This document shows positions 1 to 64,000 of a DNA stretch of 64,000 nucleotides, piece after piece; positions within the stretch are counted from its first letter, which is position 1; each line of letters begins with the position of its first letter. The position numbers were made by a program, and so were the translations under genes. This stretch comes from a phage. Location of the stretch: the sequence record PZ445527.1, one strand, 5' to 3'. The notes beneath the pieces are model-generated. The model was not told the DNA's origin and ran no database searches. It was given only the letters and a program-made list of their open reading frames with translations.

Positions 1-93
1 GTTGCCGAACAATCTTTCGAACCTTTCAAAAATTTGCCCGCGCCCACCGACCAAAATTAAGAGATCTCGAGTGTTACGCGTGACCTAACGATT

Positions 94-1077
94 GTGACCT
101 CACGTGCGAGCGAAGTTAAGAAACGTTATCAGAAGTTCAAGCAAGAGGCTTCAAATACTGAATGCCCTACTTGCGGTACTCACCTGGATACAACTGCTGC
201 TCAAAAAGCAATGAATATGGCTAGAACAGAATATGATCCTCTGTTCAAAGAAAAGCAATCTCTTGAAGCTAAGCTAGAGCAGCTGAAGAAAGAACAACTT
301 GAGTACGTTGCGTATACTAGAGCAAAGGATGCTTTGGATAAAGCAGTGGTAGCTAGAGACGAGTTCAAAAATTCAATGAGTGATGCTTCTTTTGAAGAAC
401 TCAATGTGCAAATCCTACAGGTGCAAATCCGACAATTAGAACAGGAAATCGCTGATGGCCGCTCTAAGGTTGCAATTGCTAAAGAGCATAATGCAAATGT
501 CGAATTAGCCAATGCAAAATATAAAGCGAAACTAGAACAGATTGAGAAGGCTGAAGCAGAAATGTCTGAGATTACTTCCAAACTTGCTGGAGTATCAGAA
601 GCTGTAGCTGATCTTGATATTCTGATCGCCGCATTAAAAAATCTGGTAGGATATAAACTAGAGCATAGTGTGAAAGTATTTGAAGAACTAATTAATAAAT
701 ACCTTTCCATTATGACTGGCGGTAAATTCGCACTTGGATTTGAACTTGATGAAACGAAGTTACAAGTAGTAATCTTCAATGATGGAAACCGTACCAGTAT
801 GGAGAACTGCTCTACTGGTCAGCAAAGTAGAATTAATCTAGCAACCCTATTAGCTATTCGTATGCTGTTAACATCTATTAGTAAAGTTAATATTAATCTT
901 CTATTCCTTGATGAAGTAATTAGCTTTATTGATACAAAAGGACTTGATACTCTAGTTGAATTATTAAATGAGGAAGAAAGCCTAAATTCTATCATTGTTT
1001 CTCATGGTCATTCGCATCCACTGGCCTATAAGATTACTGTCAAAAAAGATGCAGAAGGATTTTCCTACTTAGAATGA
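94..1077 (+). CDS. SbcC/Rad50-like recombination ATPase, C-terminal portion (D13-like)
   Basis: CPTC zinc-hook-like motif, coiled-coil region, ABC signature-like STGQQS, Walker B/D-loop LLFLDE; stops in all three frames within nt 58-91 so the N-terminal half is not contiguous; GTG start. Confidence 0.55.
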   Translation: MTSRASEVKKRYQKFKQEASNTECPTCGTHLDTTAAQKAMNMARTEYDPLFKEKQSLEAKLEQLKKEQLEYVAYTRAKDALDKAVVARDEFKNSMSDASFEELNVQILQVQIRQLEQEIADGRSKVAIAKEHNANVELANAKYKAKLEQIEKAEAEMSEITSKLAGVSEAVADLDILIAALKNLVGYKLEHSVKVFEELINKYLSIMTGGKFALGFELDETKLQVVIFNDGNRTSMENCSTGQQSRINLATLLAIRMLLTSISKVNINLLFLDEVISFIDTKGLDTLVELLNEEESLNSIIVSHGHSHPLAYKITVKKDAEGFSYLE

Positions 1078-1080
1078 AAT

Positions 1081-1572
1081 ATGGCTGATCCAAGAGTTAC
1101 TGTAGAATACCTTTGGAATAGATATGATTATAGGGATGGACTGCTAATAAATAAGCAGACTAGGGGTAGGATGAAAGCAGGAGTACCTGCAGGTACTCCT
1201 AATAAGGCCGGATATCTAAGGGTTACTTTGTTCCAGAGGCAAGAGTATGTTCATAGACTGATATTTTTTATGTTCAACAATTATTGGCCAAAGGAAATAG
1301 ACCATATAGATAGAGATGTTAGTAATAATAGAATAGAAAATCTAAGAGACTGTTCTAGATCCCAGAACATGGCTAATAGGTCTAGCCCAAATACAGTTAG
1401 AGGAGTCCATTTTAATGGTAGTAGCTATATCGCTAGAATTGGCAATCCTTTCAGCAGAAAAACTGAGTATATTGGTAGCTATCCAACTGAAGAAATTGCG
1501 GCAAAAGCCTATGATATTAAAGCAAAAGAATACTTCGGAGATTTCGCAGTATTAAATTTCCCAGAGGAATAA
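1081..1572 (+). CDS. HNH homing endonuclease with AP2-like DNA-binding domain
   Basis: HNH motif EIDHIDRDVSNNRIENLR; C-terminal AP2-like segment YIGSYPTEEIAAKAYD. Confidence 0.75.
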   Translation: MADPRVTVEYLWNRYDYRDGLLINKQTRGRMKAGVPAGTPNKAGYLRVTLFQRQEYVHRLIFFMFNNYWPKEIDHIDRDVSNNRIENLRDCSRSQNMANRSSPNTVRGVHFNGSSYIARIGNPFSRKTEYIGSYPTEEIAAKAYDIKAKEYFGDFAVLNFPEE

Positions 1573-2054
1573 TGGCTGTAGATAGTAGAGAAAAAGGAAA
1601 AAGAGCTGAGTATCAAGTAAGAGATATTCTTAGAGAGCGAACAAAGCTAGAGTGGGAGAGAGTGCCTGGCTCTGGTGCGTTTGGTCAAAGTCATGGATTA
1701 AAAGGGGACATCTATCTCCCTCCACAAACAGGAAAAATCAGTAAGTACTGTTTTGAAGTAAAACATTATAAAGACGACGCATTATCAAGTAATTTATTTA
1801 ATGTTGGTGAATCCACTCTAGAGAAGTGGTGGCAGCAGTGCTCACGTGAAGGTGAGCAGATGAACTCCAAACCTGCATTAATATTCAAAAAAGACAGAGG
1901 ACAGTGGTTAGTAGCTTTGGACAGCTCAGACCCGATGGTTGACAACTTAATGAGTCGTACCCATATGGTGTTAAATAAGAAAGACATGGAAATCGTAATC
2001 GGTTTATTTGAGCCGTGGCTACATAATGCATCTGTTGAGGACTTAATTAAATAA
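1572..2054 (+). CDS. D14-like protein, possible PD-(D/E)xK nuclease
   Basis: GDIYLP ... EVKHYK resembles a D...E-x-K nuclease core; sits between HNH and flap endonuclease genes. Confidence 0.45.
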   Translation: MAVDSREKGKRAEYQVRDILRERTKLEWERVPGSGAFGQSHGLKGDIYLPPQTGKISKYCFEVKHYKDDALSSNLFNVGESTLEKWWQQCSREGEQMNSKPALIFKKDRGQWLVALDSSDPMVDNLMSRTHMVLNKKDMEIVIGLFEPWLHNASVEDLIK

Positions 2055-2929
2055 TGAGTAAATCCTGGGGAAAATTTATTGAAGAAGAGGAAGCTGAAAT
2101 GGCTTCCCGTCGTAACCTAATGATTGTCGATGGAACTAACTTAGGCTTTCGCTTCAAACATAACAACAGTAAAAAACCATTTGCCTCAAGTTATGTTTCC
2201 ACTATTCAGTCTCTTGCAAAATCTTATTCTGCTAGAACTACAATAGTTTTAGGAGATAAGGGGAAGTCTGTATTCCGCTTAGAACATCTCCCCGAGTATA
2301 AAGGTAATCGTGATGAAAAGTACGCACAACGTACAGAAGAAGAGAAAGCGCTAGATGAGCAGTTCTTCGAGTATTTGAAGGATGCTTTCGAATTGTGTGA
2401 AACTACATTCCCAACTTTTACCATTCGTGGTGTAGAAGCAGACGATATGGCAGCTTATATCGTTAAGCTCATCGGGCATCTTTATGATCATGTTTGGTTA
2501 ATCTCTACAGATGGTGACTGGGATACTTTATTAACAGATAAAGTTTCTCGTTTTTCTTTTACTACACGTCGTGAGTATCATCTTCGTGATATGTATGAAC
2601 ATCATAATGTTGACGATGTAGAGCAGTTTATCTCTCTAAAAGCAATTATGGGTGATTTAGGGGATAATATTCGTGGTGTTGAAGGGATCGGAGCAAAACG
2701 CGGATATAATATTATTCGTGAGTTTGGTAACGTACTGGATATTATTGATCAGCTTCCACTGCCTGGAAAGCAGAAATATATACAGAACCTGAATGCATCG
2801 GAAGAACTGCTTTTTCGAAACTTGATTCTGGTTGATTTACCTACCTACTGTGTGGATGCTATTGCTGCTGTAGGTCAAGACGTATTAGATAAGTTTACAA
2901 AAGATATTTTGGAGATTGCAGAACAATGA
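2054..2929 (+). CDS. D15: flap endonuclease / 5'-3' exonuclease (T5 D15-type)
   Basis: 291 aa; N-terminus MSKSWGKFIEEEEAEMASRRNLMIVDGTNLGFRF matches the T5 D15 exonuclease as I recall it; FEN motifs. Confidence 0.93.
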   Translation: MSKSWGKFIEEEEAEMASRRNLMIVDGTNLGFRFKHNNSKKPFASSYVSTIQSLAKSYSARTTIVLGDKGKSVFRLEHLPEYKGNRDEKYAQRTEEEKALDEQFFEYLKDAFELCETTFPTFTIRGVEADDMAAYIVKLIGHLYDHVWLISTDGDWDTLLTDKVSRFSFTTRREYHLRDMYEHHNVDDVEQFISLKAIMGDLGDNIRGVEGIGAKRGYNIIREFGNVLDIIDQLPLPGKQKYIQNLNASEELLFRNLILVDLPTYCVDAIAAVGQDVLDKFTKDILEIAEQ

Positions 2930-3372
2930 TTAAAATTAAGTTAACTCATCCAGATTGTATGCCTAAGATTGGCTCTGAAGATGCCGCAGGTATGGATCTG
3001 CGAGCATTCTTTGGTACTAACCCTGCCGCAGATTTACGTGCTATTGCACCAGGCAAATCCTTAATGATTGACACCGGTGTCGCGGTGGAAATTCCGCGAG
3101 GTTGGTTCGGTTTGGTGGTTCCGCGTAGTTCTTTAGGAAAGCGCCATTTGATGATCGCAAACACCGTAGGAGTAATCGACTCAGACTATCGTGGCACTAT
3201 TAAGATGAACCTCTATAATTATGGTTCTGAGATGCAAACTCTGGAGAATTTCGAAAGACTTTGTCAGTTAGTAGTAGTACCACACTACTCAACTCATAAT
3301 TTTGAAATTGTTGACGAACTAGGGGAGACTAATCGTGGGGAAGGCGGATTTGGAAGTTCAGGAAGTAAATAA
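2926..3372 (+). CDS. dut: dUTPase
   Basis: dUTPase motifs AGMDL, RSS, IDSDYRG, GGFGSSG; start overlaps D15 stop. Confidence 0.9.
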   Translation: MIKIKLTHPDCMPKIGSEDAAGMDLRAFFGTNPAADLRAIAPGKSLMIDTGVAVEIPRGWFGLVVPRSSLGKRHLMIANTVGVIDSDYRGTIKMNLYNYGSEMQTLENFERLCQLVVVPHYSTHNFEIVDELGETNRGEGGFGSSGSK

Positions 3373-3612
3373 TTTTACTGATCCTAATATGGTAAGGTCC
3401 TTTGAACATTCTTCTGCTATAACAAGCATAATGATATGTAAAAGAACCATACGTAAACAATGTAGTTCTTAAATAGGTCGTGAAGGCAATGTAATCTATT
3501 GGAATGAAGGGGGCTTTTGTTGAATTGTGTGGCAATTCGGAAGATCATATACTTAGAGCTATGTTAGCCGTATTTAAGTTAGGTATTATTGCTGGTAGTA
3601 GATAATAATAAA

Positions 3613-3644
3613 CCCCGGTGGACAATCCACCGGGGTTTTCTTTT
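3613..3644. terminator. bidirectional rho-independent terminator between convergent dut and tail-fibre genes
   Basis: hairpin CCCCGGTGG-acaat-CCACCGGGG followed by T-run on + and A-run upstream (T-run on -). Confidence 0.7.
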
Positions 3645-5826
3645 ATTTAGCAAGAAGTTGTTTTACTAGTTCCTTGAGTTCGTCAATTTGCTTCTGTTGT
3701 GCTTGAATACAACCTAAAAGATCCATTACAATTGGGTTAATATCTACACTAGGTCTATCTTGATATTCCTCCCCGATCTTGTTTCCTTCGTCATCAAAAA
3801 CCTCGGTTCCTGGTATTGGGAATTGGTTGTGTTTTATATATTGAGGCGCTATTTTTTCCGCATCCTCAGCAATTATCCCAAATCTAACACGTTGTTTTTC
3901 ATCATCCTTATAAACGAAGTTAACCATTTCAAGGTTTGTAACTCTTGATAGAGCCTCATTGCTATCTGCGGTTGAAATATCCTTTTTATACTCCCTTCCT
4001 GAAGTACCTTGAACTGCAAGAACACCACCTGTACTTGGAAGGGTGTTAATAAATTGATTAGTGTTATCATATATATTTCTTTGTACAAAATAAGGAGGAT
4101 TTCCAGCTAGCGAAGGTATCTCAAAAGATACTCTTGCTCCAATATCTGTTGAGCCACTTCTACCAGTAGCAGCTATCTCAACTCTAGGGTAAGAATTTTG
4201 TTTCAAAAAAACACAAGTTCCATTAATACTAGCATTAGAGTATAACTCAGCGAAAATGTTAACTGTTGCGTCTTCACCTATTTGAAGAATCTTTTTCCTA
4301 TAAGACCCGTCTGCTTTATATGAGTGGGCCGAAAGACTTCCGTCTGTTTCATGACCTAACCTAATAGCAGCTGTCCCATCTTCTCTATAAAAAGCAATCC
4401 ATTGATTAACTGACGCACTAGGACGCAACATAACAATAGCTTCCGAATTTAGGAATTTTTGCGTTTCCTCCCATTGTCTACCAATCTTTTGCCTTGCTTC
4501 TGAGGCTGTTATTGCTCCAGTTCCACCTCGCTCAATAGCAAGAGGTTTTGACTCTCCAGTAGTTGACTGAACGCCCCACTTGCCGTTATTGGCAATAAAC
4601 ATGCTAAGATTGCCATCAGGTGATGTAATCTGATTGAACTTGCCAGCATCTGTACCTGTAGTACAAAAAACTCCTTGCACCCCAAGATTTACCTTTGCGT
4701 CTGTTACATTCCTTGCGCCAGTACCTCCTTTGGCAACTGCCAAAGGTATAAACTGTTTACTGGTATTATCATAAGCACCCCATCCCTGTAGGTCATTAAT
4801 ATATAAATGGTAATTACCATTACCACTTTTTATTTGAGTCTCTCCACTAGGTAATTGAAAGTATCTATTAATTTGATTATCAAGAACTCCCTTCCACCAA
4901 ATAGCTCCAACATTTTTTGTCCAGCGATAGCTATATAGTGTCCCAGTATAATCACCAACAAATACCCCAGTGTAACCATGGACGCCGTCCATAGCAGAGA
5001 TAAAACCAGCTAATACGTTTTCTGAAGAAGCAATACTTGGATATCCAGTAGTTGTACTCTTAACAATACGTATAAAGCCTAGAAATTCAGATGGTTCAAC
5101 AGTAATATCAGAAACGTGTCTTGGAGAATCCCCAAGACCTATAGAAGCTTTCATACCAGAAGCTACATTTTCAGCTTTAGTAGCAGATGCCGCCGCATTA
5201 GTTTCTGAGGTCTTAGCATTGGTTTCTGATGCTTTAGCAGCATTAGCACTGTTAGCAGCAGCAGTTTTACTATTATTAGCATTAGTTTCTGAAGTTTTAG
5301 CAGCAGAAGCAGATGCAGCAGCATTAGTTTCTGAGGTTTTTGCTGCTGAAGCAGATGCAGCCGCAGCAGTTTTGCTACTATTAGCATTGGTTTCTGAGGT
5401 TTTTGCAGCCGTCTCACTAGCTTTTGCATTGGTTTCTGAAGTTTTTGCAGCCGTCTCACTAGCTTTTGCGTTAGTCTCAGAAGTTTTTGCGTTAGCCTCA
5501 GAAGTTTTGGCGGCTCCAGCACTGTTAGCGGACGCAGTAGCAGAAGAAGCAGACTGAGTTGCAGACTGCTGAGAAGATGCCGCAGAAATTTCTGCTTCAT
5601 TTTCAGAATCTTTAGCATTTAGCTCCGACTGTTTTGCATTAATTTCAGATTGCTTAGCTGCTGCAGCAGATGCTTTAGAAGACTCTATAGCAGAGACTAG
5701 CTCTCCTGCTGTAATAGAGCTGATTGTACTTCCCAGAACTATAGTATATTTAGGATATTTACTTGCAGTTATACTATTCTGGTCCATAGTGACCATTTGC
5801 TGTAAAATTATTTTAGTTATAGCCAT
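3643..5826 (-). CDS. L-shaped tail fibre protein (pb1-like) with C-terminal intramolecular chaperone (peptidase S74-like) domain
   Basis: N-terminal Ala/Ser/Thr-rich repeats (AKTSETNAKASETAAK...); C-terminal auto-chaperone-like domain; first gene of the late operon. Confidence 0.75.
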   Translation of the reverse strand: MAITKIILQQMVTMDQNSITASKYPKYTIVLGSTISSITAGELVSAIESSKASAAAAKQSEINAKQSELNAKDSENEAEISAASSQQSATQSASSATASANSAGAAKTSEANAKTSETNAKASETAAKTSETNAKASETAAKTSETNANSSKTAAAASASAAKTSETNAAASASAAKTSETNANNSKTAAANSANAAKASETNAKTSETNAAASATKAENVASGMKASIGLGDSPRHVSDITVEPSEFLGFIRIVKSTTTGYPSIASSENVLAGFISAMDGVHGYTGVFVGDYTGTLYSYRWTKNVGAIWWKGVLDNQINRYFQLPSGETQIKSGNGNYHLYINDLQGWGAYDNTSKQFIPLAVAKGGTGARNVTDAKVNLGVQGVFCTTGTDAGKFNQITSPDGNLSMFIANNGKWGVQSTTGESKPLAIERGGTGAITASEARQKIGRQWEETQKFLNSEAIVMLRPSASVNQWIAFYREDGTAAIRLGHETDGSLSAHSYKADGSYRKKILQIGEDATVNIFAELYSNASINGTCVFLKQNSYPRVEIAATGRSGSTDIGARVSFEIPSLAGNPPYFVQRNIYDNTNQFINTLPSTGGVLAVQGTSGREYKKDISTADSNEALSRVTNLEMVNFVYKDDEKQRVRFGIIAEDAEKIAPQYIKHNQFPIPGTEVFDDEGNKIGEEYQDRPSVDINPIVMDLLGCIQAQQKQIDELKELVKQLLAK

Positions 5827-6248
5827 TATTGAGTTACCCCATCACTAATATAAACTTTGCCTTCCATAATACGGAAAGAACTAGCAGCACTACCAACAGC
5901 TGTTCTAGTAATAATTACATCATAGTATCCAGCTAATCTCTGTCTAGGATTATATCTATCTCTTTCTTTGGATGCTTTGGAAGCAATAGTAGTTACAGCA
6001 CTAACGGGTAGACTTATAGATGCTACTCCTTGCTTCGCATCAACAATAGATGTAGTAAAAGATGCTAAAGTTTCAGCCCCATCTTCTAGATTGCTTTTAA
6101 TAGTACCTCTTAAAGAGAAACCAGTAAGGTCTACCGGTTTAGATGTAGAGGGATAAACACTATCATCCACATCCATAAATTGCATAAGTAAACCATAAGG
6201 TACGTTCTCGTCTACTACTAAATCAATAACTCTATTTTCTGTACTCAT
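5826..6248 (-). CDS. collar/baseplate-associated protein (T5 p132-like)
   Basis: 140 aa; position between tail-fibre and pb4-like genes matches T5 order. Confidence 0.55.
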
Positions 6249-6252
6249 TATT

Positions 6253-8355
6253 TTACCTTATATGGATATACCCGTTTTGCAGGTCTATCTTCATTTTGTA
6301 GGATCCCTCTGGGTTAGAGGATAGTGCTGCTGCACGATCATATATAATATTTACACCAATTTGTGATAAGAAAGCATTGTTAGCAACAATTTTACTAGCA
6401 GTTACCGTGCCATTAACTATCATATCCCCGTGTAAAACCATTGCAGGACTAGCCCATGCCGAACCATTCCACTGCCTAGTAAACGCTGTTCCTGGTGCTC
6501 CACTTTTATACTCGGTTAATACATCATATTTAACAGGGCCAGTACCAAAGTTAGATGTAAAGAATGAATTAGCTTGTGAATCATTCCATGCTGTTAAATT
6601 AGCGATAGCAAGAGAATACATTCCTGGACCACGTTGTCCTGTATCTCCTGGCCTACCATCAGCACCAGGTTTACCATCAGCCCCCGGTCTACCATCAACA
6701 CCTTCTGTACCACTCCATTGAACTACGTCTGACCAGCTAGTTCCAGATACTAATTGATTAGTAACAGGATCTAAAGTACCTGTAGAACAGTAAATATTTT
6801 GAGTATTAGATGTTCTATTAGGTGGAGTTTTTGACCAACCTGAAGGTGGATATGCAGGGCTTGTAGGTTTAGCAGGTAGTGAGGTTCCTAGAGTATAGAT
6901 AAATACTGTTTGCTTACCTTGTATACCTGTTGCTATATCGATGTCACCGTTAGGTGTACCAATTACAACCCCACTAGAGATTCTTAATGTATCACCGTCG
7001 TAACGAATGTACTGGGTAGCATTGCCAATATCCAGTTTTGGTTTAGCAGTAGCATTATCCATACCCATCCAGATACCAGATCTTGTATCACCCCAAGTTT
7101 TGCCTTGAGTATAAATTGCTGGATTATCTTGACCAGTTAGATTGGTCATAACAAAATTCGCAGCATTTATAGTTTTAGTGATTACACTACCATCAACGTT
7201 AACTATCTTTTTAATAGGGTCAAAAGATATTGGTGCTTTTCCTTCTGCATCTAGAAGACCTATATTAATAGCACCAGTAGCAGCATCTATCAGGAAAGTT
7301 TGTTTCCAAGTAGAACCATCTTTGATCTTGCCCTTAATATATGCGTAGTTTACCTCAATACCGGTTTCGTTTACAAAACTGTTATCTAGTGGAGTATCTT
7401 CCTTTAGTATAAAAGTTTGTACAGCAGAGTCGGTAGTATCCTGCTTACTTGGTCCCCAGGCAATAGACGACACTTTAAATTTATGCTCTACTTTCCACGG
7501 GAATGATATAATTGTTGCTGATTGGGCAGCACCCACATTAATTTTTTGTGCTTTAGTCCATCCAGTTCTTGCAAACTCTGCTGAATCTATATAGGATAGA
7601 ACAAACTCACGAACATTAGCCCCTGCACCTCTATTCCAATCCCACTGAACACGCAAATCATAGCGTTCTTTACCATCTGCAATGCGCGCTGCTTTAAACT
7701 CAATATTAGTGGGTGCGGTAGGAGGAACAAAATTATAGTTAACTTCAAAGACAGTAGGATACTCATAGTATCCAGATGAATCAATAGTAACACCGTCTGG
7801 TAGGCTTATTTGACCAGAAATTCTTACTTTATAGAATCCGATTGGTACGCCACCAAACATAATAGTTGGCATCAGTGCACCAACGTAATATTTAACCCAC
7901 GGGTTATTGGCATTAGAATTATTCTTTAATTCTATAGTACAATAATCGGCCTCCCCTGTAGTATCTATATAAACTATGGGGGCCCCAACCCCAACATCTA
8001 CTGGTTCTGACTCGCATCGAGCACCTGTGATTCTAGGTGCTGATTTCATTTTAAAAGTTTGCTTATCAGATAGATTAATTCCTATCTGTGCATTAAGAAG
8101 TTCAGAGTCTATTATGGAATCATAAAATGCACCCTGAACTTCATAAGTTGTTGTAGGTTTTAGATTATTAATAGTTACAGAGAAAGTATCAACACCCGTG
8201 AAGTCTCTACGAGTAATATTACTACCTTCTTTTAGCCAAAAAGATCTGCCTATAACGTCATAATCTGAGTAAATAGAATGCTGGATATACGCCAACGTAT
8301 ATCCAGTTAAGACGCTATTTAGAACCATTTTAGCTGGTGCATTATTTGAGATCAT
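6253..8355 (-). CDS. baseplate central fibre protein (pb4-like) with collagen-like repeat
   Basis: 700 aa; Gly-X-Y run [24 protein letters not shown]; synteny. Confidence 0.65.
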
Positions 8356-11205
8356 TTAAATAGTAGCCCAACTAACAGATTGTTCCCCACTTTCCCCTTC
8401 AGCTCGTATCCTAAATCGTAACTTACGATTGATACCTAGAGCACCTGAGTTCAGCAAAGCAAAATCCGCCTTATTATATGTTAATAGATAGTCATAAGTA
8501 TAGGCATCCTCTATCCTAATACTACGAAGCATTCTATCCTGAGAATCATGTATTTCTAGAGTGTAATAGATTTCTGGAATTATTTCTTCCTCAGGTATCT
8601 TATCCCAGGCAAGTTTCACATCTGGACCAACAAATTCAGTCACATCTCCAGAAGCTGTATTAGTTACTCTGAAGTTACTAACTACACTCAAGTTTCTAGC
8701 AGAGTTAAGATCCACGGAAAGAGTAACAGGAGAACTACGTCTACCGTTAATATCAACAGCACGTAGTTCAAAAATAGCTAAACCAGCAGGCTCACCTATA
8801 ATCTCCTGAATCATCCTTTCATTAGGATTATTCTCTAATTGCTGAATTATGTAAGGATCTACATGACCTGAATGAGCTATAGAGTAGTATACTACGTTAT
8901 TAGTAAGACTAGGTAGCCAAGATAGTTCCCCATTTTTACCTATAGCACCTATCATACCACCAGGAGTAGGAGTGTATTTAAAGTCTCTAGGAGGTAGAAC
9001 GTTATTACTAATATCAGGAATATCATTACCACTATTATCTACCTGTTCGGAATTAATAAATACATCTTCCCCGTACTCTTGGAGGACTAGATTAATTTTA
9101 CCATCACGAGTATTTTCTACTTCGTCAACCAGGAAGAACTTGTCTTTCCACCCATAACGCTCATAAGTAAACGCAATCGGATCATTTGGCTCTATACCAA
9201 TGAACTTATAAGGTACTGAGAAGCTAAGCGTACGTGAGTATCTAGATTTTTTAAGCTCTCTATCTGCGTAACTACGAGCAGTGTAGTAGTTAGTAATATT
9301 TGCAAAAGATAGCTGAAGTTTTTTATCCAAACCCTTATCTTGTTCTTTAAACTTAGAGTTATAGAATGTAATAGAGTTTGTTTTCCAACTTAGCGCAGGG
9401 TCTACTAAGGATGCTTGTACTGAGTTAAATTTATTTCTACCAGTAGTATCAGATAAGTCTAAGTCCCCATAAGTATCCAGAAAACTTATCTTCAGAGGAG
9501 TTGTAGAATGCTTCTCTACAGTTATTCTATACTCACCAGATAAGTTATTTATAGCTCCGCCAAAAGAATCCAGTACTCCTTGAACATTTTTAAATACTGA
9601 TTCGGAAGTATCTAATATAGTGTTTAACTGAACTACTTGGCGATGTTCAGAAATAGAATCACTCCAACCAACATATCTCCAATATGGTTGCCAGCTAACC
9701 TGATAAGATTCATCAATTATATCTAGAATTTTTGCTTCTGATATAATCTTTTGTAGGGGGAACTGATCTAGAGTTATATTAGCCCCATAACGTTCAGAGG
9801 TTAGATAGTCCATAAGCTGCCAGATACCGTTAAGGCTAGTTTTATCAGCTTTAACAGACCCATCAGAACTATATACTTTGACTTTCTTACCTTGTACTTC
9901 AGCACTAATTTCTGGAATTTCAGTTCTGTTCTCATTAATAGTAAATCTAACTACAGCGTAGGCTGTGTCTAAGAGCTTATAACGAGAATCCCAGTATTCT
10001 GGTCCATTGCCGTTTTGATTCTGTAAATAGAAACCTTTTCTTTTAGCAATATCCACTAATACTTGAGCTGCTGTCTGGTCTGGTTTGCCATGAAAGGTCC
10101 ATATTCTTATGTCACCATTACCATCATTATACTTATACTCTTGCCCATGAACAGAAGGTTGAGAAGTACTTGTACCAGCAGCTAGTCTATGCATTGTATC
10201 ACCCACTAGTTTCTTACGACCGAAACAGGTTCTAGCATTGGAATCCGTTTCATCGAAACAGATCATTGGGCTGTCCCCAATATAGAAATCTAGGAATCCG
10301 TCAATTTCTCCTTCCGAAAAAGCATAAACTACATACACTATATTAGGGTTATTTAGCTCAGTATCTGCAAAAATAGGGATACCAGGAATTTTCTGAACCC
10401 CATATACAACAGGTATAAATTTAGCAGCTAAGTTAAAGTCTAAATCAACTTCTTTAGTTACAGTCTCATAATACTTTTTAAGACTGTAACTTCTTGATAG
10501 ACCAAAGAGTTTCTTCTTGGACTGAAGTTTATAGCGTTCTTCTTTAACTTGGTATTTAGCTAAGATAGTGGTACTTTTATTAGAGTGGAAGAATCCATAG
10601 TCTTCTTGATATTCAGGACGTTTAGCACCATTAGAAGGCTGTAATTGTCCATTAACAACTTCAAGTCCTCGGTGAGAAGCATCATCGGTATAACGACCAT
10701 TCACCCTATCAAAGTCGTAGAACTGGTTGGAACAGTTCCATGTGATAACAGAGGTTCCTATTCCTGAAGTAGTAACATTATCTTTTATTCCGCCTCCGGT
10801 AATTCTACCACGGAAGAATAATAAAGGGCCGTCTGTACTAGGATCTACTGGAAGAATATTTCCTTCTTCATCAATTATTGCTTGATGTATAGTAATAGTT
10901 CTATCTAAGAAAGATACCCCATTTTGAACTAGTTTTAATACTTCATCTTCTGCTGTACCAGTTATAGTGAAAGATAAACTACCAATAGATAATTGGCGGT
11001 TCTGCTTATGGGAGCTTATACTTTTTACTTTACCTGATCTATATAAGATCCCGTTATAAGTAACATCTCTAAAGTAGTCAGTTAAATAAATATAAGTAGC
11101 AGCAGAGCCAGATGAACTAGGAAGCTCTAAAGCTATAAGACAAGCTGTTTTTAGCTTGTCATGAGTATTAAGATATGTTTTAGCACTATCGAGTATCTGC
11201 TTCAT
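8356..11205 (-). CDS. baseplate hub protein (pb3-like)
   Basis: 949 aa; located between distal tail protein and pb4-like genes. Confidence 0.7.
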   Translation of the reverse strand: MKQILDSAKTYLNTHDKLKTACLIALELPSSSGSAATYIYLTDYFRDVTYNGILYRSGKVKSISSHKQNRQLSIGSLSFTITGTAEDEVLKLVQNGVSFLDRTITIHQAIIDEEGNILPVDPSTDGPLLFFRGRITGGGIKDNVTTSGIGTSVITWNCSNQFYDFDRVNGRYTDDASHRGLEVVNGQLQPSNGAKRPEYQEDYGFFHSNKSTTILAKYQVKEERYKLQSKKKLFGLSRSYSLKKYYETVTKEVDLDFNLAAKFIPVVYGVQKIPGIPIFADTELNNPNIVYVVYAFSEGEIDGFLDFYIGDSPMICFDETDSNARTCFGRKKLVGDTMHRLAAGTSTSQPSVHGQEYKYNDGNGDIRIWTFHGKPDQTAAQVLVDIAKRKGFYLQNQNGNGPEYWDSRYKLLDTAYAVVRFTINENRTEIPEISAEVQGKKVKVYSSDGSVKADKTSLNGIWQLMDYLTSERYGANITLDQFPLQKIISEAKILDIIDESYQVSWQPYWRYVGWSDSISEHRQVVQLNTILDTSESVFKNVQGVLDSFGGAINNLSGEYRITVEKHSTTPLKISFLDTYGDLDLSDTTGRNKFNSVQASLVDPALSWKTNSITFYNSKFKEQDKGLDKKLQLSFANITNYYTARSYADRELKKSRYSRTLSFSVPYKFIGIEPNDPIAFTYERYGWKDKFFLVDEVENTRDGKINLVLQEYGEDVFINSEQVDNSGNDIPDISNNVLPPRDFKYTPTPGGMIGAIGKNGELSWLPSLTNNVVYYSIAHSGHVDPYIIQQLENNPNERMIQEIIGEPAGLAIFELRAVDINGRRSSPVTLSVDLNSARNLSVVSNFRVTNTASGDVTEFVGPDVKLAWDKIPEEEIIPEIYYTLEIHDSQDRMLRSIRIEDAYTYDYLLTYNKADFALLNSGALGINRKLRFRIRAEGESGEQSVSWATI

Positions 11206-11816
11206 AGACTTTCCCTCAAGGAAAGTGAAATACCAGAATAAGTACCATTGTTATTTAGGGTAGAACCGAAGGAATCTCCGTTCATTAGCTTAGTTCTAAA
11301 TAAGATACCATTAAAAACTGGTTTTTCACTACCCGTAGTAGTAATAAATAGATCAGGATATAGGGAAATATTCCATACGTTTCCTGAGCTACTAAAATTT
11401 GTTATTTTATAAACTTTAGGATGATTAGATAACTTAAATAGGTCTCCAGCTTTTGGCTGTCCAGTTAAGGTTCCATTAGTATTTAGTATAATTTGAGAAC
11501 CTTTTTGACCAGCAGGTATGGTAACACTCTTAGTATCACCACGTACTCTAAATGCTTCATACTGAGGCAGGAGTACATCTAAATAATCTCCAGTTCTTTT
11601 ATATTCTAAAAGCTTAGAGTCTAGAAATGCATATTCATCCGGGAAAAGTTCCGGGTATGAGATATTAATTCCCCAGTATTGAGCAGATATTTTAACCTCT
11701 TTGACTTTACCATTAGGTAATTCATCACGAATCATAGGGTCGTTATCTACTAAATTGACGCTTTCAAAACCTAACCCTGGGTACTCTGGGTTCGTGTATG
11801 GATCTGGTAGTCTCAT
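11202..11816 (-). CDS. distal tail protein (Dit, pb9-like)
   Basis: 204 aa; immediately downstream of tape measure gene. Confidence 0.65.
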   Translation of the reverse strand: MRLPDPYTNPEYPGLGFESVNLVDNDPMIRDELPNGKVKEVKISAQYWGINISYPELFPDEYAFLDSKLLEYKRTGDYLDVLLPQYEAFRVRGDTKSVTIPAGQKGSQIILNTNGTLTGQPKAGDLFKLSNHPKVYKITNFSSSGNVWNISLYPDLFITTTGSEKPVFNGILFRTKLMNGDSFGSTLNNNGTYSGISLSLRESL

Positions 11817-11925
11817 AGTTAATTTCTCCTCTTTAATAACAATATTATAATAGTATTGGAAAATTTTATCAAGAAATTTTTATTTTTCCATAAAGAAAAG
11901 GAGGACATAAAGTCCTCCTCCAATA

Positions 11926-14900
11926 TTAAGAATTACCAAGAGATTTCAGGGTGGTTCCATTCTCATTAAGAGCCAGTTCCACGGCATCTCTGAAAGCAGT
12001 ACTATTATTCGATGCAAAATCTCTGAAGCTTGCTGCATCCATAGTGCTGATATTCAGGATAATAGGTCTACCAGAAGAGGACCTTGATCCTTCGGAAAGC
12101 TGATCATTAGGCGTAGCTTTCATAGGAACCATAGGAGTAATTACCTCGGTACCATGCTCACCCATTTGATAGCTTACTCCAGGGTACATCATACCACCCT
12201 CAGCACGCGGAACAAAGGAGTTAGCATTACCAATACCTTTATCACCACGTAGGTAGGATAGTTCTCCTGAACTAGCTTGCATAGATACATCAACATTTTT
12301 CTGTCGTTCACCTAGAGTTAAGTACTTAGTAGTATTTGCTCCAGAATCCACAGAGGGTATAGAGGATGCACTAGAAGCAGAGGCTAAGGATAGTGCGCCT
12401 GCAGCAGCCGCAGTGGCCATCATCGTTAACCCTAATGGTAAGAACGGACGGGTAGCTGCAGCGTTCATCATAGCTACGGCTGTAGATATGATTATTTGCT
12501 TTTTAGCTTCTCGCTGCTGTATCTTAGTCTTTTCTGCCTCCAACTTCTTGATTTTAGCTTTAGATTCCTCAGACTTACCATCACGCTTCTGTTCTGCTGC
12601 AATAGCCTGGTCTATTGCACTTATTTGCTGGTTAGCAGAATATGCCATCATCTGTCCCACCATCTGCATACCTGCAGATATGGTTGTTATACTATCCAAG
12701 CTATTTTGTGCATTAGCCACCACTGCTAAGGAGAAATTACCTATGCTGTTAGCCAATGCTGTAGAAGCAGAATCCACTTCTGACATCTTAGCTATAGCCT
12801 GATCATACATAGACATTCTATTCTCAAAATCAGCAAACTCTTTATCATCACCAGATAATCCATTGGTAGGAGTGAATGTACCCCCTAGTGAGGATATGAC
12901 TGATTTGTACTTTTGATTCTCTCTTTGCTTTTTAAGCTGTTCTAGGGCCGCTGAAGTTTTATAAATCTCATTACGATATTTTATTTCTTCCTCAGTATTA
13001 GCCTTAGACAGTTCTAGCTGTTGCTGCAGAATGGATAATCTTTCCACAAGAATTTGAGATTGACCAGTAACATTTCTTTGTGTTTGGCTAACCTCTAATG
13101 CATCCATGAGGGCTGACACATGTGAGGCAGTTGCCTGATTTTCTGCTTCCCATATTTCTCTACTTATTTGTGCTTGAGCACGCCTTGACTGTTCTACTTT
13201 AGCTTGACCATCCGCTTGTTTAGAGTATAACTTCGCTTTTTCCTGCTCTAACTGCAGCTCTAGTCTTAACTGCGCTAAACGATACTGAGTACTCGTCATA
13301 GTGCGGTCATTCAGAAGAGCTATTTCTCTGTCAACACCAAGAATTTTATCTGTTTGATCCTTAACCTTTTTAGCGGTTTCAAATCCTTGAGCTTTAGTAT
13401 TAAGAATTTCTGTCTCTATCTTAGCTACTTGTTTTAATGCTTCGGGATCATTAGGGTTAATAGCTAGCAACGCTTTTGCTGCCGTAAGTTGTTCCTGCTG
13501 TTGACGCAATAATACTTCTCTAGCTGCTGCCTCTGCCTTAGCCTTGTCCTTAGTCTGGTTGTAAACCTCATCTTTGCGCTTAGCTACTTCCAGTGCATTT
13601 TGCTCACTCTTATCCATAGCAGTTACATATTCTGCTAGGCCTTTCTGAGCATTCTTAATTTGATCTAGGCTTGTGAAACCTAGATTTAGATCCTTAACTA
13701 GAGTATCTGCACTTTGCCCAGTTATTTTAGAAGTATCTTCTATTGCCTTTACAACACTGTTTAGGTCACTAGAGGCTTTCTTAGCGTTAGTAATACTACT
13801 TGCCGCCATTTTTATGTTATTTGCAGTATCACTAGAACTTTTCTTCAGGAAGTCAAAGTTCTTCTGTATCTCTGCTGCAGCTTTGAGGTTCTTAGGATCA
13901 ATTTCGAATACTCCTTTTTCTCCCGGGACAGCAGTGGCAGCATACTTCATTTTAGCTCCTAACTGCTCAGCCAGATTGCCATTACGTAACAGAGCTTCCC
14001 CGGTATCCTGTACCGCTTGTCTTAGAACCTTCTCAGTTTTGGCTCGTTCTTCTATTTCTTTGTTTTGACGAGCCAACTCATTAGTAAGTTGTACTACTAA
14101 CAGATTACTCTCATCTCTAGGAAGACCACCAAAAGCAGTCAATGCATTGACAAAAGGAGCAGTAAATGATTGTTTTGCTCTAATATCATCCAACTGCTGT
14201 TTAATCTCTTGAGCTTTCTTAATACGTTCTTCACTTTCTTTAAGATATGTATCCAGATCTTCTTGAGCCCCTACAGCATTCCCTATTAAAGCTGTAACGT
14301 TTTCAGATGGAGTAATTTTAGCGGATGCACTACGTGCCATTGCAGAAACTCTTGATTGAGAAGCCTTAGTTTGGTACAAGAAAGTATTAAGGGTATCCAT
14401 AACAGGATTTAAGTATGTAGCAGCACTTTGTTGTAAACTTCTTAGAGCTGAGTTAGCATTGGCAGCAAATTGTTCCCAAGAGGTTGCCTTAAGAGCATCA
14501 TCAAGGTATCCAAATCTACGAGTAGACTCTGCAATAACCTCATTTGCATATGCTTGTTGTTTCTGGTAGGTAGTCAGGCTATCTACAGTATATTTAATGC
14601 CTGTACTGGTAGCATTTAACTGTTTAACATAATTTGCATACGCATCGTTAAGACGAATAGTAACACCAAGTTCGTCCAGAAGTTCGATTTCTTGTTTTGA
14701 TACACCCTTAATTACACGGTTAAGTGCATCAGTCATATCAACACCAAGAACAGCAGCAGCACGACGTGCTACTAAACCAAACTGCTCCAATTGTTCACTG
14801 TCAAATCCATAAGCGGAGGCAGTAGATGCTTGACGCATAGCTTCTTCAAAGGATATAGCACCATTAGTAGCGTTTTGTAGGGATAAAGCTAATGTCTGTA

Positions 14901-15588
14901 CCGGTGTGCCTGTTATGGTGCCAACAATAGTACCGAACTGTTCTAGCCTATTTAGCTGGTCACCTACTTTTAGGCTCTCAAAAGCAGTCTGCAGGACGAA
15001 TACGTTAGAAGCAAGAGCTGCATACATAATAGGTAAACTACCACCAATTTTAGCCATTGCTGCAAAATCACGAGTAGCGCCACGAGCGGAACCAGAAGTA
15101 TTACCTATAGCTCTAGAAGCCCTGCTAGCAGCACCTGTAGTATTATTAAATCCTTTAGCTGTACCTCCTAAAGCCCTATTGGTGTCATACAATCTATCTT
15201 GAACCTTCTCTGTTGCAGCTGCAACATCATTACCCATTGCTTTAACAGACCTAGATACTCCATCAAATCCAGCCTCTAGTTTGTCTGCTACTTCAATCAT
15301 TGCAATAGCTAGATCATCCAGCTTAGCACCTATACTATCAATAGATTTAGTGATACTAAGCATGCCCCTACTAGCTTGCATATTTGTAAGACTTTTTGCT
15401 GCCCTATCCGCTGCCCTCTCAATGGAGTAAAGGGTTTTGGGCATTTTACCTAACTGCTCATTTGTCAGTTCGGAAGCAGCAGCAGCGTTTTCTAACGCAT
15501 CAGATACGTTTTCAATAGACTTTGCAGTACGGGTTGCCCCTTTCTGTTTAACGTCTATTAGTAATTCTCGTATTAGCTTATCAGTCAT
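11926..15588 (-). CDS. tail tape measure protein (pb2-like)
   Basis: 1220 aa, extended coiled-coil, hydrophobic segment, C-terminal region; size matches T5 pb2. Confidence 0.88.
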   Translation of the reverse strand: MTDKLIRELLIDVKQKGATRTAKSIENVSDALENAAAASELTNEQLGKMPKTLYSIERAADRAAKSLTNMQASRGMLSITKSIDSIGAKLDDLAIAMIEVADKLEAGFDGVSRSVKAMGNDVAAATEKVQDRLYDTNRALGGTAKGFNNTTGAASRASRAIGNTSGSARGATRDFAAMAKIGGSLPIMYAALASNVFVLQTAFESLKVGDQLNRLEQFGTIVGTITGTPVQTLALSLQNATNGAISFEEAMRQASTASAYGFDSEQLEQFGLVARRAAAVLGVDMTDALNRVIKGVSKQEIELLDELGVTIRLNDAYANYVKQLNATSTGIKYTVDSLTTYQKQQAYANEVIAESTRRFGYLDDALKATSWEQFAANANSALRSLQQSAATYLNPVMDTLNTFLYQTKASQSRVSAMARSASAKITPSENVTALIGNAVGAQEDLDTYLKESEERIKKAQEIKQQLDDIRAKQSFTAPFVNALTAFGGLPRDESNLLVVQLTNELARQNKEIEERAKTEKVLRQAVQDTGEALLRNGNLAEQLGAKMKYAATAVPGEKGVFEIDPKNLKAAAEIQKNFDFLKKSSSDTANNIKMAASSITNAKKASSDLNSVVKAIEDTSKITGQSADTLVKDLNLGFTSLDQIKNAQKGLAEYVTAMDKSEQNALEVAKRKDEVYNQTKDKAKAEAAAREVLLRQQQEQLTAAKALLAINPNDPEALKQVAKIETEILNTKAQGFETAKKVKDQTDKILGVDREIALLNDRTMTSTQYRLAQLRLELQLEQEKAKLYSKQADGQAKVEQSRRAQAQISREIWEAENQATASHVSALMDALEVSQTQRNVTGQSQILVERLSILQQQLELSKANTEEEIKYRNEIYKTSAALEQLKKQRENQKYKSVISSLGGTFTPTNGLSGDDKEFADFENRMSMYDQAIAKMSEVDSASTALANSIGNFSLAVVANAQNSLDSITTISAGMQMVGQMMAYSANQQISAIDQAIAAEQKRDGKSEESKAKIKKLEAEKTKIQQREAKKQIIISTAVAMMNAAATRPFLPLGLTMMATAAAAGALSLASASSASSIPSVDSGANTTKYLTLGERQKNVDVSMQASSGELSYLRGDKGIGNANSFVPRAEGGMMYPGVSYQMGEHGTEVITPMVPMKATPNDQLSEGSRSSSGRPIILNISTMDAASFRDFASNNSTAFRDAVELALNENGTTLKSLGNS

Positions 15589-15600
15589 AATTTATTTTTC

Positions 15601-15636
15601 CCAATAAAAAAGGCTCTGGGCAAATCACCCAGAGCC
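15601..15636 (-). terminator. intra-operon rho-independent terminator upstream of tape measure gene
   Basis: hairpin GGCTCTGGG-caaatcac-CCAGAGCC followed on - strand by TTTTTTATTGGGAAAAATAAAT; same motif as the terminator after the capsid gene. Confidence 0.6.
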
Positions 15637-15671
15637 AAGCCTCATCGTGGAACGCCCATTGGAGGAAACTT

Positions 15672-16040
15672 TTACCGTGCTCGAGATTTAGCATGTGGCT
15701 TAACGTTAGGTATTCTACCGTTTTGCGGCTTATGCTTCTCAGCACGTTTACGTGCAGCGTCTACAGCTTTAGCATCAAATATATTGATAATGTGTAGAAC
15801 AAATTCTTTCTCTATAGGATCGGTAATCCCATAAATATCGAATAAAACACCTAAAGCAGCCCTGTCTTTACCTATAAAGATAGGGAAGTCACCAGGTATG
15901 AAACAGTCAACTAGACTATTATAAATATTCATACTAATAGCTACAATAGGTGGAAAGTCTTCAAGTTCAACAGGCATAGCCTTAGGATCAGGCTCTATAC
16001 CCATTGATTCACAAAGTATTAAATATTGTTGTTTAGTCAT
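15672..16040 (-). CDS. putative tail assembly chaperone (downstream frame)
   Basis: 122 aa between tail tube and tape measure genes; its frame is open upstream to nt 16127 and overlaps the 3' end of the preceding ORF in the +1 frame. Confidence 0.4.
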   Translation of the reverse strand: MTKQQYLILCESMGIEPDPKAMPVELEDFPPIVAISMNIYNSLVDCFIPGDFPIFIGKDRAALGVLFDIYGITDPIEKEFVLHIINIFDAKAVDAARKRAEKHKPQNGRIPNVKPHAKSRAR

Positions 16041-16101
16041 TTTAGATGCTGAGCTTTTAATACACTTATCTGCAAAATCAGCAACAGCATCTAGTAATTC
16101 T

Positions 16102-16506
16102 TTACGCTTTTGAGCTACGAAAAGTGTCTAAGTGGAACACTGTCTGGTTGATCCAAGAATCAAACGCAGCAGAGTTCTGCATAAGCATTACAGCATTATC
16201 ACGACTAAAGGGAACTTCAGTAGTAGGATCAGCATCTGTTTCAATCAGCATCAGCTTCTCAACGTCACCTACAGTCAAACCAGTCCAACCTTTAATTGCA
16301 GCATCAACGAAAGCTTCAATAAACTTATCGTCATCCTGTACTTGAACTAGAGTACCATTAACCCACTCATCGCGTTTGGCGGAAGAGATAACACGCTTCG
16401 AGGTAGCACGAGACATATAGTTAAGCTCTAACTTAAAGTTAGGCATACCTGGGTATGAAAGAGTAATAGTACGGGTATCGAGAGTAATATCTTTTAAGTT
16501 AATCAT
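16102..16506 (-). CDS. putative tail assembly chaperone
   Basis: 134 aa, acidic; canonical position between tail tube and tape measure genes. Confidence 0.45.
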   Translation of the reverse strand: MINLKDITLDTRTITLSYPGMPNFKLELNYMSRATSKRVISSAKRDEWVNGTLVQVQDDDKFIEAFVDAAIKGWTGLTVGDVEKLMLIETDADPTTEVPFSRDNAVMLMQNSAAFDSWINQTVFHLDTFRSSKA

Positions 16507-17402
16507 TATTTTCTTTCTCCAAAGAAGTTTATTTCTACAGGATCTGAATCAGCAGTAGGAATTACATCATACTCTACCTGATACAAATCTGAGAATTTTA
16601 GGCGTTTTGAAATACGTGCTAAAGGAAATGTTACAGAAACATATTTATTTTTAATAATTAGTGGAGTTCTTGTTTCAGGATCTAGATTCAAGAACTTATC
16701 TCCTACCAATCTCTTAACGTAATAGAAAGCTAGCGTTGCGGAAGCATTCATTTCATTGACATAAGCTCGTTTATTAGTATAAACTTTATTTATATCAAAT
16801 ATACTTCTATCTTCTCTCCAAGAACATTGTTGTTGGAAGGACATAGATGCTGAAATTAATGCCGGCAGCGGAGCGCTATTAGTATACACAGCTGGAGGAC
16901 TATACGGAAGTACTTCACCTTGTGTAATTGTATATCCATCACGGAAAGTAGATACTTCAGAGAATTTTCCAGACTCAATACCAACATTTAGAATTGGTAC
17001 ACTCTTATCTAGAGAAAAATCAACTGTTGATACATAACAGTTTTCGAAATAAATACAGCTATTATTATAATTAATAATATACATATTGAACATAATAGGT
17101 TCAATATTGGGAGTATTTCTTGGCAAAAATAATGAATTTCCCTCACGCGTGAATCCCATCCAATCAAAGAAATTAGACTCAATAAGCGTAGTACTGAAAT
17201 TTATTGCCAATGAAATAGATGAAGGATCTTGAGCATTAATAATAGAGTCTGCATAGTTTGTACGATTATGAATAGTACGTCTAAGAGTTTTAAACTCTTG
17301 AAAAGACGTACTAGCGTCATAGTTAGAGAGGGCATCAAAATGATACCCTCTACCATCATACTCAATAACTATTTTAGACTCTCGCATGAGAGAATAAAAC
17401 AT
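16506..17402 (-). CDS. tail protein (T5 p140-like)
   Basis: 298 aa; synteny downstream of major tail tube gene. Confidence 0.5.
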   Translation of the reverse strand: MFYSLMRESKIVIEYDGRGYHFDALSNYDASTSFQEFKTLRRTIHNRTNYADSIINAQDPSSISLAINFSTTLIESNFFDWMGFTREGNSLFLPRNTPNIEPIMFNMYIINYNNSCIYFENCYVSTVDFSLDKSVPILNVGIESGKFSEVSTFRDGYTITQGEVLPYSPPAVYTNSAPLPALISASMSFQQQCSWREDRSIFDINKVYTNKRAYVNEMNASATLAFYYVKRLVGDKFLNLDPETRTPLIIKNKYVSVTFPLARISKRLKFSDLYQVEYDVIPTADSDPVEINFFGERK

Positions 17403-17406
17403 TTAA

Positions 17407-18798
17407 TTAACCACCTGTTACAGTAATCTGTTTAGTACCTTTAACTCCAGAACCATCTTTAGCAGTAGCTTCTACAGTTACTGCACCAGTTTTACCAGCA
17501 TTTGCTGTTAGTAACCCTGTTGCACTGATAGTAGCTGCATCACCGGCAGTGATAGCCCAAGTAACTTCCTTATTCTTTGCGGAAGAAGGAGTAACTTCAA
17601 CACTCATCTGAAGAGTAGCTGATCTATTTAATGTAGTAGCATTTCCAGCAGACTTAACAGTAATTGCGGTTACAGCTTCAGAAGCACCGTCACCGTTAAC
17701 AATTAGATTATTAATAGTTGTTTTGGTATATTTACTAGAGAAGCCCAAGTAACCCTCATCACCAGCATCCAGATCTGACGGAATAGCTTTAAATTCTACT
17801 GAAGTACCAAGTACATCATCAGTCTCAATAGTAGGAATATTAACGTGTGCCTGTTTAGCTACCAGAATAGCGGCAGGACGTTCATCATCGTATTCACCAC
17901 CAAGTACCAGAGCGATTTCGAAGCGGTTAACTACTTTCAGAGCTTTGATAAGATCTTTATACAGTTCCATAGAACCAAGAGATTTATCATTCAGGTAAGC
18001 AGTTAATGAACCAGTTAATTCAAAAGCACCAGTAAATGAGCCGATAGGAATAGTAACACGAGACATTACGTTAGGTGTCAGATAAGTAATGTTGTTGTTA
18101 ATAGTAAAAGTACCACCGGTAATTGGTATATCATAAGACTTATTGGTATCCATGTCCTTGATCTTCAAGACAGTTAATTTGTTCTTAATGTAAGAACCCT
18201 GGATAGTCATATAAGTTTCATCATCAATACCTATTTTATCTGGATCAAATGGTTGCGCGTCCAGTGGGATTAGCTGGTTACCATTACCAGACCAAGTTAC
18301 ACGACCAATATCTTCAATATCAACGTTAACTTCTGCCTGATTAATCTGACAGGAATCGATATAACTCCATGTTTTATCAGTCAGAATGTAAATATGTAAC
18401 ATTGCTAACTCATGATAGGAGTTATCTTTAAAGTTAACCATGAAGTTAGTAGCATTATTATGTGCTCCAGTAGTTCCTTCAAGATTAATAGCTCTACCAC
18501 TAGAAAGTGCATGCCATAACATATAGTCAGGAACAATTTGTTTGCTAGTAGTTTTATCCTTGTAGGGCAGGATATAGGTAGAGAAGCTCCACTCAGCCGC
18601 ATTCAAGGAATCGTTAAAACGTTTAGAACCACGAGTTGGACGCGGACCAGCTTCATTAACAGTAATATCTGTTGAGTTACTGTCCTGACCCCAAGAAATA
18701 TCATCCTGAACTAGAATCTCTTGCGTGTTGGTCTTATTGTGACCAGTCTTAACCGTAGACACGAAGATTCGAGTATTACGTAATAGTTGTAAAGACAT
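17407..18798 (-). CDS. major tail tube protein (pb6-like) with C-terminal Ig-like domain
   Basis: 463 aa; C-terminal Thr/Ala-rich Ig-like segment; size and position match T5 pb6. Confidence 0.82.
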   Translation of the reverse strand: MSLQLLRNTRIFVSTVKTGHNKTNTQEILVQDDISWGQDSNSTDITVNEAGPRPTRGSKRFNDSLNAAEWSFSTYILPYKDKTTSKQIVPDYMLWHALSSGRAINLEGTTGAHNNATNFMVNFKDNSYHELAMLHIYILTDKTWSYIDSCQINQAEVNVDIEDIGRVTWSGNGNQLIPLDAQPFDPDKIGIDDETYMTIQGSYIKNKLTVLKIKDMDTNKSYDIPITGGTFTINNNITYLTPNVMSRVTIPIGSFTGAFELTGSLTAYLNDKSLGSMELYKDLIKALKVVNRFEIALVLGGEYDDERPAAILVAKQAHVNIPTIETDDVLGTSVEFKAIPSDLDAGDEGYLGFSSKYTKTTINNLIVNGDGASEAVTAITVKSAGNATTLNRSATLQMSVEVTPSSAKNKEVTWAITAGDAATISATGLLTANAGKTGAVTVEATAKDGSGVKGTKQITVTGG

Positions 18799-18824
18799 TT
18801 AATTATTTTCTCCTAATCTGTAAC

Positions 18825-19310
18825 TTATCTGCGAAGTGACCTACGTGGAGGCTGATACCTCACTGTTACATTTATTTCTGCTAAACCATATGGGGCCAGT
18901 AGACCCTCATCTGTACTAACTGATGTAATGATCATATCAGTTGCCTCACATGGGAAGGTCGATCCATTAGGTTTACTAACAGTATATTCTAAATTTCCAC
19001 CTGTGTCAATAACGGTTTTTATATCCGCTACGAGTTTTTCAAGTTGCTCTTGAATGTCTGTTTTCTCTTTATCGTACACCAGGATTGGAAGTTCTAAAAA
19101 CATCCACTGTTGGCCTGAAGGAAGATACTGCCCAGTTTCAGTTCCGATATGAACTGCTACATAAGGAAACTCTCGTATTTCCTCAAATTTATAAGTTTGA
19201 CGAGAAACGTTTCCATATAGGTTATTAAAATATTCGTCAGGTTGAGAACCATCCATTTGTTTAGAGATTCGGTCAACCATAGCTTGTGCAATACTTGTTC
19301 TATGGTCCAT
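18825..19310 (-). CDS. tail terminator protein (p142-like)
   Basis: 161 aa; immediately upstream of tail tube gene. Confidence 0.5.
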   Translation of the reverse strand: MDHRTSIAQAMVDRISKQMDGSQPDEYFNNLYGNVSRQTYKFEEIREFPYVAVHIGTETGQYLPSGQQWMFLELPILVYDKEKTDIQEQLEKLVADIKTVIDTGGNLEYTVSKPNGSTFPCEATDMIITSVSTDEGLLAPYGLAEINVTVRYQPPRRSLRR

Positions 19311-19313
19311 TTA

Positions 19314-20081
19314 CTAGGTTCCTTGATTAACCTTAATTTTATATCTGGAGTGAATTAGGTCTCTTGCAGCTTTTGCTATAGCCTCACCAATAAGTTTTTG
19401 TGGGTTTCTAGCGCCAGGATAAGGTCGTAGGGATAATCTTCTATATGTAGATACTGCTGGGTTGAATACAGAATATGGACGAGTCATATAATTATATGTT
19501 ACGTTTAATTCAGGAGAGCCTTTACTGGTTTCAGAATCACGAAGCATAACATCTTTAATTTTTAAAGAGTTTGCAAAGCGACCAGTTCTAAACTTTAATG
19601 GTGCTCCAGCTTTTTTCATATCCTTTATTAAGTATTCTTTAGCAACTATCTCTAGTATAGTCTTCATATTGCTGTTAGACACGAAACGTCCAGAAGCACC
19701 TGTTACTGCACCAGAATATCCATCTTCTACGTCTCTAGGATCACCAAAGTTTACCTGCACTCTACCAGTAGAACGTTTTTTACCTACTGAGGATTTTTTA
19801 CCAGCGGTTGCTTGTATTAGATTCTCCAAAGCACCTAAGTCTCCTGTTAGATCTAAGCTAGAAGAAACTGCTTTTAGTATAGAGGCTGTTCTAACGTTAA
19901 GGAGATCTTGTGATACAGGTTTTGAAAACTTGAAAGATACTTGAGCAACAGTACCATCTCTGGTAGGATCTTTTAATCCTGTTTCAACAGAGTATACAAC
20001 AGTATTCTTATTGTTCTCAGATCGGCTTGCAGTATCTAGCTGCTCCTTAATAATTTGTGTAGCTAAATCAGAAAGAGACAT
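19314..20081 (-). CDS. head-tail joining / tail completion protein (putative)
   Basis: 255 aa; between head completion and tail terminator genes. Confidence 0.4.
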   Translation of the reverse strand: MSLSDLATQIIKEQLDTASRSENNKNTVVYSVETGLKDPTRDGTVAQVSFKFSKPVSQDLLNVRTASILKAVSSSLDLTGDLGALENLIQATAGKKSSVGKKRSTGRVQVNFGDPRDVEDGYSGAVTGASGRFVSNSNMKTILEIVAKEYLIKDMKKAGAPLKFRTGRFANSLKIKDVMLRDSETSKGSPELNVTYNYMTRPYSVFNPAVSTYRRLSLRPYPGARNPQKLIGEAIAKAARDLIHSRYKIKVNQGT

Positions 20082-20593
20082 TATACTCTCCTGTAAACTT
20101 CAATAATAGTACGAATATGCTCTGGAATGCCAGACTTAGTATTATTAAAAGTAACTGTTTCTCCGCCAATTGTTTTAGCTTGACGGTAATCCTGTTTATG
20201 CCAATGGTCTACTAGCATACATGCTGCAAGTTTGAGATCCTCAGGCATTGGATTAAATCCCCCTTGTGTGTACTCTACATCCATATAACCTTCTGGAGGA
20301 CTAAATTTAAGAAGTATAACCCCATCAGAGTACAACTTATACTGTTCGGGATCTATCTCCTTATCATTAATAGTCATTTTGATTATTGAAGTAGCTGAGG
20401 GAGAGCTTAAAAAGTATTTTTTACGAGTAGGTTTTGTATTGATTAACTGGTCTACCGCATCAGCATCATCCATACCTAAAAGGCTAGTAATCAGCGCATT
20501 GGCAGCAGTAATCATCACCTCTACTCCAGATTCTAGTTCCGGTCGTTTTAACCCGCCATATAATCTATAGTCTTCAGCTGTGATTATTTGCAT
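20081..20593 (-). CDS. head completion / connector protein (putative)
   Basis: 170 aa; first gene after major capsid terminator. Confidence 0.4.
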   Translation of the reverse strand: MQIITAEDYRLYGGLKRPELESGVEVMITAANALITSLLGMDDADAVDQLINTKPTRKKYFLSSPSATSIIKMTINDKEIDPEQYKLYSDGVILLKFSPPEGYMDVEYTQGGFNPMPEDLKLAACMLVDHWHKQDYRQAKTIGGETVTFNNTKSGIPEHIRTIIEVYRRV

Positions 20594-20599
20594 TTATTT

Positions 20600-20631
20600 T
20601 TCCCAATAAAAAAGGAGAGCCGAAGCTCTCC
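20600..20631 (-). terminator. rho-independent terminator after major capsid protein gene
   Basis: hairpin GGAGAGC-cgaa-GCTCTCC followed on - strand by TTTTTTTATTGGGAAAAATAAATG, which runs into the next start codon. Confidence 0.7.
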
Positions 20632-20652
20632 TTATCGGCTGAAAAGCCTGTA

Positions 20653-22029
20653 TTAAGATGCAGCGTAAGCACCGGATACAACGCCATTATTAAAGTAACG
20701 TTGCAGGTTAACACGCTGAGTAACGTAGTATGCATCACGCTGTTTACCAGCTTGGCGCTCACGTTCAACAGTAACAGCACGCTGACGCGGCATTACGAAG
20801 TTATCTTTATAAACAATAACTGCGAATTCTGCTGAGTTAGCTTTAGTCGGGAAATACTCGGAAACTACAACCGGCAGACCATAAATACGACCAACCTGAC
20901 CCTGCAGTTTAACAGCATCGTTACCAACTTGGGAAACATCCTGCCATTCTTCATCTTCCAGCAGATCGTAGTAAGCATCCATAGATACGATCAGTACCAG
21001 CTTGCTCAGTTTCAGACCATGGCGGCCCAGTTTACGACGCAGTTTAGAGATAGTCTTAGCAGTTACCTTCACGGAACCGTCAGCTTTAGCTTCTGTGACA
21101 ACCTTAGCACTATCTTCACTAGCAAGGGTCAACAGACCTTTCGGCTTACCAGAACCATCACCAGTCATAAACGCTTCTTCGATAGAAACAGCGTGTGCTT
21201 CAATCAGACGTTTACGCAGCAGCGGTAACAGAGAGAAGATTGCATCTTCTTCAGTTTCATCAGTAATGAAGGACTTAGCAGCCAGTTTGTAGGTTTTAAA
21301 ACTAATTTCAGTTAATGCACCTTTAACTTCGTTACCAGTAGTATTGTCAGTACCATAAGCGGAAGCATCTACCCAAGTAGCTTTACCAGCTTCTGGTTCA
21401 ACCAGCATAGTAAGAATCTTACTAGACATCGGCAGTTCTTCGAACAGTGCACCAACTACCAGCTCTTTCTGCAGATCACGAATGATACGCTGGGAGAAAA
21501 TAGTTTCATAGTTTTCACTGGAAACCTGAACTGAAGAAGAGGTGTTTACAGCTTTAAGGTGATTCTGACCATGTTCAGTTTCGAATACGCCTTTTTCCAT
21601 TACATAAGATAACAGAACCAGTTTTTCAACTTCATCTTCAAAGGCTTCCTGAGTACCGTACAGTGCTTTAGCAACACTATCCCCTACGAAGGAACGACCT
21701 TCACGAGCTGTCAACAGGGATTTGATTTCATCCTGAAGACCAACAATAGTTTCCTGTTGTTTTTCTACAGTTTGTGCAAACAGTTCTGCACTCTTCTTAG
21801 ATTTCTCATCCAGGGACTTAACCAGTTCCAGAGCTTCTTCCAGACGCTTACGGTCTTCGCCAACTGCCTTAGAAACCAGGTCATTCATACGAGCCAGTTC
21901 TTTTTCTTCCTGCTCTTTACGCATACGTTCAGCTTCCTGAGCTTTCTGAGCAGCGGTCAGACCTTCCAGAGATTTAGCCAGATCACCCAGACCAAGTTCT
22001 TCTTTCAGCTTATTAATATCAATAGTCAT
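20653..22029 (-). CDS. major capsid protein precursor (pb8-like, HK97 fold with N-terminal scaffold domain)
   Basis: 458 aa; N-terminal coiled-coil scaffold-like region; follows prohead protease gene. Confidence 0.88.
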   Translation of the reverse strand: MTIDINKLKEELGLGDLAKSLEGLTAAQKAQEAERMRKEQEEKELARMNDLVSKAVGEDRKRLEEALELVKSLDEKSKKSAELFAQTVEKQQETIVGLQDEIKSLLTAREGRSFVGDSVAKALYGTQEAFEDEVEKLVLLSYVMEKGVFETEHGQNHLKAVNTSSSVQVSSENYETIFSQRIIRDLQKELVVGALFEELPMSSKILTMLVEPEAGKATWVDASAYGTDNTTGNEVKGALTEISFKTYKLAAKSFITDETEEDAIFSLLPLLRKRLIEAHAVSIEEAFMTGDGSGKPKGLLTLASEDSAKVVTEAKADGSVKVTAKTISKLRRKLGRHGLKLSKLVLIVSMDAYYDLLEDEEWQDVSQVGNDAVKLQGQVGRIYGLPVVVSEYFPTKANSAEFAVIVYKDNFVMPRQRAVTVERERQAGKQRDAYYVTQRVNLQRYFNNGVVSGAYAAS

Positions 22030-22046
22030 TTTTAAATAATTCTCCG

Positions 22047-22679
22047 TTATTCTTTAACGTAGCCTAAAGCTATCGCAAGTTTTTCTAGTTCAGAAAGATT
22101 ACGTTCTTGAGCTGGGACAGCTTTAGAACTTATTGCAGTAAAAGATTTACGCCATTCAGTATAATCATGACCATTCATGCTCTTAGCGAGATTGAACGTT
22201 GAGTCTTGATTACAAGGTACAGAAACTACCGAAACTTCGTATAGTTCTAAATCTTTAATAATAAATATATCAGTAGCTTCATCCCACTCTGCATCTAGGC
22301 AGCGGAATCCGATACTAAAAGTTTTCAGTACACCGTTTTTAATTAGTGAAAAGATAGCCGGATCGGAACTTTCATAGATCTCACATTCGATTTCGAGACC
22401 CATTTCAGTAGGGTTAAGATCAATACACTTACCGATTGGACGACGATGATCGTGTCCGAAAAGAATAATCGGGTTTTTCATGTAGTTAGTAAGTGCATTA
22501 GACGTTTTCCACGCAGAAGCAGGAATTATATCACCAGCGCGATCTTTACTAATTGTATTAGCGAATCCACGGATTTTTACAACGCCCTCTTTGGATTCGC
22601 TATCAATAGATTTAATATAAGCATCTAAATGAACCGGTGCTGATTTCAACTTATTATAGTCAATAGCAGCTTGTGTCAT
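22047..22679 (-). CDS. prohead maturation protease (pb11-like)
   Basis: 210 aa; GHDH and ELYEVSVVS motifs typical of HK97-type prohead protease. Confidence 0.8.
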   Translation of the reverse strand: MTQAAIDYNKLKSAPVHLDAYIKSIDSESKEGVVKIRGFANTISKDRAGDIIPASAWKTSNALTNYMKNPIILFGHDHRRPIGKCIDLNPTEMGLEIECEIYESSDPAIFSLIKNGVLKTFSIGFRCLDAEWDEATDIFIIKDLELYEVSVVSVPCNQDSTFNLAKSMNGHDYTEWRKSFTAISSKAVPAQERNLSELEKLAIALGYVKE

Positions 22680-22682
22680 TTA

Positions 22683-23174
22683 TTAGCCTCCAACACCAGG
22701 GTTAACTGTCACAGTACACGCAGTAGAATCCTTACTTACTCGCTTACTATCTGTTACAGTTACTTTATAAGAGCCGGCATCCTCAGCTGCTGCTGCAGGC
22801 TTAGTATAGGTAGCCCCTGAAGCACCAGGAATAGGAGAACCATCTTTAGTCCATGCATAAGTATATGGACCAGTACCACCAGTTGCAGTAACAGAGAGTG
22901 TTAATGCTGCTCCCTCTTCAACTGACATGCTCGCAGTTAAATCTTTAGAAAGAGTTAATGGTGGAGCCGGTGGAGCAGGAGGAACTGCTTTACCATAAGC
23001 CTCTACAAATTTCTTCCATACTTTACGGTTAGTATGCGCAGATGAAAGCCCTAGTTCTCTACGCAGAAAAGCATAGCTAGGAACATATTTATGCGCAGCA
23101 ACCGTAGCAAAGAAGATATGAGATTCTGGCAGTTTTTCACCAAAAATGGTCTTTAGACCATTATAATCAATCAT
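22683..23174 (-). CDS. capsid decoration protein (pb10-like) with C-terminal Ig-like domain
   Basis: 163 aa; Pro-rich linker PPAPPAPP then Ig-like domain. Confidence 0.65.
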   Translation of the reverse strand: MIDYNGLKTIFGEKLPESHIFFATVAAHKYVPSYAFLRRELGLSSAHTNRKVWKKFVEAYGKAVPPAPPAPPLTLSKDLTASMSVEEGAALTLSVTATGGTGPYTYAWTKDGSPIPGASGATYTKPAAAAEDAGSYKVTVTDSKRVSKDSTACTVTVNPGVGG

Positions 23175-24388
23175 TCTTTATCTCCCTCGGTGGAACCTTG
23201 AGGTCTACCACCTTCTTGACCAGATACACCTGTTGCAGAACCAGCAACGTTAGCAGGAATACGAATCCTATCCATCTGCTCATCATCTAAAGGTTCAAGG
23301 TTCAGCTCTAAACGAGCTTCGTTACCAGTCATAATACCATTATTAACCAATGAGGTTAAATGTTTAGCCTCAGCTTCTTTATCTGGTGTTAATGCAGCTA
23401 CCTCCTTAGTATTAGGGGTAATCTTATAACCAAAAAAGAAAGTAAGAGAACTAGTCAGTTTGTTCAGCATAGGAATGATAGTCATATAATAGAACAATTC
23501 GATGTTTGGTCGAATATTCGCATTATTACCACCATCAAGCAGTACTTGCGGAACTCCAAAGGCTAGACAAATAGATTTATTGAATCCTTCGATGTCTTCC
23601 TTAAAGTCTAGATCTTTAAAAGAGGATATTTGGGAGTACGGTTTAGCTTTCATGCCACCATCTAGAATCAGGACAGAAGACTGACCAGTACTAGGATTAT
23701 AATCGAGTTGTAATTCTTCTTGTTTACGCTCACGCAATTTCTTGTTCAGGATTTCATCCGTTTCAAGAATAAGACCAATCACGGTTCCGTTATCTAGGAA
23801 TTTCTCTTTAAAGTTAAGCATCTTAGAACGCTTCTCAAGAGAATCAATAACAGTAGCAACACGAGATTGTCCAGAAATTTGAGAGTTTGTGCCACACACG
23901 TAACTGTTATCCTTTATAAAGATAATCTCATCTACGCGATAGTTTATCTGATTATTAAATATAAATTTTTTGATAAACTTATTGGCATCTGCCTCGACCT
24001 GCATAAGAGCAGCCGGGACATGGTAAAGCGATGTGCCATCCCAATAGATGTATGCACAACCTTCAAAAAGTAGGTCAGTGACTACAAGTCTACGGAATGT
24101 GCTTATATCCATGAATGGATTAGGTCGTACATTTAAGAGAGTGTCTAGAGTCTTTGTCTTGATGCCATTGGCATACGTGACAATATTATATTTATCTCCG
24201 ACAGTATAAGAACACTCCGCCGCACTATCTATAACCATATTAGCAGTTCTATTGAGAATCTCAATTTTACTGTAGGCTTGTCCAGTGGTAAAAGGCTTAC
24301 GGTTAGTGCGATGACTAACTGGTTCCATGTCTCTTATAATACGTTGACCCGGATTTAGCTTTTCAGTAATCCAGCTTTTAAAACCCAT
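23171..24388 (-). CDS. portal protein (pb7-like)
   Basis: 405 aa; between terminase and protease genes. Confidence 0.82.
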   Translation of the reverse strand: MGFKSWITEKLNPGQRIIRDMEPVSHRTNRKPFTTGQAYSKIEILNRTANMVIDSAAECSYTVGDKYNIVTYANGIKTKTLDTLLNVRPNPFMDISTFRRLVVTDLLFEGCAYIYWDGTSLYHVPAALMQVEADANKFIKKFIFNNQINYRVDEIIFIKDNSYVCGTNSQISGQSRVATVIDSLEKRSKMLNFKEKFLDNGTVIGLILETDEILNKKLRERKQEELQLDYNPSTGQSSVLILDGGMKAKPYSQISSFKDLDFKEDIEGFNKSICLAFGVPQVLLDGGNNANIRPNIELFYYMTIIPMLNKLTSSLTFFFGYKITPNTKEVAALTPDKEAEAKHLTSLVNNGIMTGNEARLELNLEPLDDEQMDRIRIPANVAGSATGVSGQEGGRPQGSTEGDKE

Positions 24389-24840
24389 TATAAGAACCTT
24401 GCGAATCCTGATTTTGTTTCAGTCTTGACTTGTGTCTTTTCTTGAGGATTCTGTATTTTGTCTTTCTGCTTTTGAACCCACGCTTTTTGCTTATTAGCAG
24501 AAAATAAGGGAGGTTCTTTCGTGTAAACCTTATGTAATAGTTGGTGATGGTGCTGGCACAATGTTACCACGTCCCTAACTAACTCATGCTCATATTTCTT
24601 GTAGAATGCTTCCCTATTTGAAAGGACGATATTCTCATCAGTGAAATCCAGCTGGAGTTCTTTAGCAAATTTTTTTATTAGCTGAGATATAGTATGATAA
24701 TGATGAAGTTCTAGGTCTTCACTACTACCACATATAGCACAGCAACCATCCTTACTATACCTAGATTTTATACCATCCCTCATTATGGAAATGGCATCAC
24801 GTTTGTACTTAGTATTAGTGGCCATACTCCTCCAATCCAA
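24388..24840 (-). CDS. HNH endonuclease (packaging-associated or homing)
   Basis: zinc-finger CAIC ... HHYH ... CQHHH HNH motifs; start overlaps portal gene. Confidence 0.75.
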   Translation of the reverse strand: MDWRSMATNTKYKRDAISIMRDGIKSRYSKDGCCAICGSSEDLELHHYHTISQLIKKFAKELQLDFTDENIVLSNREAFYKKYEHELVRDVVTLCQHHHQLLHKVYTKEPPLFSANKQKAWVQKQKDKIQNPQEKTQVKTETKSGFARFL

Positions 24841-25342
24841 AGCTACTTAGAAAGATTACTATATCCTCTAGGGCAACATTGAGATTCCATCTAATGTGGT
24901 ATAGCATATATGACCCTTATTGTGTTATAGATGTAGTTTTTATTAGTATAGTTATTTAATGGCACATACCCTATTCTGAGTATTTTGGCTTTAATAGCTA
25001 CATCTAGTGATATAGTGTAAAGGTGCAATGTGGTGTTGCTTCCCAAACGTGTGCTCTCTGGCATCTAAATACTGTTTTTGTACGTTGGTTTACATATTCA
25101 CCTACAATTTGGATTCCACGATCAGCTAATCTAATATTTATATCTTTTATTGTTAGCTTTTGTCGACCTATAGAATCTCCTACACCCCATGTAGAGCATT
25201 AATTTTTCTTGTTTACGTTCTATTATGGGAGAAGTTCTCCCGATCAATGAATATAGTATACATAATCGTATCGAATTTGTAAAGGAGATTTTAAAATACA
25301 GGAATGGGGTACCAACTGAGTAGTATCCCATCCTATACTTAT

Positions 25343-26659
25343 TTATTTACCACGGGAAATAGAGTAAATTCCATAGCGCAGCGCATCACAAAGGTGAGAG
25401 TTAGCATCATGACGTGGTTTTTCACGTGATAATTTCTCTTCACCTTCTTGGAAATCCCACTTATAGTTCTGCAATGCATGGATTAATGAGGAACATGAAG
25501 CATCTACAATAATCTTACCCTGTTGGAACAGTGCTTGCAGGCATGCTAGACCATCTAAGACAGATTTTTTAGCTGGAGCCGATGCAATTTCATGCTCATA
25601 AGCTAAGTCCTGGCGGAACTGAGCTGCTGCAGAGTCAACAAAAATACGATCAACTTTATAACGATCTATACAGTGCTGAATATAAGCAGCATGCTGAGCT
25701 GTAGTTTTCTCCGCCTGCTGGTATTCTTCTAACACATAGTAGGTATCTGTATCGTAATGATATTTAATAGTAAGAACTGCTGTAGGATCACGATAACCAA
25801 CGTCAATACCAAGCAACGTTTCGAATGCTTCATCATCTTTAAAGAAGTGACGCATACCTTTGAGGTCTTTAACATGATCGATAGCATTAAAGGTATCAAA
25901 GATCTGGCCTTCGAATACAGAGAAGTCAGCCTCGTATTCCTGGCGGAAGTAGTTTTTACTAACTGTACGACGTGCTTCCTCAATGTCATTCAGATCAGCA
26001 CGAGGATTATCACGATATGTACCATGAATAGATACCCAGTTAGGTAACGTATCATCGAATCCGTAGGCGTAAAACTCTTTAAACCAGTTACCCCCACGAG
26101 GGGTGGAAATAAATAGAGCCTTAGAATTAGGTTTATCTAGAGTAGGACGCAGCTGAACCCTGAAGGCATCACCACCCACGTCGGAAATTGCCGCCTCGTC
26201 AAAGATGATAAAATCATATGAACGCCCAACTGCGGAGTCAGCCTGAGCCGCGGAAGCTAGTTTAAATAGAGAACCATTAGCTAACTCAATCTCTTTATCT
26301 TTAGCGTTTTCACGTTCGGTTTGTAGGCCATACTTCTTAATAAGACCACGAATCTGAGACCATCCGATATTAGCCAGTGAATAGTTAGGGGCAACTACTA
26401 GTACCTTCACATTAGGTTCCAGCAATTTTAGGAACCCAAGTGTATACGCTATAAAAGACTTGCCTACACGGCGTGATACACACGCCGTTACAAAACGATG
26501 TCTAGGGTCTTCTAGGGCATTGATAATTGCTATTTGAGGGCCATTAGGTGTAATACCCTCTTGTGCTAGTATTCCAGAAACAGGTAGACGGAAGAAACGT
26601 TTGTCTATTCCGAAATCAATAACGTCTACTGTATTAACATAGGGTCTTGATACTTCCAT
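25343..26659 (-). CDS. terminase large subunit
   Basis: 438 aa; Walker A-like VSRRVGKSF; C-terminal nuclease-like region. Confidence 0.88.
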   Translation of the reverse strand: MEVSRPYVNTVDVIDFGIDKRFFRLPVSGILAQEGITPNGPQIAIINALEDPRHRFVTACVSRRVGKSFIAYTLGFLKLLEPNVKVLVVAPNYSLANIGWSQIRGLIKKYGLQTERENAKDKEIELANGSLFKLASAAQADSAVGRSYDFIIFDEAAISDVGGDAFRVQLRPTLDKPNSKALFISTPRGGNWFKEFYAYGFDDTLPNWVSIHGTYRDNPRADLNDIEEARRTVSKNYFRQEYEADFSVFEGQIFDTFNAIDHVKDLKGMRHFFKDDEAFETLLGIDVGYRDPTAVLTIKYHYDTDTYYVLEEYQQAEKTTAQHAAYIQHCIDRYKVDRIFVDSAAAQFRQDLAYEHEIASAPAKKSVLDGLACLQALFQQGKIIVDASCSSLIHALQNYKWDFQEGEEKLSREKPRHDANSHLCDALRYGIYSISRGK

Positions 26660-27141
26660 TACTTTTTACCTCCAGTAGCTAGGGAAGTAATTAGGTCCAT
26701 GTAGTTTTGATCCCCGGCTCCAGCAATAATGTTATTCTGGATATTGGTCTGATTAGCAGGAGCTCGAACGGCAGCTTTAGCTTTTTCTAACTCTACCATC
26801 ATCTTCATTTCTTCCATCTTCATCTTATGTGCTTTCCAGAGAATATCCATAATATCCTGGTCAGAACCCATGCCAGTTTCTTCTAACTCTTCTAGCTTGC
26901 GCTTAATAACTTCGTCTAGAACACCAAATAAACGATCTCTATTACGGAATCCGCTTTCCATAAAAATATCGTTTAAGTAGTTCTTAACTTCACTACGATT
27001 CATAATATCTCGGAAAGCTATTTCTGACATTCCAAGACTACGTGCGGCAAAAGGCACATCACTGCCGCACTGTAAATAAGCTTCAATCACATCCATCCCT
27101 TCAGGGGACATAAGATCTGGTACTAATACATCATTTGCCAT
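26659..27141 (-). CDS. putative terminase small subunit / DNA-binding protein
   Basis: 160 aa with N-terminal HTH-like segment; directly upstream of and overlapping terminase large gene. Confidence 0.45.
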
Positions 27142-27151
27142 ATTTCCTCCT

Positions 27152-28939
27152 TTAGGTAAGGCGTTGAATTGTTACTCTTAATCTAGGTAAGAAGACGGCG
27201 GCGGATTCATTTGCATGTATAACTACACCCAACTCAGCGTTACCGTTACCCAAATTTTTAATAGTATAAATAAACCCACTTCTAGTAAATGTTAAGTCAT
27301 CTGGTCGACTAGCCCACTGTTGTGTATAACTATAGGAAGCTGTAGTATGAAATGGCACCAAATGATTAGGAGGTAGAGTTAATATTTGATGAAATATCCC
27401 ATCACCTCCTGTATAACTTTGCTGCCTTCTCCCCTGCACCTGCCATGCAGTGCCACCATATGTTCGTATAGGACCCCCTGCTGTATTAAGGTTTCCAGCA
27501 ACCACCTCAGTAGTTAGGATTACTGTAGAGTTTGCATTTGGTAGCCCAAGACTTACTGTGGATAAGGCTACATACTTATTACCTGTACCTGGGTAAGAAG
27601 GGTTTATGTCATCACCTATGTAAGTACTAGCTACGTTATTCGGTAGTAATCGTAAAGGTACTGAAGAAGGCCCCCAAACGACCCCGTGCTCATTACCTAT
27701 AGTATTATTGTTGGAATTAACATACCATTGTTTACCGGCAGAGAATTTGTAAATACTTATCTGAGACTTAGAACCCCCATAATTTACGGGAGACCATAGA
27801 GAGCCATTATTAGACCCCACAATTTCGCATCTTGCTGTAGTATCTCCAAATACTCCAGTATAAGCAACGTTATTTCCAATATATTCCATATCAGGTCTAG
27901 ATGATAAGTTACCAAAGGCATTCTGATTAATGAATTTGTAACTAGTATTTGGAAGACTAACACCTTTTATAGTAAAGTTAGAGGGGCTTATAAGAATATC
28001 GGATCCAGTAAATGGGTTACTAGCAACGCTCATACCACCATTAGAATATCTAAGGTTCAGCACATACCAGATAACTTTGGTTGGAGTAATATTATAACTA
28101 TCTTGCACATACTGCTTCTTTGCTGCTTGTGATGCTAAGTTAGACGTTGAGCCTCTACATACATAAACCTTATCTGGATAGGTTGAAGAATTATATAGTA
28201 CACTAACATTACTTGGCGTAGTACCCTTTTTACCAGCGTATCCACGTATATTGGAGTTACAAACATAAAACCAAGTATGCCCCCTTTTCCCCGCCCCTAT
28301 AGGAGCCTGCCAGTTAGGGTGCCAGAAGTCAACATTACCACTATTTATCGATACTTTAGATGCTCCGGCTGGAAATCCTGCTAGAGTCCACGCTCTGCCC
28401 ATAGCTTCGGCGGCGTACGCCCCTCCTGGTCTGTATAAGTTAAACCCAGAAGCCTGTGATATAGTACCGCCAGTACCTTGTCTAGCTATTGATTCTTCAT
28501 GCCCTAGACTAGAGTTATAAGTATAAGTACCATGTGCTAAACTATTACCAGATGCAAAAGCTGATGTAAGACCTACTTCAGCACCAGCCCTACCAATAGG
28601 AGGGTCTTCAAAAAATGCAAGAAATTGTCCAACCTGGGATTGAGTACCGTTCAAAAAACCACGATGAGTACCATTAATTTCAACAGCGGTTAGTATAACT
28701 CTACCAGGATCGTTGCTCTTTAGATTAGCTATTACAGAAGGCATTTGGCACACAAAGAACCCATTACCCGCGTTACTTAATGCACTCTCATACGTACTCT
28801 CGACTAGAACAAATGGCATATCAGAATGAAATATAGTATTGGCGTTAGGAGTTTTGTGAGCATTAATATCCCCACCATTCACCTTGTTTAGTGATAATAC
28901 AGTTTTACCATCACTATATTTTCCAGCGAAAAAACCCAT
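27152..28939 (-). CDS. receptor-binding tail protein (pb5-like)
   Basis: 595 aa Gly/Ser/Thr/Asn-rich; divergently paired with lipoprotein gene as in T5 oad-llp. Confidence 0.65.
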
Positions 28940-28964
28940 ATAATCTCCTATTATAAAAATGTAT

Positions 28965-28993
28965 TTGCTTTCATCCCTCTATTTTGCTATAAT
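28965..28993 (+). promoter_or_regulatory. sigma70-like promoter for llp-like gene
   Basis: extended -10 TGcTATAAT (28985-28993), -35-like TTTGCT 17 nt upstream, RBS GGAGAG before ATG 29025. Confidence 0.5.
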
Positions 28994-29024
28994 ATATTCA
29001 TAAATTAGAAATGGAGAGATAAAT

Positions 29025-29291
29025 ATGAAAAAGTTTGTGACTGCACTAGTTGCCGCAGTTATGTTATCTGGTTGTGCACCTGCCCCCAAACCATTTTGTA
29101 CGGGATTTGTAAAATCTTTTGGTGGTGCGGGAGAGGAACATTACGGCCTCAAGGTTCAAAAAGTTCGTATTAAGGGAGATCGCTTTCCAGTAGTACAGCT
29201 CCGTACTAAATTTGGGTGGTGGGATCTCAGTCAGTTTGACCTTAAATATGGTGATTGTAAATTTAAACTAGAGCAATCTAATTACCTGTAA
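29025..29291 (+). CDS. llp: Llp-like lipoprotein (candidate receptor-blocking superinfection exclusion)
   Basis: 88 aa; signal peptide with lipobox LSGC; divergent from receptor-binding protein gene. Confidence 0.65.
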   Translation: MKKFVTALVAAVMLSGCAPAPKPFCTGFVKSFGGAGEEHYGLKVQKVRIKGDRFPVVQLRTKFGWWDLSQFDLKYGDCKFKLEQSNYL

Positions 29292-29467
29292 TTAGTATAA
29301 AGCAAAAAGACATCTAAGTAAACTAAATTTTTTATTTCTTGGATGGTGTACTGGCAGAAACCACTATATGAGAAAAGTTGAAGTCCTTCTAGGAGTTCAC
29401 AGGCACGGTTGGTTGCGCACAAATTGTAGAATATTTTAAATACCACACTTATAGGAGCATAAAAGAT

Positions 29468-29596
29468 ATGTCAAACAAGAGAAAGAGCAGACGTGGAGAA
29501 GTGTATGATAGTTGGATTAATAGCTTTGGATTCGGAACTATCCTATTCTTTATTTTCGTAGGTTTTTGGTTGGCAGCTATGGCGGGGTGGATTTAA
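29468..29596 (+). CDS. small membrane protein (42 aa)
   Basis: RBS AGGAG 7 nt upstream of ATG; one TM helix; stop overlaps next start (TAATG). Confidence 0.45.
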   Translation: MSNKRKSRRGEVYDSWINSFGFGTILFFIFVGFWLAAMAGWI

Positions 29597-29703
29597 TGGA
29601 ATGGGTAATTATTGCACTACTAGGGGTTGTGATTATTGGGCAATGTATTTTAGATAATCACTTAGCTAGAATTGAAACTTTATTAACGGAGAAACGTAAA
29701 TGA
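29596..29703 (+). CDS. small membrane protein (35 aa)
   Basis: translationally coupled (ATGA overlap with next ORF); one TM helix. Confidence 0.4.
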   Translation: MEWVIIALLGVVIIGQCILDNHLARIETLLTEKRK

Positions 29704-29894
29704 TAGAAGTAGTAGCTACACTAATAGTAATACTAGTCTGGGCAACTTTCATTGTTTCTTATAACGCATATGTTCGCCTAAAAACTCTAGAGGCTCAGGT
29801 AAAGCAGCAACAATTTGCTATAGAAAAATTATTAGAACTGCAACGTTGTGATAGTATCCGTATTCTGCAAGTTGAGAGGGAATTAGATGTTTAG
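29700..29894 (+). CDS. small membrane protein (64 aa)
   Basis: N-terminal TM helix then coiled-coil-like segment. Confidence 0.5.
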   Translation: MIEVVATLIVILVWATFIVSYNAYVRLKTLEAQVKQQQFAIEKLLELQRCDSIRILQVERELDV

Positions 29895-30132
29895 TATTAT
29901 AGTTGCTTTTATTATCGGGATAATCGCGGGAGTTTTCGGAATGACTGCGGCTATTAACAAGCATCGCAAATATATTGCGGAAGTATCGCGGGAGATTGCG
30001 GAAAGGGAGCGGAGGTTTGATGAGAAGCGTGCGGAGTTTGAGCGGGAGTGGAATGATGGTTCTCGGGCGTCGCGGAAGAGATTCCGTGAGTTCAGACCAG
30101 AACACAGGTTTGATGACCCTTCTATGCGCTAA
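29887..30132 (+). CDS. small membrane protein (81 aa) with Arg/Glu-rich cytoplasmic tail
   Basis: N-terminal TM helix; overlaps preceding ORF. Confidence 0.5.
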   Translation: MFSIIVAFIIGIIAGVFGMTAAINKHRKYIAEVSREIAERERRFDEKRAEFEREWNDGSRASRKRFREFRPEHRFDDPSMR

Positions 30133-30243
30133 TTGACTTTTGCCAAATTCTTTGGATTACGTACGCGTGGGTGTGCTCACTACCTCCGGCGAAAATACTT
30201 AGTCTCCTAACCGCCACCCCCGTTACTATTATCATGCTAACTG

Positions 30244-30280
30244 TTTCACCCTGCAACCATTTTAATTGCAAGGTGAAACA
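30244..30280. terminator. long hairpin between convergent genes (candidate bidirectional terminator)
   Basis: GTTTCACCCTGCAA-ccattttaa-TTGCAAGGTGAAAC, 14-bp stem with one mismatch. Confidence 0.5.
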
Positions 30281-30296
30281 ATTTCAACTTTAATTA

Positions 30297-31031
30297 TTAT
30301 GCGACTTTTAGTTTCTCAATATATTGTTGCGGGCTGCAACTATATTCTGCGCGTTCTTCCTCGGTCATACTTTCCCAACATAATTGCAAACGGTCGGCTA
30401 GGAACTGATAATCATTATCATCGTCGAGAGATTCATCGATAAAGGTTTCACCTATCAATGTAACGCCGATTGATAGAATATCGTTAACGGCTTGCGCGTC
30501 CAGCGTTTTAAATCCGTATGATGCCGCCGCCGCCAATACTCCTTTATGGTCGTCGATCATCGTGAAATCAGCGTTCGGATATAGCTGCTTAAATAACTCA
30601 AAATAATGGCTTTTATATATAGCGTCTTTACTGTGGTATATTTCGCTAACTTTATCAGCTTCAAAATATTTATGTAGTGTATCGCGGGAAAATACACGGA
30701 TATTACTATCCCCACGCCCTCGCAGTCCTTGCTTGCGTAGGTAATAATAATCTGATTTGCTCATTAGTCGAGCGGTGCAAATAATGTTTAACGTGTTGGC
30801 GTCATTCATGCATTGGCGCATATATGTAACAAGCGGCAATAGTGTGTCTTGCATTATTAAATCATGTTTACACGCTTCATTCTTATACTTATTTAGATCT
30901 AGATTGCCCTCACTATCAAAGCAAGGCGCTACGCGATGGAATGAATTAACGACCGTGCCGTCAAGATCCCAAATCATGACGCGGGAAATATGCGGGAAAT
31001 TACGGGTAATATTCGTTTTAACTTGATTCAT
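30297..31031 (-). CDS. dmp: 5'-deoxyribonucleotidase (HAD family), T5 Dmp-like
   Basis: 244 aa; HAD motif I WDLDGTVV; size matches T5 Dmp. Confidence 0.8.
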   Translation of the reverse strand: MNQVKTNITRNFPHISRVMIWDLDGTVVNSFHRVAPCFDSEGNLDLNKYKNEACKHDLIMQDTLLPLVTYMRQCMNDANTLNIICTARLMSKSDYYYLRKQGLRGRGDSNIRVFSRDTLHKYFEADKVSEIYHSKDAIYKSHYFELFKQLYPNADFTMIDDHKGVLAAAASYGFKTLDAQAVNDILSIGVTLIGETFIDESLDDDNDYQFLADRLQLCWESMTEEERAEYSCSPQQYIEKLKVA

Positions 31032-31105
31032 TTTGTTACGTTCTCCATTAAAGGGATTAAATTAAATTAATTCAGCCCACTGGATGGGCTGGACTATTCC
31101 AGCTA

Positions 31106-31501
31106 TTAAAGGCCAGACGCTAACGCATCAGCGATGACGGTAATATCTTCGCCCGATACGCTGGAACGAATCCCCGCACAAGTATATACTTTTGCGCTCG
31201 CTAGCTGGTCATCAAGGCAAGCGGGGCAAGGCGTGACAACTGCAAAGGCTAACCCTGATTTCACCGCGTCAATAATGGTCGTTTCCTGCTTCATCGTGTC
31301 AATGTAAACGCCTTTCGCCTTGATGCGGCTGGATAGTTTGCCCGTGGTATAGGCGAAAGTAGTGATCTGTAGCGCCTCATTAAACTCGATTAAATCATCG
31401 ACAACGTGACCGGCCTCAACGTGATACCGCTCACCATTAGAATAAACCAGAACGATAGAAGACTGAGCGCGATCGAATGGAATACGGTTAGAAATAGCCA
31501 T
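31106..31501 (-). CDS. hypothetical pre-early protein
   Basis: 131 aa ORF between dmp and A1. Confidence 0.5.
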   Translation of the reverse strand: MAISNRIPFDRAQSSIVLVYSNGERYHVEAGHVVDDLIEFNEALQITTFAYTTGKLSSRIKAKGVYIDTMKQETTIIDAVKSGLAFAVVTPCPACLDDQLASAKVYTCAGIRSSVSGEDITVIADALASGL

Positions 31502-31570
31502 TTTTATAACTCCAATTAATTTAATAAACTTTTATAGGGGCGGTATATTTCAACCGCCAACCTGATTTAT

Positions 31571-33235
31571 TTACGCAAAAAATTTACCGTTCTTAAAGTC
31601 GATCAAAGTGCGCTGACCGTTTGCATAGGTAATTAAATGCGTTTGCGTCCAGCTTGACGCGCCAACGTTGTAACCCATGTCCAGACTACCAGCCACGCCG
31701 GCGGTATATACCCCGCCGTAAATGCTGGCGGTATGAGTGTGCCCCGTGTTTAATTTGCCCAATTTCTTAAATTGCTTCGGATTGCCGCGGCTCCCGTTTA
31801 TGCCATTGTGACCGTGTACGCCGCACTCAATGCCTGCAATCTTGAAAGATTGGTCAGTCGTTAGAAAAATGGCGTTAAATTCACAACCTGCAACCTTGCG
31901 CAACGCATAATCAAGCACGTTGAAAGTATCGTCTTTTTCTGCAATAGCTCCGTAAATTGCAGCATTAAGGCGGTGATATAGTTCCGCGTTCGCTGGGTCG
32001 TCTTTAATGTTAGCATTACGATCATCAAGCCAACGGGATAGCGCCAAATCGTGATTCGATTCAACAATGATTGTTTGAGAAAAATCGCGCTCCATCGATT
32101 CCAGCACGCGACCGGTATCGATAAGATCATCCAGAATTTTATCACGTCCAGCGGCGTACTGTTTTGCTAGGAATACACCGCTGGCGCGATTGTGATGGTT
32201 GCGTGATGTAAAATCATGCACGTCATGCACGAATTGATATTTTGGTTTAAGAATATCAAGCAAGCTATTTTCGCCAGCCCATGACGCTGCGGCGCAATCG
32301 TCATCTAATTTTTCGGCGTGTATGTCACCATATTGCAAGCCTAAAACATGCCCCGACGTTTCATAGCATCCGGCGGGAGTGGCGCAAATATTCAAATCGT
32401 AAAACACGCCGCTTTCATCCATCGTTTCAAGCTGGCGAACAAAAAATTCTCCGTCTTCGTCGAACTCGACAACAAGCGCGCCAAAGTTATGCAGCGCCTC
32501 CGCTTTCTGTCCTGCTTTCTGCTGGATGTAATTTTTTAGCGTTGCCGTTCCGGTTGAATACATACGGCGCACTACTTCACCTTTTAAAGCTGGAACGCTT
32601 TCGGCGGTGATTTTAGCCGCTCCAATTGCCAGACCTTCAAGATTAAGCGCGGTTGCAGTTTCAGCGAATCCAGAAAGCGGATAGTCTGCGGTAGGTAAAA
32701 CGTTAATTTCAGCCATGAAAGCAAAGCGGCGGTTATTTAAAAATACATTCTTATTGCAGATATATTTGTCAAAAGCGGAATCATATTTGATTCCGTTGGC
32801 GCCCTCGCCATTTTGAAAACCGTTTTTGTTATAAATAAACTTGCTAACCAGCAAATCAGCGCCGATAAATTGGGCATATTGCTCCAGTGAGGCCAAAAAG
32901 TTTTTATGCGGGAACGTATTATTCTGAATCGATGTAATAATAAAGCGTTTTCCCTGCTTTACTTCCCATTGCTCGATCGTGCTAGAAATAACTCCAGCGG
33001 CTTCAGGGCGGTCATCGTTTTTTATGGCTTTTGCTACTTTCGCCGCTTTTGGTTTCGCTGGTTTATTTGCTTCCAGCCAGTCACAAATCGCAGTGGAATG
33101 TTTTGCAGTATCGTAAACCGCTTTTGATATATCGTCGCATACTTCCAGCTTAGTAGCGCGCAGACGTTTACCGTAGAAATTGAAATCAGCGGCAAGGTTG
33201 AGGATCTGGGTTTGTTTTTCTGCGGAAATAACCAT
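31571..33235 (-). CDS. A1: A1-like pre-early protein (calcineurin-like metallophosphoesterase / nuclease)
   Basis: 554 aa; metallophosphatase motifs GDIHAE, HDVHDF, ESNHD, GHTH. Confidence 0.8.
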   Translation of the reverse strand: MVISAEKQTQILNLAADFNFYGKRLRATKLEVCDDISKAVYDTAKHSTAICDWLEANKPAKPKAAKVAKAIKNDDRPEAAGVISSTIEQWEVKQGKRFIITSIQNNTFPHKNFLASLEQYAQFIGADLLVSKFIYNKNGFQNGEGANGIKYDSAFDKYICNKNVFLNNRRFAFMAEINVLPTADYPLSGFAETATALNLEGLAIGAAKITAESVPALKGEVVRRMYSTGTATLKNYIQQKAGQKAEALHNFGALVVEFDEDGEFFVRQLETMDESGVFYDLNICATPAGCYETSGHVLGLQYGDIHAEKLDDDCAAASWAGENSLLDILKPKYQFVHDVHDFTSRNHHNRASGVFLAKQYAAGRDKILDDLIDTGRVLESMERDFSQTIIVESNHDLALSRWLDDRNANIKDDPANAELYHRLNAAIYGAIAEKDDTFNVLDYALRKVAGCEFNAIFLTTDQSFKIAGIECGVHGHNGINGSRGNPKQFKKLGKLNTGHTHTASIYGGVYTAGVAGSLDMGYNVGASSWTQTHLITYANGQRTLIDFKNGKFFA

Positions 33236-33332
33236 AATAATAAAACTCCATTAAAGGGATTAAAAACGTTTGTTATTGGCAAATATTGCCAGATATAACG
33301 CCTCAAATAATAGGCGTTATAATTTGCAATAT

Positions 33333-33548
33333 TTAACTAATTGGCATTAGGCTAGAACTAACCCCACAAGCAATGGCGGCTATTAAACAAAGTAAGCCCA
33401 ACCGCTTTGCTAATTTAGCTTTACGCTTAAAATAATACGAATCCAGATCATTTTGGAAGTATGCAAATAATAATGAGGCCGCCATAATAAATAAGCCTAG
33501 AATGAGGGATTCAGTAGGGTAAAAGACCATTTTAATAACTCCAGTCAA
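33333..33548 (-). CDS. small membrane protein
   Basis: 71 aa, two predicted TM helices. Confidence 0.4.
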   Translation of the reverse strand: MTGVIKMVFYPTESLILGLFIMAASLLFAYFQNDLDSYYFKRKAKLAKRLGLLCLIAAIACGVSSSLMPIS

Positions 33549-33586
33549 AGGAAATTATAGCGGGGAATATTCCCCGCTAATTAAAT

Positions 33587-33994
33587 TTATTCGCCTGCGG
33601 CTTGTTTTACTTCATCGGCAACGCCTAACAGCTGCGCCACGGCGTCCAGCGTTTCTAATTTTGCGCTTTCCAGGGATGCCAGATCGTCAACGTCTTTGAT
33701 AATGCCGGAATCAATGGCATGTTTTGCAATAACGCGCACGTAATGCGCTTTGCGGATAGAACTACCGCCGCCAACTTTGCGCGGCTTATCGCTTTTCTGA
33801 TACGCTTTCGCGCTGGTCAATTTTGAGCGAACGGACACGGGAGAAGTCGCGCCAACTGCTTTTGCAATTTCTCTCAGGCCGTCGCTGTTGGCGAACTCCA
33901 AGCCGTTCTCATTGATTAGCTGTTGATACATGGTAACAGCCTGCTGGGTGTTTTCTTCATTCCAAGAGAATTTTGCGGTTTTAACGTTAGTCAT
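33587..33994 (-). CDS. A2: A2-like pre-early DNA-binding protein
   Basis: 135 aa; position upstream of A1 as in T5. Confidence 0.65.
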   Translation of the reverse strand: MTNVKTAKFSWNEENTQQAVTMYQQLINENGLEFANSDGLREIAKAVGATSPVSVRSKLTSAKAYQKSDKPRKVGGGSSIRKAHYVRVIAKHAIDSGIIKDVDDLASLESAKLETLDAVAQLLGVADEVKQAAGE

Positions 33995-34090
33995 GATATA
34001 AACTCCAATTAATTTAATTTAAGGGATAAGATTAACACAATGTTAATCGTTATATACCCCGAACTGCTGGGGTATATAAAGTTAACACTA

Positions 34091-34342
34091 TTACGCTACA
34101 GCTTCCCATTTTTCGTTACGTTGAACAACCTTTACAACGTCGCCGGATTTAACGCGAACGTTATAAATAGTTTTCCCGTTGTTACTCCGTTCCGTTTCAG
34201 CGTAAACCGCATCAATTACATCAAACGGCATAAGCGACGCGCCTTTAATGCGTTCGGCTTTTCCGGTTAGTTCATCCGTTTTAGTAACGAAAGGAATGAA
34301 GACGGATTGACCAATTTTCGGCGCATTAGTAACGTTTTTCAT
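34091..34342 (-). CDS. hypothetical pre-early protein
   Basis: 83 aa ORF upstream of A2. Confidence 0.45.
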   Translation of the reverse strand: MKNVTNAPKIGQSVFIPFVTKTDELTGKAERIKGASLMPFDVIDAVYAETERSNNGKTIYNVRVKSGDVVKVVQRNEKWEAVA

Positions 34343-34569
34343 AGTATAAACTCCAGTTTATTTCGTGGATTGTTCCGCATTACCTGCTAAAAAGTAACAG
34401 GTAATAAGAAAAAATCCGCTCGCCAATATAATCAATTTAAAGAACTCCACTCAGGCCGCTATATCCCGTTAGGGGGCGGGGCACATTTTGGCAAGTACCG
34501 GCCGTCAAATTGTATCAAGTTATCGCTCTTATCGAACTGGGTACATCTTAAAGCCTATCGGCTAGGGTG

Positions 34570-34773
34570 TCAAACTATTTTTTGCAGTTTTTTATGATTT
34601 TCCTTCAGGTCGATCATAATATTTCGCCAGATCATTTCTAGACCTTGCTGGCGGCCTTTCTTGTACTGCTTAAATCGATATTTTACCGATCTTTGCGCTA
34701 TTGTCAATAGCTTTCTAGTATTGCCATCCAGTTTTTTGGCTGGTTTACCAGTGACTAATAAAGTTTGTTTCAT
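34570..34773 (-). CDS. hypothetical basic protein
   Basis: 67 aa Lys/Arg-rich ORF. Confidence 0.3.
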   Translation of the reverse strand: MKQTLLVTGKPAKKLDGNTRKLLTIAQRSVKYRFKQYKKGRQQGLEMIWRNIMIDLKENHKKLQKIV

Positions 34774-35446
34774 ATCTGCGATCCCTTATAATGTAATAAG
34801 TTTGCCGCCGATAGACTTTAAGATATACCCAATTTTTAAAGAGCGCGGCGGTAAACTTCCCGCCGTGTAGTTCGTCATTGCCGCCCTACGAGATAAATAA
34901 TAACAAATGCCAAAAATGGCGCAACCTTATTTTTGTAAAGAAACGTAAAGAAAGCAAATACTCGCACCGCGTCCGGCGATTGCCCAAGTTTAAAGGAAAC
35001 GGGCGCGCGGATACCATAAAATCCAGCAGATAGGCAAGTAATTTTTTCATTTATATTTGCCTTGCCCTACTTGATTTTTCTAGAATCCATCAGGTGACGA
35101 TAAACGGGCTATCCCTTTATGATGGGATACCTGAAAAATTTACCTCGTTGTAGGACGTTTTAGGCCGCTTATTTTCGAGTTAACAAATATTTAACAAAAG
35201 CAAAATTGAAAAATAGTTGTAAAAGGTATTGACTTTTAAAAATCAAGATTAAACGAGTTATTTTATAAAATTAATTAATTGACTTTTATTTGTTGTTGTG
35301 TACTAGAAAGATAGCAGACTAATAATTACTAGAATGATAATCATGCTGGTGGATTGTAACAGCCTGAACCATTAGCAGACTACTAATTCCGGAAAATCTC
35401 ATTAGCCAACTAACTATTTCCTGAGTTATAATATAAACATAAATTA

Positions 35447-35600
35447 ATGAGAAATAATAACTATAAAAATAATCACCATTATAATAATAACTATAAAAAT
35501 AATAACTATAAAAATAATCGCCATTATAATAATAATTATAAAAATAATCGCCATTATAATAATAACTATAAAAATAATCACCATTATAATAATAACTATA
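35447..35600. repeat. tandem direct repeats, about 26-27 bp unit, about 5.5 copies
   Basis: unit ATAATAA(C/T)TATAAAAATAATC(A/G)CCATT repeated head to tail. Confidence 0.85.
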
Positions 35601-35639
35601 AGAAACTATCGGTCTAAGTGAGAATCACTATCATTTAAG

Positions 35640-35721
35640 TTATTCACAAAGTTATCCACAGCACAAAATGATTTGACACGATAGGCGGCGATATAAGGGC
35701 TTATCCACAGACTTATCCACA
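35640..35721 (+). promoter_or_regulatory. cluster of DnaA boxes
   Basis: TTATTCACA (35640), TTATCCACA at 35652, 35701 and 35713 (three perfect consensus boxes), all same orientation. Confidence 0.75.
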
Positions 35722-36041
35722 GGTTTTCCTACTGTATAAATATACAGGGTAAAAAGGTAGTGTTAACGACTGCAATCAATTTTAAGCGGCCTAAATCGCT
35801 TTCTAACGAGCTAAATGATGCGGGGTAATATTAAAGTAAAGCCTCCACCCGTTGCCCTGGGTGAAGGGTATTGATATTTCTACTTTTACCGTTAACAACG
35901 AAAACGAGTAATAATTAACCTAATGTAAAGTTTTGTAAAGGTCGCCATAATCGGTGGCTTTTTTGTTATAATGCCCCTACACCGTTTGAGGACGGTTGAA
36001 AATTTTCCCAAAAAAATTTTGGAGGCTTAAAATGGTTGCGT

Positions 36042-36262
36042 ATTCTTCTTCTGACGCTCTTTTCACTGGAAAAGGCTGGGTATCAAATCGCTGGATCATT
36101 CAAGAAATGGTGCGGGAGTTCGGCATTGCTAAAACTTACACTACCATTCAGGCGCTTTATGATAATGATCAAATCGATCAGCAAACGGCGGGCTTTTTGC
36201 TGGATACCCTGAAGGCGGAACATTGTACTAAAAAACAAGCCGCCAAAATTGCTTTAATGTAA
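36042..36262 (+). CDS. hypothetical protein (73 aa)
   Basis: RBS GGAGG 6 nt upstream of ATG 36042; first gene of + strand cassette between inverted DnaA-box arms. Confidence 0.5.
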
Positions 36263-36304
36263 CTAATAACGGGGCGTTATTTTCGCCCCACTAACTAGGG
36301 GGGA

Positions 36305-36457
36305 ATGAAAATGGTTATTTTTCGATCAATTCTGGCGGGTATCTTGGGCGCTGTTTTATCACTTTTTGCCATAGCTTTCGGCGTTCACGCGGTTATTGTT
36401 GGCGCGGGTATCGCCGTTTTTTCTTATTTGCTGGGCTGCATGAGTAAAGGGGAATAA
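36305..36457 (+). CDS. small membrane protein (50 aa)
   Basis: two hydrophobic helices; G-rich RBS. Confidence 0.4.
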   Translation: MKMVIFRSILAGILGAVLSLFAIAFGVHAVIVGAGIAVFSYLLGCMSKGE

Positions 36458-36459
36458 AA

Positions 36460-36672
36460 ATGATCCGCAACGTTTCTCTTGCTCGTTCGAAAGGCTTTAA
36501 GCTGGTGGACGTTAACACGTTCGAGCGGGAAGATTGTAAAATTGAATATATAGCACGGAATAAAAACGCCTTCCGTGTTACTGAAAAGAAATTCGATAAG
36601 CGCGGCAACGTGATCGCTGAAACGGTTAGACACTTTGCCACCTTTTACGCGGCCTTTCGTGGGGTACTATGA
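36460..36672 (+). CDS. hypothetical protein (70 aa)
   Basis: ORF tightly packed after previous gene. Confidence 0.5.
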   Translation: MIRNVSLARSKGFKLVDVNTFEREDCKIEYIARNKNAFRVTEKKFDKRGNVIAETVRHFATFYAAFRGVL

Positions 36673-36794
36673 AAAGCGTTGTTATTGTTATCCTTGCAAT
36701 GGTTGGCGGTTTTACCGCCACCTTATTTAAGAATGATCCCCTTTCATTGGGGATTTTTATGCTTTTATCTGGTTACCTGATTGGGAGGTTATAA
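36669..36794 (+). CDS. small membrane protein (41 aa)
   Basis: ATGA start/stop overlap with previous ORF; TM helix. Confidence 0.4.
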   Translation: MKSVVIVILAMVGGFTATLFKNDPLSLGIFMLLSGYLIGRL

Positions 36795-36795
36795 A

Positions 36796-37140
36796 ATGGT
36801 AATTTATGAAGGCAATCGCTTTGTTACTAATTGCCGCCCGGCATTGTTAGCAAACTACTTAAACCAGCTTTCTCCTGAATATAAGGGCGTTGTTAATATT
36901 TACGAGGGAAAAGCGCATTATAAGATTAATGCGGTCGTTGCCCGTGAACTAGCGTTTCAATTTTTGACCTTTGCATCTTGTGATATTCAGGTCATGGGGG
37001 AGGCGTTAATCGCAGAAAATGAAAATGATTTTATTAATATTTTTCGCAAAGTATGCACCGAGCGCCTGATAATGAAAGGCGCATATATTCAATCCACTGC
37101 GGATAGTATTGAAACAGCGTTTCGAAAGGTGGCACAATGA
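36796..37140 (+). CDS. hypothetical protein (114 aa)
   Basis: RBS GGGAGG then ATG 36796. Confidence 0.5.
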   Translation: MVIYEGNRFVTNCRPALLANYLNQLSPEYKGVVNIYEGKAHYKINAVVARELAFQFLTFASCDIQVMGEALIAENENDFINIFRKVCTERLIMKGAYIQSTADSIETAFRKVAQ

Positions 37141-37155
37141 AATTATATATTTTCG

Positions 37156-37434
37156 TTGGTAATAGTAAGGCAGCTAATGATTCCGCTGGGGGCGATAACG
37201 TTCGCCACTATTGGCAAAAATATATTTACTAGGGTTATTATGAGCAATAAAATTATTATAACTAAAACTACCACAATGGTAGACGTTTTTTACGTGCCCG
37301 ATACGCCGGAAAACCGGCAAGCGGTCGAGCGGGGTGATTATGGTAGCGTTATTTATGATGCCGATGGCTATTATCGGCATTTGGTCGATTCCTATGGGGA
37401 AGAGGAGAAGATCACGCATCGACTACCAGACTAA
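37156..37434 (+). CDS. hypothetical protein
   Basis: 92 aa ORF, start uncertain. Confidence 0.35.
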   Translation: MVIVRQLMIPLGAITFATIGKNIFTRVIMSNKIIITKTTTMVDVFYVPDTPENRQAVERGDYGSVIYDADGYYRHLVDSYGEEEKITHRLPD

Positions 37435-37469
37435 TAATAACGGGGCGCAACTATCAGGGAGTGCCCCCA

Positions 37470-37507
37470 ATTCTCAAATGAGAATCATTCTCAAATGAGA
37501 ATGATTC
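37470..37507. repeat. overlapping near-perfect palindromes TCAAATGAGAAT(C/G)ATTCTCATTTGA
   Basis: dyad symmetry read directly; flanked by GGGGCGC...GTGCCCC inverted repeat. Confidence 0.8.
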
Positions 37508-37747
37508 TCATTTGACCGCGCCCGCGATGGTTAGCCTGCTAATGATTAGGGTGTTACGTGTCGCCTTGTGTGATCGTTAGCTCGCTAACTAATTTTCAAG
37601 CCTCCTCCAATTTTGCCCTTGTTTTAGTATCCCCGCCAAAATTAAACGCGTTAGAATGCGATTCAGGACGTTTTAGCGGTATATTAGAATTATTCACTGC
37701 ATAGGAATACTGTATAAATATACAGTAGAATAACCTGGGGATAAGTC

Positions 37748-37816
37748 TGTGGATAACGCTTCAAAATGGCTAGGATTCTGTCAAGTCAAATCGTGCTGTT
37801 GATAAGTCTGTGGATA
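37748..37816 (-). promoter_or_regulatory. DnaA boxes in inverted orientation
   Basis: TGTGGATAA at 37748-37756 and 37808-37816 (reverse complement of TTATCCACA), preceded by palindrome TACTGTATAAATATACAGTA (37708-37727). Confidence 0.75.
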
Positions 37817-37839
37817 ACTTAAATAACAGTGTTTCTCAC

Positions 37840-38047
37840 TTCCGTTTTTAAATGCGAATCATTATCATTCGTATTCCACTATCTAACCGATAATCATTCC
37901 ACTTTTTAAATGAGAATCGTTTCACTTCTTGAATAGTTCTCATTCCCTTTCTTAAATGCGAATAATTATCATTCGCATTTCACTTTTTAAATGAGATTGA
38001 TTCTCATTATCATTCGCATTCAGGCGAGCAGGGCAATTGCCCTGCGC
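37840..38047. repeat. array of AATG(C/A)GAAT...ATTCGCATT palindromic motifs ending in perfect 18-bp palindrome GCAGGGCAATTGCCCTGC
   Basis: repeated TTTTTAAATG(A/C)GAAT units and dyad-symmetric AATGCGAATAATTATCATTCGCATT. Confidence 0.75.
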
Positions 38048-38050
38048 TTT

Positions 38051-38276
38051 TGTGCAAATCCGACATCTGCTCCAAGGGTTACGTGCTGGCGTGTATGTGC
38101 AAATCCGACAATTTTTGGTAGTGTGCAAATCCGACCCGAAAAATTTTTATAGTGTGCAAATCCGACGACGAATCTGTCTCCCAAAAACTCCAGCAATCAC
38201 GAACTGCGTTCGAATCCTGTGGGATATGTGCAAATCCGACATGGTTTTTCTAGGATTAAGATGTGCGAATCCGACA
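38051..38276 (+). repeat. six direct 14-mer iterons GTGCAAATCCGACA (one variant GTGCGAATCCGACA)
   Basis: copies at 38051, 38097, 38123, 38154, 38228, 38263; irregular 25-75 bp spacing; same orientation. Confidence 0.85.
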
Positions 38277-38605
38277 AGATTTTTGTGACTTCGATTGAAG
38301 GGTGTGTGATTGTGTGGGTTTGAGGAGAAGATGAGAGAGCGAGAGAAATTTTGGGACTAGAAGGATGTGGGCGCAGGATTGGTGCGGAGCACCTGATTTG
38401 CGGGGATTTTGGGGAAGATGTGGGATAATTTGGGAAGATTTGAGATAGGTGCAGAAAAAGTGAAATTTTATTAGCAAAATGGGGCAAAATAGCTTGACAA
38501 GTGAAAATTTCTGTGGCTCTAAAAACTCAGGCAATCATGGGCCTTCGGCCCGAAATAATGCTGCTATTTTCAGGAGAGTAGGAGTTCCTAAAAACTTAGG
38601 CGTTT

Positions 38606-38654
38606 GTGCAAATCCTACCATAAATTTCTAGAATATCAATGTGCAAATCCGACA
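38606..38654 (+). repeat. two further copies of the 14-mer iteron
   Basis: GTGCAAATCCTAC (38606) and GTGCAAATCCGACA (38641). Confidence 0.8.
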
Positions 38655-38694
38655 GTAATTTCTGGAAATGTGTTTTCGAAAAATGTCTCCTAGA

Positions 38695-38770
38695 AATAAC
38701 CGCCCTCCCTATAACCGCCCTATATTAACCGCCTATTGCTAGAGTTTCTAGGAACAATGAAAACCGCCTG
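38695..38770 (+). repeat. four direct AACCGCC heptamer repeats
   Basis: ATAACCGCCCTCC, ATAACCGCCCTAT, TTAACCGCCTATT, AAAACCGCCTGAG. Confidence 0.6.
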
Positions 38771-39189
38771 AGTTGACTAAAGTTTTCATAAAAACTTAGG
38801 AGTCTAGAAGAAAGTGTTGTGCCATCCTAGCAGATGAGCGGCAACAGGTGTATCATCTTGAATGTAAATTATATGGTCAAAAGTTTTACTTTTATTTTAA
38901 ATATAAGATCCCCCAGGGTTCTCATATAGAGCTTTGCCCCCGCCAGAAGGTCTCGTGATGTTTCTAGCAATTTATATTAAATTACTTATTAACTTGTCCT
39001 GTCGCTCCGTATCCTCCGCTACAAGTTAGTAATTTTAAATTACTGAACCACCACACCTTCTGTGTGGCAACTCTAAATGGTTAATTCTATTAACTCATAG
39101 AGTTATGATAACATACATTTAGCTATCTGTCAACGAAAGTTTGTATTTGAGTCTCGGTACAGGTATTGTGCACCGAGACATGCAGAGTA

Positions 39190-40074
39190 TTATAATAATT
39201 CTTGGTATGCTTTTTGATACGCCTCAGTATCTGTAGGTGTATCTTTTGCTAACGCAATTAGTTCATCTGTTATCTGAACATTCGTACTATAACGTTGGTG
39301 GAACTCTTCTGGGATTTCTAGGTATCTATTTATGAACGCTGCAGCAAGCGGTGTAACTAACCCAATTTCTAGGGATAACTTAACTTGTTTCTCATAAATT
39401 AAATATTGAGAGTCAGATGGGGTTGGTGGGGTTACATCAACTTTTTCTGGTTCTTTTTCTGGAAGCAATGGATTGTTATACAATGCTTCATCTGGAAGCA
39501 CAGATTTACGCTCTTTAAATATATAAGTTTCTAGATCCGATGCTTTAGATCCTGAGTAAACAGCGAAGATGCTAGCTTTACCTTGAGATGCCCTAACTGG
39601 TAAGTAACTAGTAGGATAGCTCCTTAATGCATCGTGGAATGGACTTCCTGAGTATTTGTACGTATCCCCATAGAGATCATCAATATTCATTCGTTCATCT
39701 TCAAAGATATGGAAAGAGCTAAATGATGGAATGGTGAAGTATTCCATCTGTAACCCATAAACTAAGAAACGATGTGCATATGCGCTAATCTTTAAGACTG
39801 TAAATGCTTTCTCACCTTCTTTATAAGAATTGCCCTTTGAAGTAACTTGATAACGCTTACAAAACATCTCTACTAGACGTTTCTCATTAATATTGAGTGA
39901 GGAATATAAACGTCCATTTAGCCCTAGAAGGGCATCAAACATAAATGCTAACTTATCTTTTTCTTCTTGGGACAGTTCTGGAAATGGTAATACTTTCGCA
40001 TTAGGAACATTATTGTTCTCTTTAGGTTTTGTTTTACCAGCATTTTGTCTTAGCTTATCTTTAAAGTTATACAT
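39190..40074 (-). CDS. hypothetical early protein
   Basis: 294 aa ORF, first early gene next to repeat region. Confidence 0.55.
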   Translation of the reverse strand: MYNFKDKLRQNAGKTKPKENNNVPNAKVLPFPELSQEEKDKLAFMFDALLGLNGRLYSSLNINEKRLVEMFCKRYQVTSKGNSYKEGEKAFTVLKISAYAHRFLVYGLQMEYFTIPSFSSFHIFEDERMNIDDLYGDTYKYSGSPFHDALRSYPTSYLPVRASQGKASIFAVYSGSKASDLETYIFKERKSVLPDEALYNNPLLPEKEPEKVDVTPPTPSDSQYLIYEKQVKLSLEIGLVTPLAAAFINRYLEIPEEFHQRYSTNVQITDELIALAKDTPTDTEAYQKAYQELL

Positions 40075-40153
40075 TATTATCTCCCGTTTTTAAGGTCTGG
40101 ATGACCTTCTTTTTATTTTAGAGCCTCCATAGAGGCTCGTGTATTAGGAATTA

Positions 40154-40765
40154 TTAATCCTTTTTACTTTCGTTAATAACAGCCCCTAATGCTTCCATAA
40201 TTGCATCTTCTAAACTTCCATGTTTATCAGGATTGCTTAAGTGAATAGTATAAACAGAATTCCTAGAAACTCCAGAGTCCGCTGGTGCTACGCTTTTCAT
40301 GTCAGATTCAAAAGCTTCTTGAGTATGTTTCAATTGTACAGAAGGTCCATAATCTTCACCAACTCGGTAGGACTGATTAGACGACAGTGTACCACCACAT
40401 GGAACATTGTGCAAATCCGACGTTATTTTAGGGCTGTTCCACATTGTAATTGGCCCTGACTGCCACGGATCTCGAATAGTCACAGGAGTACTAGGACGGT
40501 TAACCTCAGTCTTCACAAGTTTATAGCCAGCATCGATTAGTGTATTAATTAGATTATCAGCTGGGATGCGAGCTTTGCCAAAGATCTTACGAGCGTTGTT
40601 GAGCCTACCTTCAAAATCTTTACATGCTTTAATATTAGTGTGCGCAAAGGTTAGCTTCATAGATTTGAACTGTACAGTGGCAGTTAAATCTTTAAAAGCA
40701 TAATCCCACGTATTCAGTTCATGATCTGGTACTACTTGAATAGATTGCTGTGCATATAAAGTCAT
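40154..40765 (-). CDS. hypothetical early protein
   Basis: 203 aa ORF; contains an in-frame copy of the GTGCAAATCCGAC iteron at 40429-40441. Confidence 0.55.
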   Translation of the reverse strand: MTLYAQQSIQVVPDHELNTWDYAFKDLTATVQFKSMKLTFAHTNIKACKDFEGRLNNARKIFGKARIPADNLINTLIDAGYKLVKTEVNRPSTPVTIRDPWQSGPITMWNSPKITSDLHNVPCGGTLSSNQSYRVGEDYGPSVQLKHTQEAFESDMKSVAPADSGVSRNSVYTIHLSNPDKHGSLEDAIMEALGAVINESKKD

Positions 40766-40950
40766 TATTTATTCTCCAGTTTGTCTAACATCTTATGAGC
40801 TGCTAGGTTATATTGTTTAAGTTCACGATTAAGGATTTGGTTCTCACACTTTAGTTCTAGGTTCTCCTTGTTAAGGAGATTGCAGATTAGTAGAAGTGCT
40901 AGTATAACTAGCAGAGAACCTACGAGCATTAAAAGAAAAAGAGTTTCCAT
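40765..40950 (-). CDS. small membrane protein
   Basis: 61 aa, N-terminal TM helix. Confidence 0.45.
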   Translation of the reverse strand: METLFLLMLVGSLLVILALLLICNLLNKENLELKCENQILNRELKQYNLAAHKMLDKLENK

Positions 40951-41183
40951 TATTTAATTCCCATGTAACGTTTGAGATACATGATGAAGTCTTCTGTTGT
41001 ATGTTCTACGCTACCCTGAACCACAAACAACTTTAAAGCCTCACGCTGTAATTTAAGAGCAGCTAACTCACCGCGTAATTTTGTTATATCTTCCGCTAGT
41101 TCTCTAGCTCTGCGCATAATAGCAAATGATACAGATGTTACAATAAATAACATAACTGCTAAAATAATTACTATGAACTCCAT
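40950..41183 (-). CDS. small membrane protein
   Basis: 77 aa, N-terminal TM helix and coiled-coil. Confidence 0.45.
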   Translation of the reverse strand: MEFIVIILAVMLFIVTSVSFAIMRRARELAEDITKLRGELAALKLQREALKLFVVQGSVEHTTEDFIMYLKRYMGIK

Positions 41184-41461
41184 ATTAACATCCAGCTCTT
41201 ATCGTATATTTGGGCATGTTCTACTAATTCATTTATTGATATAGAATTATCGTAGATACTCTCTAGTAAACATTTTCTGTCAAATTTATCTACCAAATAC
41301 TCCGCGCCATTTATCACTACCCTATATAGCTCTGGAACTAAGGGGTGTTTGTTTGGTATTGGGCGACTGCCTAAGTCTATTTCATTATATCCCCACGTTG
41401 TTTTAAATAGTTTGTTACTAAGTGCTGCTAGTGGGTTTGACCATACAATATAGCTACTCAC
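41171..41461 (-). CDS. hypothetical protein
   Basis: 96 aa ORF. Confidence 0.45.
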   Translation of the reverse strand: MSSYIVWSNPLAALSNKLFKTTWGYNEIDLGSRPIPNKHPLVPELYRVVINGAEYLVDKFDRKCLLESIYDNSISINELVEHAQIYDKSWMLIWSS

Positions 41462-42002
41462 TATTTATCTCCATTCTTAACTTTGAAAACTTATTATACC
41501 AAACTATGTAATTATCGTCAATTACAAATTTATGATAACATGCTGGTACGGTATAAGTTCCATAATCCGTGACACGCTGCACAACCTTGTGTGCGCACAG
41601 TCGACATCCATGCCCTTCTAAATGAGATCTAGCAGTTTGCCAGTAATAACCATCATGGTCTGGACAATAGATCTCGACTTGCTGTTGCATTGTCTTATAA
41701 TTTACACGCTCATACCCGAAGAAAGCCCCGTGAGCTGCAATAGCTTTCTTGATAAATATAAGGTTTAGCGCTTCTTGCTGGAAGTCGGGATGTAGCTGCT
41801 TAATTTTAGTTCTATTAATAGACCCATCCGATTTGATGAACCTATTTATTGGAAAGTTGTTAGCTTCCTCGATTAATAATTCATTTACTTTCTCTCTCAT
41901 ATTAGATACTCTCACAACTAAGGTGGAAACATTCGTAAGCATCCCCAGTAAACTCTTTATCTTGTAATAAACACTTAGCCTGGTCTTCCGGTACTCCAGC
42001 AT
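41454..42002 (-). CDS. Cys/His-rich putative zinc-binding protein
   Basis: CPDHDGYYW...HLEGHGCRLCAH; start likely at an internal Met. Confidence 0.45.
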   Translation of the reverse strand: MLEYRKTRLSVYYKIKSLLGMLTNVSTLVVRVSNMREKVNELLIEEANNFPINRFIKSDGSINRTKIKQLHPDFQQEALNLIFIKKAIAAHGAFFGYERVNYKTMQQQVEIYCPDHDGYYWQTARSHLEGHGCRLCAHKVVQRVTDYGTYTVPACYHKFVIDDNYIVWYNKFSKLRMEINSE

Positions 42003-42105
42003 CTAATAATTGTTGTTTACTTGGCTTTTCAGCAAATACCTTTACAAAATACTCGCCATCCTGATTATACTCATTTATATCTCTAGTAAGGACATATACT
42101 TGCAT
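41902..42105 (-). CDS. hypothetical protein
   Basis: 67 aa ORF. Confidence 0.35.
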   Translation of the reverse strand: MQVYVLTRDINEYNQDGEYFVKVFAEKPSKQQLLDAGVPEDQAKCLLQDKEFTGDAYECFHLSCESI

Positions 42106-42161
42106 TTAAAGTTCCTTGAAAACATAAAAGGCCAGAACAATTAAGTCCTGGCCTCCTAAAA

Positions 42162-42599
42162 TTAATGAAGTTGTTTACCACTTCTTAACATAGTGGCCGT
42201 TTCCATAAGACCTAGCGTAGCATCACGCTTATTGATCTGTTTACCAAGTTCATCAGTACGTTTACTGATGTAAGCATTAATAGCCATATTCATAGCTGTA
42301 GCGAGATCTTCTTTGGTTATCTCTTCATCGTCTAAAGCTAATTTAGCCAAAGAATCAAATGTGCTAGAGAGTCCTATAAGATCTGAGGTTTCTCCAGCCA
42401 AAATAGGATTAATATTATCTACTGTTACTTCTAGCATGGAGTTGACAATATCTTCACCGTCTATTAGACCAGTTTCAATATTACTCTCCCACTCCTTCAT
42501 CTGCTCCAATAATGGATTTTTCTTTTCTGTCATGGTAGAGGTTTCCTGTGTCAGTCGGTAAGAAGGATGATTGCGTTTTAGGTGGATGTTGCTTAGCAA
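42162..42599 (-). CDS. hypothetical acidic protein
   Basis: ORF; true start probably internal (MTEKKN). Confidence 0.45.
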   Translation of the reverse strand: MLSNIHLKRNHPSYRLTQETSTMTEKKNPLLEQMKEWESNIETGLIDGEDIVNSMLEVTVDNINPILAGETSDLIGLSSTFDSLAKLALDDEEITKEDLATAMNMAINAYISKRTDELGKQINKRDATLGLMETATMLRSGKQLH

Positions 42600-42942
42600 T
42601 CCAGTTAAGAATCAGCACGCGACTAGGAACAATATCGGTGTTATACCAAAAATCGTGAACCCATTGACGAGCGTCTTCAAACTTACCAAATTTATATGCT
42701 TTCTTAAACAATTCAAATCCAAAACAATCTGGTGTAAAGTCTACTTCGCGATATTGAATTACTTTAGAACCAGTTAGGTCTTGGATCGCTGCATTAATTT
42801 CTGTATGTGAGAATTTTGTTTCATGAAACTTATTAAAGAATCGGTAGTTGAAGCGTCCGTTCGTTTCGACAAACAACTGGATGAAAAGATCGTTAAATTG
42901 GTTATCAAACCAGTAATTCTGTAGTTGTTGTAGTGCTGTCAT
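42481..42942 (-). CDS. hypothetical protein
   Basis: 153 aa ORF. Confidence 0.45.
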   Translation of the reverse strand: MTALQQLQNYWFDNQFNDLFIQLFVETNGRFNYRFFNKFHETKFSHTEINAAIQDLTGSKVIQYREVDFTPDCFGFELFKKAYKFGKFEDARQWVHDFWYNTDIVPSRVLILNWIAKQHPPKTQSSFLPTDTGNLYHDRKEKSIIGADEGVGE

Positions 42943-43139
42943 TTACGAACCCCGTTAATCGCCATAATGATGCCTTCGTACATAAAAGGAAGTAGCCCAG
43001 AAGTATAGAATATACTTTCCGTTATTCCTAGATGTCGAAAAAGTACATTAAATAACGCTGTTAGAAATACAATCTGAGGCAATAATACAAAATACTCAGT
43101 TACAATCTTTGGTGCCTGATAAACAAGACGTTTTATCAT
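42939..43139 (-). CDS. small membrane protein
   Basis: 66 aa, two hydrophobic segments. Confidence 0.4.
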   Translation of the reverse strand: MIKRLVYQAPKIVTEYFVLLPQIVFLTALFNVLFRHLGITESIFYTSGLLPFMYEGIIMAINGVRK

Positions 43140-43238
43140 TGTTTTTAAGTCTCCTTATTACTTTGGCCTGCTCCACAATAATGAAAACTGCGAGCACTAA
43201 TAGTGCTATTAGCCCCGCAGTAATTGGTACTAAATCAA

Positions 43239-43583
43239 TCATGGGAGACGCCATACGTAATTAGCTGTCTGTAGGACCATAGGAGTACCATTATGGTGCA
43301 TTACTACAGACGTTGGAGAGTAACTATTCGCCAGTTCTGTACGAACCATCTCACGTTCTTCTCCAGTTTCAATATTTTTAACAACCACCTTCATTTTGAG
43401 AGGTGTCAGTTCAGAGAGCGGTTTCCAAGAGTCCTCAATTTCAATTCCTACCTTTTTCTCAATTAACATGAGAACTTCTAGTGTATCATCTGGAATACTA
43501 ATATTATTATTTACAAACTGTAACAGCTCATGCAAAGTATTTAATTCGTTGAAATTAAGTTTCATCTTTAAGAATATCCTCAA
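43239..43583 (-). CDS. hypothetical protein
   Basis: 114 aa ORF. Confidence 0.45.
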   Translation of the reverse strand: MRIFLKMKLNFNELNTLHELLQFVNNNISIPDDTLEVLMLIEKKVGIEIEDSWKPLSELTPLKMKVVVKNIETGEEREMVRTELANSYSPTSVVMHHNGTPMVLQTANYVWRLP

Positions 43584-43800
43584 TCATATCACAGGACTGT
43601 TGCAATTCGTCAGCAATGCGCTTAACATCGGTCTTCGTCACTTTACCGATTAACATCACTAGTAGCATAGAAAATATAACAAGGGGAACTGGAATAACAA
43701 ATAATGCTACCTTAACTACATTCTTTGGTGCCCATGTATGGTATTTAGTAACTAGAACTCCCACCACGATTAGATAAAATGCTAGAATAAACATCATCAT
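43555..43800 (-). CDS. small membrane protein
   Basis: 81 aa, two TM helices. Confidence 0.45.
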   Translation of the reverse strand: MMMFILAFYLIVVGVLVTKYHTWAPKNVVKVALFVIPVPLVIFSMLLVMLIGKVTKTDVKRIADELQQSCDMIEDILKDET

Positions 43801-44078
43801 TTTTTAATCTCCGTAATTATCTGTGCACGCATTACTTTATTAGGTAATTTTGTATTCCCAGCTATTGCTTCAATATTATTTAGTTTTTCTTTAAGAATAT
43901 CTGAGCGTCTTTGTGCTAATTCAATATCTTGCTCTTGCTCTAGTAACCGGTGGTGTAGCCCATCATTAGTAATGAGCATACTTTCCATGTTTTTTCGTGC
44001 GTTTACAATCCCAATAACTCCACCAATCGCTACTAGCGTAGTAAGAACCAGTAACCCAATAAGAATTTCAATCAACAT
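43797..44078 (-). CDS. small membrane protein with coiled-coil
   Basis: 93 aa, N-terminal TM. Confidence 0.45.
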   Translation of the reverse strand: MLIEILIGLLVLTTLVAIGGVIGIVNARKNMESMLITNDGLHHRLLEQEQDIELAQRRSDILKEKLNNIEAIAGNTKLPNKVMRAQIITEIKK

Positions 44079-44241
44079 TAAATGTCCTTACATTTTTCAT
44101 TGTTTGGAACTAGTTTACACATCTCCACATTTAACTCGTGGATAGAATTGTCTAGTTCTTCTAAACGTGTGTGAAGAAAAACTATACTATATATTAACAC
44201 TCCTAAAAGGAGTGACAGCATAAAAATGGATAGTCTTTCCA

Positions 44242-44538
44242 TTATTTCTTACCTTTCAGTTGTTTAACTTCACGCTCAAAGCTAGCTGCACGGCGTTCTG
44301 CCACTGCTTGATGCTCCTTAGCAAAGCGTGCCTCTTGTTTTGCTAAGTTAAAGGCCATAGCGTTCTTGTTAAGAGAATCATACATCTTCTTCATCGCCGG
44401 AATAGACATTTTCATCAGTTGCCCCTCAAATCCTTGCATGTCGAGGAGAATTGCTAATACATTGGCCATTTCAGTCTTGGTAAGGTTAGAGGCGTCGAAG
44501 TCTTTAGTCATGTTTTCCATTAGAATTTCCTCTCTCAT
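44242..44538 (-). CDS. hypothetical protein
   Basis: 98 aa ORF with own promoter-like element upstream. Confidence 0.5.
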   Translation of the reverse strand: MREEILMENMTKDFDASNLTKTEMANVLAILLDMQGFEGQLMKMSIPAMKKMYDSLNKNAMAFNLAKQEARFAKEHQAVAERRAASFEREVKQLKGKK

Positions 44539-44544
44539 TAATTT

Positions 44545-44590
44545 ATGAACTTATTATACAGAATTTTGAGGTTTAAAGCAACTGAATTTT
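44545..44590 (-). promoter_or_regulatory. early sigma70-like promoter
   Basis: on - strand TGTATAAT (reverse complement of 44553-44560), A/T-rich upstream, then AATTAATGAGAGAGG RBS region. Confidence 0.45.
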
Positions 44591-44598
44591 TTAATTAC

Positions 44599-45030
44599 TT
44601 ACCAATCGTTAACAACACCAGAGAACTCAGAAGCAAAAACTTTCTCAAATTTTTCTGCAATTTCAGGATGATCCTTACAGATCAACTCAATACATGCTTC
44701 TGGAGTCATTCCTTCGTCTTCAGGATCACCATAATACTTGTCCCAAAGATCGTCAGGGATGATGTGCTCTGCCAAATCTTGGAAAGAGATTAGCTGATAA
44801 CGTTCTGCTTCCTCAGGGATAAGGATTTCACAAAGATCTTTATCTATATCACTACGGTAATCAGCAATTAGCAGGGCATTGCAAGCATGACACTCCCAAA
44901 CCATCAAGCGTTCAGAAATAGAATTAGACTTATCCTGAATGTAGGACTGAAACAGGGTTCGAAAAGTAGCTTTAACTTGTTCAAACTTATCTGCTGCTGC
45001 AAAAACTAGAGCTTTATCAACTTTGTTCAT
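44599..45030 (-). CDS. hypothetical protein
   Basis: 143 aa ORF. Confidence 0.5.
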   Translation of the reverse strand: MNKVDKALVFAAADKFEQVKATFRTLFQSYIQDKSNSISERLMVWECHACNALLIADYRSDIDKDLCEILIPEEAERYQLISFQDLAEHIIPDDLWDKYYGDPEDEGMTPEACIELICKDHPEIAEKFEKVFASEFSGVVNDW

Positions 45031-45057
45031 TTTGTTTCCTTCTCATCAATTTATAAA

Positions 45058-45100
45058 GTAATTATACAGAAACTTAGGCATTTTAGCAAATAAAACTTTT
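45058..45100 (-). promoter_or_regulatory. early sigma70-like promoter
   Basis: - strand TTTGCT-18nt-TGTATAAT (reverse complement of 45061-45068); downstream TTTATAAATTGATGAGAAGGAAACAAAATG. Confidence 0.45.
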
Positions 45101-45197
45101 AATTAAAATGCCTAATCCTGTACTAATAGCAATACAAATGATTATAAGTATTGCTACTGCTTGTATGACTCGTTTAATGATAACCTCAGCTATATAC

Positions 45198-45719
45198 TTA
45201 GACATTTAACATCCAGCTAGTTTTATCATGGGAAGTATACTTACCACTCATGATGTCTTCCAGGCGTACTGGTGATTTTGCATACTCTACACAAACGTTA
45301 ATATAACGAGGGTCTCCCATTAACTCAAAGTGAGTATGCCCATGTAAGTTCTTTTTACCCCTCAGCTCCTCTGGATGTACTGGAGCATGGGAAAGCCAAA
45401 AGTTTTTATACTTAACTAGGGATTGTACATTATCTACTACTCCTACTAAGTCTTTGAAAGATAACCCTTCTCGTTCTAAGTCGTGGTTCCCCAAAACTAA
45501 TATAGTTCTAACATTGCTAAAGAGTTTTTCGAACTTTTCCAAACCATTTCTAGATACAAATGCATCTCCTAAAATATAAAATACTGTACGCTTATCTTTC
45601 ATGGATGTAATAGTATCCATAATAAATTCATCATGCTCTTCCATAGTAGAGAAGATTGGTCTGAATTTAGTAATATTTGCATGTCCTAAATGGAGATCAC
45701 TCCAAAAGCAAACTTTCAT
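45198..45719 (-). CDS. metallophosphoesterase (calcineurin-like)
   Basis: DLHLGH, GDAF, GNHD, GHTH motifs. Confidence 0.7.
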   Translation of the reverse strand: MKVCFWSDLHLGHANITKFRPIFSTMEEHDEFIMDTITSMKDKRTVFYILGDAFVSRNGLEKFEKLFSNVRTILVLGNHDLEREGLSFKDLVGVVDNVQSLVKYKNFWLSHAPVHPEELRGKKNLHGHTHFELMGDPRYINVCVEYAKSPVRLEDIMSGKYTSHDKTSWMLNV

Positions 45720-46594
45720 TAAAGGATCCTCTGTACACCACAGCTATTATTTTTGTCAGTGGTAAATGCTGTGATTTTGCCAGTTTCATCATTAACCTGC
45801 GCAACCGTCAACTGCCCGTTGAAAACACCGCCAGTATCAAGATAAACACGGTTTTTATAAAGAAGTGGGTAAGGTACTCCAGTATGCCCGTGAAACACGA
45901 AATCTATCCCTTTAACTTCTGGCACTTCCACCATATATTCTTCTTTAAATCCTGCATAACGCTGGAAATAGGGGTGTTCCTCAACATTTTTAGACAAGTG
46001 GAAGCCTATTTCTTGGATTACATCTCGATCCCATAAATATGGTTCAACATGGTATCCAGGAGGGTCATGTGGGTCTTCCTTAGCTGCTTCTACTTGTGCA
46101 ATAAGGTTATCCCATACTGGGGTTTCAACTTCGTTACCACATTCTTTGTACATAAAAGGTACACCACCATGAACAACACCATATTTCTTGCCACGATGTT
46201 TAACAGTTAGGAATACTGGCATTTTTTCAGCCATGTCTTCGGCAATATTTTTAATGGTATCTGCATCTAGTTCATTCATAGCCCACATACCACCGTTATA
46301 CATCCAGTTAGCCCAATCTCCTACAATCATAAACTGGTCATGATTTCCACGAACGCTACAGAAACGTGGATTATACAGGAATTTGGCTAAAACTTGTAGG
46401 TTCTGCGTGCCTCGATCAATTAAATCTCCCACGCATACAACGCAATCTTTCTTGCCGTTATAGCCAGCTAATTGTAGTGCATCTTCTAGCAAATCGTTGC
46501 ATCCATGAATATCACCAACAAAGAATAAGTTAACATCATCAGGTACTACTAGTGTTTTATGTACATTAAATTCTTTTTTCATAATTATTCCCAA
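45719..46594 (-). CDS. Ser/Thr protein phosphatase (PPP family)
   Basis: GDIHG, GDLIDRG, GNHD motifs. Confidence 0.75.
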   Translation of the reverse strand: MGIIMKKEFNVHKTLVVPDDVNLFFVGDIHGCNDLLEDALQLAGYNGKKDCVVCVGDLIDRGTQNLQVLAKFLYNPRFCSVRGNHDQFMIVGDWANWMYNGGMWAMNELDADTIKNIAEDMAEKMPVFLTVKHRGKKYGVVHGGVPFMYKECGNEVETPVWDNLIAQVEAAKEDPHDPPGYHVEPYLWDRDVIQEIGFHLSKNVEEHPYFQRYAGFKEEYMVEVPEVKGIDFVFHGHTGVPYPLLYKNRVYLDTGGVFNGQLTVAQVNDETGKITAFTTDKNNSCGVQRIL

Positions 46595-46830
46595 ATAACA
46601 TTTAAAATAGTTGTACCATAGTTATTCGATAGTTTGAGAGTATAACCCTCTTTATTGAGGGCTTTTATAGCCTCATAACTAATTTCGTCACGATTAAGCT
46701 GTACAAAGGAACCTCCAATCTCGACAGAAGATACTATCCTCCGCTTAACCCATCTATACGTTTTCTTTCGGCTCTTAAGGAGTGCAGCTCTATTAACCCT
46801 AGCTAAATGTTTTGCTTGCTCTGCTAACAT
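46585..46830 (-). CDS. hypothetical protein
   Basis: 81 aa ORF; extended -10 (TGGTATAAT on - strand, 46858-46866) upstream. Confidence 0.45.
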   Translation of the reverse strand: MLAEQAKHLARVNRAALLKSRKKTYRWVKRRIVSSVEIGGSFVQLNRDEISYEAIKALNKEGYTLKLSNNYGTTILNVIWE

Positions 46831-46927
46831 TTAATCCTCCTATCAATCTATATAAATATTATACCAAAATTTTTAGCAAAAAGCAAGTAAAATAAAAGCC
46901 TGATCCGCTAAGATCAGGCTTGGTTTA

Positions 46928-47224
46928 TTAATCCTCTGGATTATCATCCAGGAAATTTTTAATAGCTTCGTGCATAGTTTCCTTACGAAGCTGACGTCCA
47001 ATCAAAATATGGTTAGCTTCTACTCGACCATTAGGTAAGCGATCTGCCAGAACTACTACAGGTACTTGACGTACACCAAATTTCTGCATTAATTCTGTAT
47101 TATCAGTCTCTTTATGGACTTCCAAGTTATAGTCATTGACTACTTTATCAAATACTGGCTCGAAAAGAGCACAAGGACGACACGTGGAACCTTTTAATAA
47201 ATAAATAATTTTGCTCATATACAC
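46928..47224 (-). CDS. thioredoxin/glutaredoxin-like protein
   Basis: CRPC redox motif, about 98 aa. Confidence 0.55.
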   Translation of the reverse strand: MYMSKIIYLLKGSTCRPCALFEPVFDKVVNDYNLEVHKETDNTELMQKFGVRQVPVVVLADRLPNGRVEANHILIGRQLRKETMHEAIKNFLDDNPED

Positions 47225-47231
47225 TCCTATT

Positions 47232-47771
47232 TTACTTGTTAAGCTCTTCTAAATCTGGTATATATCCAAGAAACTCCTCAATTAAAGCGTACTCCCCAGC
47301 AATCTCCTGTCTAGACTTATTCGCTAAGTCTACTGCCAGAGCTAAGTCTTCATAATTGAAGGTTCCTTTCATACGTTTTCGGCCTGTTTCATCCGTAATT
47401 TGAACTCTCCATTTCTGCCTATCTTTAGCCCACATAACATTTGCATATCCAGATTTGGACTTTCTATGCTTCTTATTACGACAATTTTGTGGTTTAGATG
47501 CAGAACGTAAGTTTTTCCATCGGTTATTTTGTGGATTTCTATCTATGTGATCCACAAATTCAGGTATATATCCTTCCATATATAGGAAGGCCCATCTATG
47601 GGCTCCCTGCCTCTCCCCTTCCACCATTATCATTATGTAATCATTGTTATATAGAGTTCCAGCTTCCATTCCCCTCTTTACATACTGATTATTACCATCT
47701 ATCTTCCAGGTAAATATCCCGGTTTCTGGATTATATTCTAGTAATTCTTTTAGTCTTTCTTGAGTGATCAC
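47232..47771 (-). CDS. HNH homing endonuclease
   Basis: HNH motif EFVDHIDRNPQNNRWKNLR; AP2-like C-terminal region. Confidence 0.75.
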   Translation of the reverse strand: MITQERLKELLEYNPETGIFTWKIDGNNQYVKRGMEAGTLYNNDYIMIMVEGERQGAHRWAFLYMEGYIPEFVDHIDRNPQNNRWKNLRSASKPQNCRNKKHRKSKSGYANVMWAKDRQKWRVQITDETGRKRMKGTFNYEDLALAVDLANKSRQEIAGEYALIEEFLGYIPDLEELNK

Positions 47772-48172
47772 AATTTATTAATGGCCTCTAAGAAGTTTTT
47801 CATGCACTTAACAGTTGCGGTGCTGAGGTCTAGAGTAGTTCCTAAACATTCTGTTAATGCTGCCTGGTAAGGCGCTTTTAAACGCCCTTCAGGGACTTCT
47901 ACCTTTTTGTAGGTTTTATTCTTTACTTTATCTAGCATAGCTTCAAGAACATTGAGAGGCAACTTCGCACCCTCAATATTCACACCAAGCATTTCGGTCA
48001 GCATGTTATTAAGATCAATACGAGTAAGTTTCTTGCCTTTAGACATAGTAGTTCCTGCCTTCTTCTCAAGTTTTTTACGCTCTGGTGAATCGAGGTCACG
48101 TAATGCGATGTTCAACTCATATGGAGCCATGTTATAATGTTCCGCCATTTGAGTGTAGAAACGATCAGACAT
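47768..48172 (-). CDS. hypothetical protein
   Basis: 134 aa ORF. Confidence 0.5.
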   Translation of the reverse strand: MSDRFYTQMAEHYNMAPYELNIALRDLDSPERKKLEKKAGTTMSKGKKLTRIDLNNMLTEMLGVNIEGAKLPLNVLEAMLDKVKNKTYKKVEVPEGRLKAPYQAALTECLGTTLDLSTATVKCMKNFLEAINKL

Positions 48173-48247
48173 AGTATATACCTCTCTTAACTAATTTATG
48201 TATATATTATATAATAACTAGGGCTAAAAGTCAACTACTTTTTTATC

Positions 48248-48664
48248 TTAATCTACTGCATGTATAAATCTTTTCCTAACTAGATACATAGTTATTGGGT
48301 AAATTGAGTACATAAGTATAGGGGAGAAAAGGGTGAAATACGCTGTAACTCCCCCAGCTAACATCAAAGGTATTAATGCTAGAGTAAGGGCCATAAGAAT
48401 CATACCGAATGAAACAGCCAAAGCTATGGATATAGGATTCTCTAGTTCCATCCATAACCAACAATATTTCGTATCTCTGTGGCAATTGCATTTACAAACG
48501 CCGAATAAACCCATAATTATATACTCTAGTCCGTGAATAACCTTTATTAATAAGCTATTTCGGGTAGTTAATGCAATGATAGTAAAGACTATCATTAAAA
48601 CGAATACTACTAGACTTATTTTCCAAATACCTAGCAGCATCATAGTGAATAGTTCTGCAAACAT
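48248..48664 (-). CDS. integral membrane protein
   Basis: 138 aa, about 4 TM helices. Confidence 0.5.
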   Translation of the reverse strand: MFAELFTMMLLGIWKISLVVFVLMIVFTIIALTTRNSLLIKVIHGLEYIIMGLFGVCKCNCHRDTKYCWLWMELENPISIALAVSFGMILMALTLALIPLMLAGGVTAYFTLFSPILMYSIYPITMYLVRKRFIHAVD

Positions 48665-48703
48665 GGCTTTCTCCTATCTTCAAAAGTTATTAAAGCCCCC
48701 TTT

Positions 48704-48730
48704 GCCTAAAAAGGCGGGAGTATTCCCGCC
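48704..48730 (-). terminator. rho-independent terminator after endolysin gene
   Basis: hairpin GGCGGGA-gtat-TCCCGCC followed on - strand by TTTTTAGG. Confidence 0.55.
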
Positions 48731-48739
48731 GTATCTTAC

Positions 48740-49153
48740 TTAAATCAATTCTATATGTGGGCCATCAAAAGTACCACGTTGGATTTCATCCTTATAACTT
48801 CCGTTCTGGTTCCAATCACCACCCCATCTAATCTTTACCCCTAGCTCTTCTGCTGCCTTAAAGAAGGCATCTGCCACTAATTTGAATGATTCTAAATCAT
48901 TCCAATCAATCTTCCCATTTTTAAGAGGAGCAAAGTCAACGGCCAGCCCTTGTACGTGTTTTGACTTGCTCGGGTCTTTTAAAAACGAGGTTCCATTCTT
49001 AATATTTTGGGCGCTTTGTTCTAAGGAACGTAATCCTTCTGTAATTGTAAAATCATATGGGCTTAATTCTAAAGCTCTATGAGTTACTCTTACTAAATCT
49101 GGATGAACACCCTTTAATCTATCTAAACTTCTTTTACTAAATTTAAAACTCAT
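48740..49153 (-). CDS. endolysin, L-alanyl-D-glutamate peptidase (T5 endolysin-like)
   Basis: 137 aa; H...D...H zinc-peptidase signature (HVQGLAVDF ... GDWNQ...HIE); adjacent to holin. Confidence 0.8.
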   Translation of the reverse strand: MSFKFSKRSLDRLKGVHPDLVRVTHRALELSPYDFTITEGLRSLEQSAQNIKNGTSFLKDPSKSKHVQGLAVDFAPLKNGKIDWNDLESFKLVADAFFKAAEELGVKIRWGGDWNQNGSYKDEIQRGTFDGPHIELI

Positions 49154-49860
49154 ATTGACCTACCTAAAGACCTCTGTTGTGGGGAACAGAGCTTTGCTAA
49201 ATATTCCTTGAACTGTTCAGAATCAGCTGTATCTACCGGATTATCTTTCCAAGCAATACCAATGTACCCAGCATAGATATTTTTTAGATTGAAGTATGGA
49301 CAAGTGTATATGTAATTAAAAGTAATGTTTTTAAACGCAGGTATATTTAACCCCATATATTTATTTACTCTTACACTTAAATCCGATGCGTAGTTAAAGC
49401 CCTCTAAATGACGTCTGTATAATTCAGACGTTTTATTTACCGCTTTATCGGCCAAGTCAGCCCTATCTAATTGCGCATTACTTTCCCATGCAATAATATT
49501 GGAATAATCATTGATAGCATCTGGTTTATACTTGACTACAAAAACAGCATCTGCACCCGTCTGAGAGAAGAGAACCATGCTCTTTTCCCTCGCCACATTA
49601 GGGAAGTTATCTATCCTCTGGGTTTGTAAATCCTGTAAAACTGCAGACGTGGAAAAAGTCTTTAAGAATGACATCACTTCACTAGTATTACTAACGAATA
49701 AGAAAATAATGACAGCAACTAAGATAGTTAGCAGACGTTTAAGAAGCGATGCTGGGTCTTTCGCTTCTTGGAGCAGTACTGTTAATAATTGTAAGAACTT
49801 TTCCAATTTGTAACCTCCTCTAACCAGTACCATTATACTAATTTTGGAGGAAAATTTCAA
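49150..49860 (-). CDS. holin (T5-type)
   Basis: 236 aa with single TM helix (LLTILVAVIIFLFV); immediately upstream of endolysin with overlapping stop/start. Confidence 0.65.
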   Translation of the reverse strand: MKFSSKISIMVLVRGGYKLEKFLQLLTVLLQEAKDPASLLKRLLTILVAVIIFLFVSNTSEVMSFLKTFSTSAVLQDLQTQRIDNFPNVAREKSMVLFSQTGADAVFVVKYKPDAINDYSNIIAWESNAQLDRADLADKAVNKTSELYRRHLEGFNYASDLSVRVNKYMGLNIPAFKNITFNYIYTCPYFNLKNIYAGYIGIAWKDNPVDTADSEQFKEYLAKLCSPQQRSLGRSI

Positions 49861-49962
49861 TGGGTTTTTAAATGTTATACTTGGAGCACAAAATTATGTC
49901 GTTGTCAAGAAGAATTTTAGATAAAAGAAAAGCCAGGGTACTTAACCCTGGCTTAAAATTAC

Positions 49963-50562
49963 TTACTCTTCGTTGCGCTCCTCGGATTGAGGTAACTGCG
50001 CTTTATTATATTGCTCAGATCGATATTTTGCCAAGATTTCAATACGTTTATGGATTTCCTTGCTATCTAGATAGATATTTTTGTTGTCTTTTACCATCTC
50101 GTCGATTTCATCTATTGAGAAGAACGGATAGTAGACATCTAGCATCATATCTTCTACGAACTTGTTGTAAGATTCATAGGCTTTCTTGATTTCTTGACCT
50201 TTCTCACAGAACCCGCCAGAGAACGTGTGTCCCATTAGCGTAGCATGTGGATGTACTACCCATCCATGACAAGATAGGAAAATTGTGCAGTAAGCAGAAG
50301 CACTAGGACCAATCAGGTGTCCTATAACTGTTCCACGGCAATTAGCAATTAAGTTAGATAACTGTGCAGCGGTATCAACATAGCCACCAGGGCCATTAAT
50401 CATCAGATTAATTTCATCGTCCTCATTTGCCTGCATAAGTACCATTGATAAATCACGGTATTCATCCGGCGGACCAAGTTCTTCATCAAAGAAAAAGGTA
50501 TACTCGTTAGATTGGCGAATAGAGTGGAACAGGTTAGTCTTTTCTTCTTTTTTATTAGTCAT
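49963..50562 (-). CDS. ClpP-like serine peptidase
   Basis: INGPGGYV and GPSASA motifs resembling the ClpP family. Confidence 0.5.
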   Translation of the reverse strand: MTNKKEEKTNLFHSIRQSNEYTFFFDEELGPPDEYRDLSMVLMQANEDDEINLMINGPGGYVDTAAQLSNLIANCRGTVIGHLIGPSASAYCTIFLSCHGWVVHPHATLMGHTFSGGFCEKGQEIKKAYESYNKFVEDMMLDVYYPFFSIDEIDEMVKDNKNIYLDSKEIHKRIEILAKYRSEQYNKAQLPQSEERNEE

Positions 50563-50574
50563 AGCGATCCTTGA

Positions 50575-51327
50575 TTATCCAACTAGTGGTTCTAGCTCTA
50601 AGTCACAGAAGTTATACACTTCTAGTTTAAGGTTATTGATACCATCGAATTTATTAACTAATTCATGAGTAATATATTTTGCAGGAATACCACTTTCAGA
50701 TGGATGATCTGATTTAATAGTGAACTTCTGCTCAGCGGGCACTACATTTACTAGTAAAGAATCCATATCTAAATGGTTTGTTTCTCTGAGTAACTCTCCT
50801 TCATTGGGGAATCTCACATCTGTTATTACGGCGACATCTGGGTCGTCTTTAGCGATGGATTGCTCCAGAATTATGAGCCAAATGCGTTCATGTACTAGCT
50901 GCCTTCCTAGCTCTGTTCCTACGAGCTGTAACATTTTTCTCGGAGAAATAAATAAACTATAAAGTCCATCTTCTTTATTCTCTGAGATAAGTTGTTGAGG
51001 ATTAAGATATTTTTCCTCAAAAATAGGCCAAACGTACGAGAAGTCCTCAAACTTATCGATACCATATTTAAACCATACGTCTCTAGCTCGCTCCAATTGA
51101 TATTGTGTGACCGTAAACCATTGGTCAATCTCTTTCCCCCTGCGCTCTCCTAGAAACTCTGGAGTTACCCCGAGGATTACGGATGCAAGCTCATAAACTG
51201 GTTTAGCAAAACTGTAACGACGTGGTAAACACGTTGGATACGTGTCATTACACCAATCGATAATTAATTTTGCAACGGTATCTTTTCCTGCACCTGCCTC
51301 GCCATGTAAACCTACTAATACTGACAT
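50575..51327 (-). CDS. dnk: deoxynucleoside monophosphate kinase
   Basis: P-loop GLHGEAGAGKDT similar to T4-type dNMP kinase; 250 aa. Confidence 0.65.
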   Translation of the reverse strand: MSVLVGLHGEAGAGKDTVAKLIIDWCNDTYPTCLPRRYSFAKPVYELASVILGVTPEFLGERRGKEIDQWFTVTQYQLERARDVWFKYGIDKFEDFSYVWPIFEEKYLNPQQLISENKEDGLYSLFISPRKMLQLVGTELGRQLVHERIWLIILEQSIAKDDPDVAVITDVRFPNEGELLRETNHLDMDSLLVNVVPAEQKFTIKSDHPSESGIPAKYITHELVNKFDGINNLKLEVYNFCDLELEPLVG

Positions 51328-51680
51328 TAATCTTTCCTATTGTTAATGGGTGGATAGTAAATTAAGCAACGTTTTTCTTGTAAATCTTGGCGATAGAAGC
51401 AAACCATACTAGTCAATCGTGAGATATATGAATATTCTGCCTCCCGACATTTTGCTAACATATTCCAATCTTTATATGGTACAACAACTACTACACCATC
51501 TTCGCCATTTGTAGCTAATTTCTTTTCGAATTTGAAATCAAAGCTACAAGGCTGAAGTCCTTTAGGCCAATCTACATGAGCTGTTGGTAGCTCATGTGTA
51601 GGTTCTGGCTTTACTTCTTGTGCACAGCCTGTGATTGTGATTGCGGCTGTGAGCAGTATTCCACACTTCCAGTTAAACAT
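51327..51680 (-). CDS. candidate o-spanin (outer-membrane lipoprotein)
   Basis: signal peptide with lipobox ITGC; overlaps 3' end of upstream i-spanin-like gene in a different frame. Confidence 0.5.
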   Translation of the reverse strand: MFNWKCGILLTAAITITGCAQEVKPEPTHELPTAHVDWPKGLQPCSFDFKFEKKLATNGEDGVVVVVPYKDWNMLAKCREAEYSYISRLTSMVCFYRQDLQEKRCLIYYPPINNRKD

Positions 51681-52054
51681 GCTAATCTTTCCTCGAACTC
51701 CTTACTCTGCTTTTTAGCAATTAATGTAACCAATCCAGGCTTTGCAGCTATAATATCTTGACGACTAAGTGCTTTATCAAGCTGGGAGATCTTCTTATCA
51801 AGATCTTGTTGGGAAATATTATGGAAAGTGAAATATTGATTCATACGTGTTTCACGTTGTTCACTTTCAACTTTAATCTTGTTTAAGGAAGTTTCTAGAG
51901 TAGAGATCTTTTTAGTAGCTACTGCAAGATCACCTGATAGAGTCTCAACCTTATTAACTAAGTGATAAGCACCGAATCCGATGCCTATCGCTAGACCTGC
52001 TCCCAGGATATACCATTTACCTTGCCATAGAGAACTAATAAAGTTTTTTATCAT
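51611..52054 (-). CDS. candidate i-spanin (Rz-like)
   Basis: N-terminal TM helix then coiled-coil; 147 aa. Confidence 0.5.
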   Translation of the reverse strand: MIKNFISSLWQGKWYILGAGLAIGIGFGAYHLVNKVETLSGDLAVATKKISTLETSLNKIKVESEQRETRMNQYFTFHNISQQDLDKKISQLDKALSRQDIIAAKPGLVTLIAKKQSKEFEERLACLTGSVEYCSQPQSQSQAVHKK

Positions 52055-52731
52055 CTTTTCATATTCCTGAATGACGTAACCGTATCAAATCCATGTGCTG
52101 CTAGGCGGTCTTTATCAGAAGTGGTAATAATATCTGGTTCTCCTGTTCCAAGTACACCCCAAATATACTGCTCGATTCTTTGGTGCAGCCGATATAGGTT
52201 AGGTTCCACACTCTGCCACGGAATACCTGATAGGTGTAGACGCGGATTAGTTATAACCTTGAAGTATTTATTGTTATCTTTATCATTTGGAACTAATGAA
52301 TCTAGAACTGCTAACGGTACTCTTAACTCAGTTAAGGCTTCTTCAGCTTTGGGGGTAACTTCTTCTTGCCATGCTAAGATAGACTCTTTTGGCTTCCCCC
52401 TATTTATGTCTAGCAAAGAAAACCCTGTTGACCATCCCTTCTCCTCCAAAATTTCTAACGCCTCGTCCAAACTGAAGGTTTTTACTTGGGTATCCAGTAC
52501 ATCAATGTGGTATAACCAGTAAATCTCCCCAGCTAGGAAGAAAGGCAAAATTTTAAAGTAGCCAATCTTTCCCTCAATACGAGCAATCCTACGTTCTTGC
52601 ATGATCATATAGTTGTCATCATCTGGGGCTTTTATTGTTAGCTCTTCAGTTTTACGTTCCCAAACGCGATCGGGGTCGAACAAACTGTTCTGCAAATCAT
52701 ACACATCTACGAATTTAGAGATGATTCTCAT
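52051..52731 (-). CDS. hypothetical protein
   Basis: 226 aa ORF. Confidence 0.5.
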   Translation of the reverse strand: MRIISKFVDVYDLQNSLFDPDRVWERKTEELTIKAPDDDNYMIMQERRIARIEGKIGYFKILPFFLAGEIYWLYHIDVLDTQVKTFSLDEALEILEEKGWSTGFSLLDINRGKPKESILAWQEEVTPKAEEALTELRVPLAVLDSLVPNDKDNNKYFKVITNPRLHLSGIPWQSVEPNLYRLHQRIEQYIWGVLGTGEPDIITTSDKDRLAAHGFDTVTSFRNMKR

Positions 52732-52885
52732 ATTTAATCCTCTTGCCTCAATCTATGAATATATTATACAAAAGTTTGGGCATCTATGCAACTAAAATTT
52801 TATTACAAAAATAGCCCAGTCGCAAAAGTGCAGGCTGGGCTTTGTCATTATTTGCTTTTGCTAGTAAGTTGACTTAGTGTCAATC

Positions 52886-53266
52886 TTATGTAATATTAGT
52901 TTCTCTAGCTTTGCGTAGTACCCCTGCATTTCTCCATAACTTAATATCGTCTACTGTTTCTTTATAAGGAGCTATGGTAAAACCTAGTGGGCCAGCACTA
53001 AATAATCCTAAGAATCCTATTGCACGCATATAGAATAAACATTCTTCGCCTGTCATTTCTTCAACTGCTTTTCTTTGTTTTTCGTTTTCAAACTCGTGAT
53101 CCTTGTTGTCTATACGAAGGTGTTTAATGAACCATTCAGCAGAATATTCATCTAAGTGTCTAAGTATGGCTACTGCATACCCAGCACCAATTAAAAACCA
53201 AGTGGTAACAAGAATTAATACTATAGTCATATCATCTCCAGTTAAGGTCAGCGACCAACTCACCAC
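52886..53266 (-). CDS. membrane protein
   Basis: 126 aa, N-terminal TM helices. Confidence 0.45.
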   Translation of the reverse strand: MVSWSLTLTGDDMTIVLILVTTWFLIGAGYAVAILRHLDEYSAEWFIKHLRIDNKDHEFENEKQRKAVEEMTGEECLFYMRAIGFLGLFSAGPLGFTIAPYKETVDDIKLWRNAGVLRKARETNIT

Positions 53267-53340
53267 TTACCGCACTAAGGGGCACGACTCCCTTATCCGT
53301 AACAGTTGCAGGTGACGCAACTCGGTCCTACGCGAGTTCT

Positions 53341-53625
53341 TTAAGTATTCTGCATTTCTGCTTTAAATTTTCTCATATTACGGGTTTTTCGGTAATAGAA
53401 AAATACAGATGTTGGGCCTAAAAGAATGTCTATAATAAATATTGCAGATCTAGCACACCTGAGCAACGTTTTATCATCAAGAGGTGCTAGGTCTGATGGA
53501 CGTGTTTTATGTACAACATATAAGATCACATCTTTATTCTTGGAGATGAATAAATCATCTATTAGACTATAAATAGCAACCACAGAGCCGATGACGAACC
53601 AAAGAGCAAATGGAGAAACAATCAT
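53341..53625 (-). CDS. membrane protein
   Basis: 94 aa, two TM helices. Confidence 0.45.
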   Translation of the reverse strand: MIVSPFALWFVIGSVVAIYSLIDDLFISKNKDVILYVVHKTRPSDLAPLDDKTLLRCARSAIFIIDILLGPTSVFFYYRKTRNMRKFKAEMQNT

Positions 53626-53918
53626 TTCAGATCCTTTTCATTAATTAAAATATTTGTAAATAATGGAGTATTTCCTAAACTCATAGTAGGTCCAAATGTT
53701 TTCATAGCTACCCATAACTGCATAGTAATCATGCCATCTTTAATTTCTGGATCTTTATACTCCTCGATACGTTTTTTAGCAAAGGCAACTACATCTGGAG
53801 TGCTGCCATTCTTTATAACATGATCATGCCAAAATTGTGCATCCTCACTACGCAGGAATGTTAAGATGTCCTTAGTTGCTGGAATCTGCACTGTGCTATT
53901 GATGTTTAGCTTTTTCAC
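53622..53918 (-). CDS. hypothetical protein
   Basis: 98 aa ORF. Confidence 0.45.
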   Translation of the reverse strand: MKKLNINSTVQIPATKDILTFLRSEDAQFWHDHVIKNGSTPDVVAFAKKRIEEYKDPEIKDGMITMQLWVAMKTFGPTMSLGNTPLFTNILINEKDLK

Positions 53919-54315
53919 GTTCTTCTCTCCGACGTTTGCATTCTTTCATCATATGAGCTGCTACTACTTCATGGTAGTAGTCATTAATGTTATCTTCTGG
54001 CAAGAAATGCTTAATAGTCTCTAGCTGACAAATAACTCGATGAAGATGATTATTTGGTAGACACAATTTCATACCTGCAACAAATCCAGAGAAGCCTGGA
54101 ACACTGAACATGGGTTGGGCTTCTACTCTACCTTCAGAGTTGATATTAAGCTCAATTGAGATACCCATTTTCATGCTATAAAGCTGGCAGTATTCCCCAT
54201 TACCAGATCTTGACCAAATAGTGAAGTCTTCATCAATTTGATCTTGGATTTCTGTAATTGCAAATTTAATTCTAGGATCTAAATTATTCATCTTCACCTT
54301 CAAAGTCGCAATCAT
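53896..54315 (-). CDS. hypothetical protein
   Basis: 139 aa ORF. Confidence 0.45.
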   Translation of the reverse strand: MIATLKVKMNNLDPRIKFAITEIQDQIDEDFTIWSRSGNGEYCQLYSMKMGISIELNINSEGRVEAQPMFSVPGFSGFVAGMKLCLPNNHLHRVICQLETIKHFLPEDNINDYYHEVVAAHMMKECKRRREEREKAKHQ

Positions 54316-54694
54316 AACGACAAGTAAAAGAACTAGAGCTATTAGTACGTTGAGTAGTTATCTCACCGCGTTTGCTAATGGTAATAGCTGGTGTAGAGAA
54401 ATTTTTGTTAGTGTATACCTCTACTTTACCATTACGTTCCCTAACATCACGAACTTTACCATACTCGGTAATAATACCATTCTGTTGTACCCTAACATTC
54501 CCATTTTTCATAAAAACTTTGGTAGATGCTAGAGAACCGAAACTAACTGCTGAAACCATCAGTGCAATAATAAACTTATTCATCATGGTCTTCCTCATTG
54601 CAGTCACGGCATACATCATAATCATTGAAGGAATGTTCGTGGGCTTCACACCACCAAGAACAAGAATCACAGAGGAATATTTCGGTTTTCTCAA
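54284..54694 (-). CDS. putative secreted protein
   Basis: 136 aa with N-terminal signal-like hydrophobic segment. Confidence 0.45.
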   Translation of the reverse strand: MRKPKYSSVILVLGGVKPTNIPSMIMMYAVTAMRKTMMNKFIIALMVSAVSFGSLASTKVFMKNGNVRVQQNGIITEYGKVRDVRERNGKVEVYTNKNFSTPAITISKRGEITTQRTNSSSSFTCRYDCDFEGEDE

Positions 54695-54857
54695 GTGCTT
54701 GGCCTAAAAGATCATCAGCTTCCTCAGCAGTAATCTTCAATCCACATACATCTGCCACACGTTCTTTAATTAAGCGACCTGCCTCATGGTAAGACATACA
54801 GGTTCCAACAACACTATGCTCGACAACGTGAATAGCACAGTCTAGACGAGTTTTCAT
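54576..54857 (-). CDS. Cys-rich small protein
   Basis: 93 aa; CDSCSWWC and CRDC motifs; promoter-like TTGTTATAAT upstream on - strand. Confidence 0.45.
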   Translation of the reverse strand: MKTRLDCAIHVVEHSVVGTCMSYHEAGRLIKERVADVCGLKITAEEADDLLGQALEKTEIFLCDSCSWWCEAHEHSFNDYDVCRDCNEEDHDE

Positions 54858-54933
54858 TTCAAACCTCTCTCATCAATTTATAAATATATTATAACAAGAA
54901 AAGAGAGGTTTAGCAAATGAATTATTTCAGAAA

Positions 54934-55281
54934 TTAGTCGTAGCACCACCATAACCCACGCTTACGCATGTCATGATCGCGATTATAGTCGTAATTTTCT
55001 GGATCTTTCATCACGCGGTGGAGTTCTTGACGATTCCCTTGACGAACCATTTTATTAGAATGCCACTTAACATTCTTACTAATGGAATTCCAGTTATAAC
55101 CATCCTTTTTCTCATTACGAATGGTTGCTTCCTTCATTTCTTTTTTGATGTCGTCCCAGGATTTAGCATAAGTAACACGAATCCAGTAGCCATTTTCTTT
55201 TAGGAAAGAATATTCTTGAGAGAATTGTTCTTTAGACTTCCACCACTGATCACCAGATTGTTTACGATAAGTACGGCTCAT
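54934..55281 (-). CDS. hypothetical basic protein
   Basis: 115 aa ORF. Confidence 0.45.
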   Translation of the reverse strand: MSRTYRKQSGDQWWKSKEQFSQEYSFLKENGYWIRVTYAKSWDDIKKEMKEATIRNEKKDGYNWNSISKNVKWHSNKMVRQGNRQELHRVMKDPENYDYNRDHDMRKRGLWWCYD

Positions 55282-55402
55282 ATTACCTCCATTAAGTCTT
55301 TTAAACTAACCTAATGTGGATGAATTTTGTTATACATATATTATGTACCTTTATACAGAAAAACCCCAGACTACTTATTCAATAGCTGGGGTTTGTTATT
55401 AA

Positions 55403-55714
55403 TCACAGATCGGGGCGCTTATCTTCTAAACAGTCCGAGCTAATATCTTCTCCGAATCCTACGAAGCCATCAAATTCATTTGAAATATCCGTAATCATTG
55501 CTTCCATTTTCCTAATCTCCGAGGTTTTCATCCCTGCTTTACTATTCTTAAAGTGTTTGCGAGGATTCCCGCACATCCAACAAGAACAGATACAAGGAGT
55601 AGTAGTGATAATACCTAACCGTTTAGGGCTTTCTTCATGCGGGAAGACTGTCCAATATTTCTTGCGGTTGTTCTTCACACGTTGCCGGTGATGACGTCTT
55701 AATGCTCGATCCAC
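55403..55714 (-). CDS. putative zinc-binding protein
   Basis: CICSCWMCGNPRKH motif. Confidence 0.45.
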   Translation of the reverse strand: MDRALRRHHRQRVKNNRKKYWTVFPHEESPKRLGIITTTPCICSCWMCGNPRKHFKNSKAGMKTSEIRKMEAMITDISNEFDGFVGFGEDISSDCLEDKRPDL

Positions 55715-55795
55715 ACATTTCTCCTAAAACTTGGGAGATAAATGGAGTTTGCTCGACTACCTTACGTAGTTCGTAGAAACCGTATCCAAGCCCCA

Positions 55796-56164
55796 TTACA
55801 TCGCCTGAGTAAATGTACGACTAATAACGTCGTTCTGCTGTTCACGCGTCAGTGCGTTAAAACGCACAGCATAACCAGAAACACGAATGGTTAGCTGAGG
55901 ATATTTTTCAGGATGTTTCTGAGCATCCAAAAGCTGGTCACGACTTAACACATTGACATTTAGGTGTTGACCCCCTTCAATTTGAGGGGCGACTTCCACC
56001 TTGACTTCACGAAAGGATTCGGGGTCAAAGTGAGGTGTGATACCTTCTAGATCCTCAACTAGAACTTTTTGTTTAAGTTCACCATCTTTAGAGTATAATT
56101 GAATAATCTGATTATTATGAACAATATTAATTACGCCAGATTTAAGATTTTGATATGCTTTCAT
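55796..56164 (-). CDS. grcA: autonomous glycyl radical cofactor (GrcA/YfiD-like)
   Basis: 122 aa; C-terminal glycyl-radical motif [13 protein letters not shown] and GGQHLNVNV...[19 protein letters not shown] closely resemble E. coli GrcA and the pyruvate formate-lyase C-terminus. Confidence 0.8.
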
Positions 56165-56529
56165 TAGATCTCCCTGATGTTAGAATTTGGCTCAGCTTTT
56201 TGTTAACCCAGAAGCAAGATAAAAACTGGAAGGCAGGCTTGCTTTTCTCTTAACCACTAGGCTACTTTTGGGTGCTAGCATTCCGGTGAGATTGATGGTC
56301 TCGGTTAAGAAGAAAAACACGGGACTTCTGTTTTAACGTCGTGCTCCCGGATTGATGCGACTACGTGATTGCTCGCGCTAAGACAATGGCTATCTAAAGT
56401 CTTAGCTTCTACATTTATACTCCTGGATAGCATGGAGTTGCAGTCTACTTCCTGCTGTCACGCCCGGTCATTTATAGAATGTGGACTCTCTTCTCAGCAA
56501 GTTCTGGCACTATGGCCTGATCTTCTGTT

Positions 56530-56604
56530 TGGTAGTTAGTAGTGGAATCGAACCAGGTTCCACGGTTTACAAGACCGTTGCATCGCCAGCAATGCTTTAA
56601 GAGC
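56530..56604 (-). tRNA. tRNA-Thr(UGU)-like element with unpaired acceptor stem
   Basis: CCA end, T-loop TTCGATT, perfect anticodon arm ACGGT-CTTGTAA-ACCGT, D-arm GCAT-TGCTGGCG-ATGC; the 5' seven nucleotides do not pair with the 3' acceptor strand; abuts HNH gene stop. Confidence 0.35.
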
Positions 56605-56996
56605 TATCGTTGTCTTGTTGAAACTCTATTTCTGGCCCTATGCGTAGAGGTCATAGAGTGGCAGTTAGGGCAGAGAATCTTTAGATTTTCTGGAGAACAG
56701 TTAGTTGCATCTCCATCTATATGATCTACCTCAGTTAAAACTGCTCCGTCAATTGGATGTTTCCCATCCCAACCACATACTTCACAAGCAGTACCACGAG
56801 TATCCCACAGCCACTTCCTAACAAAAGGTTTTAATTGTGCAGCTTTACCAGTATAACCAGGTTCTTCACCTGCCAGCCACTTTAATACTTTTTGCTTTGT
56901 CTGGTACTCCTGCTGACAAGCAGGACCACAATACTTACCTGCGGAACCTCTACTTTTAGGTTTTGTGATTCCGCAATTTAAACAAGTAAACTCCAT
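56604..56996 (-). CDS. HNH endonuclease with N-terminal zinc finger
   Basis: CLNC...CGPAC zinc finger and HNH motif EVDHIDGDATNCSPENLKILCPNCHS. Confidence 0.75.
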   Translation of the reverse strand: MEFTCLNCGITKPKSRGSAGKYCGPACQQEYQTKQKVLKWLAGEEPGYTGKAAQLKPFVRKWLWDTRGTACEVCGWDGKHPIDGAVLTEVDHIDGDATNCSPENLKILCPNCHSMTSTHRARNRVSTRQR

Positions 56997-57160
56997 GTTG
57001 CTTCCTATTTCAACGGGATTTCTTTTTCAATAACAAGGGCTTATCAGTCATAACTGTCATTGCCATTTGTTGTAGAAATTCAAAGGTGAAGGCTACACGT
57101 TCTTCACCAATCTCTACTTCTACACGTTTCTTTTGTTTGTCAACCTTTAATTTTAGGCTA

Positions 57161-57382
57161 TCAGCCATCTTCGGATTCTCGTTGCTCGGCTACTGCTAGC
57201 CAGTCTGGTAAAAGAAACTTAGTACGAAACTCTTCATACGTTTCTTCTGGATAAAAGCTAAAACCCCCTTTCTCATCATTCAAGATAACAGAGCCGTCAG
57301 TTTGTTCATATGCTCGATATGTTTCTCCAATAATGATAACTCGCTTATCAGTACTTTTATTACGAAACTCAAAAACGTGCAT
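57161..57382 (-). CDS. hypothetical protein
   Basis: 73 aa ORF. Confidence 0.4.
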   Translation of the reverse strand: MHVFEFRNKSTDKRVIIIGETYRAYEQTDGSVILNDEKGGFSFYPEETYEEFRTKFLLPDWLAVAEQRESEDG

Positions 57383-57398
57383 AACGTTTCCTTAAAGT

Positions 57399-57474
57399 TG
57401 GAGCGGCTAGAGGGAATCGAACCCTACTCAGCGAGGCTTGGAAGGCCTGCGACACAACCCGTGTGCTTAACCGC
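57399..57474 (-). tRNA. tRNA, anticodon tentatively UCC (Gly)
   Basis: encoded CCA, T-arm TAGGG-TTCGATT-CCCTC, 7-bp acceptor stem with one G-U; anticodon loop CTTCCAA; atypical short D-loop. Confidence 0.5.
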
Positions 57475-57482
57475 TTATTGTT

Positions 57483-57557
57483 TGGCAGGGGATATTGGAT
57501 TTGAACCAATGATCTCGACTTCAAAGGCCGTTGTGCTAACCGTTACACTACTCTCCA
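57483..57557 (-). tRNA. tRNA-Gln(UUG)-like
   Basis: perfect T-arm ATTGG-TTCAAAT-CCAAT, D-arm GTGT-AACGGTTA-GCAC, anticodon loop CTTTGAA, CCA encoded; acceptor stem pairs poorly (4 of 7). Confidence 0.4.
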
Positions 57558-57648
57558 ATTGTTTGGCTGGAGTGCCTGATTCAATCCCAGGCACCTTCGG
57601 AGTCAGAGGCCGACGACTTGACAATTGATCTACACCTCAAGAATACTA

Positions 57649-57885
57649 TTAACTAGATGCTGGTTCTGCTGGCTGAGATACAGCAGGCTGTTCTAATGTA
57701 TCTGGTGCTGATACAGAGAAAAGAGCTTGTAATGCTGCAATATCACGCTCGTAAGTTTCAATACGAGTAGTAAGAGTATCTACCATCTGTTTATGATAGG
57801 CTAAGTTATTCTGAGATTCATCTCGAAGGGTTTGCAGTTCTGCAAGACGTGTTAACATAATTTCACTAATTAAAGCATTACTCAT
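57649..57885 (-). CDS. hypothetical protein
   Basis: 78 aa coiled-coil ORF. Confidence 0.45.
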   Translation of the reverse strand: MSNALISEIMLTRLAELQTLRDESQNNLAYHKQMVDTLTTRIETYERDIAALQALFSVSAPDTLEQPAVSQPAEPASS

Positions 57886-58075
57886 TTGTTTCTCCTAAAT
57901 TTTCCGGTTCTTCTAAACGTTTGCCTTCATGATCTACTCGAATAACTCCGCATCCTTCGCAAATCACAACTGCACCATAACCTTCTTTGACTTCAGCTTC
58001 TGTAATCAAACCAGAAAGATCACCAGTATCTCTGCCCCACATATCAATGGAGCATTGTTTGCAGAAATCAGCCAT
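57878..58075 (-). CDS. zinc-ribbon protein
   Basis: CKQC ... CEGC. Confidence 0.45.
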   Translation of the reverse strand: MADFCKQCSIDMWGRDTGDLSGLITEAEVKEGYGAVVICEGCGVIRVDHEGKRLEEPENLGETNE

Positions 58076-58100
58076 ATTTTATTTCCTATTTAAGTTAATT

Positions 58101-58177
58101 TGGGGTGGCTAGTGGAACTCGAATCCACATAGGCCTGATTCACAATCAGGATCATTAACCAATTATGATATAGCCAC
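58101..58177 (-). tRNA. tRNA-His(GUG)
   Basis: hand-folded cloverleaf: acceptor GTGGCTA/TAGCCAC, D-arm TCAT/ATGA, anticodon arm CCTGA-TTGTGAA-TCAGG, T-arm GTGGA-TTCGAGT-TCCAC, discriminator C, CCA encoded. Confidence 0.85.
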
Positions 58178-58406
58178 AATTGAAAACTCGCAGGGTTAGC
58201 GAAACCATCCTCAATTAGCATGTTCTAGAATACTAATCAAGTTATCTCCTATTGCACGCAGCTCAAGACGAGTACGAATTTTCAATTGTGGCGGCTCTCA
58301 GAAACTCTTCTATTCTAGCCTCAGAAGCTTACCCCCGAACGCATGTCGGGAAAGTCTTTCCAAGCGCATCAAATAGCACCGTTACACTTTGAGCCATTGA
58401 TGTATC

Positions 58407-58476
58407 AAGGAATAGAAGGACTTGAACCTTCATGAGTTAGACCATTTAACTCAACCGCTTTTTAGGGTATATTTCT
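58407..58476 (-). ncRNA. aberrant tRNA-like element
   Basis: canonical T-arm GAAGG-TTCAAGT-CCTTC and acceptor-like ends, but only one internal hairpin (TGAGTTA-AATGGTC-TAACTCA); no separate anticodon arm found. Confidence 0.3.
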
Positions 58477-58543
58477 AGGAGTGGATGTTCCTAGTAAACC
58501 TATTCGGCAGTCCCGTCTACCAATTCCGGCATATTCCAAGATT

Positions 58544-58638
58544 TGGAGGTAGGTAAGGGGATCGAACCATTACACCGTATCACTACGGTCAACCGATTTC
58601 AAGTCGGAGTCCATCGCCAGCCGTTGGATTGACCTACC
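58544..58638 (-). tRNA. tRNA-Ser(UGA)
   Basis: acceptor GGTAGGT/ACCTACC, anticodon loop CTTGAAA, long variable arm ACCGTA-gtga-TACGGT, T-loop TTCGATC, CCA encoded. Confidence 0.82.
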
Positions 58639-58650
58639 TTATAAATTGTT

Positions 58651-58735
58651 TGGTGGGTTAGGAGAGACTCGAACTCTCACGCACTTAAGCAAGGGCTTCT
58701 AAGACCCTCGTGGCTACCAATTACACCACTAACCC
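58651..58735 (-). tRNA. tRNA-Leu(UAG)
   Basis: acceptor GGGTTAG/CTAACCC, anticodon arm AGGGT-CTTAGAA-GCCCT, long variable arm, perfect T-arm GAGAG-TTCGAGT-CTCTC, CCA encoded. Confidence 0.8.
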
Positions 58736-58741
58736 CTAATT

Positions 58742-58816
58742 TGGTGGACAGTAGGAGAGTCGAACTCCTCACTCCTGAGTGCAAGTCAGGTATTTTCCCA
58801 GATAAACTAACCGCCC
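58742..58816 (-). tRNA. tRNA-Ala(UGC)
   Basis: acceptor GGGCGGT/ACTGTCC (two G-U pairs), anticodon arm CCTGA-CTTGCAC-TCAGG, T-arm AGGAG-TTCGACT-CTCCT, CCA encoded. Confidence 0.82.
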
Positions 58817-59185
58817 AAATTCTTTAATTTACTAAGGCTATTAGCTCGGCGTAACTACAGCACCTTCGCTTCAAGCGGAAGGAACCGCGTCATCTCGCAA
58901 ACCCAATACACTATTCAGTTGCCGCTGAATCTAGTGGACTAATCTAGAACTTCTCCCGAGTCGTAGGGATCGTGCTTTTTGGCAGCCAGTCCTAGGTCGA
59001 GCTAATACCTTAGTGAATTATGATGAGGATTTCTCCCATATCAATTTATATAAATATTATAACAAGAAATTAATCATCAAGCAATTGAGTTTTTCTTGAA
59101 ATTGGTAGCGGGTTCCAGTACTGCCCTGGACTTACTTAGCTTATGAGACTAAGAAGAACTCTATGCCTTCCACCCGCAATTGTTT

Positions 59186-59309
59186 GGTTATTCTAGACAG
59201 GATTCGAACCTGTTATCACTTGTGCGGACTTACGAGAACCATTCTTTCACTCGAATCGAACGAGCTTCTGCCCTAGCCAAGCTGGTTTCCCCATCAACCA
59301 CGCTAGAAT
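59186..59309 (-). ncRNA. about 121-nt tRNA-like element containing two T-arm-like hairpins
   Basis: perfect 7-bp acceptor-like pairing ATTCTAG/CTAGAAT enclosing D-arm-like TGGT-TGATGGGGAA-ACCA and T-arms GCTCG-TTCGATT-CGAGT and ACAGG-TTCGAAT-CCTGT. Confidence 0.3.
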
Positions 59310-59431
59310 GTTTGATTGTTTTCAGTGCAAGAGTCCGAGTCTTGGACACGACCGTTTCGCAAGTACATAGGCAGCTTATCATGAGTCAGCACTTCCGAAT
59401 TGCTAGCCCCGTGTTCTGCACTGAAATTTTA

Positions 59432-59779
59432 TTAGTTTAACCGTAAAGTATTATCTAATTCACCATTAATTGTTCGGCATTCCTCTGGAATTGCTGGTGT
59501 GGCCTTGTATTCCCACCACTCAGCACCATCATATTCCCCACGTTCTAGCCAAGTTCCGTCGGCAAACCATACATTACCATAAAGTAATTGTCCACCGTAT
59601 CCAGAATCATACTCAAAGTCTAGGTTATCAAGAAAATCCTCAATATCTTCTTCTGTATAGCCTAAAGGTAATACCCAAACTTTTTTATCCCCATAATACC
59701 CGAATTCTATTTTAATACACTTAATTTTAGAATTGGTATTTTTTAAGGCAAGTAACAACTCTTCTTTAGCATTACGCAT
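59432..59779 (-). CDS. hypothetical protein
   Basis: 115 aa ORF. Confidence 0.5.
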   Translation of the reverse strand: MRNAKEELLLALKNTNSKIKCIKIEFGYYGDKKVWVLPLGYTEEDIEDFLDNLDFEYDSGYGGQLLYGNVWFADGTWLERGEYDGAEWWEYKATPAIPEECRTINGELDNTLRLN

Positions 59780-59802
59780 AGTATATTCTCATACTGAATT
59801 AA

Positions 59803-59879
59803 TTTGGCGCGACTGATGGGATTTGAACCCACATTCCCTCCCGTGATAGGGGAGTACCATTACCAAGCCAGCCACGGTC
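59803..59879 (-). tRNA. tRNA with atypical anticodon loop CTATCAC (anticodon uncertain)
   Basis: CCA encoded, T-arm GTGGG-TTCAAAT-CCCAT, acceptor 6 of 7 paired, perfect anticodon stem CTCCC/GGGAG. Confidence 0.45.
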
Positions 59880-59890
59880 GCATAATTTAT

Positions 59891-60076
59891 TTACTCAGCT
59901 TTGAGTTTTTCAATAGCTGCATTAAGTTCTTTAAGAAACTCTTTTCGTACATTAAGACGATTGAGACTTACTAGTATATCATGTTTAAGTTCTTCGATGT
60001 ATTTCTTCTCAACTTCAATATTGTTGATAGTGCTATCACGATGAACTTCTAGCTGCGCAATCACATTCTTGGACAT
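59891..60076 (-). CDS. hypothetical coiled-coil protein
   Basis: 61 aa ORF. Confidence 0.4.
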   Translation of the reverse strand: MSKNVIAQLEVHRDSTINNIEVEKKYIEELKHDILVSLNRLNVRKEFLKELNAAIEKLKAE

Positions 60077-60178
60077 GCTTGTTTCCTCAGTTATTAATGA
60101 AAATGGTATCTGTGGCTGAATTAGATGTCAGCAATGATAGCTGGTTGGCTACCGGTTTACTTAACTCTACACAGAATT

Positions 60179-60261
60179 TGGCGGGCCGTGTAGGATTCGA
60201 ACCTACGTTGTCTTTCGACACGGATTAACAATCCGCCGCCAAACCGCTTGGCTAACGACCC
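60179..60261 (-). tRNA. tRNA-Asn(GUU) with unusually long variable region
   Basis: acceptor GGGTCGT/ACGGCCC, D-arm GCCA-AGCGGTT-TGGC, anticodon arm GCGGA-TTGTTAA-TCCGT, 13-nt variable region GTCGAAAGACAAC, perfect T-arm, discriminator G, CCA encoded. Confidence 0.65.
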
Positions 60262-60416
60262 TAAAAAATTTATATTGCTGACTAGGGTTTTCACCTAGAC
60301 GGAGTTAGCACCGTAGCGTGTAGCGGCATACCTCTCCAAACCGTGCCTCATCTTTCAATTACGGAGACAGTGTTCCTACGCGTGCCTGAATTGATTTAAC
60401 AATTCTTTCAGCAAAT

Positions 60417-60492
60417 TGGACGACCGCATGAGGATTGAACTCACATAAAAAGGATTTGCAATCCTTCGCCTAAGCCATTCAGCCAACGGTCG
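60417..60492 (-). tRNA. tRNA-Cys(GCA)
   Basis: acceptor CGACCGT/GCGGTCG, anticodon arm AAGGA-TTGCAAA-TCCTT, T-loop TTCAATC, CCA encoded. Confidence 0.82.
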
Positions 60493-60670
60493 ATTTATCT
60501 TGTTTTTCGAGATCTTCAAACTCTAAATCATTGAAGTTCCCTAGAGTACGGGTATAGAACCCATCCCCTGCGTCATAGCCTGATTTACCACAATCACACA
60601 TTTTAAATTCGCGCAGGTGTGTGAAAACATGTTCAGAACCACAACACTTAAATCTAACTAATCGTTTCAT
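60479..60670 (-). CDS. zinc-finger protein
   Basis: 63 aa; CCGSEH...CDCG motifs; 3' end overlaps tRNA-Cys by about 14 nt. Confidence 0.4.
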   Translation of the reverse strand: MKRLVRFKCCGSEHVFTHLREFKMCDCGKSGYDAGDGFYTRTLGNFNDLEFEDLEKQDKSTVG

Positions 60671-61009
60671 TAGCTTCTCCAGTTCAATTTATGTAATTAT
60701 TATATAGAACTTTTGGGAACTAAGCAACTACATTTTTTAAGAATTTGATGCCTTTCTTTTTCTTCTTATATTTCCACGTTAATGGATTCTGTCGATTATG
60801 AACGCTTGAGATCTTTGTCTCGTCAAAGTTCTTCAATATCATGTAATCACAAGATAATTGTTCTAGTGGAATGTGATCACCGTCAAAAGCGTATACATAA
60901 GGCTGTTGACTAGCACGATAATGATAGACTTTGTTAATTCTACGTTTCAGCGACTTATCCGCGCAGTAAATAAAGAAGTTTTAAGGGTGCATCAGCATCT
61001 CCTTCAATT

Positions 61010-61093
61010 TGGTGCATCGTGCTGGATTTGAACCACCAACCCCGAAGGGCACGGATTTACAGACCGCTGCAATAGCCATTCTGCCAACGATGC
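61010..61093 (-). tRNA. tRNA-Tyr(GUA)
   Basis: acceptor GCATCGT/ACGATGC, D-arm GCAG/TTGC, anticodon loop CTGTAAA, long variable arm GCCC-ttc-GGGG, discriminator A, CCA encoded. Confidence 0.82.
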
Positions 61094-61143
61094 ACATTTA
61101 AAAGTATTCAAATACTAGTTTAAACACTTTTAAATATGTTTCC

Positions 61144-61160
61144 AAATTAGATAACTATTA
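61144..61160 (-). promoter_or_regulatory. extended -10 promoter element upstream of tRNA-Tyr
   Basis: - strand TGGTATAAT (reverse complement of 61147-61155). Confidence 0.4.
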
Positions 61161-61221
61161 TACCAAGTTTTAAGGCACTGAGCAAGTCAGATTTTGAAGA
61201 ACTTGCTCAGTGCTGTATTAG

Positions 61222-61506
61222 TTAGTCGAACTTAGGAGTGACAGATAAGGAGAACGGAAGTTCAAAAACTTCTTCACCCTCATTACTAACGGTAACTACA
61301 CGACCTTTAAGTTCAGACATTAAAATATCAATATCAGCTTTTGCATCTGGAGCCATGCCAGCTTCAATACATTTAGCTTTAACTTCCGGTAAAAGCTCTA
61401 CGTTATAGAGATAGAGCCACTCAATCTCACCTTCCCAGTCTTCCCAGTCTTCCCAGGATTTGCAGATTGCACTTTCAATACCAGTTGCTACAACACGATT
61501 TTGCAT
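61222..61506 (-). CDS. hypothetical acidic protein
   Basis: 94 aa ORF; repeat WEDWEDWEGEIEW. Confidence 0.5.
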   Translation of the reverse strand: MQNRVVATGIESAICKSWEDWEDWEGEIEWLYLYNVELLPEVKAKCIEAGMAPDAKADIDILMSELKGRVVTVSNEGEEVFELPFSLSVTPKFD

Positions 61507-61539
61507 TCGTTAACTCCTTCATCAATTTATATAACTATT

Positions 61540-61580
61540 ATACCAGAAATTTAAAGCAAAAGGCAAGTACATTTTTAAAA
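61540..61580 (-). promoter_or_regulatory. early sigma70-like promoter
   Basis: - strand TGGTATAAT (reverse complement of 61543-61551) then ATATAAATTGATGAAGGAG RBS region. Confidence 0.45.
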
Positions 61581-61596
61581 ATTCTGTTTGGAGGAG

Positions 61597-61803
61597 CTAA
61601 ACTCCAGATTCTTCTGCCAAGTCTAGACTAATAAGAGTTATAGCCATAATTGCTGCACCGTGTTCTTTTTCTCCGGTGTTTTTAGCAGAGTCTATAATAT
61701 CCTTAATCTGTTCGTAATAACTTTTTACTTCTTGTTCAATGCCTGCCTCGGCTATCATGCCTTTAGTCATGAGTCGTTGCATGGTAATTTCAGTATTAGC
61801 CAT
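61597..61803 (-). CDS. hypothetical protein
   Basis: 68 aa ORF. Confidence 0.45.
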   Translation of the reverse strand: MANTEITMQRLMTKGMIAEAGIEQEVKSYYEQIKDIIDSAKNTGEKEHGAAIMAITLISLDLAEESGV

Positions 61804-61978
61804 GTTGTTTCTCCAGTTTCATTTTTAATAGTTTACAAATGAAATCAACGTCTTCATCCGTGCCTAGATCTCTATCTTCAAGGGTTGCCTTGAAATTTTT
61901 TGTTAGTTCCATAAGAATAACTTCCCTGGAACGACGTGTTGGCGGGGGTGGATGTCTATACATCTTATTTCCTTAATT

Positions 61979-62053
61979 TGGTGGGTCGGAGGAGAATCTA
62001 ACTCCTACTCGTTAGCTTATGAGGCCACCGCTTTAACTTTAAGCTACCGACCC
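61979..62053 (-). tRNA. tRNA-Met or Ile2 (anticodon CAU)
   Basis: acceptor GGGTCGG/CCGACCC perfect, D-arm GCTT/AAGC, anticodon loop CTCATAA, T-arm AGGAG-TTAGATT-CTCCT (atypical T-loop), CCA encoded. Confidence 0.65.
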
Positions 62054-62059
62054 TATGTT

Positions 62060-62148
62060 TGGCGGAAGAAGTGGGAATCGAACCCACAAGGCTATATTTC
62101 AAACCGACAGATTAGCAATCTGCTGCAATACCGTTATGCTATTCTTCC
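62060..62148 (-). tRNA. tRNA-Ser(GCU)
   Basis: acceptor GGAAGAA/TTCTTCC perfect, anticodon arm GCAGA-TTGCTAA-TCTGT, long variable arm, T-arm GTGGG-TTCGATT-CCCAC, CCA encoded. Confidence 0.8.
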
Positions 62149-62168
62149 GAATTTATAAATATATTATA

Positions 62169-62687
62169 TTAGAAATTTAGCTTCATAGCAAGAAAATTTT
62201 TCAAGTTTTCGGTAGACATCTCATCCACATCTACAGGAGAAACAAATCCATTTAATTGTCTAGCAAATTTTTTACCAGCAGGATCATTATCCCCAACAGC
62301 TACCAATTTAAAAGGTAGTAATTTCAATTGCTTTAATAGCGCTTTTCCTGGAGAAGAACCCAACATTGCCAAGGCTGGATAACCAGCGTTATGTAACGCA
62401 ACTGCCTTAAATACAGATTCAGCAATCAATACCACTTTTTCATCTCCATTGAGAGTTTCTAGTCCCCATACACACTGTGTAGTAGAATAAGTAAAATATC
62501 TAGCTTCAAAGGGGCACTTACCATGACCTTTTGGAGCAGAAGGATTATAAGTCTGATAGCCTCTCAACATCCCAGAGAAGTCATACAATGGGACTGTTAG
62601 CCATCCTTCCGGGCTTAACCAGCAATGATATTTATCTGTATCAAACCCTCTAGATAAGAGATGTTCTGTTAGTTCATCAACAGTCAT
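62169..62687 (-). CDS. Toprim-like domain protein
   Basis: 172 aa; LIAESVFKA (conserved Glu) and GDNDPAGKKFA (DxD) resemble a Toprim fold. Confidence 0.4.
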   Translation of the reverse strand: MTVDELTEHLLSRGFDTDKYHCWLSPEGWLTVPLYDFSGMLRGYQTYNPSAPKGHGKCPFEARYFTYSTTQCVWGLETLNGDEKVVLIAESVFKAVALHNAGYPALAMLGSSPGKALLKQLKLLPFKLVAVGDNDPAGKKFARQLNGFVSPVDVDEMSTENLKNFLAMKLNF

Positions 62688-62783
62688 ATTTGATCCCCTA
62701 GTTAGTTGTATAAATACATTATACAGAAAAGCCCTGCGCTCTCCAGTGAACGCAGGGCTTACTTCGAATATTACGTGTGGGTA

Positions 62784-63731
62784 TTACTTGTTACGCATAT
62801 CCATAATCATTTGGCCATCGTAACCAGTGCCAACCACAGTCTGCGGTACACCACCTTGATACTTCTGAGCACGAATCATTTCAACTTCTAGTTGCTTCCA
62901 GCGAATCATCTCAGGAGTAATGGTACGTTGCAGAGCGGCGTTAGCTTCAGCTTCTTTCTTAGCTGCGTACAGTTTAGCATCTGCATCACGTTCGTTTGCA
63001 ATAGCTTGGTTGTTACGAGCTTCACGATCTGCTTCTGCTTGTTTAACCTTCTGCTGTGCTTCTTGTTCAACACGAGCCAACTCAGCTTTCGCAGCATTAA
63101 CTTGTTCTTCACGAACTTTGGTATTCTGTACCTGTTCCATGATTACAGGCGGCAAAGTAATATCCTGAAGGAACACTTGCTTAACTGTGTAACCATAAGG
63201 GCGTGCATACTCTTCAACTTCCTGTTGAATTGCAGTTTGCAATTGAGCCTGAATTTTAGCATCAAACAAATCTTGTGCTTTAGGTACAGACTTACCAAAC
63301 TCACGAATAGTAGACAGTAATTTTTCAGTTACATACTTGTCTAGTGCCTGATCCTGAGTACCTGCATTAATACGGTTAATCGGTGCCTTAGAACCATCAA
63401 ACTGCAACATAACAGTCAGGTCAACAGTGGATTTAAACTTATCCTGACTAGGAACCTGAAGTTTATCTAATTTTACAGCAATATCTTTTGTACTGAAAGT
63501 ATCGAAAGATGCAAACGGGTTTACAATATGGAAACCAGGTAATACTGGATTAGGGTCTACTTTACCAAGAAATGTTTGGGTTTTAACCGTACCATCAGAA
63601 ACAATAGTATATGAATTAAAAGCTAGGATTAAACCTGCTAAACCAACTACAGCACCAATACCCCAACGTTTAATAGTACGGATTACTTTCTGCTCAGAAG
63701 TCAGTTCTTTCATATTTTTAGTAGCAAACAT
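62784..63731 (-). CDS. SPFH/Band-7 (prohibitin/HflK-like) membrane protein
   Basis: N-terminal TM helix, SPFH-like core, long C-terminal Ala/Glu/Gln-rich coiled-coil. Confidence 0.65.
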   Translation of the reverse strand: MFATKNMKELTSEQKVIRTIKRWGIGAVVGLAGLILAFNSYTIVSDGTVKTQTFLGKVDPNPVLPGFHIVNPFASFDTFSTKDIAVKLDKLQVPSQDKFKSTVDLTVMLQFDGSKAPINRINAGTQDQALDKYVTEKLLSTIREFGKSVPKAQDLFDAKIQAQLQTAIQQEVEEYARPYGYTVKQVFLQDITLPPVIMEQVQNTKVREEQVNAAKAELARVEQEAQQKVKQAEADREARNNQAIANERDADAKLYAAKKEAEANAALQRTITPEMIRWKQLEVEMIRAQKYQGGVPQTVVGTGYDGQMIMDMRNK

Positions 63732-63764
63732 ATATTTCCTTTGTTTTAGTTACAGTTAATAAAA

Positions 63765-63839
63765 TTGGCCGAGGTGACAGGATTCGAACCTGCATAAAGG
63801 AATTTAGAAGACTCCTGCCTCTCCCTTAGACTACACCCC
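63765..63839 (-). tRNA. tRNA-Arg(UCU)
   Basis: acceptor CGGGGTG/CACCTCG, D-arm GTCT/AGGC, anticodon arm GGAGT-CTTCTAA-ATTCC, T-loop TTCGAAT, CCA encoded. Confidence 0.82.
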
Positions 63840-64000
63840 GTTTAAGTATTTTTAAGAACTCTCGTAAAAACTCTTAAAAATACAGACGATACCGGGAGAG
63901 TCATAAGTCTCACTCATTAAGTATTTCAAGACAAAATACAGTAACGTCTATTATTTTCCAGTTTAAGTCAGGGTGACTTAGTGGTTATGTCCTGCGGTAT

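Follow-up and report, generated by a model that had tools for sequence, protein, structure and literature searches.

The segment at positions 27,152–29,291 is very probably a module for host recognition from a BF23-like Tequintavirus (a siphovirus of the T5-like group), in which a receptor-binding protein (RBP) predicted to bind BtuB is paired with a lipoprotein, Llp, predicted to block it. The window, by which we mean the whole 64,000-nucleotide stretch of phage DNA that was analysed, has the appearance of a close BF23 relative: the 2,140 bp of the module are 96.4% identical at the DNA level, over 100% of their length, to hrs–llp of BF23 (DQ097178, OR083247), and the surrounding 24 kb are ~92–94% identical to BF23, vB_Sen_I1 and NBSal005. 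Given the ~94% identity to BF23 over 24 kb, the sequence assigns the window to a Tequintavirus that is different from, but closely related to, BF23. Nothing that we found contradicts the identification of the module as BF23-type. Its features and those of its immediate surroundings are as follows.

25343–26659, minus strand: terminase large subunit gene, terL (ORF list)
26659–27141, minus strand: terminase small subunit gene, terS, immediately downstream of the RBP gene (ORF list)
27152–28939, minus strand: gene for the receptor-binding tail-tip protein (RBP; hrs/oad; pb5 homologue of the BF23/BtuB type), 595 aa, ATG start (ORF list)
28940–29024, no strand assigned: divergent intergenic control region of 85 bp between the RBP and llp ORFs
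28945–28949, minus strand: Shine–Dalgarno sequence of the RBP gene, AGGAG, 5 nt before the ATG (ctcct on the plus strand; direct reading)
28965–28970, plus strand: −35 hexamer TTGCTT of the llp promoter, mapping onto the minus_35_signal of DQ097178 (1888–1893, offset 27077)
28985–28993, plus strand: extended −10 element TGcTATAAT of the llp promoter, with TATAAT at 28988–28993 mapping onto the minus_10_signal of DQ097178
29013–29018, plus strand: Shine–Dalgarno sequence GGAGAG of llp, 6 nt before the ATG at 29025
29025–29291, plus strand: llp, encoding the receptor-blocking (superinfection-exclusion) lipoprotein precursor, 88 aa, ATG start (PHROG 1119 and Pfam LPAM_1)
29025–29072, plus strand: Llp signal peptide, residues 1–16, ending in the lipobox residues L-S-G before Cys17 (LPAM_1, alignment)
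29073–29288, plus strand: mature Llp, 72 aa, its first residue the predicted lipidated Cys (sequence comparison)

The ORF list and direct reading both place the RBP and llp ORFs pointing apart across the 85-bp spacer, and direct reading of the spacer showed that each is preceded by a good Shine–Dalgarno sequence. The earlier note had described a 595-aa pb5-like protein divergent from an 88-aa lipoprotein with the lipobox LSGC, and this description holds in full, the small protein also passing the LPAM_1 profile. RBP, terS and terL all lie, in this order, on the minus strand of the window, with llp divergent from them, as in BF23 and T5; the position of the RBP gene beside terS–terL on one strand is the layout by which pb5/Hrs genes are recognized in PMC8594841. 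Past llp come four ORFs for small membrane proteins, followed by dmp and A1 of the terminal repeat, again as in BF23 and T5. An Rfam search of the whole window returned tRNAs only and gave no RNA element for the module or its vicinity, and no intrinsic terminator was found after llp in a generic promoter/terminator scan.

The RBP belongs to the pb5/Hrs family of the Markadamsvirinae, with which it shares full-length homology. It matches PHROG 4815 ('receptor binding tail protein') over residues 1–595 (E 7e-266), and its only sequence matches in the PDB are to T5 pb5 (8a8c_B and 8b14_B, E 3e-49); a Pfam search gave no family for it. Compared with BF23 Hrs (AAZ03642), 586 of its 595 residues are identical (98.5%), and identity rises to 98.7% against the 2023 BF23 genome (8 substitutions) and to 99.2% against NBSal005 (5 substitutions). 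Against T5 pb5, the comparison that the earlier note had singled out as able to overturn its reading, identity was only 31% (~32% in a second comparison), in an end-to-end alignment with many gaps (E 9e-58). T5 pb5 is 640 aa long, in line with the earlier note, making the present RBP 45 aa shorter.

BF23 Hrs recognizes BtuB and T5 pb5 recognizes FhuA, as stated in PMC4728585 and PMC10644984 with reference to Mondigler 1996 and 2006 and to Buxton 1971. The BASEL study sorted the RBPs of Markadamsvirinae into three clusters predicting BtuB, FepA or FhuA as receptor, with the great majority pointing to BtuB (PMC8594841), and dependence on BtuB has been shown for BF23, DT57C, SPC35 and BASEL relatives (PMC4728585, PMC8594841, PMC8624392). 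The RBP studied here groups with those of the BtuB-dependent phages (98.7% identity to BF23, 84% to SPC35 and 70% to DT571/2, versus 32% to T5); the direct comparison covered BtuB-type and FhuA-type proteins, and the 98.7% identity to BF23 makes the FepA type (H8) immaterial to the grouping. Every residue at which it differs from BF23 occurs in other BtuB-class RBPs in the alignment. Because the protein is nearly identical to BF23 Hrs and its variant residues are all known from this class, we predict with high confidence that the receptor of this phage is BtuB. The earlier note had likewise proposed a receptor other than that of T5, and had suggested comparison with BF23 and DT57C-type RBPs, which now bears the proposal out. 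Its reasoning was from protein length, and there we part from it: BtuB-class RBPs span 585 to 595 aa, and we rejected a shorter RBP as a sign, by itself, of a new receptor. The conclusion of a receptor different from FhuA stands on the near-identity to BF23. Divergence among RBPs within the BtuB class is concentrated at residues ~100–275, a zone overlapping the N-terminal ~200 residues, which, with reference to earlier mapping, are described by Golomidova et al. 2016 as believed to take part in receptor recognition (PMC4728585).

The small ORF is the cognate Llp of this RBP. Its N-terminus, MKKFVTALVAAVMLSG followed by C, is a signal peptide for signal peptidase II with the lipobox L-S-G-C and Cys17, and it passes Pfam LPAM_1 with 23.4 bits (cut-off 20), this lipobox motif being its only Pfam match. 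The protein also matches PHROG 1119 ('Cor superinfection exclusion protein') over profile positions 1–78 of 78 (E 4.6e-26) and has the layout of its family, adjoining the RBP gene in divergent orientation with a promoter of its own. It is identical to BF23 Llp (AAZ03643) at 87 of 88 residues, the sole change falling at residue 6 of the signal peptide (T6 here, I6 in BF23), and the mature protein is 100% identical to that of BF23, NBSal005, HildyBeyeler (Bas33) and DT571/2. Three cysteines, C17, C25 and C78 of the precursor (C1, C9 and C62 of the mature protein), are invariant in 12 BF23-type homologues, and an AF2 model (pLDDT 83) shows a small five-stranded beta-barrel.

Functional data exist for close counterparts of this lipoprotein. 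BF23 Llp blocks BtuB on infected cells, according to PMC4728585 and PMC10644984, both citing Mondigler et al., and PMC4728585 reports exclusion by BF23 Llp from Mondigler 2006. When llp of DT57C was cloned, its leaky expression made DT57C, DT571/2 and BF23 plate more than 100-fold less well but had no effect on T5, and resistant mutants in the same work carried btuB lesions (Golomidova et al., PMC4728585). The mature product of that cloned excluder gene is identical to the mature Llp encoded in the window.

Pattern search of the spacer identified a promoter for llp consisting of TTGCTT, a 17-nt spacer and TGcTATAAT, that is, a perfect −10 hexamer together with the TG of an extended −10. By exact pattern search, TTGCTT-N17-TATAAT occurs five times in the window versus 0.06 expected by chance. 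The four copies other than the llp promoter lie in the early region of the window. Like it, they have an A-tract upstream and a TTCATAAATT box downstream, the form common to all five being (T/A)TCATAAATT-like. These flanking motifs we take to resemble those of strong T5 early promoters such as PN25. A generic sigma-70 scan of the window passed over the llp promoter, because its TTGCTT agrees with TTGACA in just three of six positions, and the totals of that scan were at chance (8 found, 9.0 expected); our promoter call is based instead on direct searches for the pattern and on the annotation of BF23. In DQ097178, the BF23 record, the −35 and −10 signals given for llp fall exactly on the two hexamers, in agreement with the extended −10 promoter that the earlier note had assigned to the lipoprotein gene, and the equivalent RBP–llp spacer of the BF23 genome record is annotated with predicted divergent promoters. 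T5 too has a divergent early-type TTGCTT-N17-TATAAT promoter at llp, but the T5 copy is without the TG of the extended −10. Early expression of llp is suggested by this promoter class and by T5 Llp, 'expressed early during infection' in the title of Decker 1994 as given in the reference list of PMC8624392.

Following this logic, the RBP (Hrs, Oad, pb5 homologue) would be located at the tip of the straight central tail fibre and bind the TonB-dependent vitamin B12 transporter BtuB irreversibly, leading to DNA ejection. Transcription of llp would then begin early from its own promoter of the T5-early class (TTGCTT −35 and extended −10). Signal peptidase II would cut the Llp precursor before Cys17, and the Cys would be lipidated. 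Under the Lol rule, the residue at +2 directs sorting of lipoproteins, and an Ala at this position leads to the outer membrane. With Ala at +2, Llp would be expected to pass through the Lol pathway to the inner leaflet of the outer membrane, where the mature 72-aa protein would bind BtuB and leave it unusable as a receptor. Such a block would exclude superinfecting BtuB-dependent phages and spare progeny from inactivation on cell debris. By analogy with T5, it is probably periplasmic, with Llp jamming the plug and the extracellular loops folding inward allosterically: in the crystal structure, T5 Llp binds FhuA at its periplasmic face and on a plug in a non-native conformation, and the pb5 site is covered by the inward-folded loops EL7 and EL8 (PMC9586334). 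This periplasmic allosteric mechanism has been demonstrated for T5 Llp–FhuA only.

The differences from BF23 raise two questions, whether this RBP has changed its target and how closely Llp follows it. Eight RBP residues differ from the BF23 genome and five from NBSal005, several of them within the variable regions 101–275 and 526–550, and the closest relatives include Salmonella as well as E. coli phages; a few such changes might have retargeted the protein to a different outer-membrane protein, or to a variant of BtuB specific to Salmonella. We consider such a new specificity highly improbable, since all of the substituted residues are already present in BtuB-class RBPs, RBPs only 70% identical (DT57C, DT571/2) still use BtuB (PMC4728585), E. 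coli and Salmonella are both hosts of BF23 itself (PMC10644984), and the partner Llp is an unchanged BtuB blocker. As to the second question, the earlier note had called the pair a co-evolving module, and between receptor classes this stands: both genes of T5, the FhuA type, differ from the BF23 type (RBP 31%, Llp about 24% identity). A tight form of co-evolution, with RBP changes matched in Llp and the two genes inherited only together, is nevertheless quite unlikely, and within the BtuB class the earlier claim fails. Identical mature Llp stands beside RBPs of 99% identity to that of the window in NBSal005 (Llp 99%), 87% in HildyBeyeler (Llp 98%) and 70% in DT571/2 (Llp 98%), and Llp of only 68% identity accompanies RBPs of 76% in SuperGirl and 66% in JLBYU43. 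RBPs of ~66–70% identity therefore occur with either Llp class, 98% (DT571/2) or 68% (JLBYU43). Sorted by identity, the Llp proteins of all phage records form two discrete classes, with 182 records at 90% or above (176 of them at 95–99%) and 213 records at 60–80%, whereas the RBP spreads over several. This mismatch within the BtuB class fits the recombination point that Golomidova et al. 2016 placed between hrs and llp (PMC4728585). In these sequences, a small sample, RBP and Llp thus clearly appear to change together only between receptor classes and to be uncoupled within the BtuB class, recombining there independently of each other. Residue-level co-evolution would not be expected in any case, because if the T5 analogy holds the two proteins touch not each other but opposite faces of the receptor.

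BF23-type and T5-type Llp are called non-homologous in the literature (PMC4728585, PMC10644984). Pairwise, T5 Llp and the Llp of the window share about 24–30% identity at marginal significance, and their mature forms are of opposite charge (pI 9.3 here versus 5.6 for T5). An hhalign comparison of the Llp family with T5 Llp aligned only residues 1–29, a stretch with the signal peptide and the first Cys, which does not establish that the mature domains are homologous in sequence. Foldseek returned nothing at E ≤ 0.001 for the Llp model against the PDB and did not recover T5 Llp, and a PDB sequence search with Llp gave chance matches only and no BtuB–Llp structure. The literature verdict, the short profile alignment, the missing Foldseek match and the opposite charges all favour a reading in which the two types are analogous rather than homologous and Llp blocks BtuB in a way unlike T5 Llp on FhuA, for example by occluding the RBP site or interfering with TonB coupling. 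We think this rather unlikely, though less so than either of the alternatives discussed above. T5 Llp also matches PHROG 1119, end to end (E 1.1e-19), and the three-cysteine layout is alike, with mature C1, C9 and C62 here and C1, C11 and C58 in T5. The five-stranded barrel of the AF2 model also speaks for a relationship, in that the two types may share a small beta-barrel fold (T5 Llp, PDB 8a60_B and 7qjf_A). In T5 Llp a Cys11–Cys58 disulfide constrains the termini (PMC9586334), and mature Cys9 and Cys62 of the present Llp sit, judged from sequence only, at the equivalent positions. Distant homology with a shared mechanism is plausible, and we put the chances about evenly; with the same even balance, the two types may have diverged within a single family of disulfide-stapled, SH3-like beta-barrel lipoproteins. 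In that case, the BtuB blocker would likewise act from the periplasm, jamming the transporter plug, and a near-invariant mature Llp beside variable RBPs would reflect the conserved periplasmic face of BtuB, as against its variable extracellular loops.

The identification of a BtuB-directed module carries a practical prediction. The phage is expected with high confidence to use BtuB as its terminal receptor and to exclude other BtuB-dependent T5-like phages, and for phage-cocktail design and host-range prediction, loss of btuB would give cross-resistance to all BtuB-dependent phages. The hrs–llp module itself is already known and near-identical to that of BF23, and it holds no new biology; the BF23 module was sequenced and functionally dissected in 2006 (Mondigler, Ayoub & Heller 2006). 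Near-identical copies also occur in dozens of Salmonella and E. coli phages whose genomes have been deposited. The uncoupling of RBP and Llp within the BtuB class and the hints of shared Llp ancestry and mechanism are mildly interesting by-products.

Known systems related to this module include the Cor lipoproteins of T1-like and phi80-like phages (PHROG 1119), which like Llp are small lipoproteins of the outer membrane and block a TonB-dependent transporter. Cor proteins target FhuA, however, and belong to much smaller phages, where their genes lie downstream of a gpJ-like tail-tip gene; a Cor-annotated gene (JMPW2) has only 29.5% identity to the Llp of the window (tblastn). The T5 oad (pb5)–llp pair (PDB 8a8c, 8b14, 8a60, 7qjf) has the same architecture and the same place by terS/terL, but its receptor is FhuA, not BtuB. 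In alignment, T5 and BF23-type DNA are near-identical where the RBP begins and in the promoter area, cannot be aligned across llp and its 3' region, and become near-identical once more ~30 nt ahead of the next ORF, giving sharp module boundaries; the T5 RBP is homologous over its full length, whereas similarity of T5 Llp is significant only at the N-terminus. A further group is formed by the BtuB-dependent T5-like phages DT57C, DT571/2, SPC35 and BASEL HildyBeyeler, in which mature Llp is identical or differs by 1 aa. Their RBPs fall in the same BtuB cluster at 70% (DT57C/DT571/2), 84% (SPC35) and 87% (HildyBeyeler) identity to that of the window, so that the RBP has diversified while Llp stayed fixed. 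The hrs–llp module of BF23 (DQ097178, Mondigler, Ayoub & Heller 2006; OR083247, BF23_00170 and BF23_00171) agrees with the one described here in gene order and orientation, in protein lengths (595 and 88 aa), and in its spacer and promoter hexamers, and the two differ by 8–9 substitutions in the RBP and one in the Llp signal peptide (T6I).

Exact matches to TTGCTT-N17-TATAAT, the pattern of the promoter of llp (the superinfection-exclusion lipoprotein gene), number five in the window by pattern search, compared with 0.06 expected by chance:

28965-28993, plus strand, llp promoter
44553-44581, minus strand, exact match
46858-46886, minus strand, exact match
59056-59084, minus strand, exact match within the tRNA cluster
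60699-60727, minus strand, exact match

All five share an A-tract upstream and a TTCATAAATT or TATAAATTGA box downstream. The set looks like the strong T5 early-promoter class, with the llp promoter as a member. At the copy at 59056, no Shine-Dalgarno sequence or ATG was found within 200 nt. This, together with its position in the tRNA cluster (57.4-63.8 kb, 12 tRNAs), makes the copy a possible promoter for the tRNAs.

To the 3' side of llp, the sequence continues into the terminal repeat:

29292-29467, llp 3'/intergenic stretch, 176 bp, BF23-type
30297-31031, dmp, terminal-repeat gene
31571-33235, A1, terminal-repeat gene

T5 has no counterpart for part of 29292-29467 in the alignment, and at the equivalent position the BF23 genome record carries the annotation 'promoter absent in T5 phage'. 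A generic promoter/terminator scan detected no intrinsic terminator after llp. Between 29292 and 33235, four small single-pass membrane ORFs are followed directly by the terminal-repeat genes; beyond A1, the sequence runs on to 64000 through early genes and the tRNA cluster. This unbroken order from llp and the membrane ORFs through dmp and A1 to the early genes means that the late genome end is joined to the early end via a single terminal-repeat copy of about 10 kb. The arrangement suggests that a linear genome with terminal redundancy was collapsed or circularised during assembly.

Two genes were compared with annotated relatives:

29405-29596, plus strand, first ORF 3' of llp, 42 aa in the window
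59805-59881, minus strand, tRNA-Asp gene, anticodon ATC (A34; usual, GTC)

The counterparts of the first ORF in T5 (T5.159) and HildyBeyeler have the same 42-aa form, whereas both BF23 records annotate 63 aa from an ATG farther upstream. In the window, ACG stands in place of this ATG, and a good Shine-Dalgarno sequence (AGGAG) precedes the conserved start; the N-terminus annotated for BF23 is probably too long.

For the tRNA-Asp gene, the alignment places a T directly past the 5' acceptor arm, where both relatives, 'Bacteriophage 5' and HdH2, have G; as read off this alignment, an A in the window gene seems to introduce a C-A mismatch into the acceptor stem. The 'Bacteriophage 5' tRNA-region record has this anticodon A as well and carries the annotation 'codon recognized: GAU'; in phage HdH2, by contrast, the anticodon is GTC.

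Follow-up and report, generated by a model that had tools for sequence, protein, structure and literature searches.

A predicted T5/BF23-like long terminal repeat, assembled once between the late and early genes of a Tequintavirus record

The long direct terminal repeats of T5-like phages stand twice in some deposited genomes, among them T5 (AY543070, repeats at 1-10219 and 111532-121750) and BF23 (OR083247, repeats at 1-9743 and 104801-114544). Davison (bioRxiv 10.1101/866236) described the anatomy of the T5 repeat, including Repeat Regions 1 and 2 (the equivalent interval being T5 positions 4682-6209), the two 66-bp DRE repeats, and a Repeat Region 3 that exceeds the long terminal repeat (LTR) by 270 bp. 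According to the same work, all T5-like phages have DnaA boxes arranged as pairs, 3 bp separating the two boxes and 40 bp separating one pair from the next, and repeats lying in the middle of T5-like records are a deposition artefact of terminal-repeat assembly. Among the genes of the first-step-transfer (FST) region, reverse genetics found A1 and A2 to be the only essential ones (bioRxiv 10.64898/2026.04.02.716235).

Here we analysed a 64-kb stretch of phage record PZ445527.1, referred to as the window, in which a pre-early block of this kind stands between late and early genes. The phage is a Tequintavirus with a DNA identity of ~92% to T5 and BF23. The block at 30174-38519 (8.35 kb; 8,346 bp) is collinear with the T5 and BF23 terminal repeats, and we conclude with high confidence that it is a single assembled copy of a T5/BF23-like long direct terminal repeat. 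The element is of a well-known, ordinary kind and adds no new biology.

Gene content of the block and its neighbours

The minus strand of the block carries the T5 gene order dmp-002-A1-005-A2-007-hdi. It begins with dmp (deoxynucleoside-5'-monophosphatase, 30297-31031; 236/244 aa identical to T5 dmp), followed by a T5.002 homolog (31106-31501; phrog_4576, 84% aa identity by tblastn) and by A1 (31571-33235; 528/556 aa identical to T5 A1, phrog_1745), a metallophosphatase-like protein of host DNA degradation and second-step transfer. A T5.005 homolog encoding a small membrane protein comes next (33333-33548; phrog_4820); its tblastn match, 89% over 65 aa, lies at 33336-33530, and its true start is probably near 33530. 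The remaining genes are A2 (33587-33994; 127/135 aa identical to T5 A2), the DNA-binding protein required for second-step transfer, a T5.007 homolog (34091-34342; DUF7177, Pfam PF23801, E=3e-43, 92% aa identity to T5.007) and the hdi/T5.008 homolog (34570-34773; DUF7416, Pfam PF24188, tblastn 93%), after which a T5.009 remnant was found at 34795-34878 (28/35 aa, tblastn). Pfam returned nothing for dmp, A1, A2 or the receptor-binding protein, and all four were identified through PHROGs and by comparing them directly with T5 and BF23. An earlier note had assigned dmp, A1 and A2 to the minus strand, which is borne out, with 97%, 95% and 94% aa identity to T5, respectively.

That note had overlooked a plus-strand pre-early operon at 36032-37434 (36.0-37.4 kb). 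It comprises homologs of T5.012, 013 and 014, a 41-aa ORF, 015, and 017 with a 016 remnant, in the same order 012-017 as in T5 (PHROG matches; tblastn identity 64-97%). Taken together, tblastn with the T5 proteins recovered 13 of the 17 T5 FST genes in addition to the short 016 remnant. Relative to T5, three genes are missing: T5.003, the HNH endonuclease gene hegG (010) and 011, the last together with its promoter. Since 003, hegG and 011 are cleanly absent, the predicted repeat is shorter than those of T5 (10.2 kb) and BF23 (9.7 kb). At the place of T5 hegG, the AT-rich 15-bp tandem array is longer in the window. In contrast to the window, BF23 has an 011 homolog and one more ORF (BF23_00010 and BF23_00011), and its tandem array is ~105 bp shorter.

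To the left of the block, the late region ends with its right-arm genes. The large terminase subunit gene (25343-26659, minus strand) encodes a protein identical to T5.155 over 438/438 aa, and it is thus a T5-type terminase. The next gene (27152-28939, minus strand) encodes a receptor-binding tail protein of the BF23 type (phrog_4815, E=7e-266; 587/595 aa identical to BF23 oad) and has no nucleotide match to T5 oad. It is followed on the plus strand by an llp-type receptor-blocking lipoprotein gene (29025-29291; phrog_1119), whose product matches the BF23 receptor-blocking protein in 87/88 aa and has a lipobox matching Pfam LPAM_1. The earlier note was right to name llp and the receptor-binding gene as left neighbours; both products, the latter of the BtuB type, are 99% aa identical to those adjoining the BF23 repeat. 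Four small plus-strand ORFs at 29468-30132 are homologs of T5.159-162 and BF23_00172-175 (PHROG E=1e-26 to 1e-46). Because the homologous T5 and BF23 genes are annotated outside the right terminal repeat, window 29300-30173, which holds these ORFs, is assigned by homology to unique right-arm DNA outside the repeat.

On the right side, window 38520-38900 likewise corresponds by alignment to unique left-arm DNA and not to repeat. The first early gene is a T5.018 homolog (39190-40074, minus strand; 99% aa over 294 aa, phrog_8583), and the window is collinear up to the tRNA cluster, so the early genes named on this side by the earlier note are indeed present. BF23 differs just right of the repeat, where window 38863-40168 matches T5.018 instead. 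Both flanks are collinear over long distances, with window 1-24880 matching T5 78.5-105.8 kb and window 39001-64000 matching the early region (11.6-36.4 kb) of the T5-like phage Shivani, whose deposited genome includes both repeats.

Repeat anatomy and the predicted nick site

The repeat anatomy of the block matches what has been published on the T5 LTR. The repeat-rich non-coding DNA reported by the earlier note is real, but it forms two stretches (34774-35995 and 37435-38800) rather than one, split by the plus-strand operon. The first stretch was delineated by TRF and a repeat search and corresponds to Repeat Regions 1 and 2 with a putative divergent pre-early promoter zone; it includes the AT-rich 15/30-bp tandem array at 35428-35601. 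Strong -35/-10 matches were found on the minus strand at 34707-34680 and 34573-34545. The promoter/terminator scan as a whole was mildly enriched (42 against 28.6 expected from shuffles), which lends weak support to the promoter zone.

Each stretch holds one arm of a 132-nt inverted repeat pair, 77% complementary, and the two arms together carry eight DnaA-type boxes in four pairs. The IRC-spacer-IRD arm (35616-35747, plus strand) holds four consensus boxes at 35640-48, 35652-60, 35701-09 and 35713-21; 3 bp separate the boxes of a pair, and 40 bp separate the two pairs. Its inverted partner, the IRD'-spacer-IRC' arm (37710-37841, plus strand), forms the core of the injection stop signal (iss) region and holds four DnaA-type boxes on the minus strand in the same pair arrangement (3 bp, 40 bp), at 37736-44 (TTATCCCCA), 37748-56, 37797-805 (TTATCAACA) and 37809-17. 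A pair of 67-nt DRE direct repeats, containing nested palindromes, follows at 37833-38003 (plus strand, repeat search). Further to the right, at 38044-38048 (minus strand), the window has the sequence at which T5 DNA carries its major (8%) single-strand interruption, with 70/70 nt identical around the T5 nick 9748^9749. Based on the nick consensus 5'-NPu pGCGCN-3' taken from the T5 annotation, a nick is predicted on the minus strand between 38047 and 38048, with GCGC at 38044-38047.

Just inside the right end of the predicted repeat, motif counting revealed six DRD repeats (TGTGCAAATCCGAC) at 38051-38275 on the plus strand. The motif has 11 matches in the window compared with 0.25 expected, and 8 of the 11 fall within 38051-38653. 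Further DRD-like motifs were noticed in coding DNA at 405-433 and 40408. The repeat-rich DNA extends ~270 bp beyond the repeat end, as in T5; this part of Repeat Region 3, already in unique left-arm DNA (38520-38800, plus strand), contains two DRD copies at 38605-38653 and three TAACCGCC repeats at 38697-38733. Both inverted-repeat arms with their paired DnaA boxes are common to T5 and the window, as are the DRE repeats, the DRD repeats and the sequence of the major nick site.

DRD copies stand on both sides of the predicted right cut, six of them 245-470 bp inside and two 85-135 bp outside; two copies of a 57-nt module lie 378 bp apart on either side of the right terminus, and TAACCGCC motifs adjoin both termini. 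Conceivably, the DRD, 57-nt and TAACCGCC modules could be a recognition array that guides the T5-type terminase to where ends are cut and the repeat is duplicated, a role in place of or alongside one in injection stop, although we consider this unlikely.

Borders of the predicted repeat

The borders were placed against T5, BF23 and HdH2, reference genomes deposited with both repeat copies, the BF23 ends having been determined by PhageTerm. In the alignments, the first base of each of the three records falls at window 30174/30175, and the last base of each falls at window 38519. The borders of the block thus coincide with the virion termini of the reference phages. The right arm runs unbroken from the terminase, receptor-binding and llp genes into the block and stops at the record's last base, while the left arm starts with record base 1 at 30174/5 and continues unbroken past 38519 into the early genes. 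In BF23, the right arm aligns to window 26300-38519, and the left arm extends from 30175 across the repeat end to 38862 and then over 40169-42758; the T5 and HdH2 arms align in the same pattern. Conservation extends to the sequences on either side of both termini. At the right end, ...GACAAGTGAAAATTTCTGTGGCTC|TAAAAACTCAGGCAATCATGGGCC matches T5 without a difference, and >40 nt around 38519 are identical; the outer, unique side of the left border shows only moderate conservation, less than the right border. The dmp gene lies 123 nt inside the predicted left end, a spacing shared with T5 and BF23.

A T5-like terminal repeat is therefore present where the earlier note had placed a 9.6-kb block (29300-38900), but the size and borders of that block do not hold. 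Homology to the T5, BF23 and HdH2 ends gives 30174/30175-38519, so the earlier block was overlong by ~0.87 kb on the left and 0.38 kb on the right. Could the repeat in this phage nevertheless have borders other than those of T5 and BF23, for example reaching left to ~29300 or right to ~38900? The ends are predicted by homology, the left border is only moderately conserved on its unique side, and Repeat Region 3 motifs run to ~38800, all of which leave some room for such a shift. Yet the aligned starts of T5, BF23 and HdH2 coincide, as do their aligned ends, the large terminase subunit (TerL) is identical to that of T5, the sequence around 38519 agrees with T5 over >40 nt, and T5.159-162 homologs lie outside the repeat in both T5 and BF23. 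We thus regard different borders as improbable.

We assign a still smaller probability to the idea that nothing has collapsed, with the record exceeding one genome unit (as a long-read concatemer, or with a second copy ~105 kb away) and the block marking a true concatemer junction. A late-repeat-early order is expected of replicative concatemers, and the window covers 64 kb of the record. On the other hand, repeat searches detected no second copy of the block and no long direct repeat within the 64-kb window, and one A1 copy and a length of 105-112 kb characterise at least 83% of the T5-like records deposited; moreover, this reading would alter the bookkeeping only, not the nature of the element. 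Headful packaging, in which the virion DNA is permuted, lacks a fixed long terminal repeat and carries the pre-early block internally, has in its favour that the block is internal in the record, and nothing else. Both terminus sequences known from T5 are conserved, as are the iss anatomy and the nick-site sequence, and according to the literature two-step injection needs the block at a fixed end. The complete aa identity (100%) between TerL and its T5 counterpart makes true circular permutation by headful packaging very unlikely, and we leave next to no probability to it. The collapsed terminal repeat accordingly remains our preferred reading.

Proposed origin of the layout and its meaning for annotation

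In the virion, one 8.35-kb unit would be located at each end of the linear genome, and the layout of the record would have arisen when the two identical copies were merged in assembly and the sequence was opened elsewhere. The late-repeat-early order would not occur in virion DNA. Since both arms of T5, BF23 and HdH2 align to the block as a collapse predicts, this order would be that of a concatemer junction or of a circularised assembly retaining a single repeat, in support of the earlier note's explanation for the position between late and early genes. The T5-identical terminase would cut concatemers at the conserved positions 30174/5 and 38519/20, leaving a repeat at each end.

By orthology to T5, the left copy would be the FST DNA that enters the cell first, and transfer would halt in the repeat-rich injection-stop region at 37.4-38.5 kb. 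Host RNA polymerase may then read two divergent pre-early sets from the 34.8-36.0 kb promoter zone, namely dmp, 002, A1, 005, A2, 007 and hdi on the minus strand and 012-017 on the plus strand. A1 would bring about host DNA degradation, and A1 together with A2 the entry of the remaining genome. We infer this two-step injection with an iss pause from A1/A2 orthology and iss anatomy.

The main value of the finding is annotation. Window 30174/5 is where the record should be made to start, with the 8.35-kb unit duplicated at the right end, which would make the true virion genome ~8.3 kb longer than the collapsed sequence. Similarly, dmp, A1 and A2 are to be labelled as genome-end pre-early genes and not as genes placed between the late and early regions. 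The phage also represents one more natural FST variant without 003, hegG and 011, an absence that fits the reverse-genetics result (bioRxiv 10.64898/2026.04.02.716235).

The predicted terminal-repeat unit, equivalent to the FST/pre-early region plus the iss region, shows 87-93% DNA identity to T5, with which it shares both end sequences and the flanking genes on both sides; T5 carries the repeat twice in its record, whereas the window carries it once. BF23, with the same termini, is among the closest relatives of the block (full-length alignments ~90-92% identical). None of the deposited T5-like records in the collection is identical to the window, and over the full length of the block the best of them reach 86-91% identity. 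The A1 gene occurs at 519 places in 443 deposited records, with two copies in at most 76 of them (17%) and a single copy in about 83%, and in many T5-like records it lies mid-record. The same late-repeat-early layout with a single A1 is seen in HildyBeyeler (MZ501074), phA11 (OQ680478), OSYSP (MF402939) and phiLLS (KY677846), whose records are 105-112 kb long.

Borders of the predicted terminal repeat

The window derives from a T5-like siphovirus (Tequintavirus). The pre-early block drawn in the earlier note at 29300-38900 is matched by 537 phage records, nearly all of them from T5-like Escherichia and Salmonella phages; identity is 86-91% in the best full-length matches, and no identical record was found among the 537. 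Positions 1-24880 are collinear with T5 78.5-105.8 kb, from D13 to portal (end of the early region plus late structural genes), while 39001-64000 align collinearly with early regions of related phages (e.g. Shivani 11.6-36.4 kb) and include a 12-gene tRNA cluster (57483-63840, - strand). In this cluster, ARAGORN called a tRNA-Asp with the unusual anticodon ATC at 59805-59881.

To map the borders of the repeat, we aligned the two termini of each of three genomes whose records contain the repeat twice, namely BF23 (reference repeat of 9,743 bp, determined with PhageTerm), T5 and HdH2. The right arm of BF23 aligned without interruption to 26300-38519, where the record and the alignment stop together. 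Base 1 of the BF23 record fell on 30175, and its left arm continued past the repeat end to 38862 and resumed at 40169-42758; BF23 carries different genes in place of 38863-40168, and this stretch, which contains the homolog of T5 gene T5.018, has no BF23 match. The left end of T5 mapped to 30174-30178 and its right end to 38519, the position at which HdH2 also ends, and the T5 left arm (9317-13999) aligned to 37616-42254 at 93.6% identity with no break. In addition, the right-end junction ...GACAAGTGAAAATTTCTGTGGCTC|TAAAAACTCAGGCAATCATGGGCC is identical to that of T5, and the left-end junction ...GGGTG T|GCTCACTACCTCCGGCGAAAATACTTAGTC closely matches BF23 and T5. Together, these ends and conserved junctions place the repeat unit at 30174/5-38519 (8,346 bp), its exact termini being set by homology, and virion molecules should start with GCTCACTACCTCCGGCG... 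and finish with ...GAAAATTTCTGTGGCTC. The block is a real feature, with borders that had been drawn 0.87 kb off on the left and 0.38 kb off on the right. On the left, 29300-30173 holds four small + strand ORFs homologous to T5.159-162, genes that the T5 and BF23 annotations put beyond the limits of the right repeat; on the right, 38520-38900 is unique left-arm DNA.

A single repeat copy between late and early genes

The neighbours named in the earlier note were all recovered. On the left lie the receptor-binding gene (27152-28939, - strand) and the gene for the receptor-blocking lipoprotein llp (29025-29291, + strand), both of the BtuB type, with 99% amino acid identity to BF23 and no nucleotide match to T5 oad/llp; on the right lies the first early gene, the T5.018 homolog (39190-40074, - strand, 99% amino acid identity). 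The end of the late region (25343-29291) is a mosaic, in which a T5-identical terminase stands beside the BF23-type receptor-binding protein and llp.

In virion DNA of such phages, nothing lies to the left of the left repeat or to the right of the right repeat. In the window, a single repeat copy links late to early genes within one molecule, an order restricted to concatemer junctions and to circularised assemblies in which the two copies have been merged. A truly permuted headful genome is ruled out for practical purposes by the large terminase, which is identical to that of T5 at 438/438 amino acids; given this identity, the phage should package its DNA in the T5 mode, which yields fixed ends bearing a long direct repeat. 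The collapsed single copy proposed in the earlier note is supported by this terminase, by the alignments of both arms and by the copy counts of A1, a gene of the repeat. A1 matches 443 records at 519 places, so that at most 17% of the records carry two copies, and in many it lies mid-record; one repeat copy inside the record is the usual deposited form of these phages. Davison attributes such records to assembly software mishandling large terminal repeats (bioRxiv 10.1101/866236). A search for a second copy within the 64-kb window found none, and we infer from homology that the repeat is physically present twice. Neither the biology of the feature (the T5 terminal repeat or first-step-transfer region) nor the deposition artefact (a collapsed repeat) is new; in practice, the record is to be re-oriented and the repeat duplicated in the annotation.

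Pre-early genes and their proposed roles

The genes dmp (30297-31031), A1 (31571-33235) and A2 (33587-33994), named in the earlier note, are real; all three are on the - strand, with 97%, 95% and 94% amino acid identity to the T5 proteins. The note overlooked a + strand operon at 36032-37434. A tblastn search with all 17 T5 first-step-transfer proteins recovered dmp, 002, A1, 005, A2, 007, hdi (008), most of 009, 012, 013, 014, 015 and 017, together with 016 reduced to a 22-codon remnant that is joined to the upstream end of 017 (37156-37434); it did not find 003, hegG (010) or 011. Compared with T5, the repeat thus lacks 003, the HNH endonuclease gene hegG, and 011 with its promoter (sites 31527-31565, 35283-35617 and 35860). 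These natural absences are unremarkable, since 003 and hegG each occur in <15% of Demerecviridae genomes and 011, though found in >75% of Tequintavirus genomes, is among the genes dispensable in T5, where only A1 and A2 are essential (bioRxiv 10.64898/2026.04.02.716235). Two ORFs elsewhere, 1081-1572 (+) and 47328-47708 (-), show 31-33% amino acid similarity to T5 hegG; the former separates the homologs of D13 and D14, which have no gene between them in T5, and is probably an inserted homing endonuclease gene.

By orthology to T5, the left repeat copy would serve as first-step-transfer DNA. Some 8% of the genome would enter before transfer pauses in the repeat-rich injection stop signal region, a two-step injection that we infer from homology. 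Host RNA polymerase would express the pre-early genes. A1 would be both necessary and sufficient to degrade host DNA, second-step transfer would require A1 and A2, Dmp would dephosphorylate dNMPs, and hdi would inhibit host cell division.

Repeat-rich non-coding DNA

The non-coding repeat-rich DNA, described earlier as one stretch, is real and forms two (34774-35995 and 37435 to ~38800), because the + strand operon stands between them. Its repeat-rich parts reproduce the T5 long terminal repeat as described by Davison (bioRxiv 10.1101/866236). Two 132-nt inverted arms (35616-35747 and 37710-37841, 77% complementary) correspond to IRC-spacer-IRD and IRD'-spacer-IRC' of T5. DnaA-type boxes occur as two pairs per arm, with 3 bp between the boxes of a pair and 40 bp between the pairs; six boxes are the consensus TTATNCACA and two are the variants TTATCCCCA and TTATCAACA. 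The 64-kb window has eight matches to the consensus in total, six of them in these arms. There are also two direct repeats of the DRE family, each 67 nt. The motif of the DRD direct-repeat family, TGTGCAAATCCGAC, has 11 matches in the window (0.25 expected), six of them at 38051-38275 and another two shortly after the repeat end. Around the annotated T5 major nick, 70/70 nt are conserved, so that a - strand nick is predicted between positions 38047 and 38048.

Between the two divergent sets of pre-early genes, at the site of hegG in T5, is a tandem array of AT-rich 15/30-bp units (AATAATAACTATAAA / AATAATCRCCATTAT; 35428-35601). Its copy number differs among relatives, the array being ~105 bp (7 units) shorter in BF23 and HdH2.

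Several further repeats were observed. A 57-nt module with two DRD motifs occurs at 38227-38283 and 38605-38661, 378 bp apart, on either side of the predicted right terminus at 38519. TAACCGCC, with 6 occurrences in the window (0.9 expected), lies once 34 nt inside the left terminus (30208), and three copies follow shortly beyond the right one (38697-38733). Extra DRD motifs in coding DNA, two adjacent in the SbcC-like D13 gene (405-433) and one in the T5.019 homolog (40408-40421), may reflect chance or a common binding protein. The homolog of ltf (L-shaped tail fibre) contains in-frame 63/42-nt tandem repeats at 5132-5490. On the - strand, 44530-61587 holds families of 46-74-nt repeats with -35/-10-like cores (TTGCTT ... 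TATAAT), presumably strong T5-type early promoters.

What the first reader, a model, noticed from the sequence alone, without database searches (positions are those of the whole stretch)
29468..30132. Operon of four translationally coupled miniproteins (35-81 aa), each with a transmembrane helix
Four + strand ORFs with overlapping stop/start codons (TAATG, ATGA) and a strong RBS before the first, located just after llp and at the presumed first-entering end of the genome. Small membrane proteins expressed first on infection are candidate host-takeover, superinfection-exclusion or anti-defence factors. None has recognisable motifs.
Basis: partly seen in the sequence, partly recalled or inferred. 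Interest (0 to 1): 0.55.

Follow-up and report, generated by a model that had tools for sequence, protein, structure and literature searches.

The report
Known T5 membrane miniprotein operon
The four tiny membrane-protein genes are real and conserved, but they are the already annotated phage T5 genes T5.159-T5.162, which sit just outside the first-injected DNA and switch on only after the whole genome has entered, so their function is still unknown but they are not "first-expressed" takeover genes.

Summary
Four overlapping + strand ORFs (42, 35, 64 and 81 aa) lie at 29468-30132. Each has one strongly hydrophobic helix and its own Shine-Dalgarno motif. All four are under purifying selection in T5-like phages (dN/dS 0.08-0.34).

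They are orthologues of T5.159-T5.162, annotated in the T5 reference genome as "contains single transmembrane domain" (PHROGs 8596, 6369, 5851, 6447).

In T5, BF23, Stitch, phiR2-01 and Shivani the terminal repeat starts after the fourth gene, which corresponds to window position 30175. The cassette therefore lies in unique DNA next to the right repeat, far from the first-entering left end.

Published RNA-seq of the close relative Bas33 shows llp and the cassette transcribed at 20 min. When infection is arrested after first-step transfer they give 0-1 reads, while neighbouring dmp stays on.

A published knock-down screen scored all four T5 genes "Not Fit". No homologues exist outside T5-like phages, and no family match passes threshold.

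Best reading: these are the promoter-distal genes of the early llp ("lytic conversion") unit. They encode accessory inner-membrane proteins with their soluble parts predicted to face the cytoplasm. The function is untested; an envelope-protection or exclusion role is my guess (about 0.3).

The parts
28965..28998 (+). llp promoter of T5 early type: -35 TTGCTT (28965-28970), 17-nt spacer, -10 TATAAT (28988-28993), then ATATT (28994-28998)
   Evidence: Sequence and coordinates. T5 and BF23 annotate a promoter at the same place. ATATT after the -10 is reported as the hallmark of all known T5 early promoters (PMC7472727). Exact TATAATATATT occurs only here and at three early-region sites in the window.
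29025..29291 (+). llp, receptor-blocking lipoprotein (88 aa, BF23/BtuB type, lipobox LSGC); first gene of the unit
   Evidence: PHROG 1119, E 4.6e-26. 98.9% identical to BF23 llp.
29292..29467 (+). llp-o1 spacer: no terminator and no stable structure; holds the decayed remnant of a 104-108 aa ORF that is intact in Stitch, CitS1 and Shivani, and the o1 SD (AGGAG, 29453-29457)
   Evidence: Fold z-score +1.29. No terminator-like site. Frame comparison. Alignment of the spacer across loci.
29468..29596 (+). o1 = T5.159 orthologue: 42 aa, basic N-terminus and C-terminal membrane anchor
   Evidence: PHROG 8596, E 3e-32. Found in 448 phage records. dN/dS 0.08. N-flank carries +5/-2 charges.
29596..29703 (+). 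o2 = T5.160 orthologue: 35 aa, N-terminal TM followed by a short helix with the motif LARIETLL
   Evidence: PHROG 6369, E 1.4e-26. dN/dS 0.15. A tandem 51-aa paralogue exists in some relatives.
29700..29894 (+). o3 = T5.161 orthologue: 64 aa, N-terminal TM followed by a heptad-patterned helix
   Evidence: PHROG 5851, E 5e-33. Found in 313 phage records. dN/dS 0.34. Missing in 5 of 29 loci.
29887..30132 (+). o4 = T5.162 orthologue: 81 aa, N-terminal TM with a GxxxG-like motif, a long Arg/Glu-rich helix and a variable tail
   Evidence: PHROG 6447, E 1.3e-46. Found in 444 phage records. AF2 gives a single helix 2-69. Natural 7-aa in-frame deletions occur in the helix.
30175..30296 (.). First 122 bp of the terminal repeat (boundary inferred by homology), running up to the dmp stop codon
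   Evidence: The BF23 left end and the T5 right-repeat start align to window 30175 and 30174. In the four-sequence alignment, three-row identity gives way to unbroken four-row identity at this point, where the BF23 left-end row begins.
30243..30279 (.). Strong hairpin between the convergent o4 and dmp genes; probable bidirectional terminator and the likely 3' end of the llp-o4 unit
   Evidence: Fold of 30125-30300 has z-score -2.40 and contains a 14-bp stem. Coordinates. Invariant in BF23 and T5 apart from one A/G difference in T5.
30297..31031 (-). dmp (5'-deoxynucleotidase), the first pre-early gene inside the repeat; context marker for the FST boundary
   Evidence: 96-98% identical to T5 and BF23 dmp. 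Annotated as such.

Best explanation
The window comes from a BF23-like Tequintavirus, and the four ORFs are the orthologues of T5 genes T5.159-T5.162.

Shown: they are real protein-coding genes for small single-pass membrane proteins. They are translationally coupled and conserved across Markadamsvirinae. They lie in unique DNA between llp and the right terminal repeat.

Shown in close relatives: they are not on first-step-transfer DNA, and they are transcribed only after the whole genome has entered. Knock-down in T5 has no measurable cost in a laboratory host.

Inferred:
- They are the promoter-distal genes of the llp transcription unit. This unit is driven by an early-type promoter (TTGCTT-17-TATAAT-ATATT) and ends at the hairpin just inside the repeat.
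- By the positive-inside rule, o1 is tail-anchored with its basic N-terminus in the cytoplasm. o3 and o4, and weakly o2, are N-out/C-in, so the soluble helices face the cytoplasm.
- They probably act as a small homo- or hetero-oligomeric inner-membrane assembly.

Guess (about 0.3): like Llp, they belong to the "lytic conversion" programme that protects the infected cell or its progeny. They would act at inner-membrane level and be independent of the receptor, for example through exclusion of superinfecting DNA or stabilisation of the envelope.
For: Identity:
- Full-length PHROG matches.
- Same order, lengths and overlaps as T5.159-162, with 83-100% aa identity.

Coding: dN/dS 0.08-0.34 and conserved SD motifs and overlaps.

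Location outside the repeat.

Timing, from Bas33 RNA-seq at 20 min without drug (replicate 1/2), then with daunorubicin, which arrests infection after FST (PMC13250531):
- llp 1108/531 reads, then 0/0.
- o2 paralogue 479/334, then 0/0.
- o3 1704/1243, then 0/1.
- o4 104/51, then 0/0.
- dmp log2FC +0.67.

Operon with llp:
- Same strand, and the only + strand genes between about 3.4 and 64 kb.
- No terminator or structure in the spacer.
- In Stitch, CitS1 and Shivani an ORF upstream of o1 runs into its start. In Stitch and CitS1 this ORF occupies most of the llp-o1 spacer, so there is little room for an internal promoter there.
- Early-type promoter at 28965-28998.
- Hairpin at 30243-30279.

Accessory status:
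- All four genes "Not Fit" in CRISPRi-ART (PMC11879866).
- o3 is naturally absent in some phages.

Independence from the receptor: T5 has a non-homologous, FhuA-type llp yet o1 and o2 are 97.6-100% identical. Shivani lacks a recognisable llp but keeps all four genes.

Topology: flanking charges.
Against: - No experiment addresses function, topology, translation or complex formation.
- The Bas33 RNA-seq is a single time point and is not strand-specific, so early and late class cannot be separated.
- o1 and o2 got only 1-2 reads. This is probably because the genes are shorter than the 150-nt reads, but that is my inference.
- o4 is about 20-fold lower than o3 and the downstream HNH gene is high. 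Simple uniform read-through from the llp promoter therefore does not explain everything.
- BF23's annotators predict an extra promoter in the llp-o1 spacer.
- A conserved -10-like TAGAAT lies at 29427-29432.
- The CRISPRi-ART screen also scored some virion genes "Not Fit", so a negative result there is weak.
- Cytoplasm-facing domains argue against any direct contact with Llp or the outer-membrane receptors.
Confidence: 0.6

Rival explanations
1. One reading: these are pre-early factors on the first-entering DNA, made before the rest of the genome arrives, and they act in host takeover.
For: In this collapsed or permuted assembly the cassette is only 165 bp from dmp, the first pre-early gene. 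Pre-early T5 genes include several small proteins of unknown function.
Against: The repeat boundary lies after o4 in five relatives with annotated repeats, and in DT57C as well, although its annotated boundary sits about 120 bp further in. The BF23 left end lies 122 bp beyond the dmp stop. Bas33 gives 0-1 reads when infection is arrested after FST, while dmp and the A2-like gene stay on.
Confidence: 0.03
2. They are anti-defence factors made after second-step transfer. As small membrane proteins they would neutralise membrane-acting abortive-infection or other envelope-associated host defences.
For: The genes are dispensable in a defence-poor laboratory host. They are restricted to one lineage and show gain, loss, duplication and modular tails typical of accessory arms-race genes. 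PHROG places o4 in the category "moron, auxiliary metabolic gene and host takeover".
Against: o1 and o4 are nearly universal and strongly conserved (448 and 444 records; dN/dS 0.08 and 0.25), which is unusual for fast-evolving counter-defence genes. There is no similarity to any known anti-defence protein, and PADLOC gives nothing significant. No experiment exists.
Confidence: 0.2
3. They are lysis-timing regulators (antiholin-like) that restrain the holin. In T5-like phages the holin is encoded in the early region, although lysis is late.
For: They are small bitopic membrane proteins with cytoplasmic charged helices, as some antiholins are (my own knowledge of T4 RI/RIII and P1 LydB, not tested here). 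The lysis genes sit in the early region of T5-like phages (PMC4319617).
Against: The cassette is not adjacent to the lysis cassette, which lies elsewhere and already includes holin, endolysin and both spanins (PMC4342426; PMC11664485). There is no sequence similarity to any holin or antiholin family. No lysis phenotype has been reported.
Confidence: 0.12
4. They mimic or inhibit host bitopic envelope proteins (FtsL/FtsB divisome, ZapG/YhcB, LapA) and so block cell division or envelope biogenesis.
For: The only database hints, all below threshold, point this way. o4 versus LapA_dom scores 22.1 bits (cut-off 28), ZapG-like 16 bits and FtsL 17.1 bits (cut-off 50). o3 versus DivIC scores 13.6 bits (cut-off 28.9). 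A small bitopic phage protein that inhibits division through FtsL is known from SPO1 (gp56; my own knowledge).
Against: Every score is below its curated cut-off, and the matches cover just the TM plus the start of a helix, as composition alone would give. The predicted topology (C-in) is the reverse of FtsL/FtsB. The exhaustive profile search found no bacterial relatives.
Confidence: 0.08
5. They are virion morphogenesis proteins, as several GenBank and UniRef records label o3 "tail assembly protein" and o4 "tail fiber protein".
For: These labels appear in many records. The genes are next to the receptor-binding protein gene.
Against: The T5 reference and PHROGs give no such function. The genes are on the opposite strand from the late structural operon and are transcribed with llp. 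They are 64 and 81 aa TM-plus-helix proteins with no match to any tail family. The labels look like propagated annotation.
Confidence: 0.02

Closest known systems
T5.159, T5.160, T5.161 and T5.162 of phage T5 (NC_005859; ORF148-151 in AY587007; PHROGs 8596, 6369, 5851, 6447)
   Same: Orthologues. They have the same order, the same lengths (42, 35, 64, 81 aa), the same overlaps and the same position between llp and the right terminal repeat. Amino-acid identity is 97.6%, 100%, 82.8% and 91.4%.
   Different: Here the upstream llp and receptor-binding genes are of the BF23/BtuB type, not the T5/FhuA type. The llp-o1 spacer also differs. No function is known for the T5 genes either.
Llp/Cor lytic-conversion lipoprotein of T5 and BF23
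   Same: It is in the same transcription unit and on the same strand. It acts on the envelope, is accessory and is made after genome entry.
   Different: Llp is a periplasm-facing outer-membrane lipoprotein that is specific for one receptor and is swapped together with the receptor-binding protein. The four miniproteins are predicted inner-membrane proteins, have no lipobox and do not change with receptor type.
Small inner-membrane superinfection-exclusion proteins of other phages (T4 Imm and Sp; my own knowledge)
   Same: They are small phage-encoded membrane proteins made early and are dispensable in the laboratory.
   Different: There is no detectable sequence similarity. An exclusion phenotype has not been tested for the T5 genes.
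Two-component spanins (Rz/Rz1 type)
   Same: The combination of a TM-plus-coiled-coil protein and a lipoprotein gene in one cluster looks superficially similar.
   Different: T5-like phages carry their spanins in the lysis cassette elsewhere. o3 and o4 are far shorter than i-spanins and are predicted C-in. The lipoprotein here is Llp, which has a known and different role.
Two N-terminal-TM-plus-helix proteins (74 and 153 aa) at the same position in Klebsiella Sugarlandvirus phage GlastoCabaret
   Same: They occupy the same slot between the receptor-binding gene and dmp, run in the same direction and have the same architecture.
   Different: Homology is not demonstrable. The 74-aa protein aligns with o3 at 22% identity. 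The 153-aa protein shows no relation to o4 (hhalign probability 1.7%).

Membership tests
T5.159-T5.162 orthologous set (PHROGs 8596/6369/5851/6447) | Full-length match of each protein to the family profile | tested here: met
   E-values are 3e-32, 1e-26, 5e-33 and 1e-46, and each match covers the whole profile.
T5.159-T5.162 orthologous set (PHROGs 8596/6369/5851/6447) | Synteny: llp, then four overlapping genes, then the right terminal repeat with dmp | tested here: met
   The order is the same in T5, BF23, DT57C and 25 further loci.
T5 pre-early (first-step-transfer) genes | Located inside the terminal repeat (left about 8% of the genome) | tested here: not met
   By homology with T5 and BF23, the repeat starts at window 30174/30175, 42-43 nt after the o4 stop. 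The termini of this phage itself were not mapped.
T5 pre-early (first-step-transfer) genes | Transcribed when only FST DNA is in the cell | tested here: not met
   From published data on Bas33: 0-1 reads under daunorubicin arrest, while dmp is unchanged. This is evidence from a relative, not from this phage.
T5 early genes | Sigma-70 promoter with -35 and -10 elements and the ATATT element after the -10 | tested here: met
   The llp promoter at 28965-28998 has all three elements. Whether the four genes rely on it alone is inferred.
T5 early genes | Transcripts appear after second-step transfer and before the late genes | tested here: inconclusive
   Only one time point (20 min) is available, and at that point late genes are also on.
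Spanins (i-spanin / o-spanin) | i-spanin: N-in/C-out with a long periplasmic coiled coil. o-spanin: lipobox. Both genes lie in or beside the lysis cassette | tested here: not met
   None of the four has a lipobox. Charge bias predicts C-in. T5-like spanins are annotated elsewhere. Topology is predicted, not measured.
LapA_dom / ZapG-like / FtsL / DivIC bitopic envelope proteins | Score at or above the curated family cut-off | tested here: not met
   Scores are 22.1 (cut-off 28), 16.0 (cut-off 33.5), 17.1 (cut-off 50) and 13.6 (cut-off 28.9) bits.
Known anti-phage defence or exclusion proteins (PADLOC) | Significant match to a model | tested here: not met
   The best hit has E 0.017 and 13.6 bits.
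Type I toxin-antitoxin small membrane toxins | Known toxin family, or an antisense RNA family at the locus | tested here: not met
   No Pfam or NCBIfam toxin family matches. Rfam finds nothing relevant in 28900-30400. Toxicity itself was not tested.
Tail assembly / tail fibre proteins (labels in some records) | Similarity to a tail protein family, or presence in virions | tested here: not met
   There is no such Pfam, NCBIfam or PHROG match. Virion content cannot be tested here.

The most novel reading that the evidence does not exclude
The four miniproteins assemble into one inner-membrane complex that is the receptor-independent arm of T5 lytic conversion. While the swappable Llp blocks one particular TonB-dependent outer-membrane receptor, the constant cassette would act on a shared inner-membrane step. 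Candidates are DNA translocation by superinfecting phages, or the TonB/ExbBD or Tol machinery that all these receptors share. This would give general exclusion or envelope protection. The naming of targets is pure inference.
Probability: 0.2. Interest if true: 0.55.

Novelty: already known. Interest (0 to 1): 0.25.

Why it matters
The genes themselves are ordinary in one sense. They are four of the many conserved T5 genes with no assigned function, they have been annotated for years, and they are dispensable in the laboratory.

The useful results here are three.
- They are not part of the first-injected takeover set.
- They travel with llp as one early-type unit.
- They stay constant while the receptor module next to them is swapped.

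If someone shows what they do, it would add an inner-membrane component to the classic T5 "lytic conversion" story. It would also give a function to a gene set present in about 450 sequenced T5-like phages, many of them candidates for phage therapy or biocontrol.

Tried and rejected
- Family searches (Pfam, NCBIfam, PADLOC) gave only sub-threshold, composition-like hits.
- Word-indexed searches with o1, o3 and o4 against 5.8 billion proteins found only T5-like relatives. An exhaustive HMMER profile search of o4 against 1.84 billion representatives did the same, apart from one 436-aa protein matched weakly (E 7.7e-5) in four short stretches.
- blastn against 5,426 complete E. coli genomes found no match, so the genes are not prophage or chromosomal genes.
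- Rfam found nothing in or around the cassette.
- I looked for a separate promoter before o1. The consensus scan found none. A conserved TAGAAT at 29427 lacks a convincing -35 and sits in what is a decayed coding remnant. I left this open.
- The spanin idea was rejected on topology, size and the presence of spanins elsewhere.
- Literature: no paper in the library names T5.159-162 in its text. The HIDEN-SEQ and two transposon-mutagenesis preprints do not cover T5-like phages. The supplements of the BF23 and phiR2-01 papers are not held.
- A structure search was not run, because a single helix gives meaningless fold matches.
- Profile comparison of o2 with o3 gave 87.5% probability over 29 columns. 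This suggests common origin, but half of it is TM segment, so I do not claim it.
Full report
WHAT THE WINDOW IS. The region matches more than 200 T5-like phage genomes at 80-94% nucleotide identity. The best matches are Escherichia phages HASG4/EASG3 and BF23. The window runs from the late structural genes on the - strand (receptor-binding protein at 27152-28939), through llp and the four small ORFs on the + strand, into dmp, an A2-like gene and A1 on the - strand. It then continues through early genes to a cluster of 12 tRNA genes. Because pre-early genes follow the late genes directly, the assembly has the two terminal repeats collapsed into one copy or is circularly permuted.

THE OBSERVATION. 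They overlap by 1, 4 and 8 nt. AGGAG lies 10 nt before the o1 start. SD-like motifs are embedded in the upstream gene before o2, o3 and o4, and they are conserved across relatives. Each protein has one 19-residue window with Kyte-Doolittle hydropathy of 2.1-2.6. AlphaFold2 models o4 as one helix from residue 2 to 69, with mean pLDDT 72.

ARE THEY REAL GENES. I collected 29 related loci from IMG/VR and GenBank. All four frames are open, with the same start codons and overlaps in most loci. Variable sites concentrate at third codon positions. Median pairwise dN/dS is 0.08 for o1, 0.15 for o2, 0.34 for o3 and 0.25 for o4. tblastn finds o1 in 448 phage records, o4 in 444, o3 in 313 and o2 in 191; the last figure is limited by the 35-aa query.

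- o3 is absent from five loci, and these carry a variant o2.
- In one locus o3 has lost its first ATG and carries a stop 7 codons before the end.
- o4 shows in-frame deletions, several of exactly 7 residues, and four alternative C-terminal tails.

These are real genes. o1 and o4 behave as core genes, and o2 and o3 are more plastic.

THEY ARE ALREADY ANNOTATED. In the T5 reference genome the same four genes are T5.159-T5.162. They form PHROGs 8596, 6369, 5851 and 6447; the last is labelled "membrane protein". No paper in the searchable library names them in its text. They do appear in the supplementary tables of a knock-down screen.

WHERE THEY LIE RELATIVE TO THE TERMINAL REPEAT. The annotated right repeat begins 42 nt after T5.162 in T5 and 42 nt after the fourth gene in BF23. 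In Stitch, phiR2-01 and Shivani it also begins after the last gene of the cassette. DT57C also places it after the cassette, but annotates the start at the dmp stop codon, about 120 bp inside the T5/BF23 boundary. The BF23 genome starts 122 bp beyond the dmp stop codon. In an alignment of the window with the BF23 left end and the BF23 and T5 right junctions, the BF23 end falls at window 30175 and the T5 right-repeat start at 30174. At that point, where the BF23 left-end row begins, three-row identity gives way to unbroken four-row identity. T5 injects the left 7.9% of its genome first (abstract of bioRxiv 10.1101/866236, listed). In BF23 the pre-early genes lie in the duplicated FST region (PMC10644984). 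The cassette is therefore in unique DNA at the far right, more than 100 kb from the entering end.

DIRECT EXPRESSION EVIDENCE FROM A CLOSE RELATIVE. Phage Bas33 (HildyBeyeler) carries the cassette with 97.6%, 97.1%, 85.9% and 92.5% aa identity, plus one extra gene. A 2026 study sequenced RNA 20 min after infection, with and without daunorubicin. [quoted passage not shown] Dataset S1 of that paper gives these read counts (replicate 1/2 without drug, then with drug):

- llp: 1108/531, then 0/0.
- o1: 2/2, then 0/0.
- extra o2 paralogue: 479/334, then 0/0.
- o2: 1/2, then 0/0.
- o3: 1704/1243, then 0/1.
- o4: 104/51, then 0/0.
- downstream HNH gene: 5363/3739, then 2/2.

dmp (log2FC +0.67) and the A2-like gene (+1.04) are unaffected. 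The cassette is therefore silent when only FST DNA is present and is transcribed after full entry.

Three caveats apply. There is one time point. The library was analysed without strand information. The near-zero counts for o1 and o2 are probably a counting artefact, because these genes (129 and 108 nt) are shorter than the 150-nt reads; host genes of similar size such as cydX and hokE also get 0-4 reads. That explanation is my inference. The 20-fold lower signal of o4 relative to o3 is unexplained.

TRANSCRIPTION UNIT. Upstream of llp lies TTGCTT, a 17-nt spacer, TATAAT and then ATATT (28965-28998). T5 and BF23 annotate a promoter at that place. ATATT after the -10 is reported as common to all known T5 early promoters (PMC7472727). 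The exact 11-mer TATAATATATT occurs four times in the window: here, and at three - strand sites in the early region.

The llp-o1 spacer has no terminator-like site and folds no better than shuffled sequence (z +1.29). In Stitch, CitS1 and Shivani an ORF of 104-108 aa upstream of o1 runs into its start. In Stitch and CitS1 it occupies most of the llp-o1 spacer; in Shivani it sits at the llp position, with an HNH gene before o1. T5 and this window retain only remnants of it. After o4, a 14-bp-stem hairpin at 30243-30279, just inside the repeat, lies between the convergent o4 and dmp genes (z -2.40).

The simplest model is one early-type unit: llp, o1, o2, o3, o4. An additional internal promoter is not excluded. 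BF23's annotators predict one, and a conserved TAGAAT lies at 29427.

WHAT THE PROTEINS LOOK LIKE.
- o1 has a basic N-terminus (+5/-2) and a hydrophobic segment that runs to the last residue. It looks like a tail-anchored protein with its N-terminus in the cytoplasm.
- o2, o3 and o4 start with the TM segment after 2-3 residues and have positive charge just after it. This is strong for o4 (+4/-2), clear for o3 (+3/-1) and neutral for o2. By the positive-inside rule their helices face the cytoplasm.
- The o3 helix has a leucine-zipper-like heptad pattern.
- The o4 TM contains G-x3-G-x2-G, and its Arg/Glu-rich helix tolerates natural 7-residue deletions that keep the heptad register.
- Some relatives carry a tandem 51-aa paralogue of o2. 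o2 and o3 may share ancestry (hhalign probability 87.5% over 29 columns, half of it TM).

These features fit small oligomerising membrane proteins. Complex formation could not be tested here.

WHAT THEY ARE NOT.
- No curated family passes threshold. The best hits are o4 to LapA_dom (22.1 bits, cut-off 28), ZapG-like and FtsL, and o3 to DivIC. All cover the TM plus the start of the helix.
- PADLOC gives nothing significant.
- An exhaustive profile search of o4 against 1.84 billion representative proteins returns only T5-like phage proteins and one weak, multi-stretch hit.
- The cassette has no match in 5,426 complete E. coli genomes.
- Spanins, holin and endolysin of T5-like phages are encoded elsewhere (PMC4342426; PMC11664485).
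- The labels "tail assembly protein" and "tail fiber protein" attached to o3 and o4 in several records have no support.

HINTS ABOUT FUNCTION.
1. The genes are accessory. In the CRISPRi-ART screen of T5, T5.159-162 were each targeted by 4-7 guides and all were "Not Fit", with fitness -3.55 to -4.11 and KS p 0.24-0.91 (PMC11879866 source data). This is weak evidence, because some virion genes scored the same.
2. They are independent of the receptor module. T5 (FhuA-type llp, not homologous to the BtuB-type llp here) has o1 and o2 at 97.6% and 100% identity. Shivani lacks a recognisable llp but keeps all four, flanked by two homing endonuclease genes.
3. A Klebsiella Sugarlandvirus has two proteins with an N-terminal TM and a helix at the same place, without demonstrable homology. 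Proteus phage PM135 has none.

I therefore commit to this model: an accessory inner-membrane module, co-expressed with Llp, that acts at the cytoplasmic membrane of the infected cell. An envelope-protection or superinfection-exclusion role is the most likely single function (about 0.3). Anti-defence (0.2), lysis timing (0.12) and interference with division or envelope biogenesis (0.08) are the rivals.

VERDICT. The genes are already known as T5.159-T5.162 and their function is unknown. Interest is low to moderate.

Noticed in passing
window 30133-30187: The terminal-repeat boundary can be placed by homology at 30174/30175. In the four-sequence alignment, three-row identity across the 42-nt stretch after o4 gives way to unbroken four-row identity from the point where the BF23 left end and the T5 right-repeat annotation begin.
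   Followed up: yes
window 29292-29467; L027 1995-2309; L031 4030-4356; L004 2664-2826: Stitch, CitS1 and Shivani have a 104-108 aa ORF upstream of o1 whose end overlaps the o1 start. In Stitch and CitS1 it fills most of the llp-o1 spacer. T5 keeps only a short hydrophobic remnant (MEGVMGIFTLITAIARVF*), and this window keeps only the last few codons. It is a gene in decay, and it explains part of the conservation seen in the spacer.
   Followed up: partly
L030 1817-1972 (HildyBeyeler bas33_0190); L006 and L019 2555-2710: Some relatives have a fifth miniprotein gene between o1 and o2. It is a 51-aa tandem paralogue of o2 (59% identity plus a 17-residue insertion), and it is transcribed in Bas33 (TPM about 140-160).
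   Followed up: partly
loci L013, L016, L017, L023, L025; L006 2814-3008: o3 is missing from a subgroup of phages that carry a variant o2 ending in RIERKLREYK. In L006, o3 has lost its first ATG and has a stop 7 codons before the end.
   Followed up: partly
window 29887-30132 and alignment A1: The charged helix of o4 shows natural in-frame deletions of exactly 7 residues in several relatives, and 13 residues in one. The last approximately 14 residues occur in four unrelated versions. In at least three loci with a non-EFRP tail (Shivani, CitS1, L019) an HNH homing endonuclease gene or a roughly 500-bp insertion lies between o4 and the repeat, but Bas33 has an HNH gene with the standard tail and Stitch has an alternative tail without one.
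   Followed up: partly
Bas33 genes bas33_0187 to bas33_0191 (L030 1689-2508): In the published RNA-seq, o4 has about 20-fold lower TPM than o3 (22/13 against 462/408), while the HNH gene downstream is high (525/444). An internal start, processing, or antisense reads in a non-strand-specific analysis could explain this. A promoter-like site (TTGAGA-17-TATTAT) lies at window 29872-29900.
   Followed up: no
GenBank/UniRef records of o3 and o4 homologues (e.g. OSYSP, SP15, GEC_vB_N3): o3 is widely labelled "tail assembly protein" and o4 "tail fiber protein". Nothing in the sequences supports this, and it looks like propagated misannotation.
   Followed up: partly
window 28988, 52758, 54883, 62158: The exact motif TATAATATATT (-10 hexamer plus the ATATT element of T5 early promoters) occurs only at the llp promoter and at three - strand sites in the early region. 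It does not occur in the 27 kb of late genes.
   Followed up: partly
window 59805-59881 (- strand): ARAGORN calls a tRNA-Asp with anticodon ATC (A at position 34; loop CTATCAC). T5 is listed with tRNA-Asp(GUC). This is unusual for a tRNA-Asp.
   Followed up: no
L032 5202-6030 (Klebsiella phage GlastoCabaret): A different genus of the family has two proteins with an N-terminal TM and a coiled coil (74 and 153 aa) in the same slot between the receptor-binding gene and dmp, and no lipoprotein gene. Proteus phage PM135 has only soluble proteins there.
   Followed up: partly

What the first reader, a model, noticed from the sequence alone, without database searches (positions are those of the whole stretch)
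35630..37825. Inverted DnaA-box plus palindrome arms bracket a 2-kb + strand cassette inside the pre-early region
Left arm (35640-35747): DnaA-type 9-mers TTATTCACA and TTATCCACA (x3) followed by GATTTGAC and the palindrome CTGTATAAATATACAG. Right arm (37690-37816): the same elements mostly in inverted orientation (palindrome TACTGTATAAATATACAGTA, GATTTGAC, TGTGGATAA x2). Aligning the left arm against the reverse complement of the right arm gives extended similarity over about 120 bp. Between the arms lie six tightly packed + strand ORFs (36042-37434), three of them tiny membrane proteins, transcribed opposite to the flanking dmp/A1/A2 genes. This looks like a discrete module (origin-like or host-DnaA-recruiting element, injection-stop region, or formerly mobile cassette) rather than a simple intergenic spacer.
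Basis: partly seen in the sequence, partly recalled or inferred. Interest (0 to 1): 0.78.

Follow-up and report, generated by a model that had tools for sequence, protein, structure and literature searches.

The report
T5 injection-stop repeats with LexA sites
These are the already described inverted repeats that flank a small gene block in the first DNA a T5-like phage injects, so they are ordinary for this family, but each copy also carries a near-perfect binding site for the host SOS repressor LexA that I could not find mentioned anywhere.

Summary
Arms 35616-35747 and 37710-37841 are 132 nt and 77% complementary (gapped score 121 against 18±2 for shuffles). They hold 6 of the window's 8 consensus DnaA boxes.

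It is not new. The window is a T5-like phage, and the arms are T5's IRC-spacer-IRD and IRD'-spacer-IRC' repeats. These are annotated in the T5 GenBank record. Davison (bioRxiv 866236) analysed them and proposed eight paired DnaA boxes as the injection-stop signal.

The enclosed block is the rightward pre-early operon. It has seven ORFs, not six, including the T5.015-type Ung-dependent nickase.

Origin and mobile-cassette readings are not supported:
- The two arms do not evolve in concert.
- The cassette is never inverted.
- No copies occur elsewhere.
- A published viable T5 deletion, mapped from its primers, removes the left arm and the cassette.

One thing appears new. The palindrome at the inner end of each arm is a top-grade LexA operator, scoring 24.6 and 22.4 bits, against 12.7 for the next best site in the window. 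LexA-type boxes beside DnaA boxes flank the same cassette in Pectobacterium, Klebsiella, Proteus and Vibrio relatives.

Most likely the arms are host-protein (DnaA plus LexA) loading arrays that act as boundary or pause elements. This mechanism is inferred, not shown.

The parts
35616..35747 (.). Left arm, equivalent to T5 IRC-spacer-IRD (Repeat Region 2)
   Evidence: Inverted repeat I1. 76% identical to T5 AY587007 6022-6235. T5 GenBank annotates IRC at 6022-6060 and IRD at 6112-6152.
35618..35639 (+). Outer conserved block GTGAGAAtCACTATCATTTAAG; binder unknown
   Evidence: GTGAGAA is at least 95% conserved over 64 arm sequences. The same motif is seen in Proteus phage 2 and Vibrio JSF10. 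It is within 2 mismatches of the Fur 7-1-7 pattern.
35640..35660 (+). DnaA box pair 1: TTATTCACA aag TTATCCACA
35673..35678 (+). Invariant TTGACA block
   Evidence: TTGAC is at least 95% conserved in all 64 arms. No -10 element lies at the proper spacing (own reading).
35701..35721 (+). DnaA box pair 2: TTATCCACA gac TTATCCACA
35730..35749 (.). Left LexA-type operator TACTGTATAAATATACAGGG
   Evidence: 3 mismatches to TACTG(TA)5CAGTA. PWM score 22.4 bits. It begins 10 bp after DnaA pair 2 and is overlapped by a - strand promoter-like site, TTAACA-16-TATATT.
35784..35825 (.). Inner extension of the inverted repeat (homologous to T5 IRB'; CTAAAACGC..TCTAACG block)
   Evidence: I2; T5 sequence 6184-6209. 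A similar block lies in the Vibrio JSF10 inverted repeat.
35937..35972 (+). Hairpin with T-run, followed by an extended -10 (TGtTATAAT, 35964-35972): the likely promoter of the cassette, in the position of T5P5
   Evidence: Terminator-like hit. The extended -10 is my own reading. T5P5 position.
36023..36262 (+). Cassette ORF1, 79 aa
   Evidence: phrog_5145, E=1.4e-50. 98% nt identity to T5 at 7536.
36305..36457 (+). Cassette ORF2, 50 aa, two hydrophobic helices
   Evidence: phrog_5607. Probably the homologue of the T5 two-TM lytic gene '013'; this is an inference.
36460..36672 (+). Cassette ORF3, 70 aa: T5.015-type Ung-dependent AP-site nickase
   Evidence: phrog_4227, E=1.1e-49. RefSeq product name in HdH2. 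Present in all 37 related loci with cassette hits.
36669..36794 (+). Cassette ORF4, 41 aa, hydrophobic
   Evidence: phrog_19184. Present or absent among relatives.
36796..37140 (+). Cassette ORF5, 114 aa
   Evidence: phrog_4379, E=4e-64. Present in all 37 related loci with cassette hits.
37137..37232 (+). Cassette ORF6, 31 aa
   Evidence: phrog_22819
37240..37434 (+). Cassette ORF7, 64 aa
   Evidence: phrog_6973
37474..37515 (.). Perfect palindrome with 20-nt arms, made of DRC-type units (TGAGAATCATTCTCA)
   Evidence: I7; TRF period 17; Fur-like 7-1-7 hits
37632..37673 (.). Inner extension of the inverted repeat (partner of 35784-35825)
   Evidence: I2
37708..37727 (.). Right LexA-type operator TACTGTATAAATATACAGTA, equivalent to T5 'palindrome D'
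   Evidence: 1 mismatch to the consensus. PWM score 24.6 bits, above all 18 E. coli training sites. Identical to T5 9330-9349.
37710..37841 (.). Right arm, equivalent to T5 IRD'-spacer-IRC' (Repeat Region 3, the injection-stop candidate)
   Evidence: I1. 94% identical to T5 9247-9482. T5 annotation.
37736..37756 (-). DnaA pair: TTATCCACA (37748-37756) plus the variant TTATCCCCA (37736-37744)
37797..37817 (-). DnaA pair: TTATCCACA (37809-37817) plus the variant TTATCAACA (37797-37805)
37845..38021 (.). DRC-type repeats and palindromes to the right of the right arm (T5 DRC and palE-I)
   Evidence: Families D4, D5, D8 and pair I5; T5 annotation
38028..38045 (+). Hairpin GCAGGGCAATTGCCCTGC followed by GCTTTTG, equivalent to T5 palindrome J and the position of the 7.9% nick
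   Evidence: Terminator-like hit. T5 palJ at 9650-9666 and nick at 9661-9668.
38044..38654 (+). Seven TGTGCAAATCCGAC repeats (T5 DRD type), near the expected end of the terminal repeat
   Evidence: Family D3; T5 DRD annotation

Best explanation
Identity (secure). The arms are this phage's copies of the T5-family IRC-spacer-IRD and IRD'-spacer-IRC' repeats. They are two old, diverged, inverted copies of a roughly 130-bp non-coding array. Together they bracket the rightward pre-early operon on the first-step-transfer (FST) DNA.

Anatomy (shown). From the outer end inward, each arm carries a GTGAGAA..CAC block, a pair of DnaA boxes, a TTGACA block, a second pair of DnaA boxes and, 10 bp further in, a LexA operator of the highest grade.

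Mechanism (inferred). As the FST DNA enters the cell, host DnaA and LexA load onto these arrays and turn them into protein-bound boundary elements. DnaA is partly membrane-associated according to the Davison preprint. The right array sits next to the DRC/DRD repeats and the 7.9% nick position. It is the important copy and forms part of the complex that holds DNA transfer at the injection stop. It may also stop RNA polymerase leaving the rightward operon from running into, and pulling in, DNA that has not yet been injected. The left array lies between the two divergent pre-early operons. It is an accessory copy that modulates pre-early transcription or provides a secondary pause point. The cassette itself is ordinary accessory host-takeover cargo, including the Ung-dependent nickase and small membrane proteins, and is not part of the mechanism.
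For: Identity:
- 447 phage records match the region.
- The right arm is 94% and the left arm 76% identical to the T5 arms.
- The T5 GenBank record annotates IRC, IRD, IRD', IRC' and palindrome D.
- Davison describes eight DnaA boxes in pairs 3 bp apart and proposes them as the injection stop signal.

DnaA sites:
- 6 of the window's 8 consensus boxes lie in the arms.
- In 32+32 distinct arms from relatives, all four box positions keep consensus or near-consensus boxes.

LexA sites:
- The boxes have 1 and 3 mismatches to TACTG(TA)5CAGTA, where 0.02 such sites are expected by chance.
- With a PWM built from 18 E. coli LexA boxes listed in PMC3009722, they score 24.6 and 22.4 bits. The training sites score 16.6-24.4, and the next best site in the 64 kb scores 12.7.
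- The half-sites ACTGTATA and TATACA are among the five longest runs that are at least 95% conserved over 64 arm sequences, while the central AA/TT flips between copies.
- Strict CTGT-N8-ACAG boxes, mostly next to DnaA boxes, flank the divergent cassette in My1, Klebsiella Roth50, Proteus phage 2 and Vibrio JSF10 and 234P7B: 11 found against 1.56 expected, P=8e-7.
- The identical 16-mer lies 19-70 nt upstream of DinI-family, Tum-like and SRAP genes in prophage contigs.

The right arm matters more than the left:
- Orthologous right arms are 85-97% identical; left arms are 75-95%.
- The primers of the viable T5 'hegG to 017' deletion map to T5 5360-5388 and 9082-9107. That deletion therefore removes the left arm and the cassette but keeps the right arm.
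- Davison reports that type 4 phages lack IRC/IRD.

Secondary pause: Rhoades' second FST band at about 5.8 kb, as cited by Davison.
Against: - No experiment shows that DnaA or LexA binds this DNA. A 2023 paper states that experimental studies of the DnaA boxes are lacking.
- T5-like phages are propagated on E. coli DH5a (rows H22 and H26). That strain is recA1 (my own knowledge), so LexA cleavage cannot be required for growth.
- Vibrio phage Hades has DnaA-box clusters but no recognisable LexA box.
- 4 of 32 left arms carry ACAA in place of ACAG.
- The LexA boxes do not overlap the annotated T5 promoters P4 and P5. Promoter-like matches over the boxes are weak or not conserved in T5.
- An inverted arrangement is not what a purely directional DNA-entry brake would predict.
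Confidence: 0.45

Rival explanations
1. The arms are purely transcriptional operators. They are LexA- and DnaA-responsive control regions or insulators for the toxic rightward pre-early operon. They tune its expression to the host's SOS and replication state, or block read-through into and out of it. On this view the physical injection stop lies elsewhere, for example in the DRC/DRD repeats or at the nick.
For: - Both sites are classical repressor and roadblock sites.
- The mirror symmetry is centred on the operon, as expected for elements that act on RNA polymerase moving in opposite directions.
- A - strand promoter-like site, TTAACA-16-TATATT, overlaps the left box. A conserved + strand promoter-like site, TAGCCA-18-TATAAT, points into the left arm.
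- Early genes to the right of the repeat are on the - strand and are transcribed towards the right arm.
- Several cassette genes are toxic when expressed alone.
- In Proteus phage 2 the A2-side LexA box is kept without adjacent DnaA boxes.
Against: - The boxes lie more than 200 bp from the annotated cassette promoters.
- No mapped transcript ends were available.
- The high conservation of the right arm, which sits next to the shear point and nick, fits a role in DNA transfer.
Confidence: 0.2
2. Davison's two-arm 'Gordian knot'. Both arms bind membrane DnaA and join into one complex. That complex is the injection stop, and A1/A2 release it by cutting the DNA at a palindrome.
For: The eight ordered DnaA boxes are conserved in both arms across the family. 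A second FST band is reported near IRC. A1 and A2 are required for second-step transfer.
Against: - The viable T5 deletion mapped to about 5389-9081 removes the whole left arm.
- Type 4 and Proteus phages lack the left DnaA boxes.
- The distance between the arms varies from 1.5 to 3.9 kb.
- The arms show no concerted evolution.
- The candidate 'restriction' palindrome D is explained better as a LexA operator.
Confidence: 0.1
3. The motifs are sites for phage proteins, either the DNA-binding A2 dimer or A1. Their resemblance to host DnaA and LexA boxes is incidental or is mimicry.
For: A2 is a conserved dsDNA-binding dimer needed for second-step transfer. The invariant GTGAGAA and TTGAC blocks match no host consensus that I tested.
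Against: - The palindrome stays on the host LexA consensus from Escherichia phages to Vibrio phages, whose A1 is only 31-34% identical.
- Only the uninformative centre of the palindrome varies.
- The same 16-mer serves upstream of DinI-family genes; dinI is a known SOS gene.
Confidence: 0.1
4. The module is a DnaA-dependent replication origin, or alternatively a relic of a mobile element with terminal inverted repeats.
For: DnaA-box clusters in opposite orientation recall the two halves of oriC (my own knowledge). An AT-rich 15-bp tandem array abuts the left arm. The 132-nt inverted repeats flank a 2-kb block whose content varies among relatives.
Against: - Davison's preprint cites T5 origins mapped near the genome centre, with replication genes not expressed at the FST stage.
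- The AT-rich array varies from 0 to about 8 or more units and is absent from T5.
- The cassette encodes no transposase or recombinase.
- No target-site duplication is visible at the arm ends.
- The cassette is never inverted.
- No other copies occur in the window, in E. coli genomes or in plasmids.
Confidence: 0.04

Closest known systems
Bacteriophage T5 IRC-spacer-IRD / IRD'-spacer-IRC' inverted repeats (Repeat Regions 2 and 3 of the left terminal repeat; GenBank AY587007; Davison, bioRxiv 10.1101/866236)
   Same: The position, order of elements, paired DnaA boxes 3 bp apart, 61-bp register, palindrome D and flanking DRC/DRD repeats all match. The right arm is 94% and the left arm 76% identical to T5.
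   Different: This phage has all eight boxes; T5 has seven according to Davison. It lacks T5 ORF011/012, so its cassette is shorter. It carries an AT-rich tandem array in the place where T5 has hegG.
LexA (SOS) operators of E. coli and of enterobacterial prophage genes (dinI, tum-type antirepressors)
   Same: The site is a CTGT-N8-ACAG palindrome one mismatch from TACTG(TA)5CAGTA. Its PWM score is at or above that of bona fide sites. The identical 16-mer lies upstream of DinI-family genes.
   Different: Here the operator sits in a strictly virulent phage, in non-coding DNA. It is not demonstrably over a promoter. It is fused at a fixed 10-bp distance to a DnaA-box array and is present as an inverted pair 2 kb apart.
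Chromosomal DnaA-box clusters (oriC, datA, DARS)
   Same: Ordered arrays mix consensus and weaker DnaA boxes in a fixed register. The two sub-arrays have opposite orientation (comparison with oriC from my own knowledge).
   Different: There is no conserved unwinding element, the arrays are 2 kb apart, and according to the literature cited replication does not start here.
Transcription-coupled genome entry of phage T7 (my own knowledge)
   Same: Only a leading segment of the genome enters first. The rest depends on events on that segment.
   Different: In T7, RNA polymerase pulls the DNA in. In T5, entry is arrested and restarted by A1/A2. A roadblock function of the right arm against polymerase-driven entry is my inference only.

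Membership tests
T5-type IRC/IRD inverted repeats of the FST region | Two inverted copies of about 131 bp. One lies between the divergent pre-early operons. [quoted passage not shown] | tested here: met
   Arms 35616-35747 and 37710-37841. Gene context dmp, A1 and A2 on the - strand and the cassette on the + strand. DRC- and DRD-type repeats to the right.
T5-type IRC/IRD inverted repeats of the FST region | Sequence homology to the T5 arms | tested here: met
   Right arm 94.1% over 236 nt; left arm 75.8% over 219 nt, against AY587007
T5-type IRC/IRD inverted repeats of the FST region | Eight DnaA or DnaA* boxes in four pairs separated by 3 bp, with a constant spacer | tested here: met
   6 consensus boxes plus TTATCCCCA and TTATCAACA. 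The pairs are 61 bp apart in both arms.
T5-type IRC/IRD inverted repeats of the FST region | Acts as, or within, the injection stop signal | not testable with these tools
   This rests on position and conservation only, and is still a hypothesis in the literature.
LexA (SOS) operator | 16-bp CTGT-N8-ACAG palindrome matching TACTG(TA)5CAGTA | tested here: met
   1 and 3 mismatches; these are the only such sites in 64 kb
LexA (SOS) operator | Score within the range of experimentally supported E. coli sites | tested here: met
   24.6 and 22.4 bits against 16.6-24.4 for 18 training sites taken from PMC3009722. The window background is at most 12.7 bits.
LexA (SOS) operator | Overlaps a promoter, so that LexA binding represses it | tested here: inconclusive
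   A - strand TTAACA-16-TATATT site overlaps the left box, but that flank differs in T5. Only 8/12-grade matches lie over the right box (own reading).
LexA (SOS) operator | Bound by LexA, with SOS-dependent output | not testable with these tools
   Needs EMSA, ChIP or transcript data
DnaA-dependent replication origin | DnaA-box cluster next to a conserved AT-rich unwinding element | tested here: not met
   The boxes are present. The adjacent AT-rich 15-bp array (35452-35601) varies in copy number and is absent from T5 and others.
DnaA-dependent replication origin | Replication initiates there | not testable with these tools
   Literature cited places T5 origins near the genome centre
Transposon- or MITE-like cassette with terminal inverted repeats | Encodes or depends on a recombinase, has target-site duplications, and occurs in multiple or variable genomic locations | tested here: not met
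   No recombinase family among the seven ORFs. No duplication at the arm ends. Fixed locus and orientation in 37 loci. No copies elsewhere.

The most novel reading that the evidence does not exclude
Each arm is a composite DnaA-LexA operator array that has been conserved since before the Demerecviridae subfamilies diverged. On this reading the host SOS repressor LexA, and not only DnaA, loads onto the first-entering DNA of these strictly virulent phages. There it takes part in setting the boundary of the first-step transfer or in timing pre-early expression. LexA would then be a previously unrecognised host factor in the unsolved T5 injection-stop problem.
Probability: 0.35. Interest if true: 0.7.

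Novelty: already known. Interest (0 to 1): 0.4.

Why it matters
The finding as submitted rediscovers a feature that has been mapped in T5 since the 1980s. On its own it adds nothing.

What could matter is the LexA reading. How T5 stops after injecting 8% of its genome is still unexplained, and a 2023 paper says the DnaA-box hypothesis has never been tested. Top-grade LexA operators fused to the DnaA arrays are conserved from Escherichia phages to Vibrio phages. They offer a second, easily manipulated host factor and two 16-bp targets for point mutation. This makes the role of the arms directly testable with standard host mutants (lexA(Def), lexA(Ind-), dnaA(ts)) and with the phage engineering already established for T5.

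It would also be an unusual case of a strictly virulent phage family keeping SOS operators.

Tried and rejected
- Replication origin: rejected (literature; the AT-rich array is not conserved).
- Mobile cassette or invertible segment: rejected. There is no recombinase. The orientation is fixed in 37 loci. No other copies occur in the window, in E. coli genomes or in plasmids, apart from one 33-nt chance hit.
- Concerted evolution or gene conversion between the arms: rejected. Arms within a genome are 73-81% alike, whereas most orthologous arms are 88-97% alike.
- Structured RNA: no Rfam match better than E=0.07, far below the gathering scores.
- TTGACA block as a -35 element: no -10 at a usable spacing in either arm (own reading).
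- Promoters over the LexA boxes: ambiguous, so not used as evidence.
- Fur boxes: DRC-type palindromes match TGATAATnATTATCA with 2 mismatches, 8 hits against 1.05 expected. However, the hits are copies of one repeat family, and the only perfect hit lies inside the dmp gene. This is recorded as a lead only.
- Priority check for the LexA reading: nothing was found in the searchable library. The 2015 Davison review could not be opened and the 1987 Gene paper is not in the library. An earlier mention therefore cannot be excluded.
Full report
**1. Observation**

The two arms exist and are far beyond chance. The repeat finder reports arms 35616-35747 and 37710-37841, 132 nt, 77% complementary, with 1962 nt between them. 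A second, inner pair lies at 35784-35825 and 37632-37673. A gapped local alignment of the left arm against the reverse complement of the right arm scores 121, against 17.9 ± 2.3 (maximum 28) for 500 shuffles.

Of the 8 consensus DnaA boxes (TTWTNCACA) in the 64-kb window, 6 lie in the arms. With the one-mismatch boxes TTATCCCCA and TTATCAACA in the right arm, there are four pairs. Each pair has a 3-bp gap, and the pairs sit 61 bp apart in both arms. The palindrome CTGTATAAATATACAG occurs only at the inner end of each arm.

The enclosed + strand block has seven ORFs, not six, from 36023 to 37434. All seven match PHROG families.

**2. What it is**

The window is a T5-like phage. The region matches 447 phage records, mostly Salmonella and Escherichia Tequintavirus and Epseptimavirus. 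The neighbouring - strand genes are dmp, A1 and A2.

The T5 GenBank record AY587007 already annotates the same elements:
- inverted repeat C (6022-6060) and D (6112-6152);
- palindrome D (9330-9349);
- inverted repeats D' (9332-9372) and C' (9424-9462);
- the DRC and DRD repeats and the 7.9% nick.

The window's right arm is 94% identical to T5 9247-9482. The left arm is 76% identical to T5 6022-6235.

Davison's preprint (10.1101/866236) compares 25 T5-like phages. It describes the 131-bp IRC-spacer-IRD and IRD'-spacer-IRC' repeats and their eight DnaA boxes 'always in pairs separated by 3 bp'. It proposes that membrane-bound DnaA holds these boxes and so stops injection. Later papers repeat this as an untested proposal. 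The finding as written is therefore a rediscovery.

**3. The cassette**

The block is the rightward pre-early operon.
- ORF3 (36460-36672) belongs to the family of the T5.015 Ung-dependent abasic-site nickase (phrog_4227, E=1e-49; RefSeq name).
- ORF2 and ORF4 are small hydrophobic proteins.
- A hairpin followed by an extended -10 (TGtTATAAT, 35964-35972) precedes ORF1, in the position of T5's putative promoter P5.

Among 37 related loci that carry cassette genes, ORF3 and ORF5 are always present. The other ORFs come and go, and every gene is in the same orientation as here.

A 2026 preprint reports that thirteen of the 17 T5 pre-early genes are dispensable, and that several are toxic when expressed alone. 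RNA-seq of the Tequintavirus Bas33 shows that the pre-early genes are transcribed.

**4. Comparative behaviour of the arms**

I retrieved 40 IMG/VR loci through A2 homology. I also retrieved representatives of the other Demerecviridae lineages through A1 homology. Both arms were found in 39 of the 40 A2-retrieved loci. The exception, L163, has only 1.9 kb of flank on the arm side.

Most orthologous arms are 88-97% (right) or 75-95% (left) identical. The two arms of one genome are only 73-81% alike. The arms are therefore not homogenised by recombination. They look like an old duplication in which each copy is held by selection.

The distance between the arms ranges from about 1.5 to 3.9 kb.

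In an alignment of 32 distinct left and 32 distinct right arms, the runs that are at least 95% conserved are GTGAGAA, TTGAC, ACAGA (in the second DnaA pair), ACTGTATA and TATACA. The DnaA positions alternate between consensus boxes and one- or two-mismatch boxes. The second box of the right arm is never consensus.

**5. A feature I could not find described: the palindrome is a LexA operator**

Match to the consensus:
- TACTGTATAAATATACAGTA (37708-37727, T5 palindrome D) differs at one central base from the E. coli SOS-box consensus TACTGTATATATATACAGTA.
- The left copy differs at three bases.
- Only 0.02 such sites are expected by chance in the window.

PWM score. I built a PWM from 18 E. coli LexA boxes listed in PMC3009722.
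- The two sites score 24.6 and 22.4 bits.
- The training sites score 16.6-24.4.
- The next best site in the 64 kb scores 12.7.

Use of the same sequence elsewhere. The identical 16-mer lies 19-70 nt upstream of DinI-family, Tum-like (DinI-domain) and SRAP genes in many prophage contigs. dinI is a classical SOS gene.

Variation among relatives. The centre of the palindrome flips between AAAT and ATTT, while CTGT and ACAG are kept in 27 of 32 left arms and 29 of 32 right arms.

Distant relatives. Strict CTGT-N8-ACAG boxes with TA-rich centres flank the divergent cassette, mostly beside DnaA boxes, in:
- Pectobacterium phage My1;
- Klebsiella phage Roth50;
- Proteus phage 2;
- Vibrio phages JSF10 and 234P7B.

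Eleven boxes were found against 1.56 expected (P=8e-7). Nine of them have TA-rich centres and flank the cassette. Six lie within 31 bp, start to start, of a consensus DnaA box.

Further details:
- In the enterobacterial phages the gap between the DnaA pair and the LexA core is a constant 10-11 bp.
- Proteus phage 2 shows the whole architecture with a diverged spacer: GTGAGAAACACTATC, then TTATCCACA, then TTATCAACA-ag-TTATTCACA, then CTGTATATAATTACAG.
- Vibrio phage Hades has the DnaA clusters but no LexA box.

Priority. Davison's preprint never mentions LexA or SOS. It treats palindrome D only as a possible restriction site. Four full-text searches found no paper linking LexA with T5-like phages (and the find). 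The 2015 review could not be opened and the 1987 Gene paper is not in the library, so priority is not certain.

**6. Published genetics that bears on the arms**

The primers for the T5 'hegG to 017' deletion (supplement) map to AY587007 5360-5388, with one mismatch, and to 9082-9107. The deletion of about 5389-9081 therefore removes the entire left arm, the left LexA box and the whole cassette. It keeps the right arm. The mutant carrying it, T5 ΔLΔR, also has deletions in the leftward operon. It is viable with small plaques.

This is my inference from the primer positions. The authors do not discuss the repeats. It agrees with Davison's note that type 4 phages lack IRC and IRD. Pairing of the two arms therefore cannot be essential.

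**7. How it most likely works**

Shown: the anatomy, the conservation, the quality of the sites, and the dispensability of the left arm and cassette.

Inferred: host DnaA and LexA occupy the arrays as soon as the first-step DNA enters, making protein-loaded boundary elements. The right array lies immediately to the left of the DRC/DRD repeats and the nick position. I take it to be the functional core, contributing to the arrest of DNA transfer. It may also block RNA polymerase that leaves the rightward operon towards DNA not yet injected. The left array, in the divergent promoter region, would be accessory. I put this at about 0.45.

The main rival is that the arms are only transcriptional operators or insulators for the toxic operon (0.2). 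Their mirror symmetry about the operon favours something that acts on both sides of it. Early genes to the right are transcribed towards the right arm.

Arguments against any essential role of LexA cleavage:
- T5-like phages are grown on DH5a, which is recA1 (my own knowledge).
- The boxes do not sit on the annotated promoters.

**8. Rejected readings**

- Origin: the literature places T5 origins mid-genome. The AT-rich 15-bp array beside the left arm varies in copy number and is absent from T5.
- Mobile element: no recombinase, no target duplication, fixed orientation, and no copies in the window, in 5,426 E. coli genomes or in 72,556 plasmids.
- Structured RNA: none.

**9. Verdict**

The element is already known. 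The LexA-operator reading is the one new and testable point, and it gives the finding a moderate rather than a low score.

Noticed in passing
window 37479-38012, 35619-35633 and 30406-30420: Palindromes of the DRC repeat family (TGAGAATCATTCTCA and similar) match the Fur 7-1-7 box TGATAATnATTATCA with 2 mismatches or fewer. There are 8 hits in the window against 1.05 expected, all in the pre-early region. The only perfect match lies inside the dmp coding sequence. T5 uses the Fur-regulated FhuA receptor (my own knowledge). The hits are copies of one repeat family, so they are not independent.
   Followed up: partly
window 35452-35601: An AT-rich tandem array (15-bp unit AAATAATAACTATAA, about 10 copies, GC 27%) sits directly to the left of the left arm. 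Among relatives the copy number runs from 0 to about 8 or more. T5-type phages, whose left flank has a different sequence, lack it.
   Followed up: yes
window 35403-35432 (+): A promoter-like site, TAGCCA-18-TATAAT, points rightward into the left arm. The sequence TTAGCCAACTAACTAT...TATAAT is conserved in most relatives, including T5. It is not among the promoters annotated in the T5 record.
   Followed up: partly
window 35618-35639 and 37818-37841; L126 5268-5285; L127 10944-10960: The outer block GTGAGAAnCACTnTCA is conserved from Escherichia phages to Proteus and Vibrio phages and matches no host-factor consensus that I tested. It is a candidate site for the conserved phage proteins A2 or A1.
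   Followed up: no
L127 (Vibrio phage JSF10) 7691-7724 and 10559-10592: A 34-nt, 91% complementary inverted repeat flanks this phage's divergent cassette. It carries a LexA-like box with one degenerate half-site, plus the block CTCTAAAACGCTCTA, which resembles the inner extension of the T5-type arms (35784-35825).
   Followed up: partly
window 38028-38052: The hairpin GCAGGGCAATTGCCCTGC followed by GCTTTTG is the equivalent of T5 palindrome J and of the annotated 7.9% single-strand nick site. Seven TGTGCAAATCCGAC (DRD-type) repeats follow, up to 38654.
   Followed up: partly
window 1-30170 compared with 30170-38600: By comparison with T5, the terminal-repeat-like pre-early block starts near 30170, just beyond the 3' end of dmp, and is preceded by about 30 kb of other phage genes. 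The source record is therefore probably a permuted assembly with a single copy of the terminal repeat. Two further consensus DnaA boxes (27321 and 27557) lie inside a 595-aa ORF.
   Followed up: no
window 37474-37515: A perfect palindrome with 20-nt arms, made of DRC-type units, lies inside the arms, between the cassette and the right arm. In the T5 record the annotated DRC copies lie only to the right of IRC'.
   Followed up: no
alignment, second DnaA box of the right arm: In all 32 distinct right arms this position is a non-consensus box (TTATCAACA or TTATTAACA in 27 of them), while its partner is usually consensus. This fixed strong/weak pattern resembles ordered DnaA loading arrays.
   Followed up: partly
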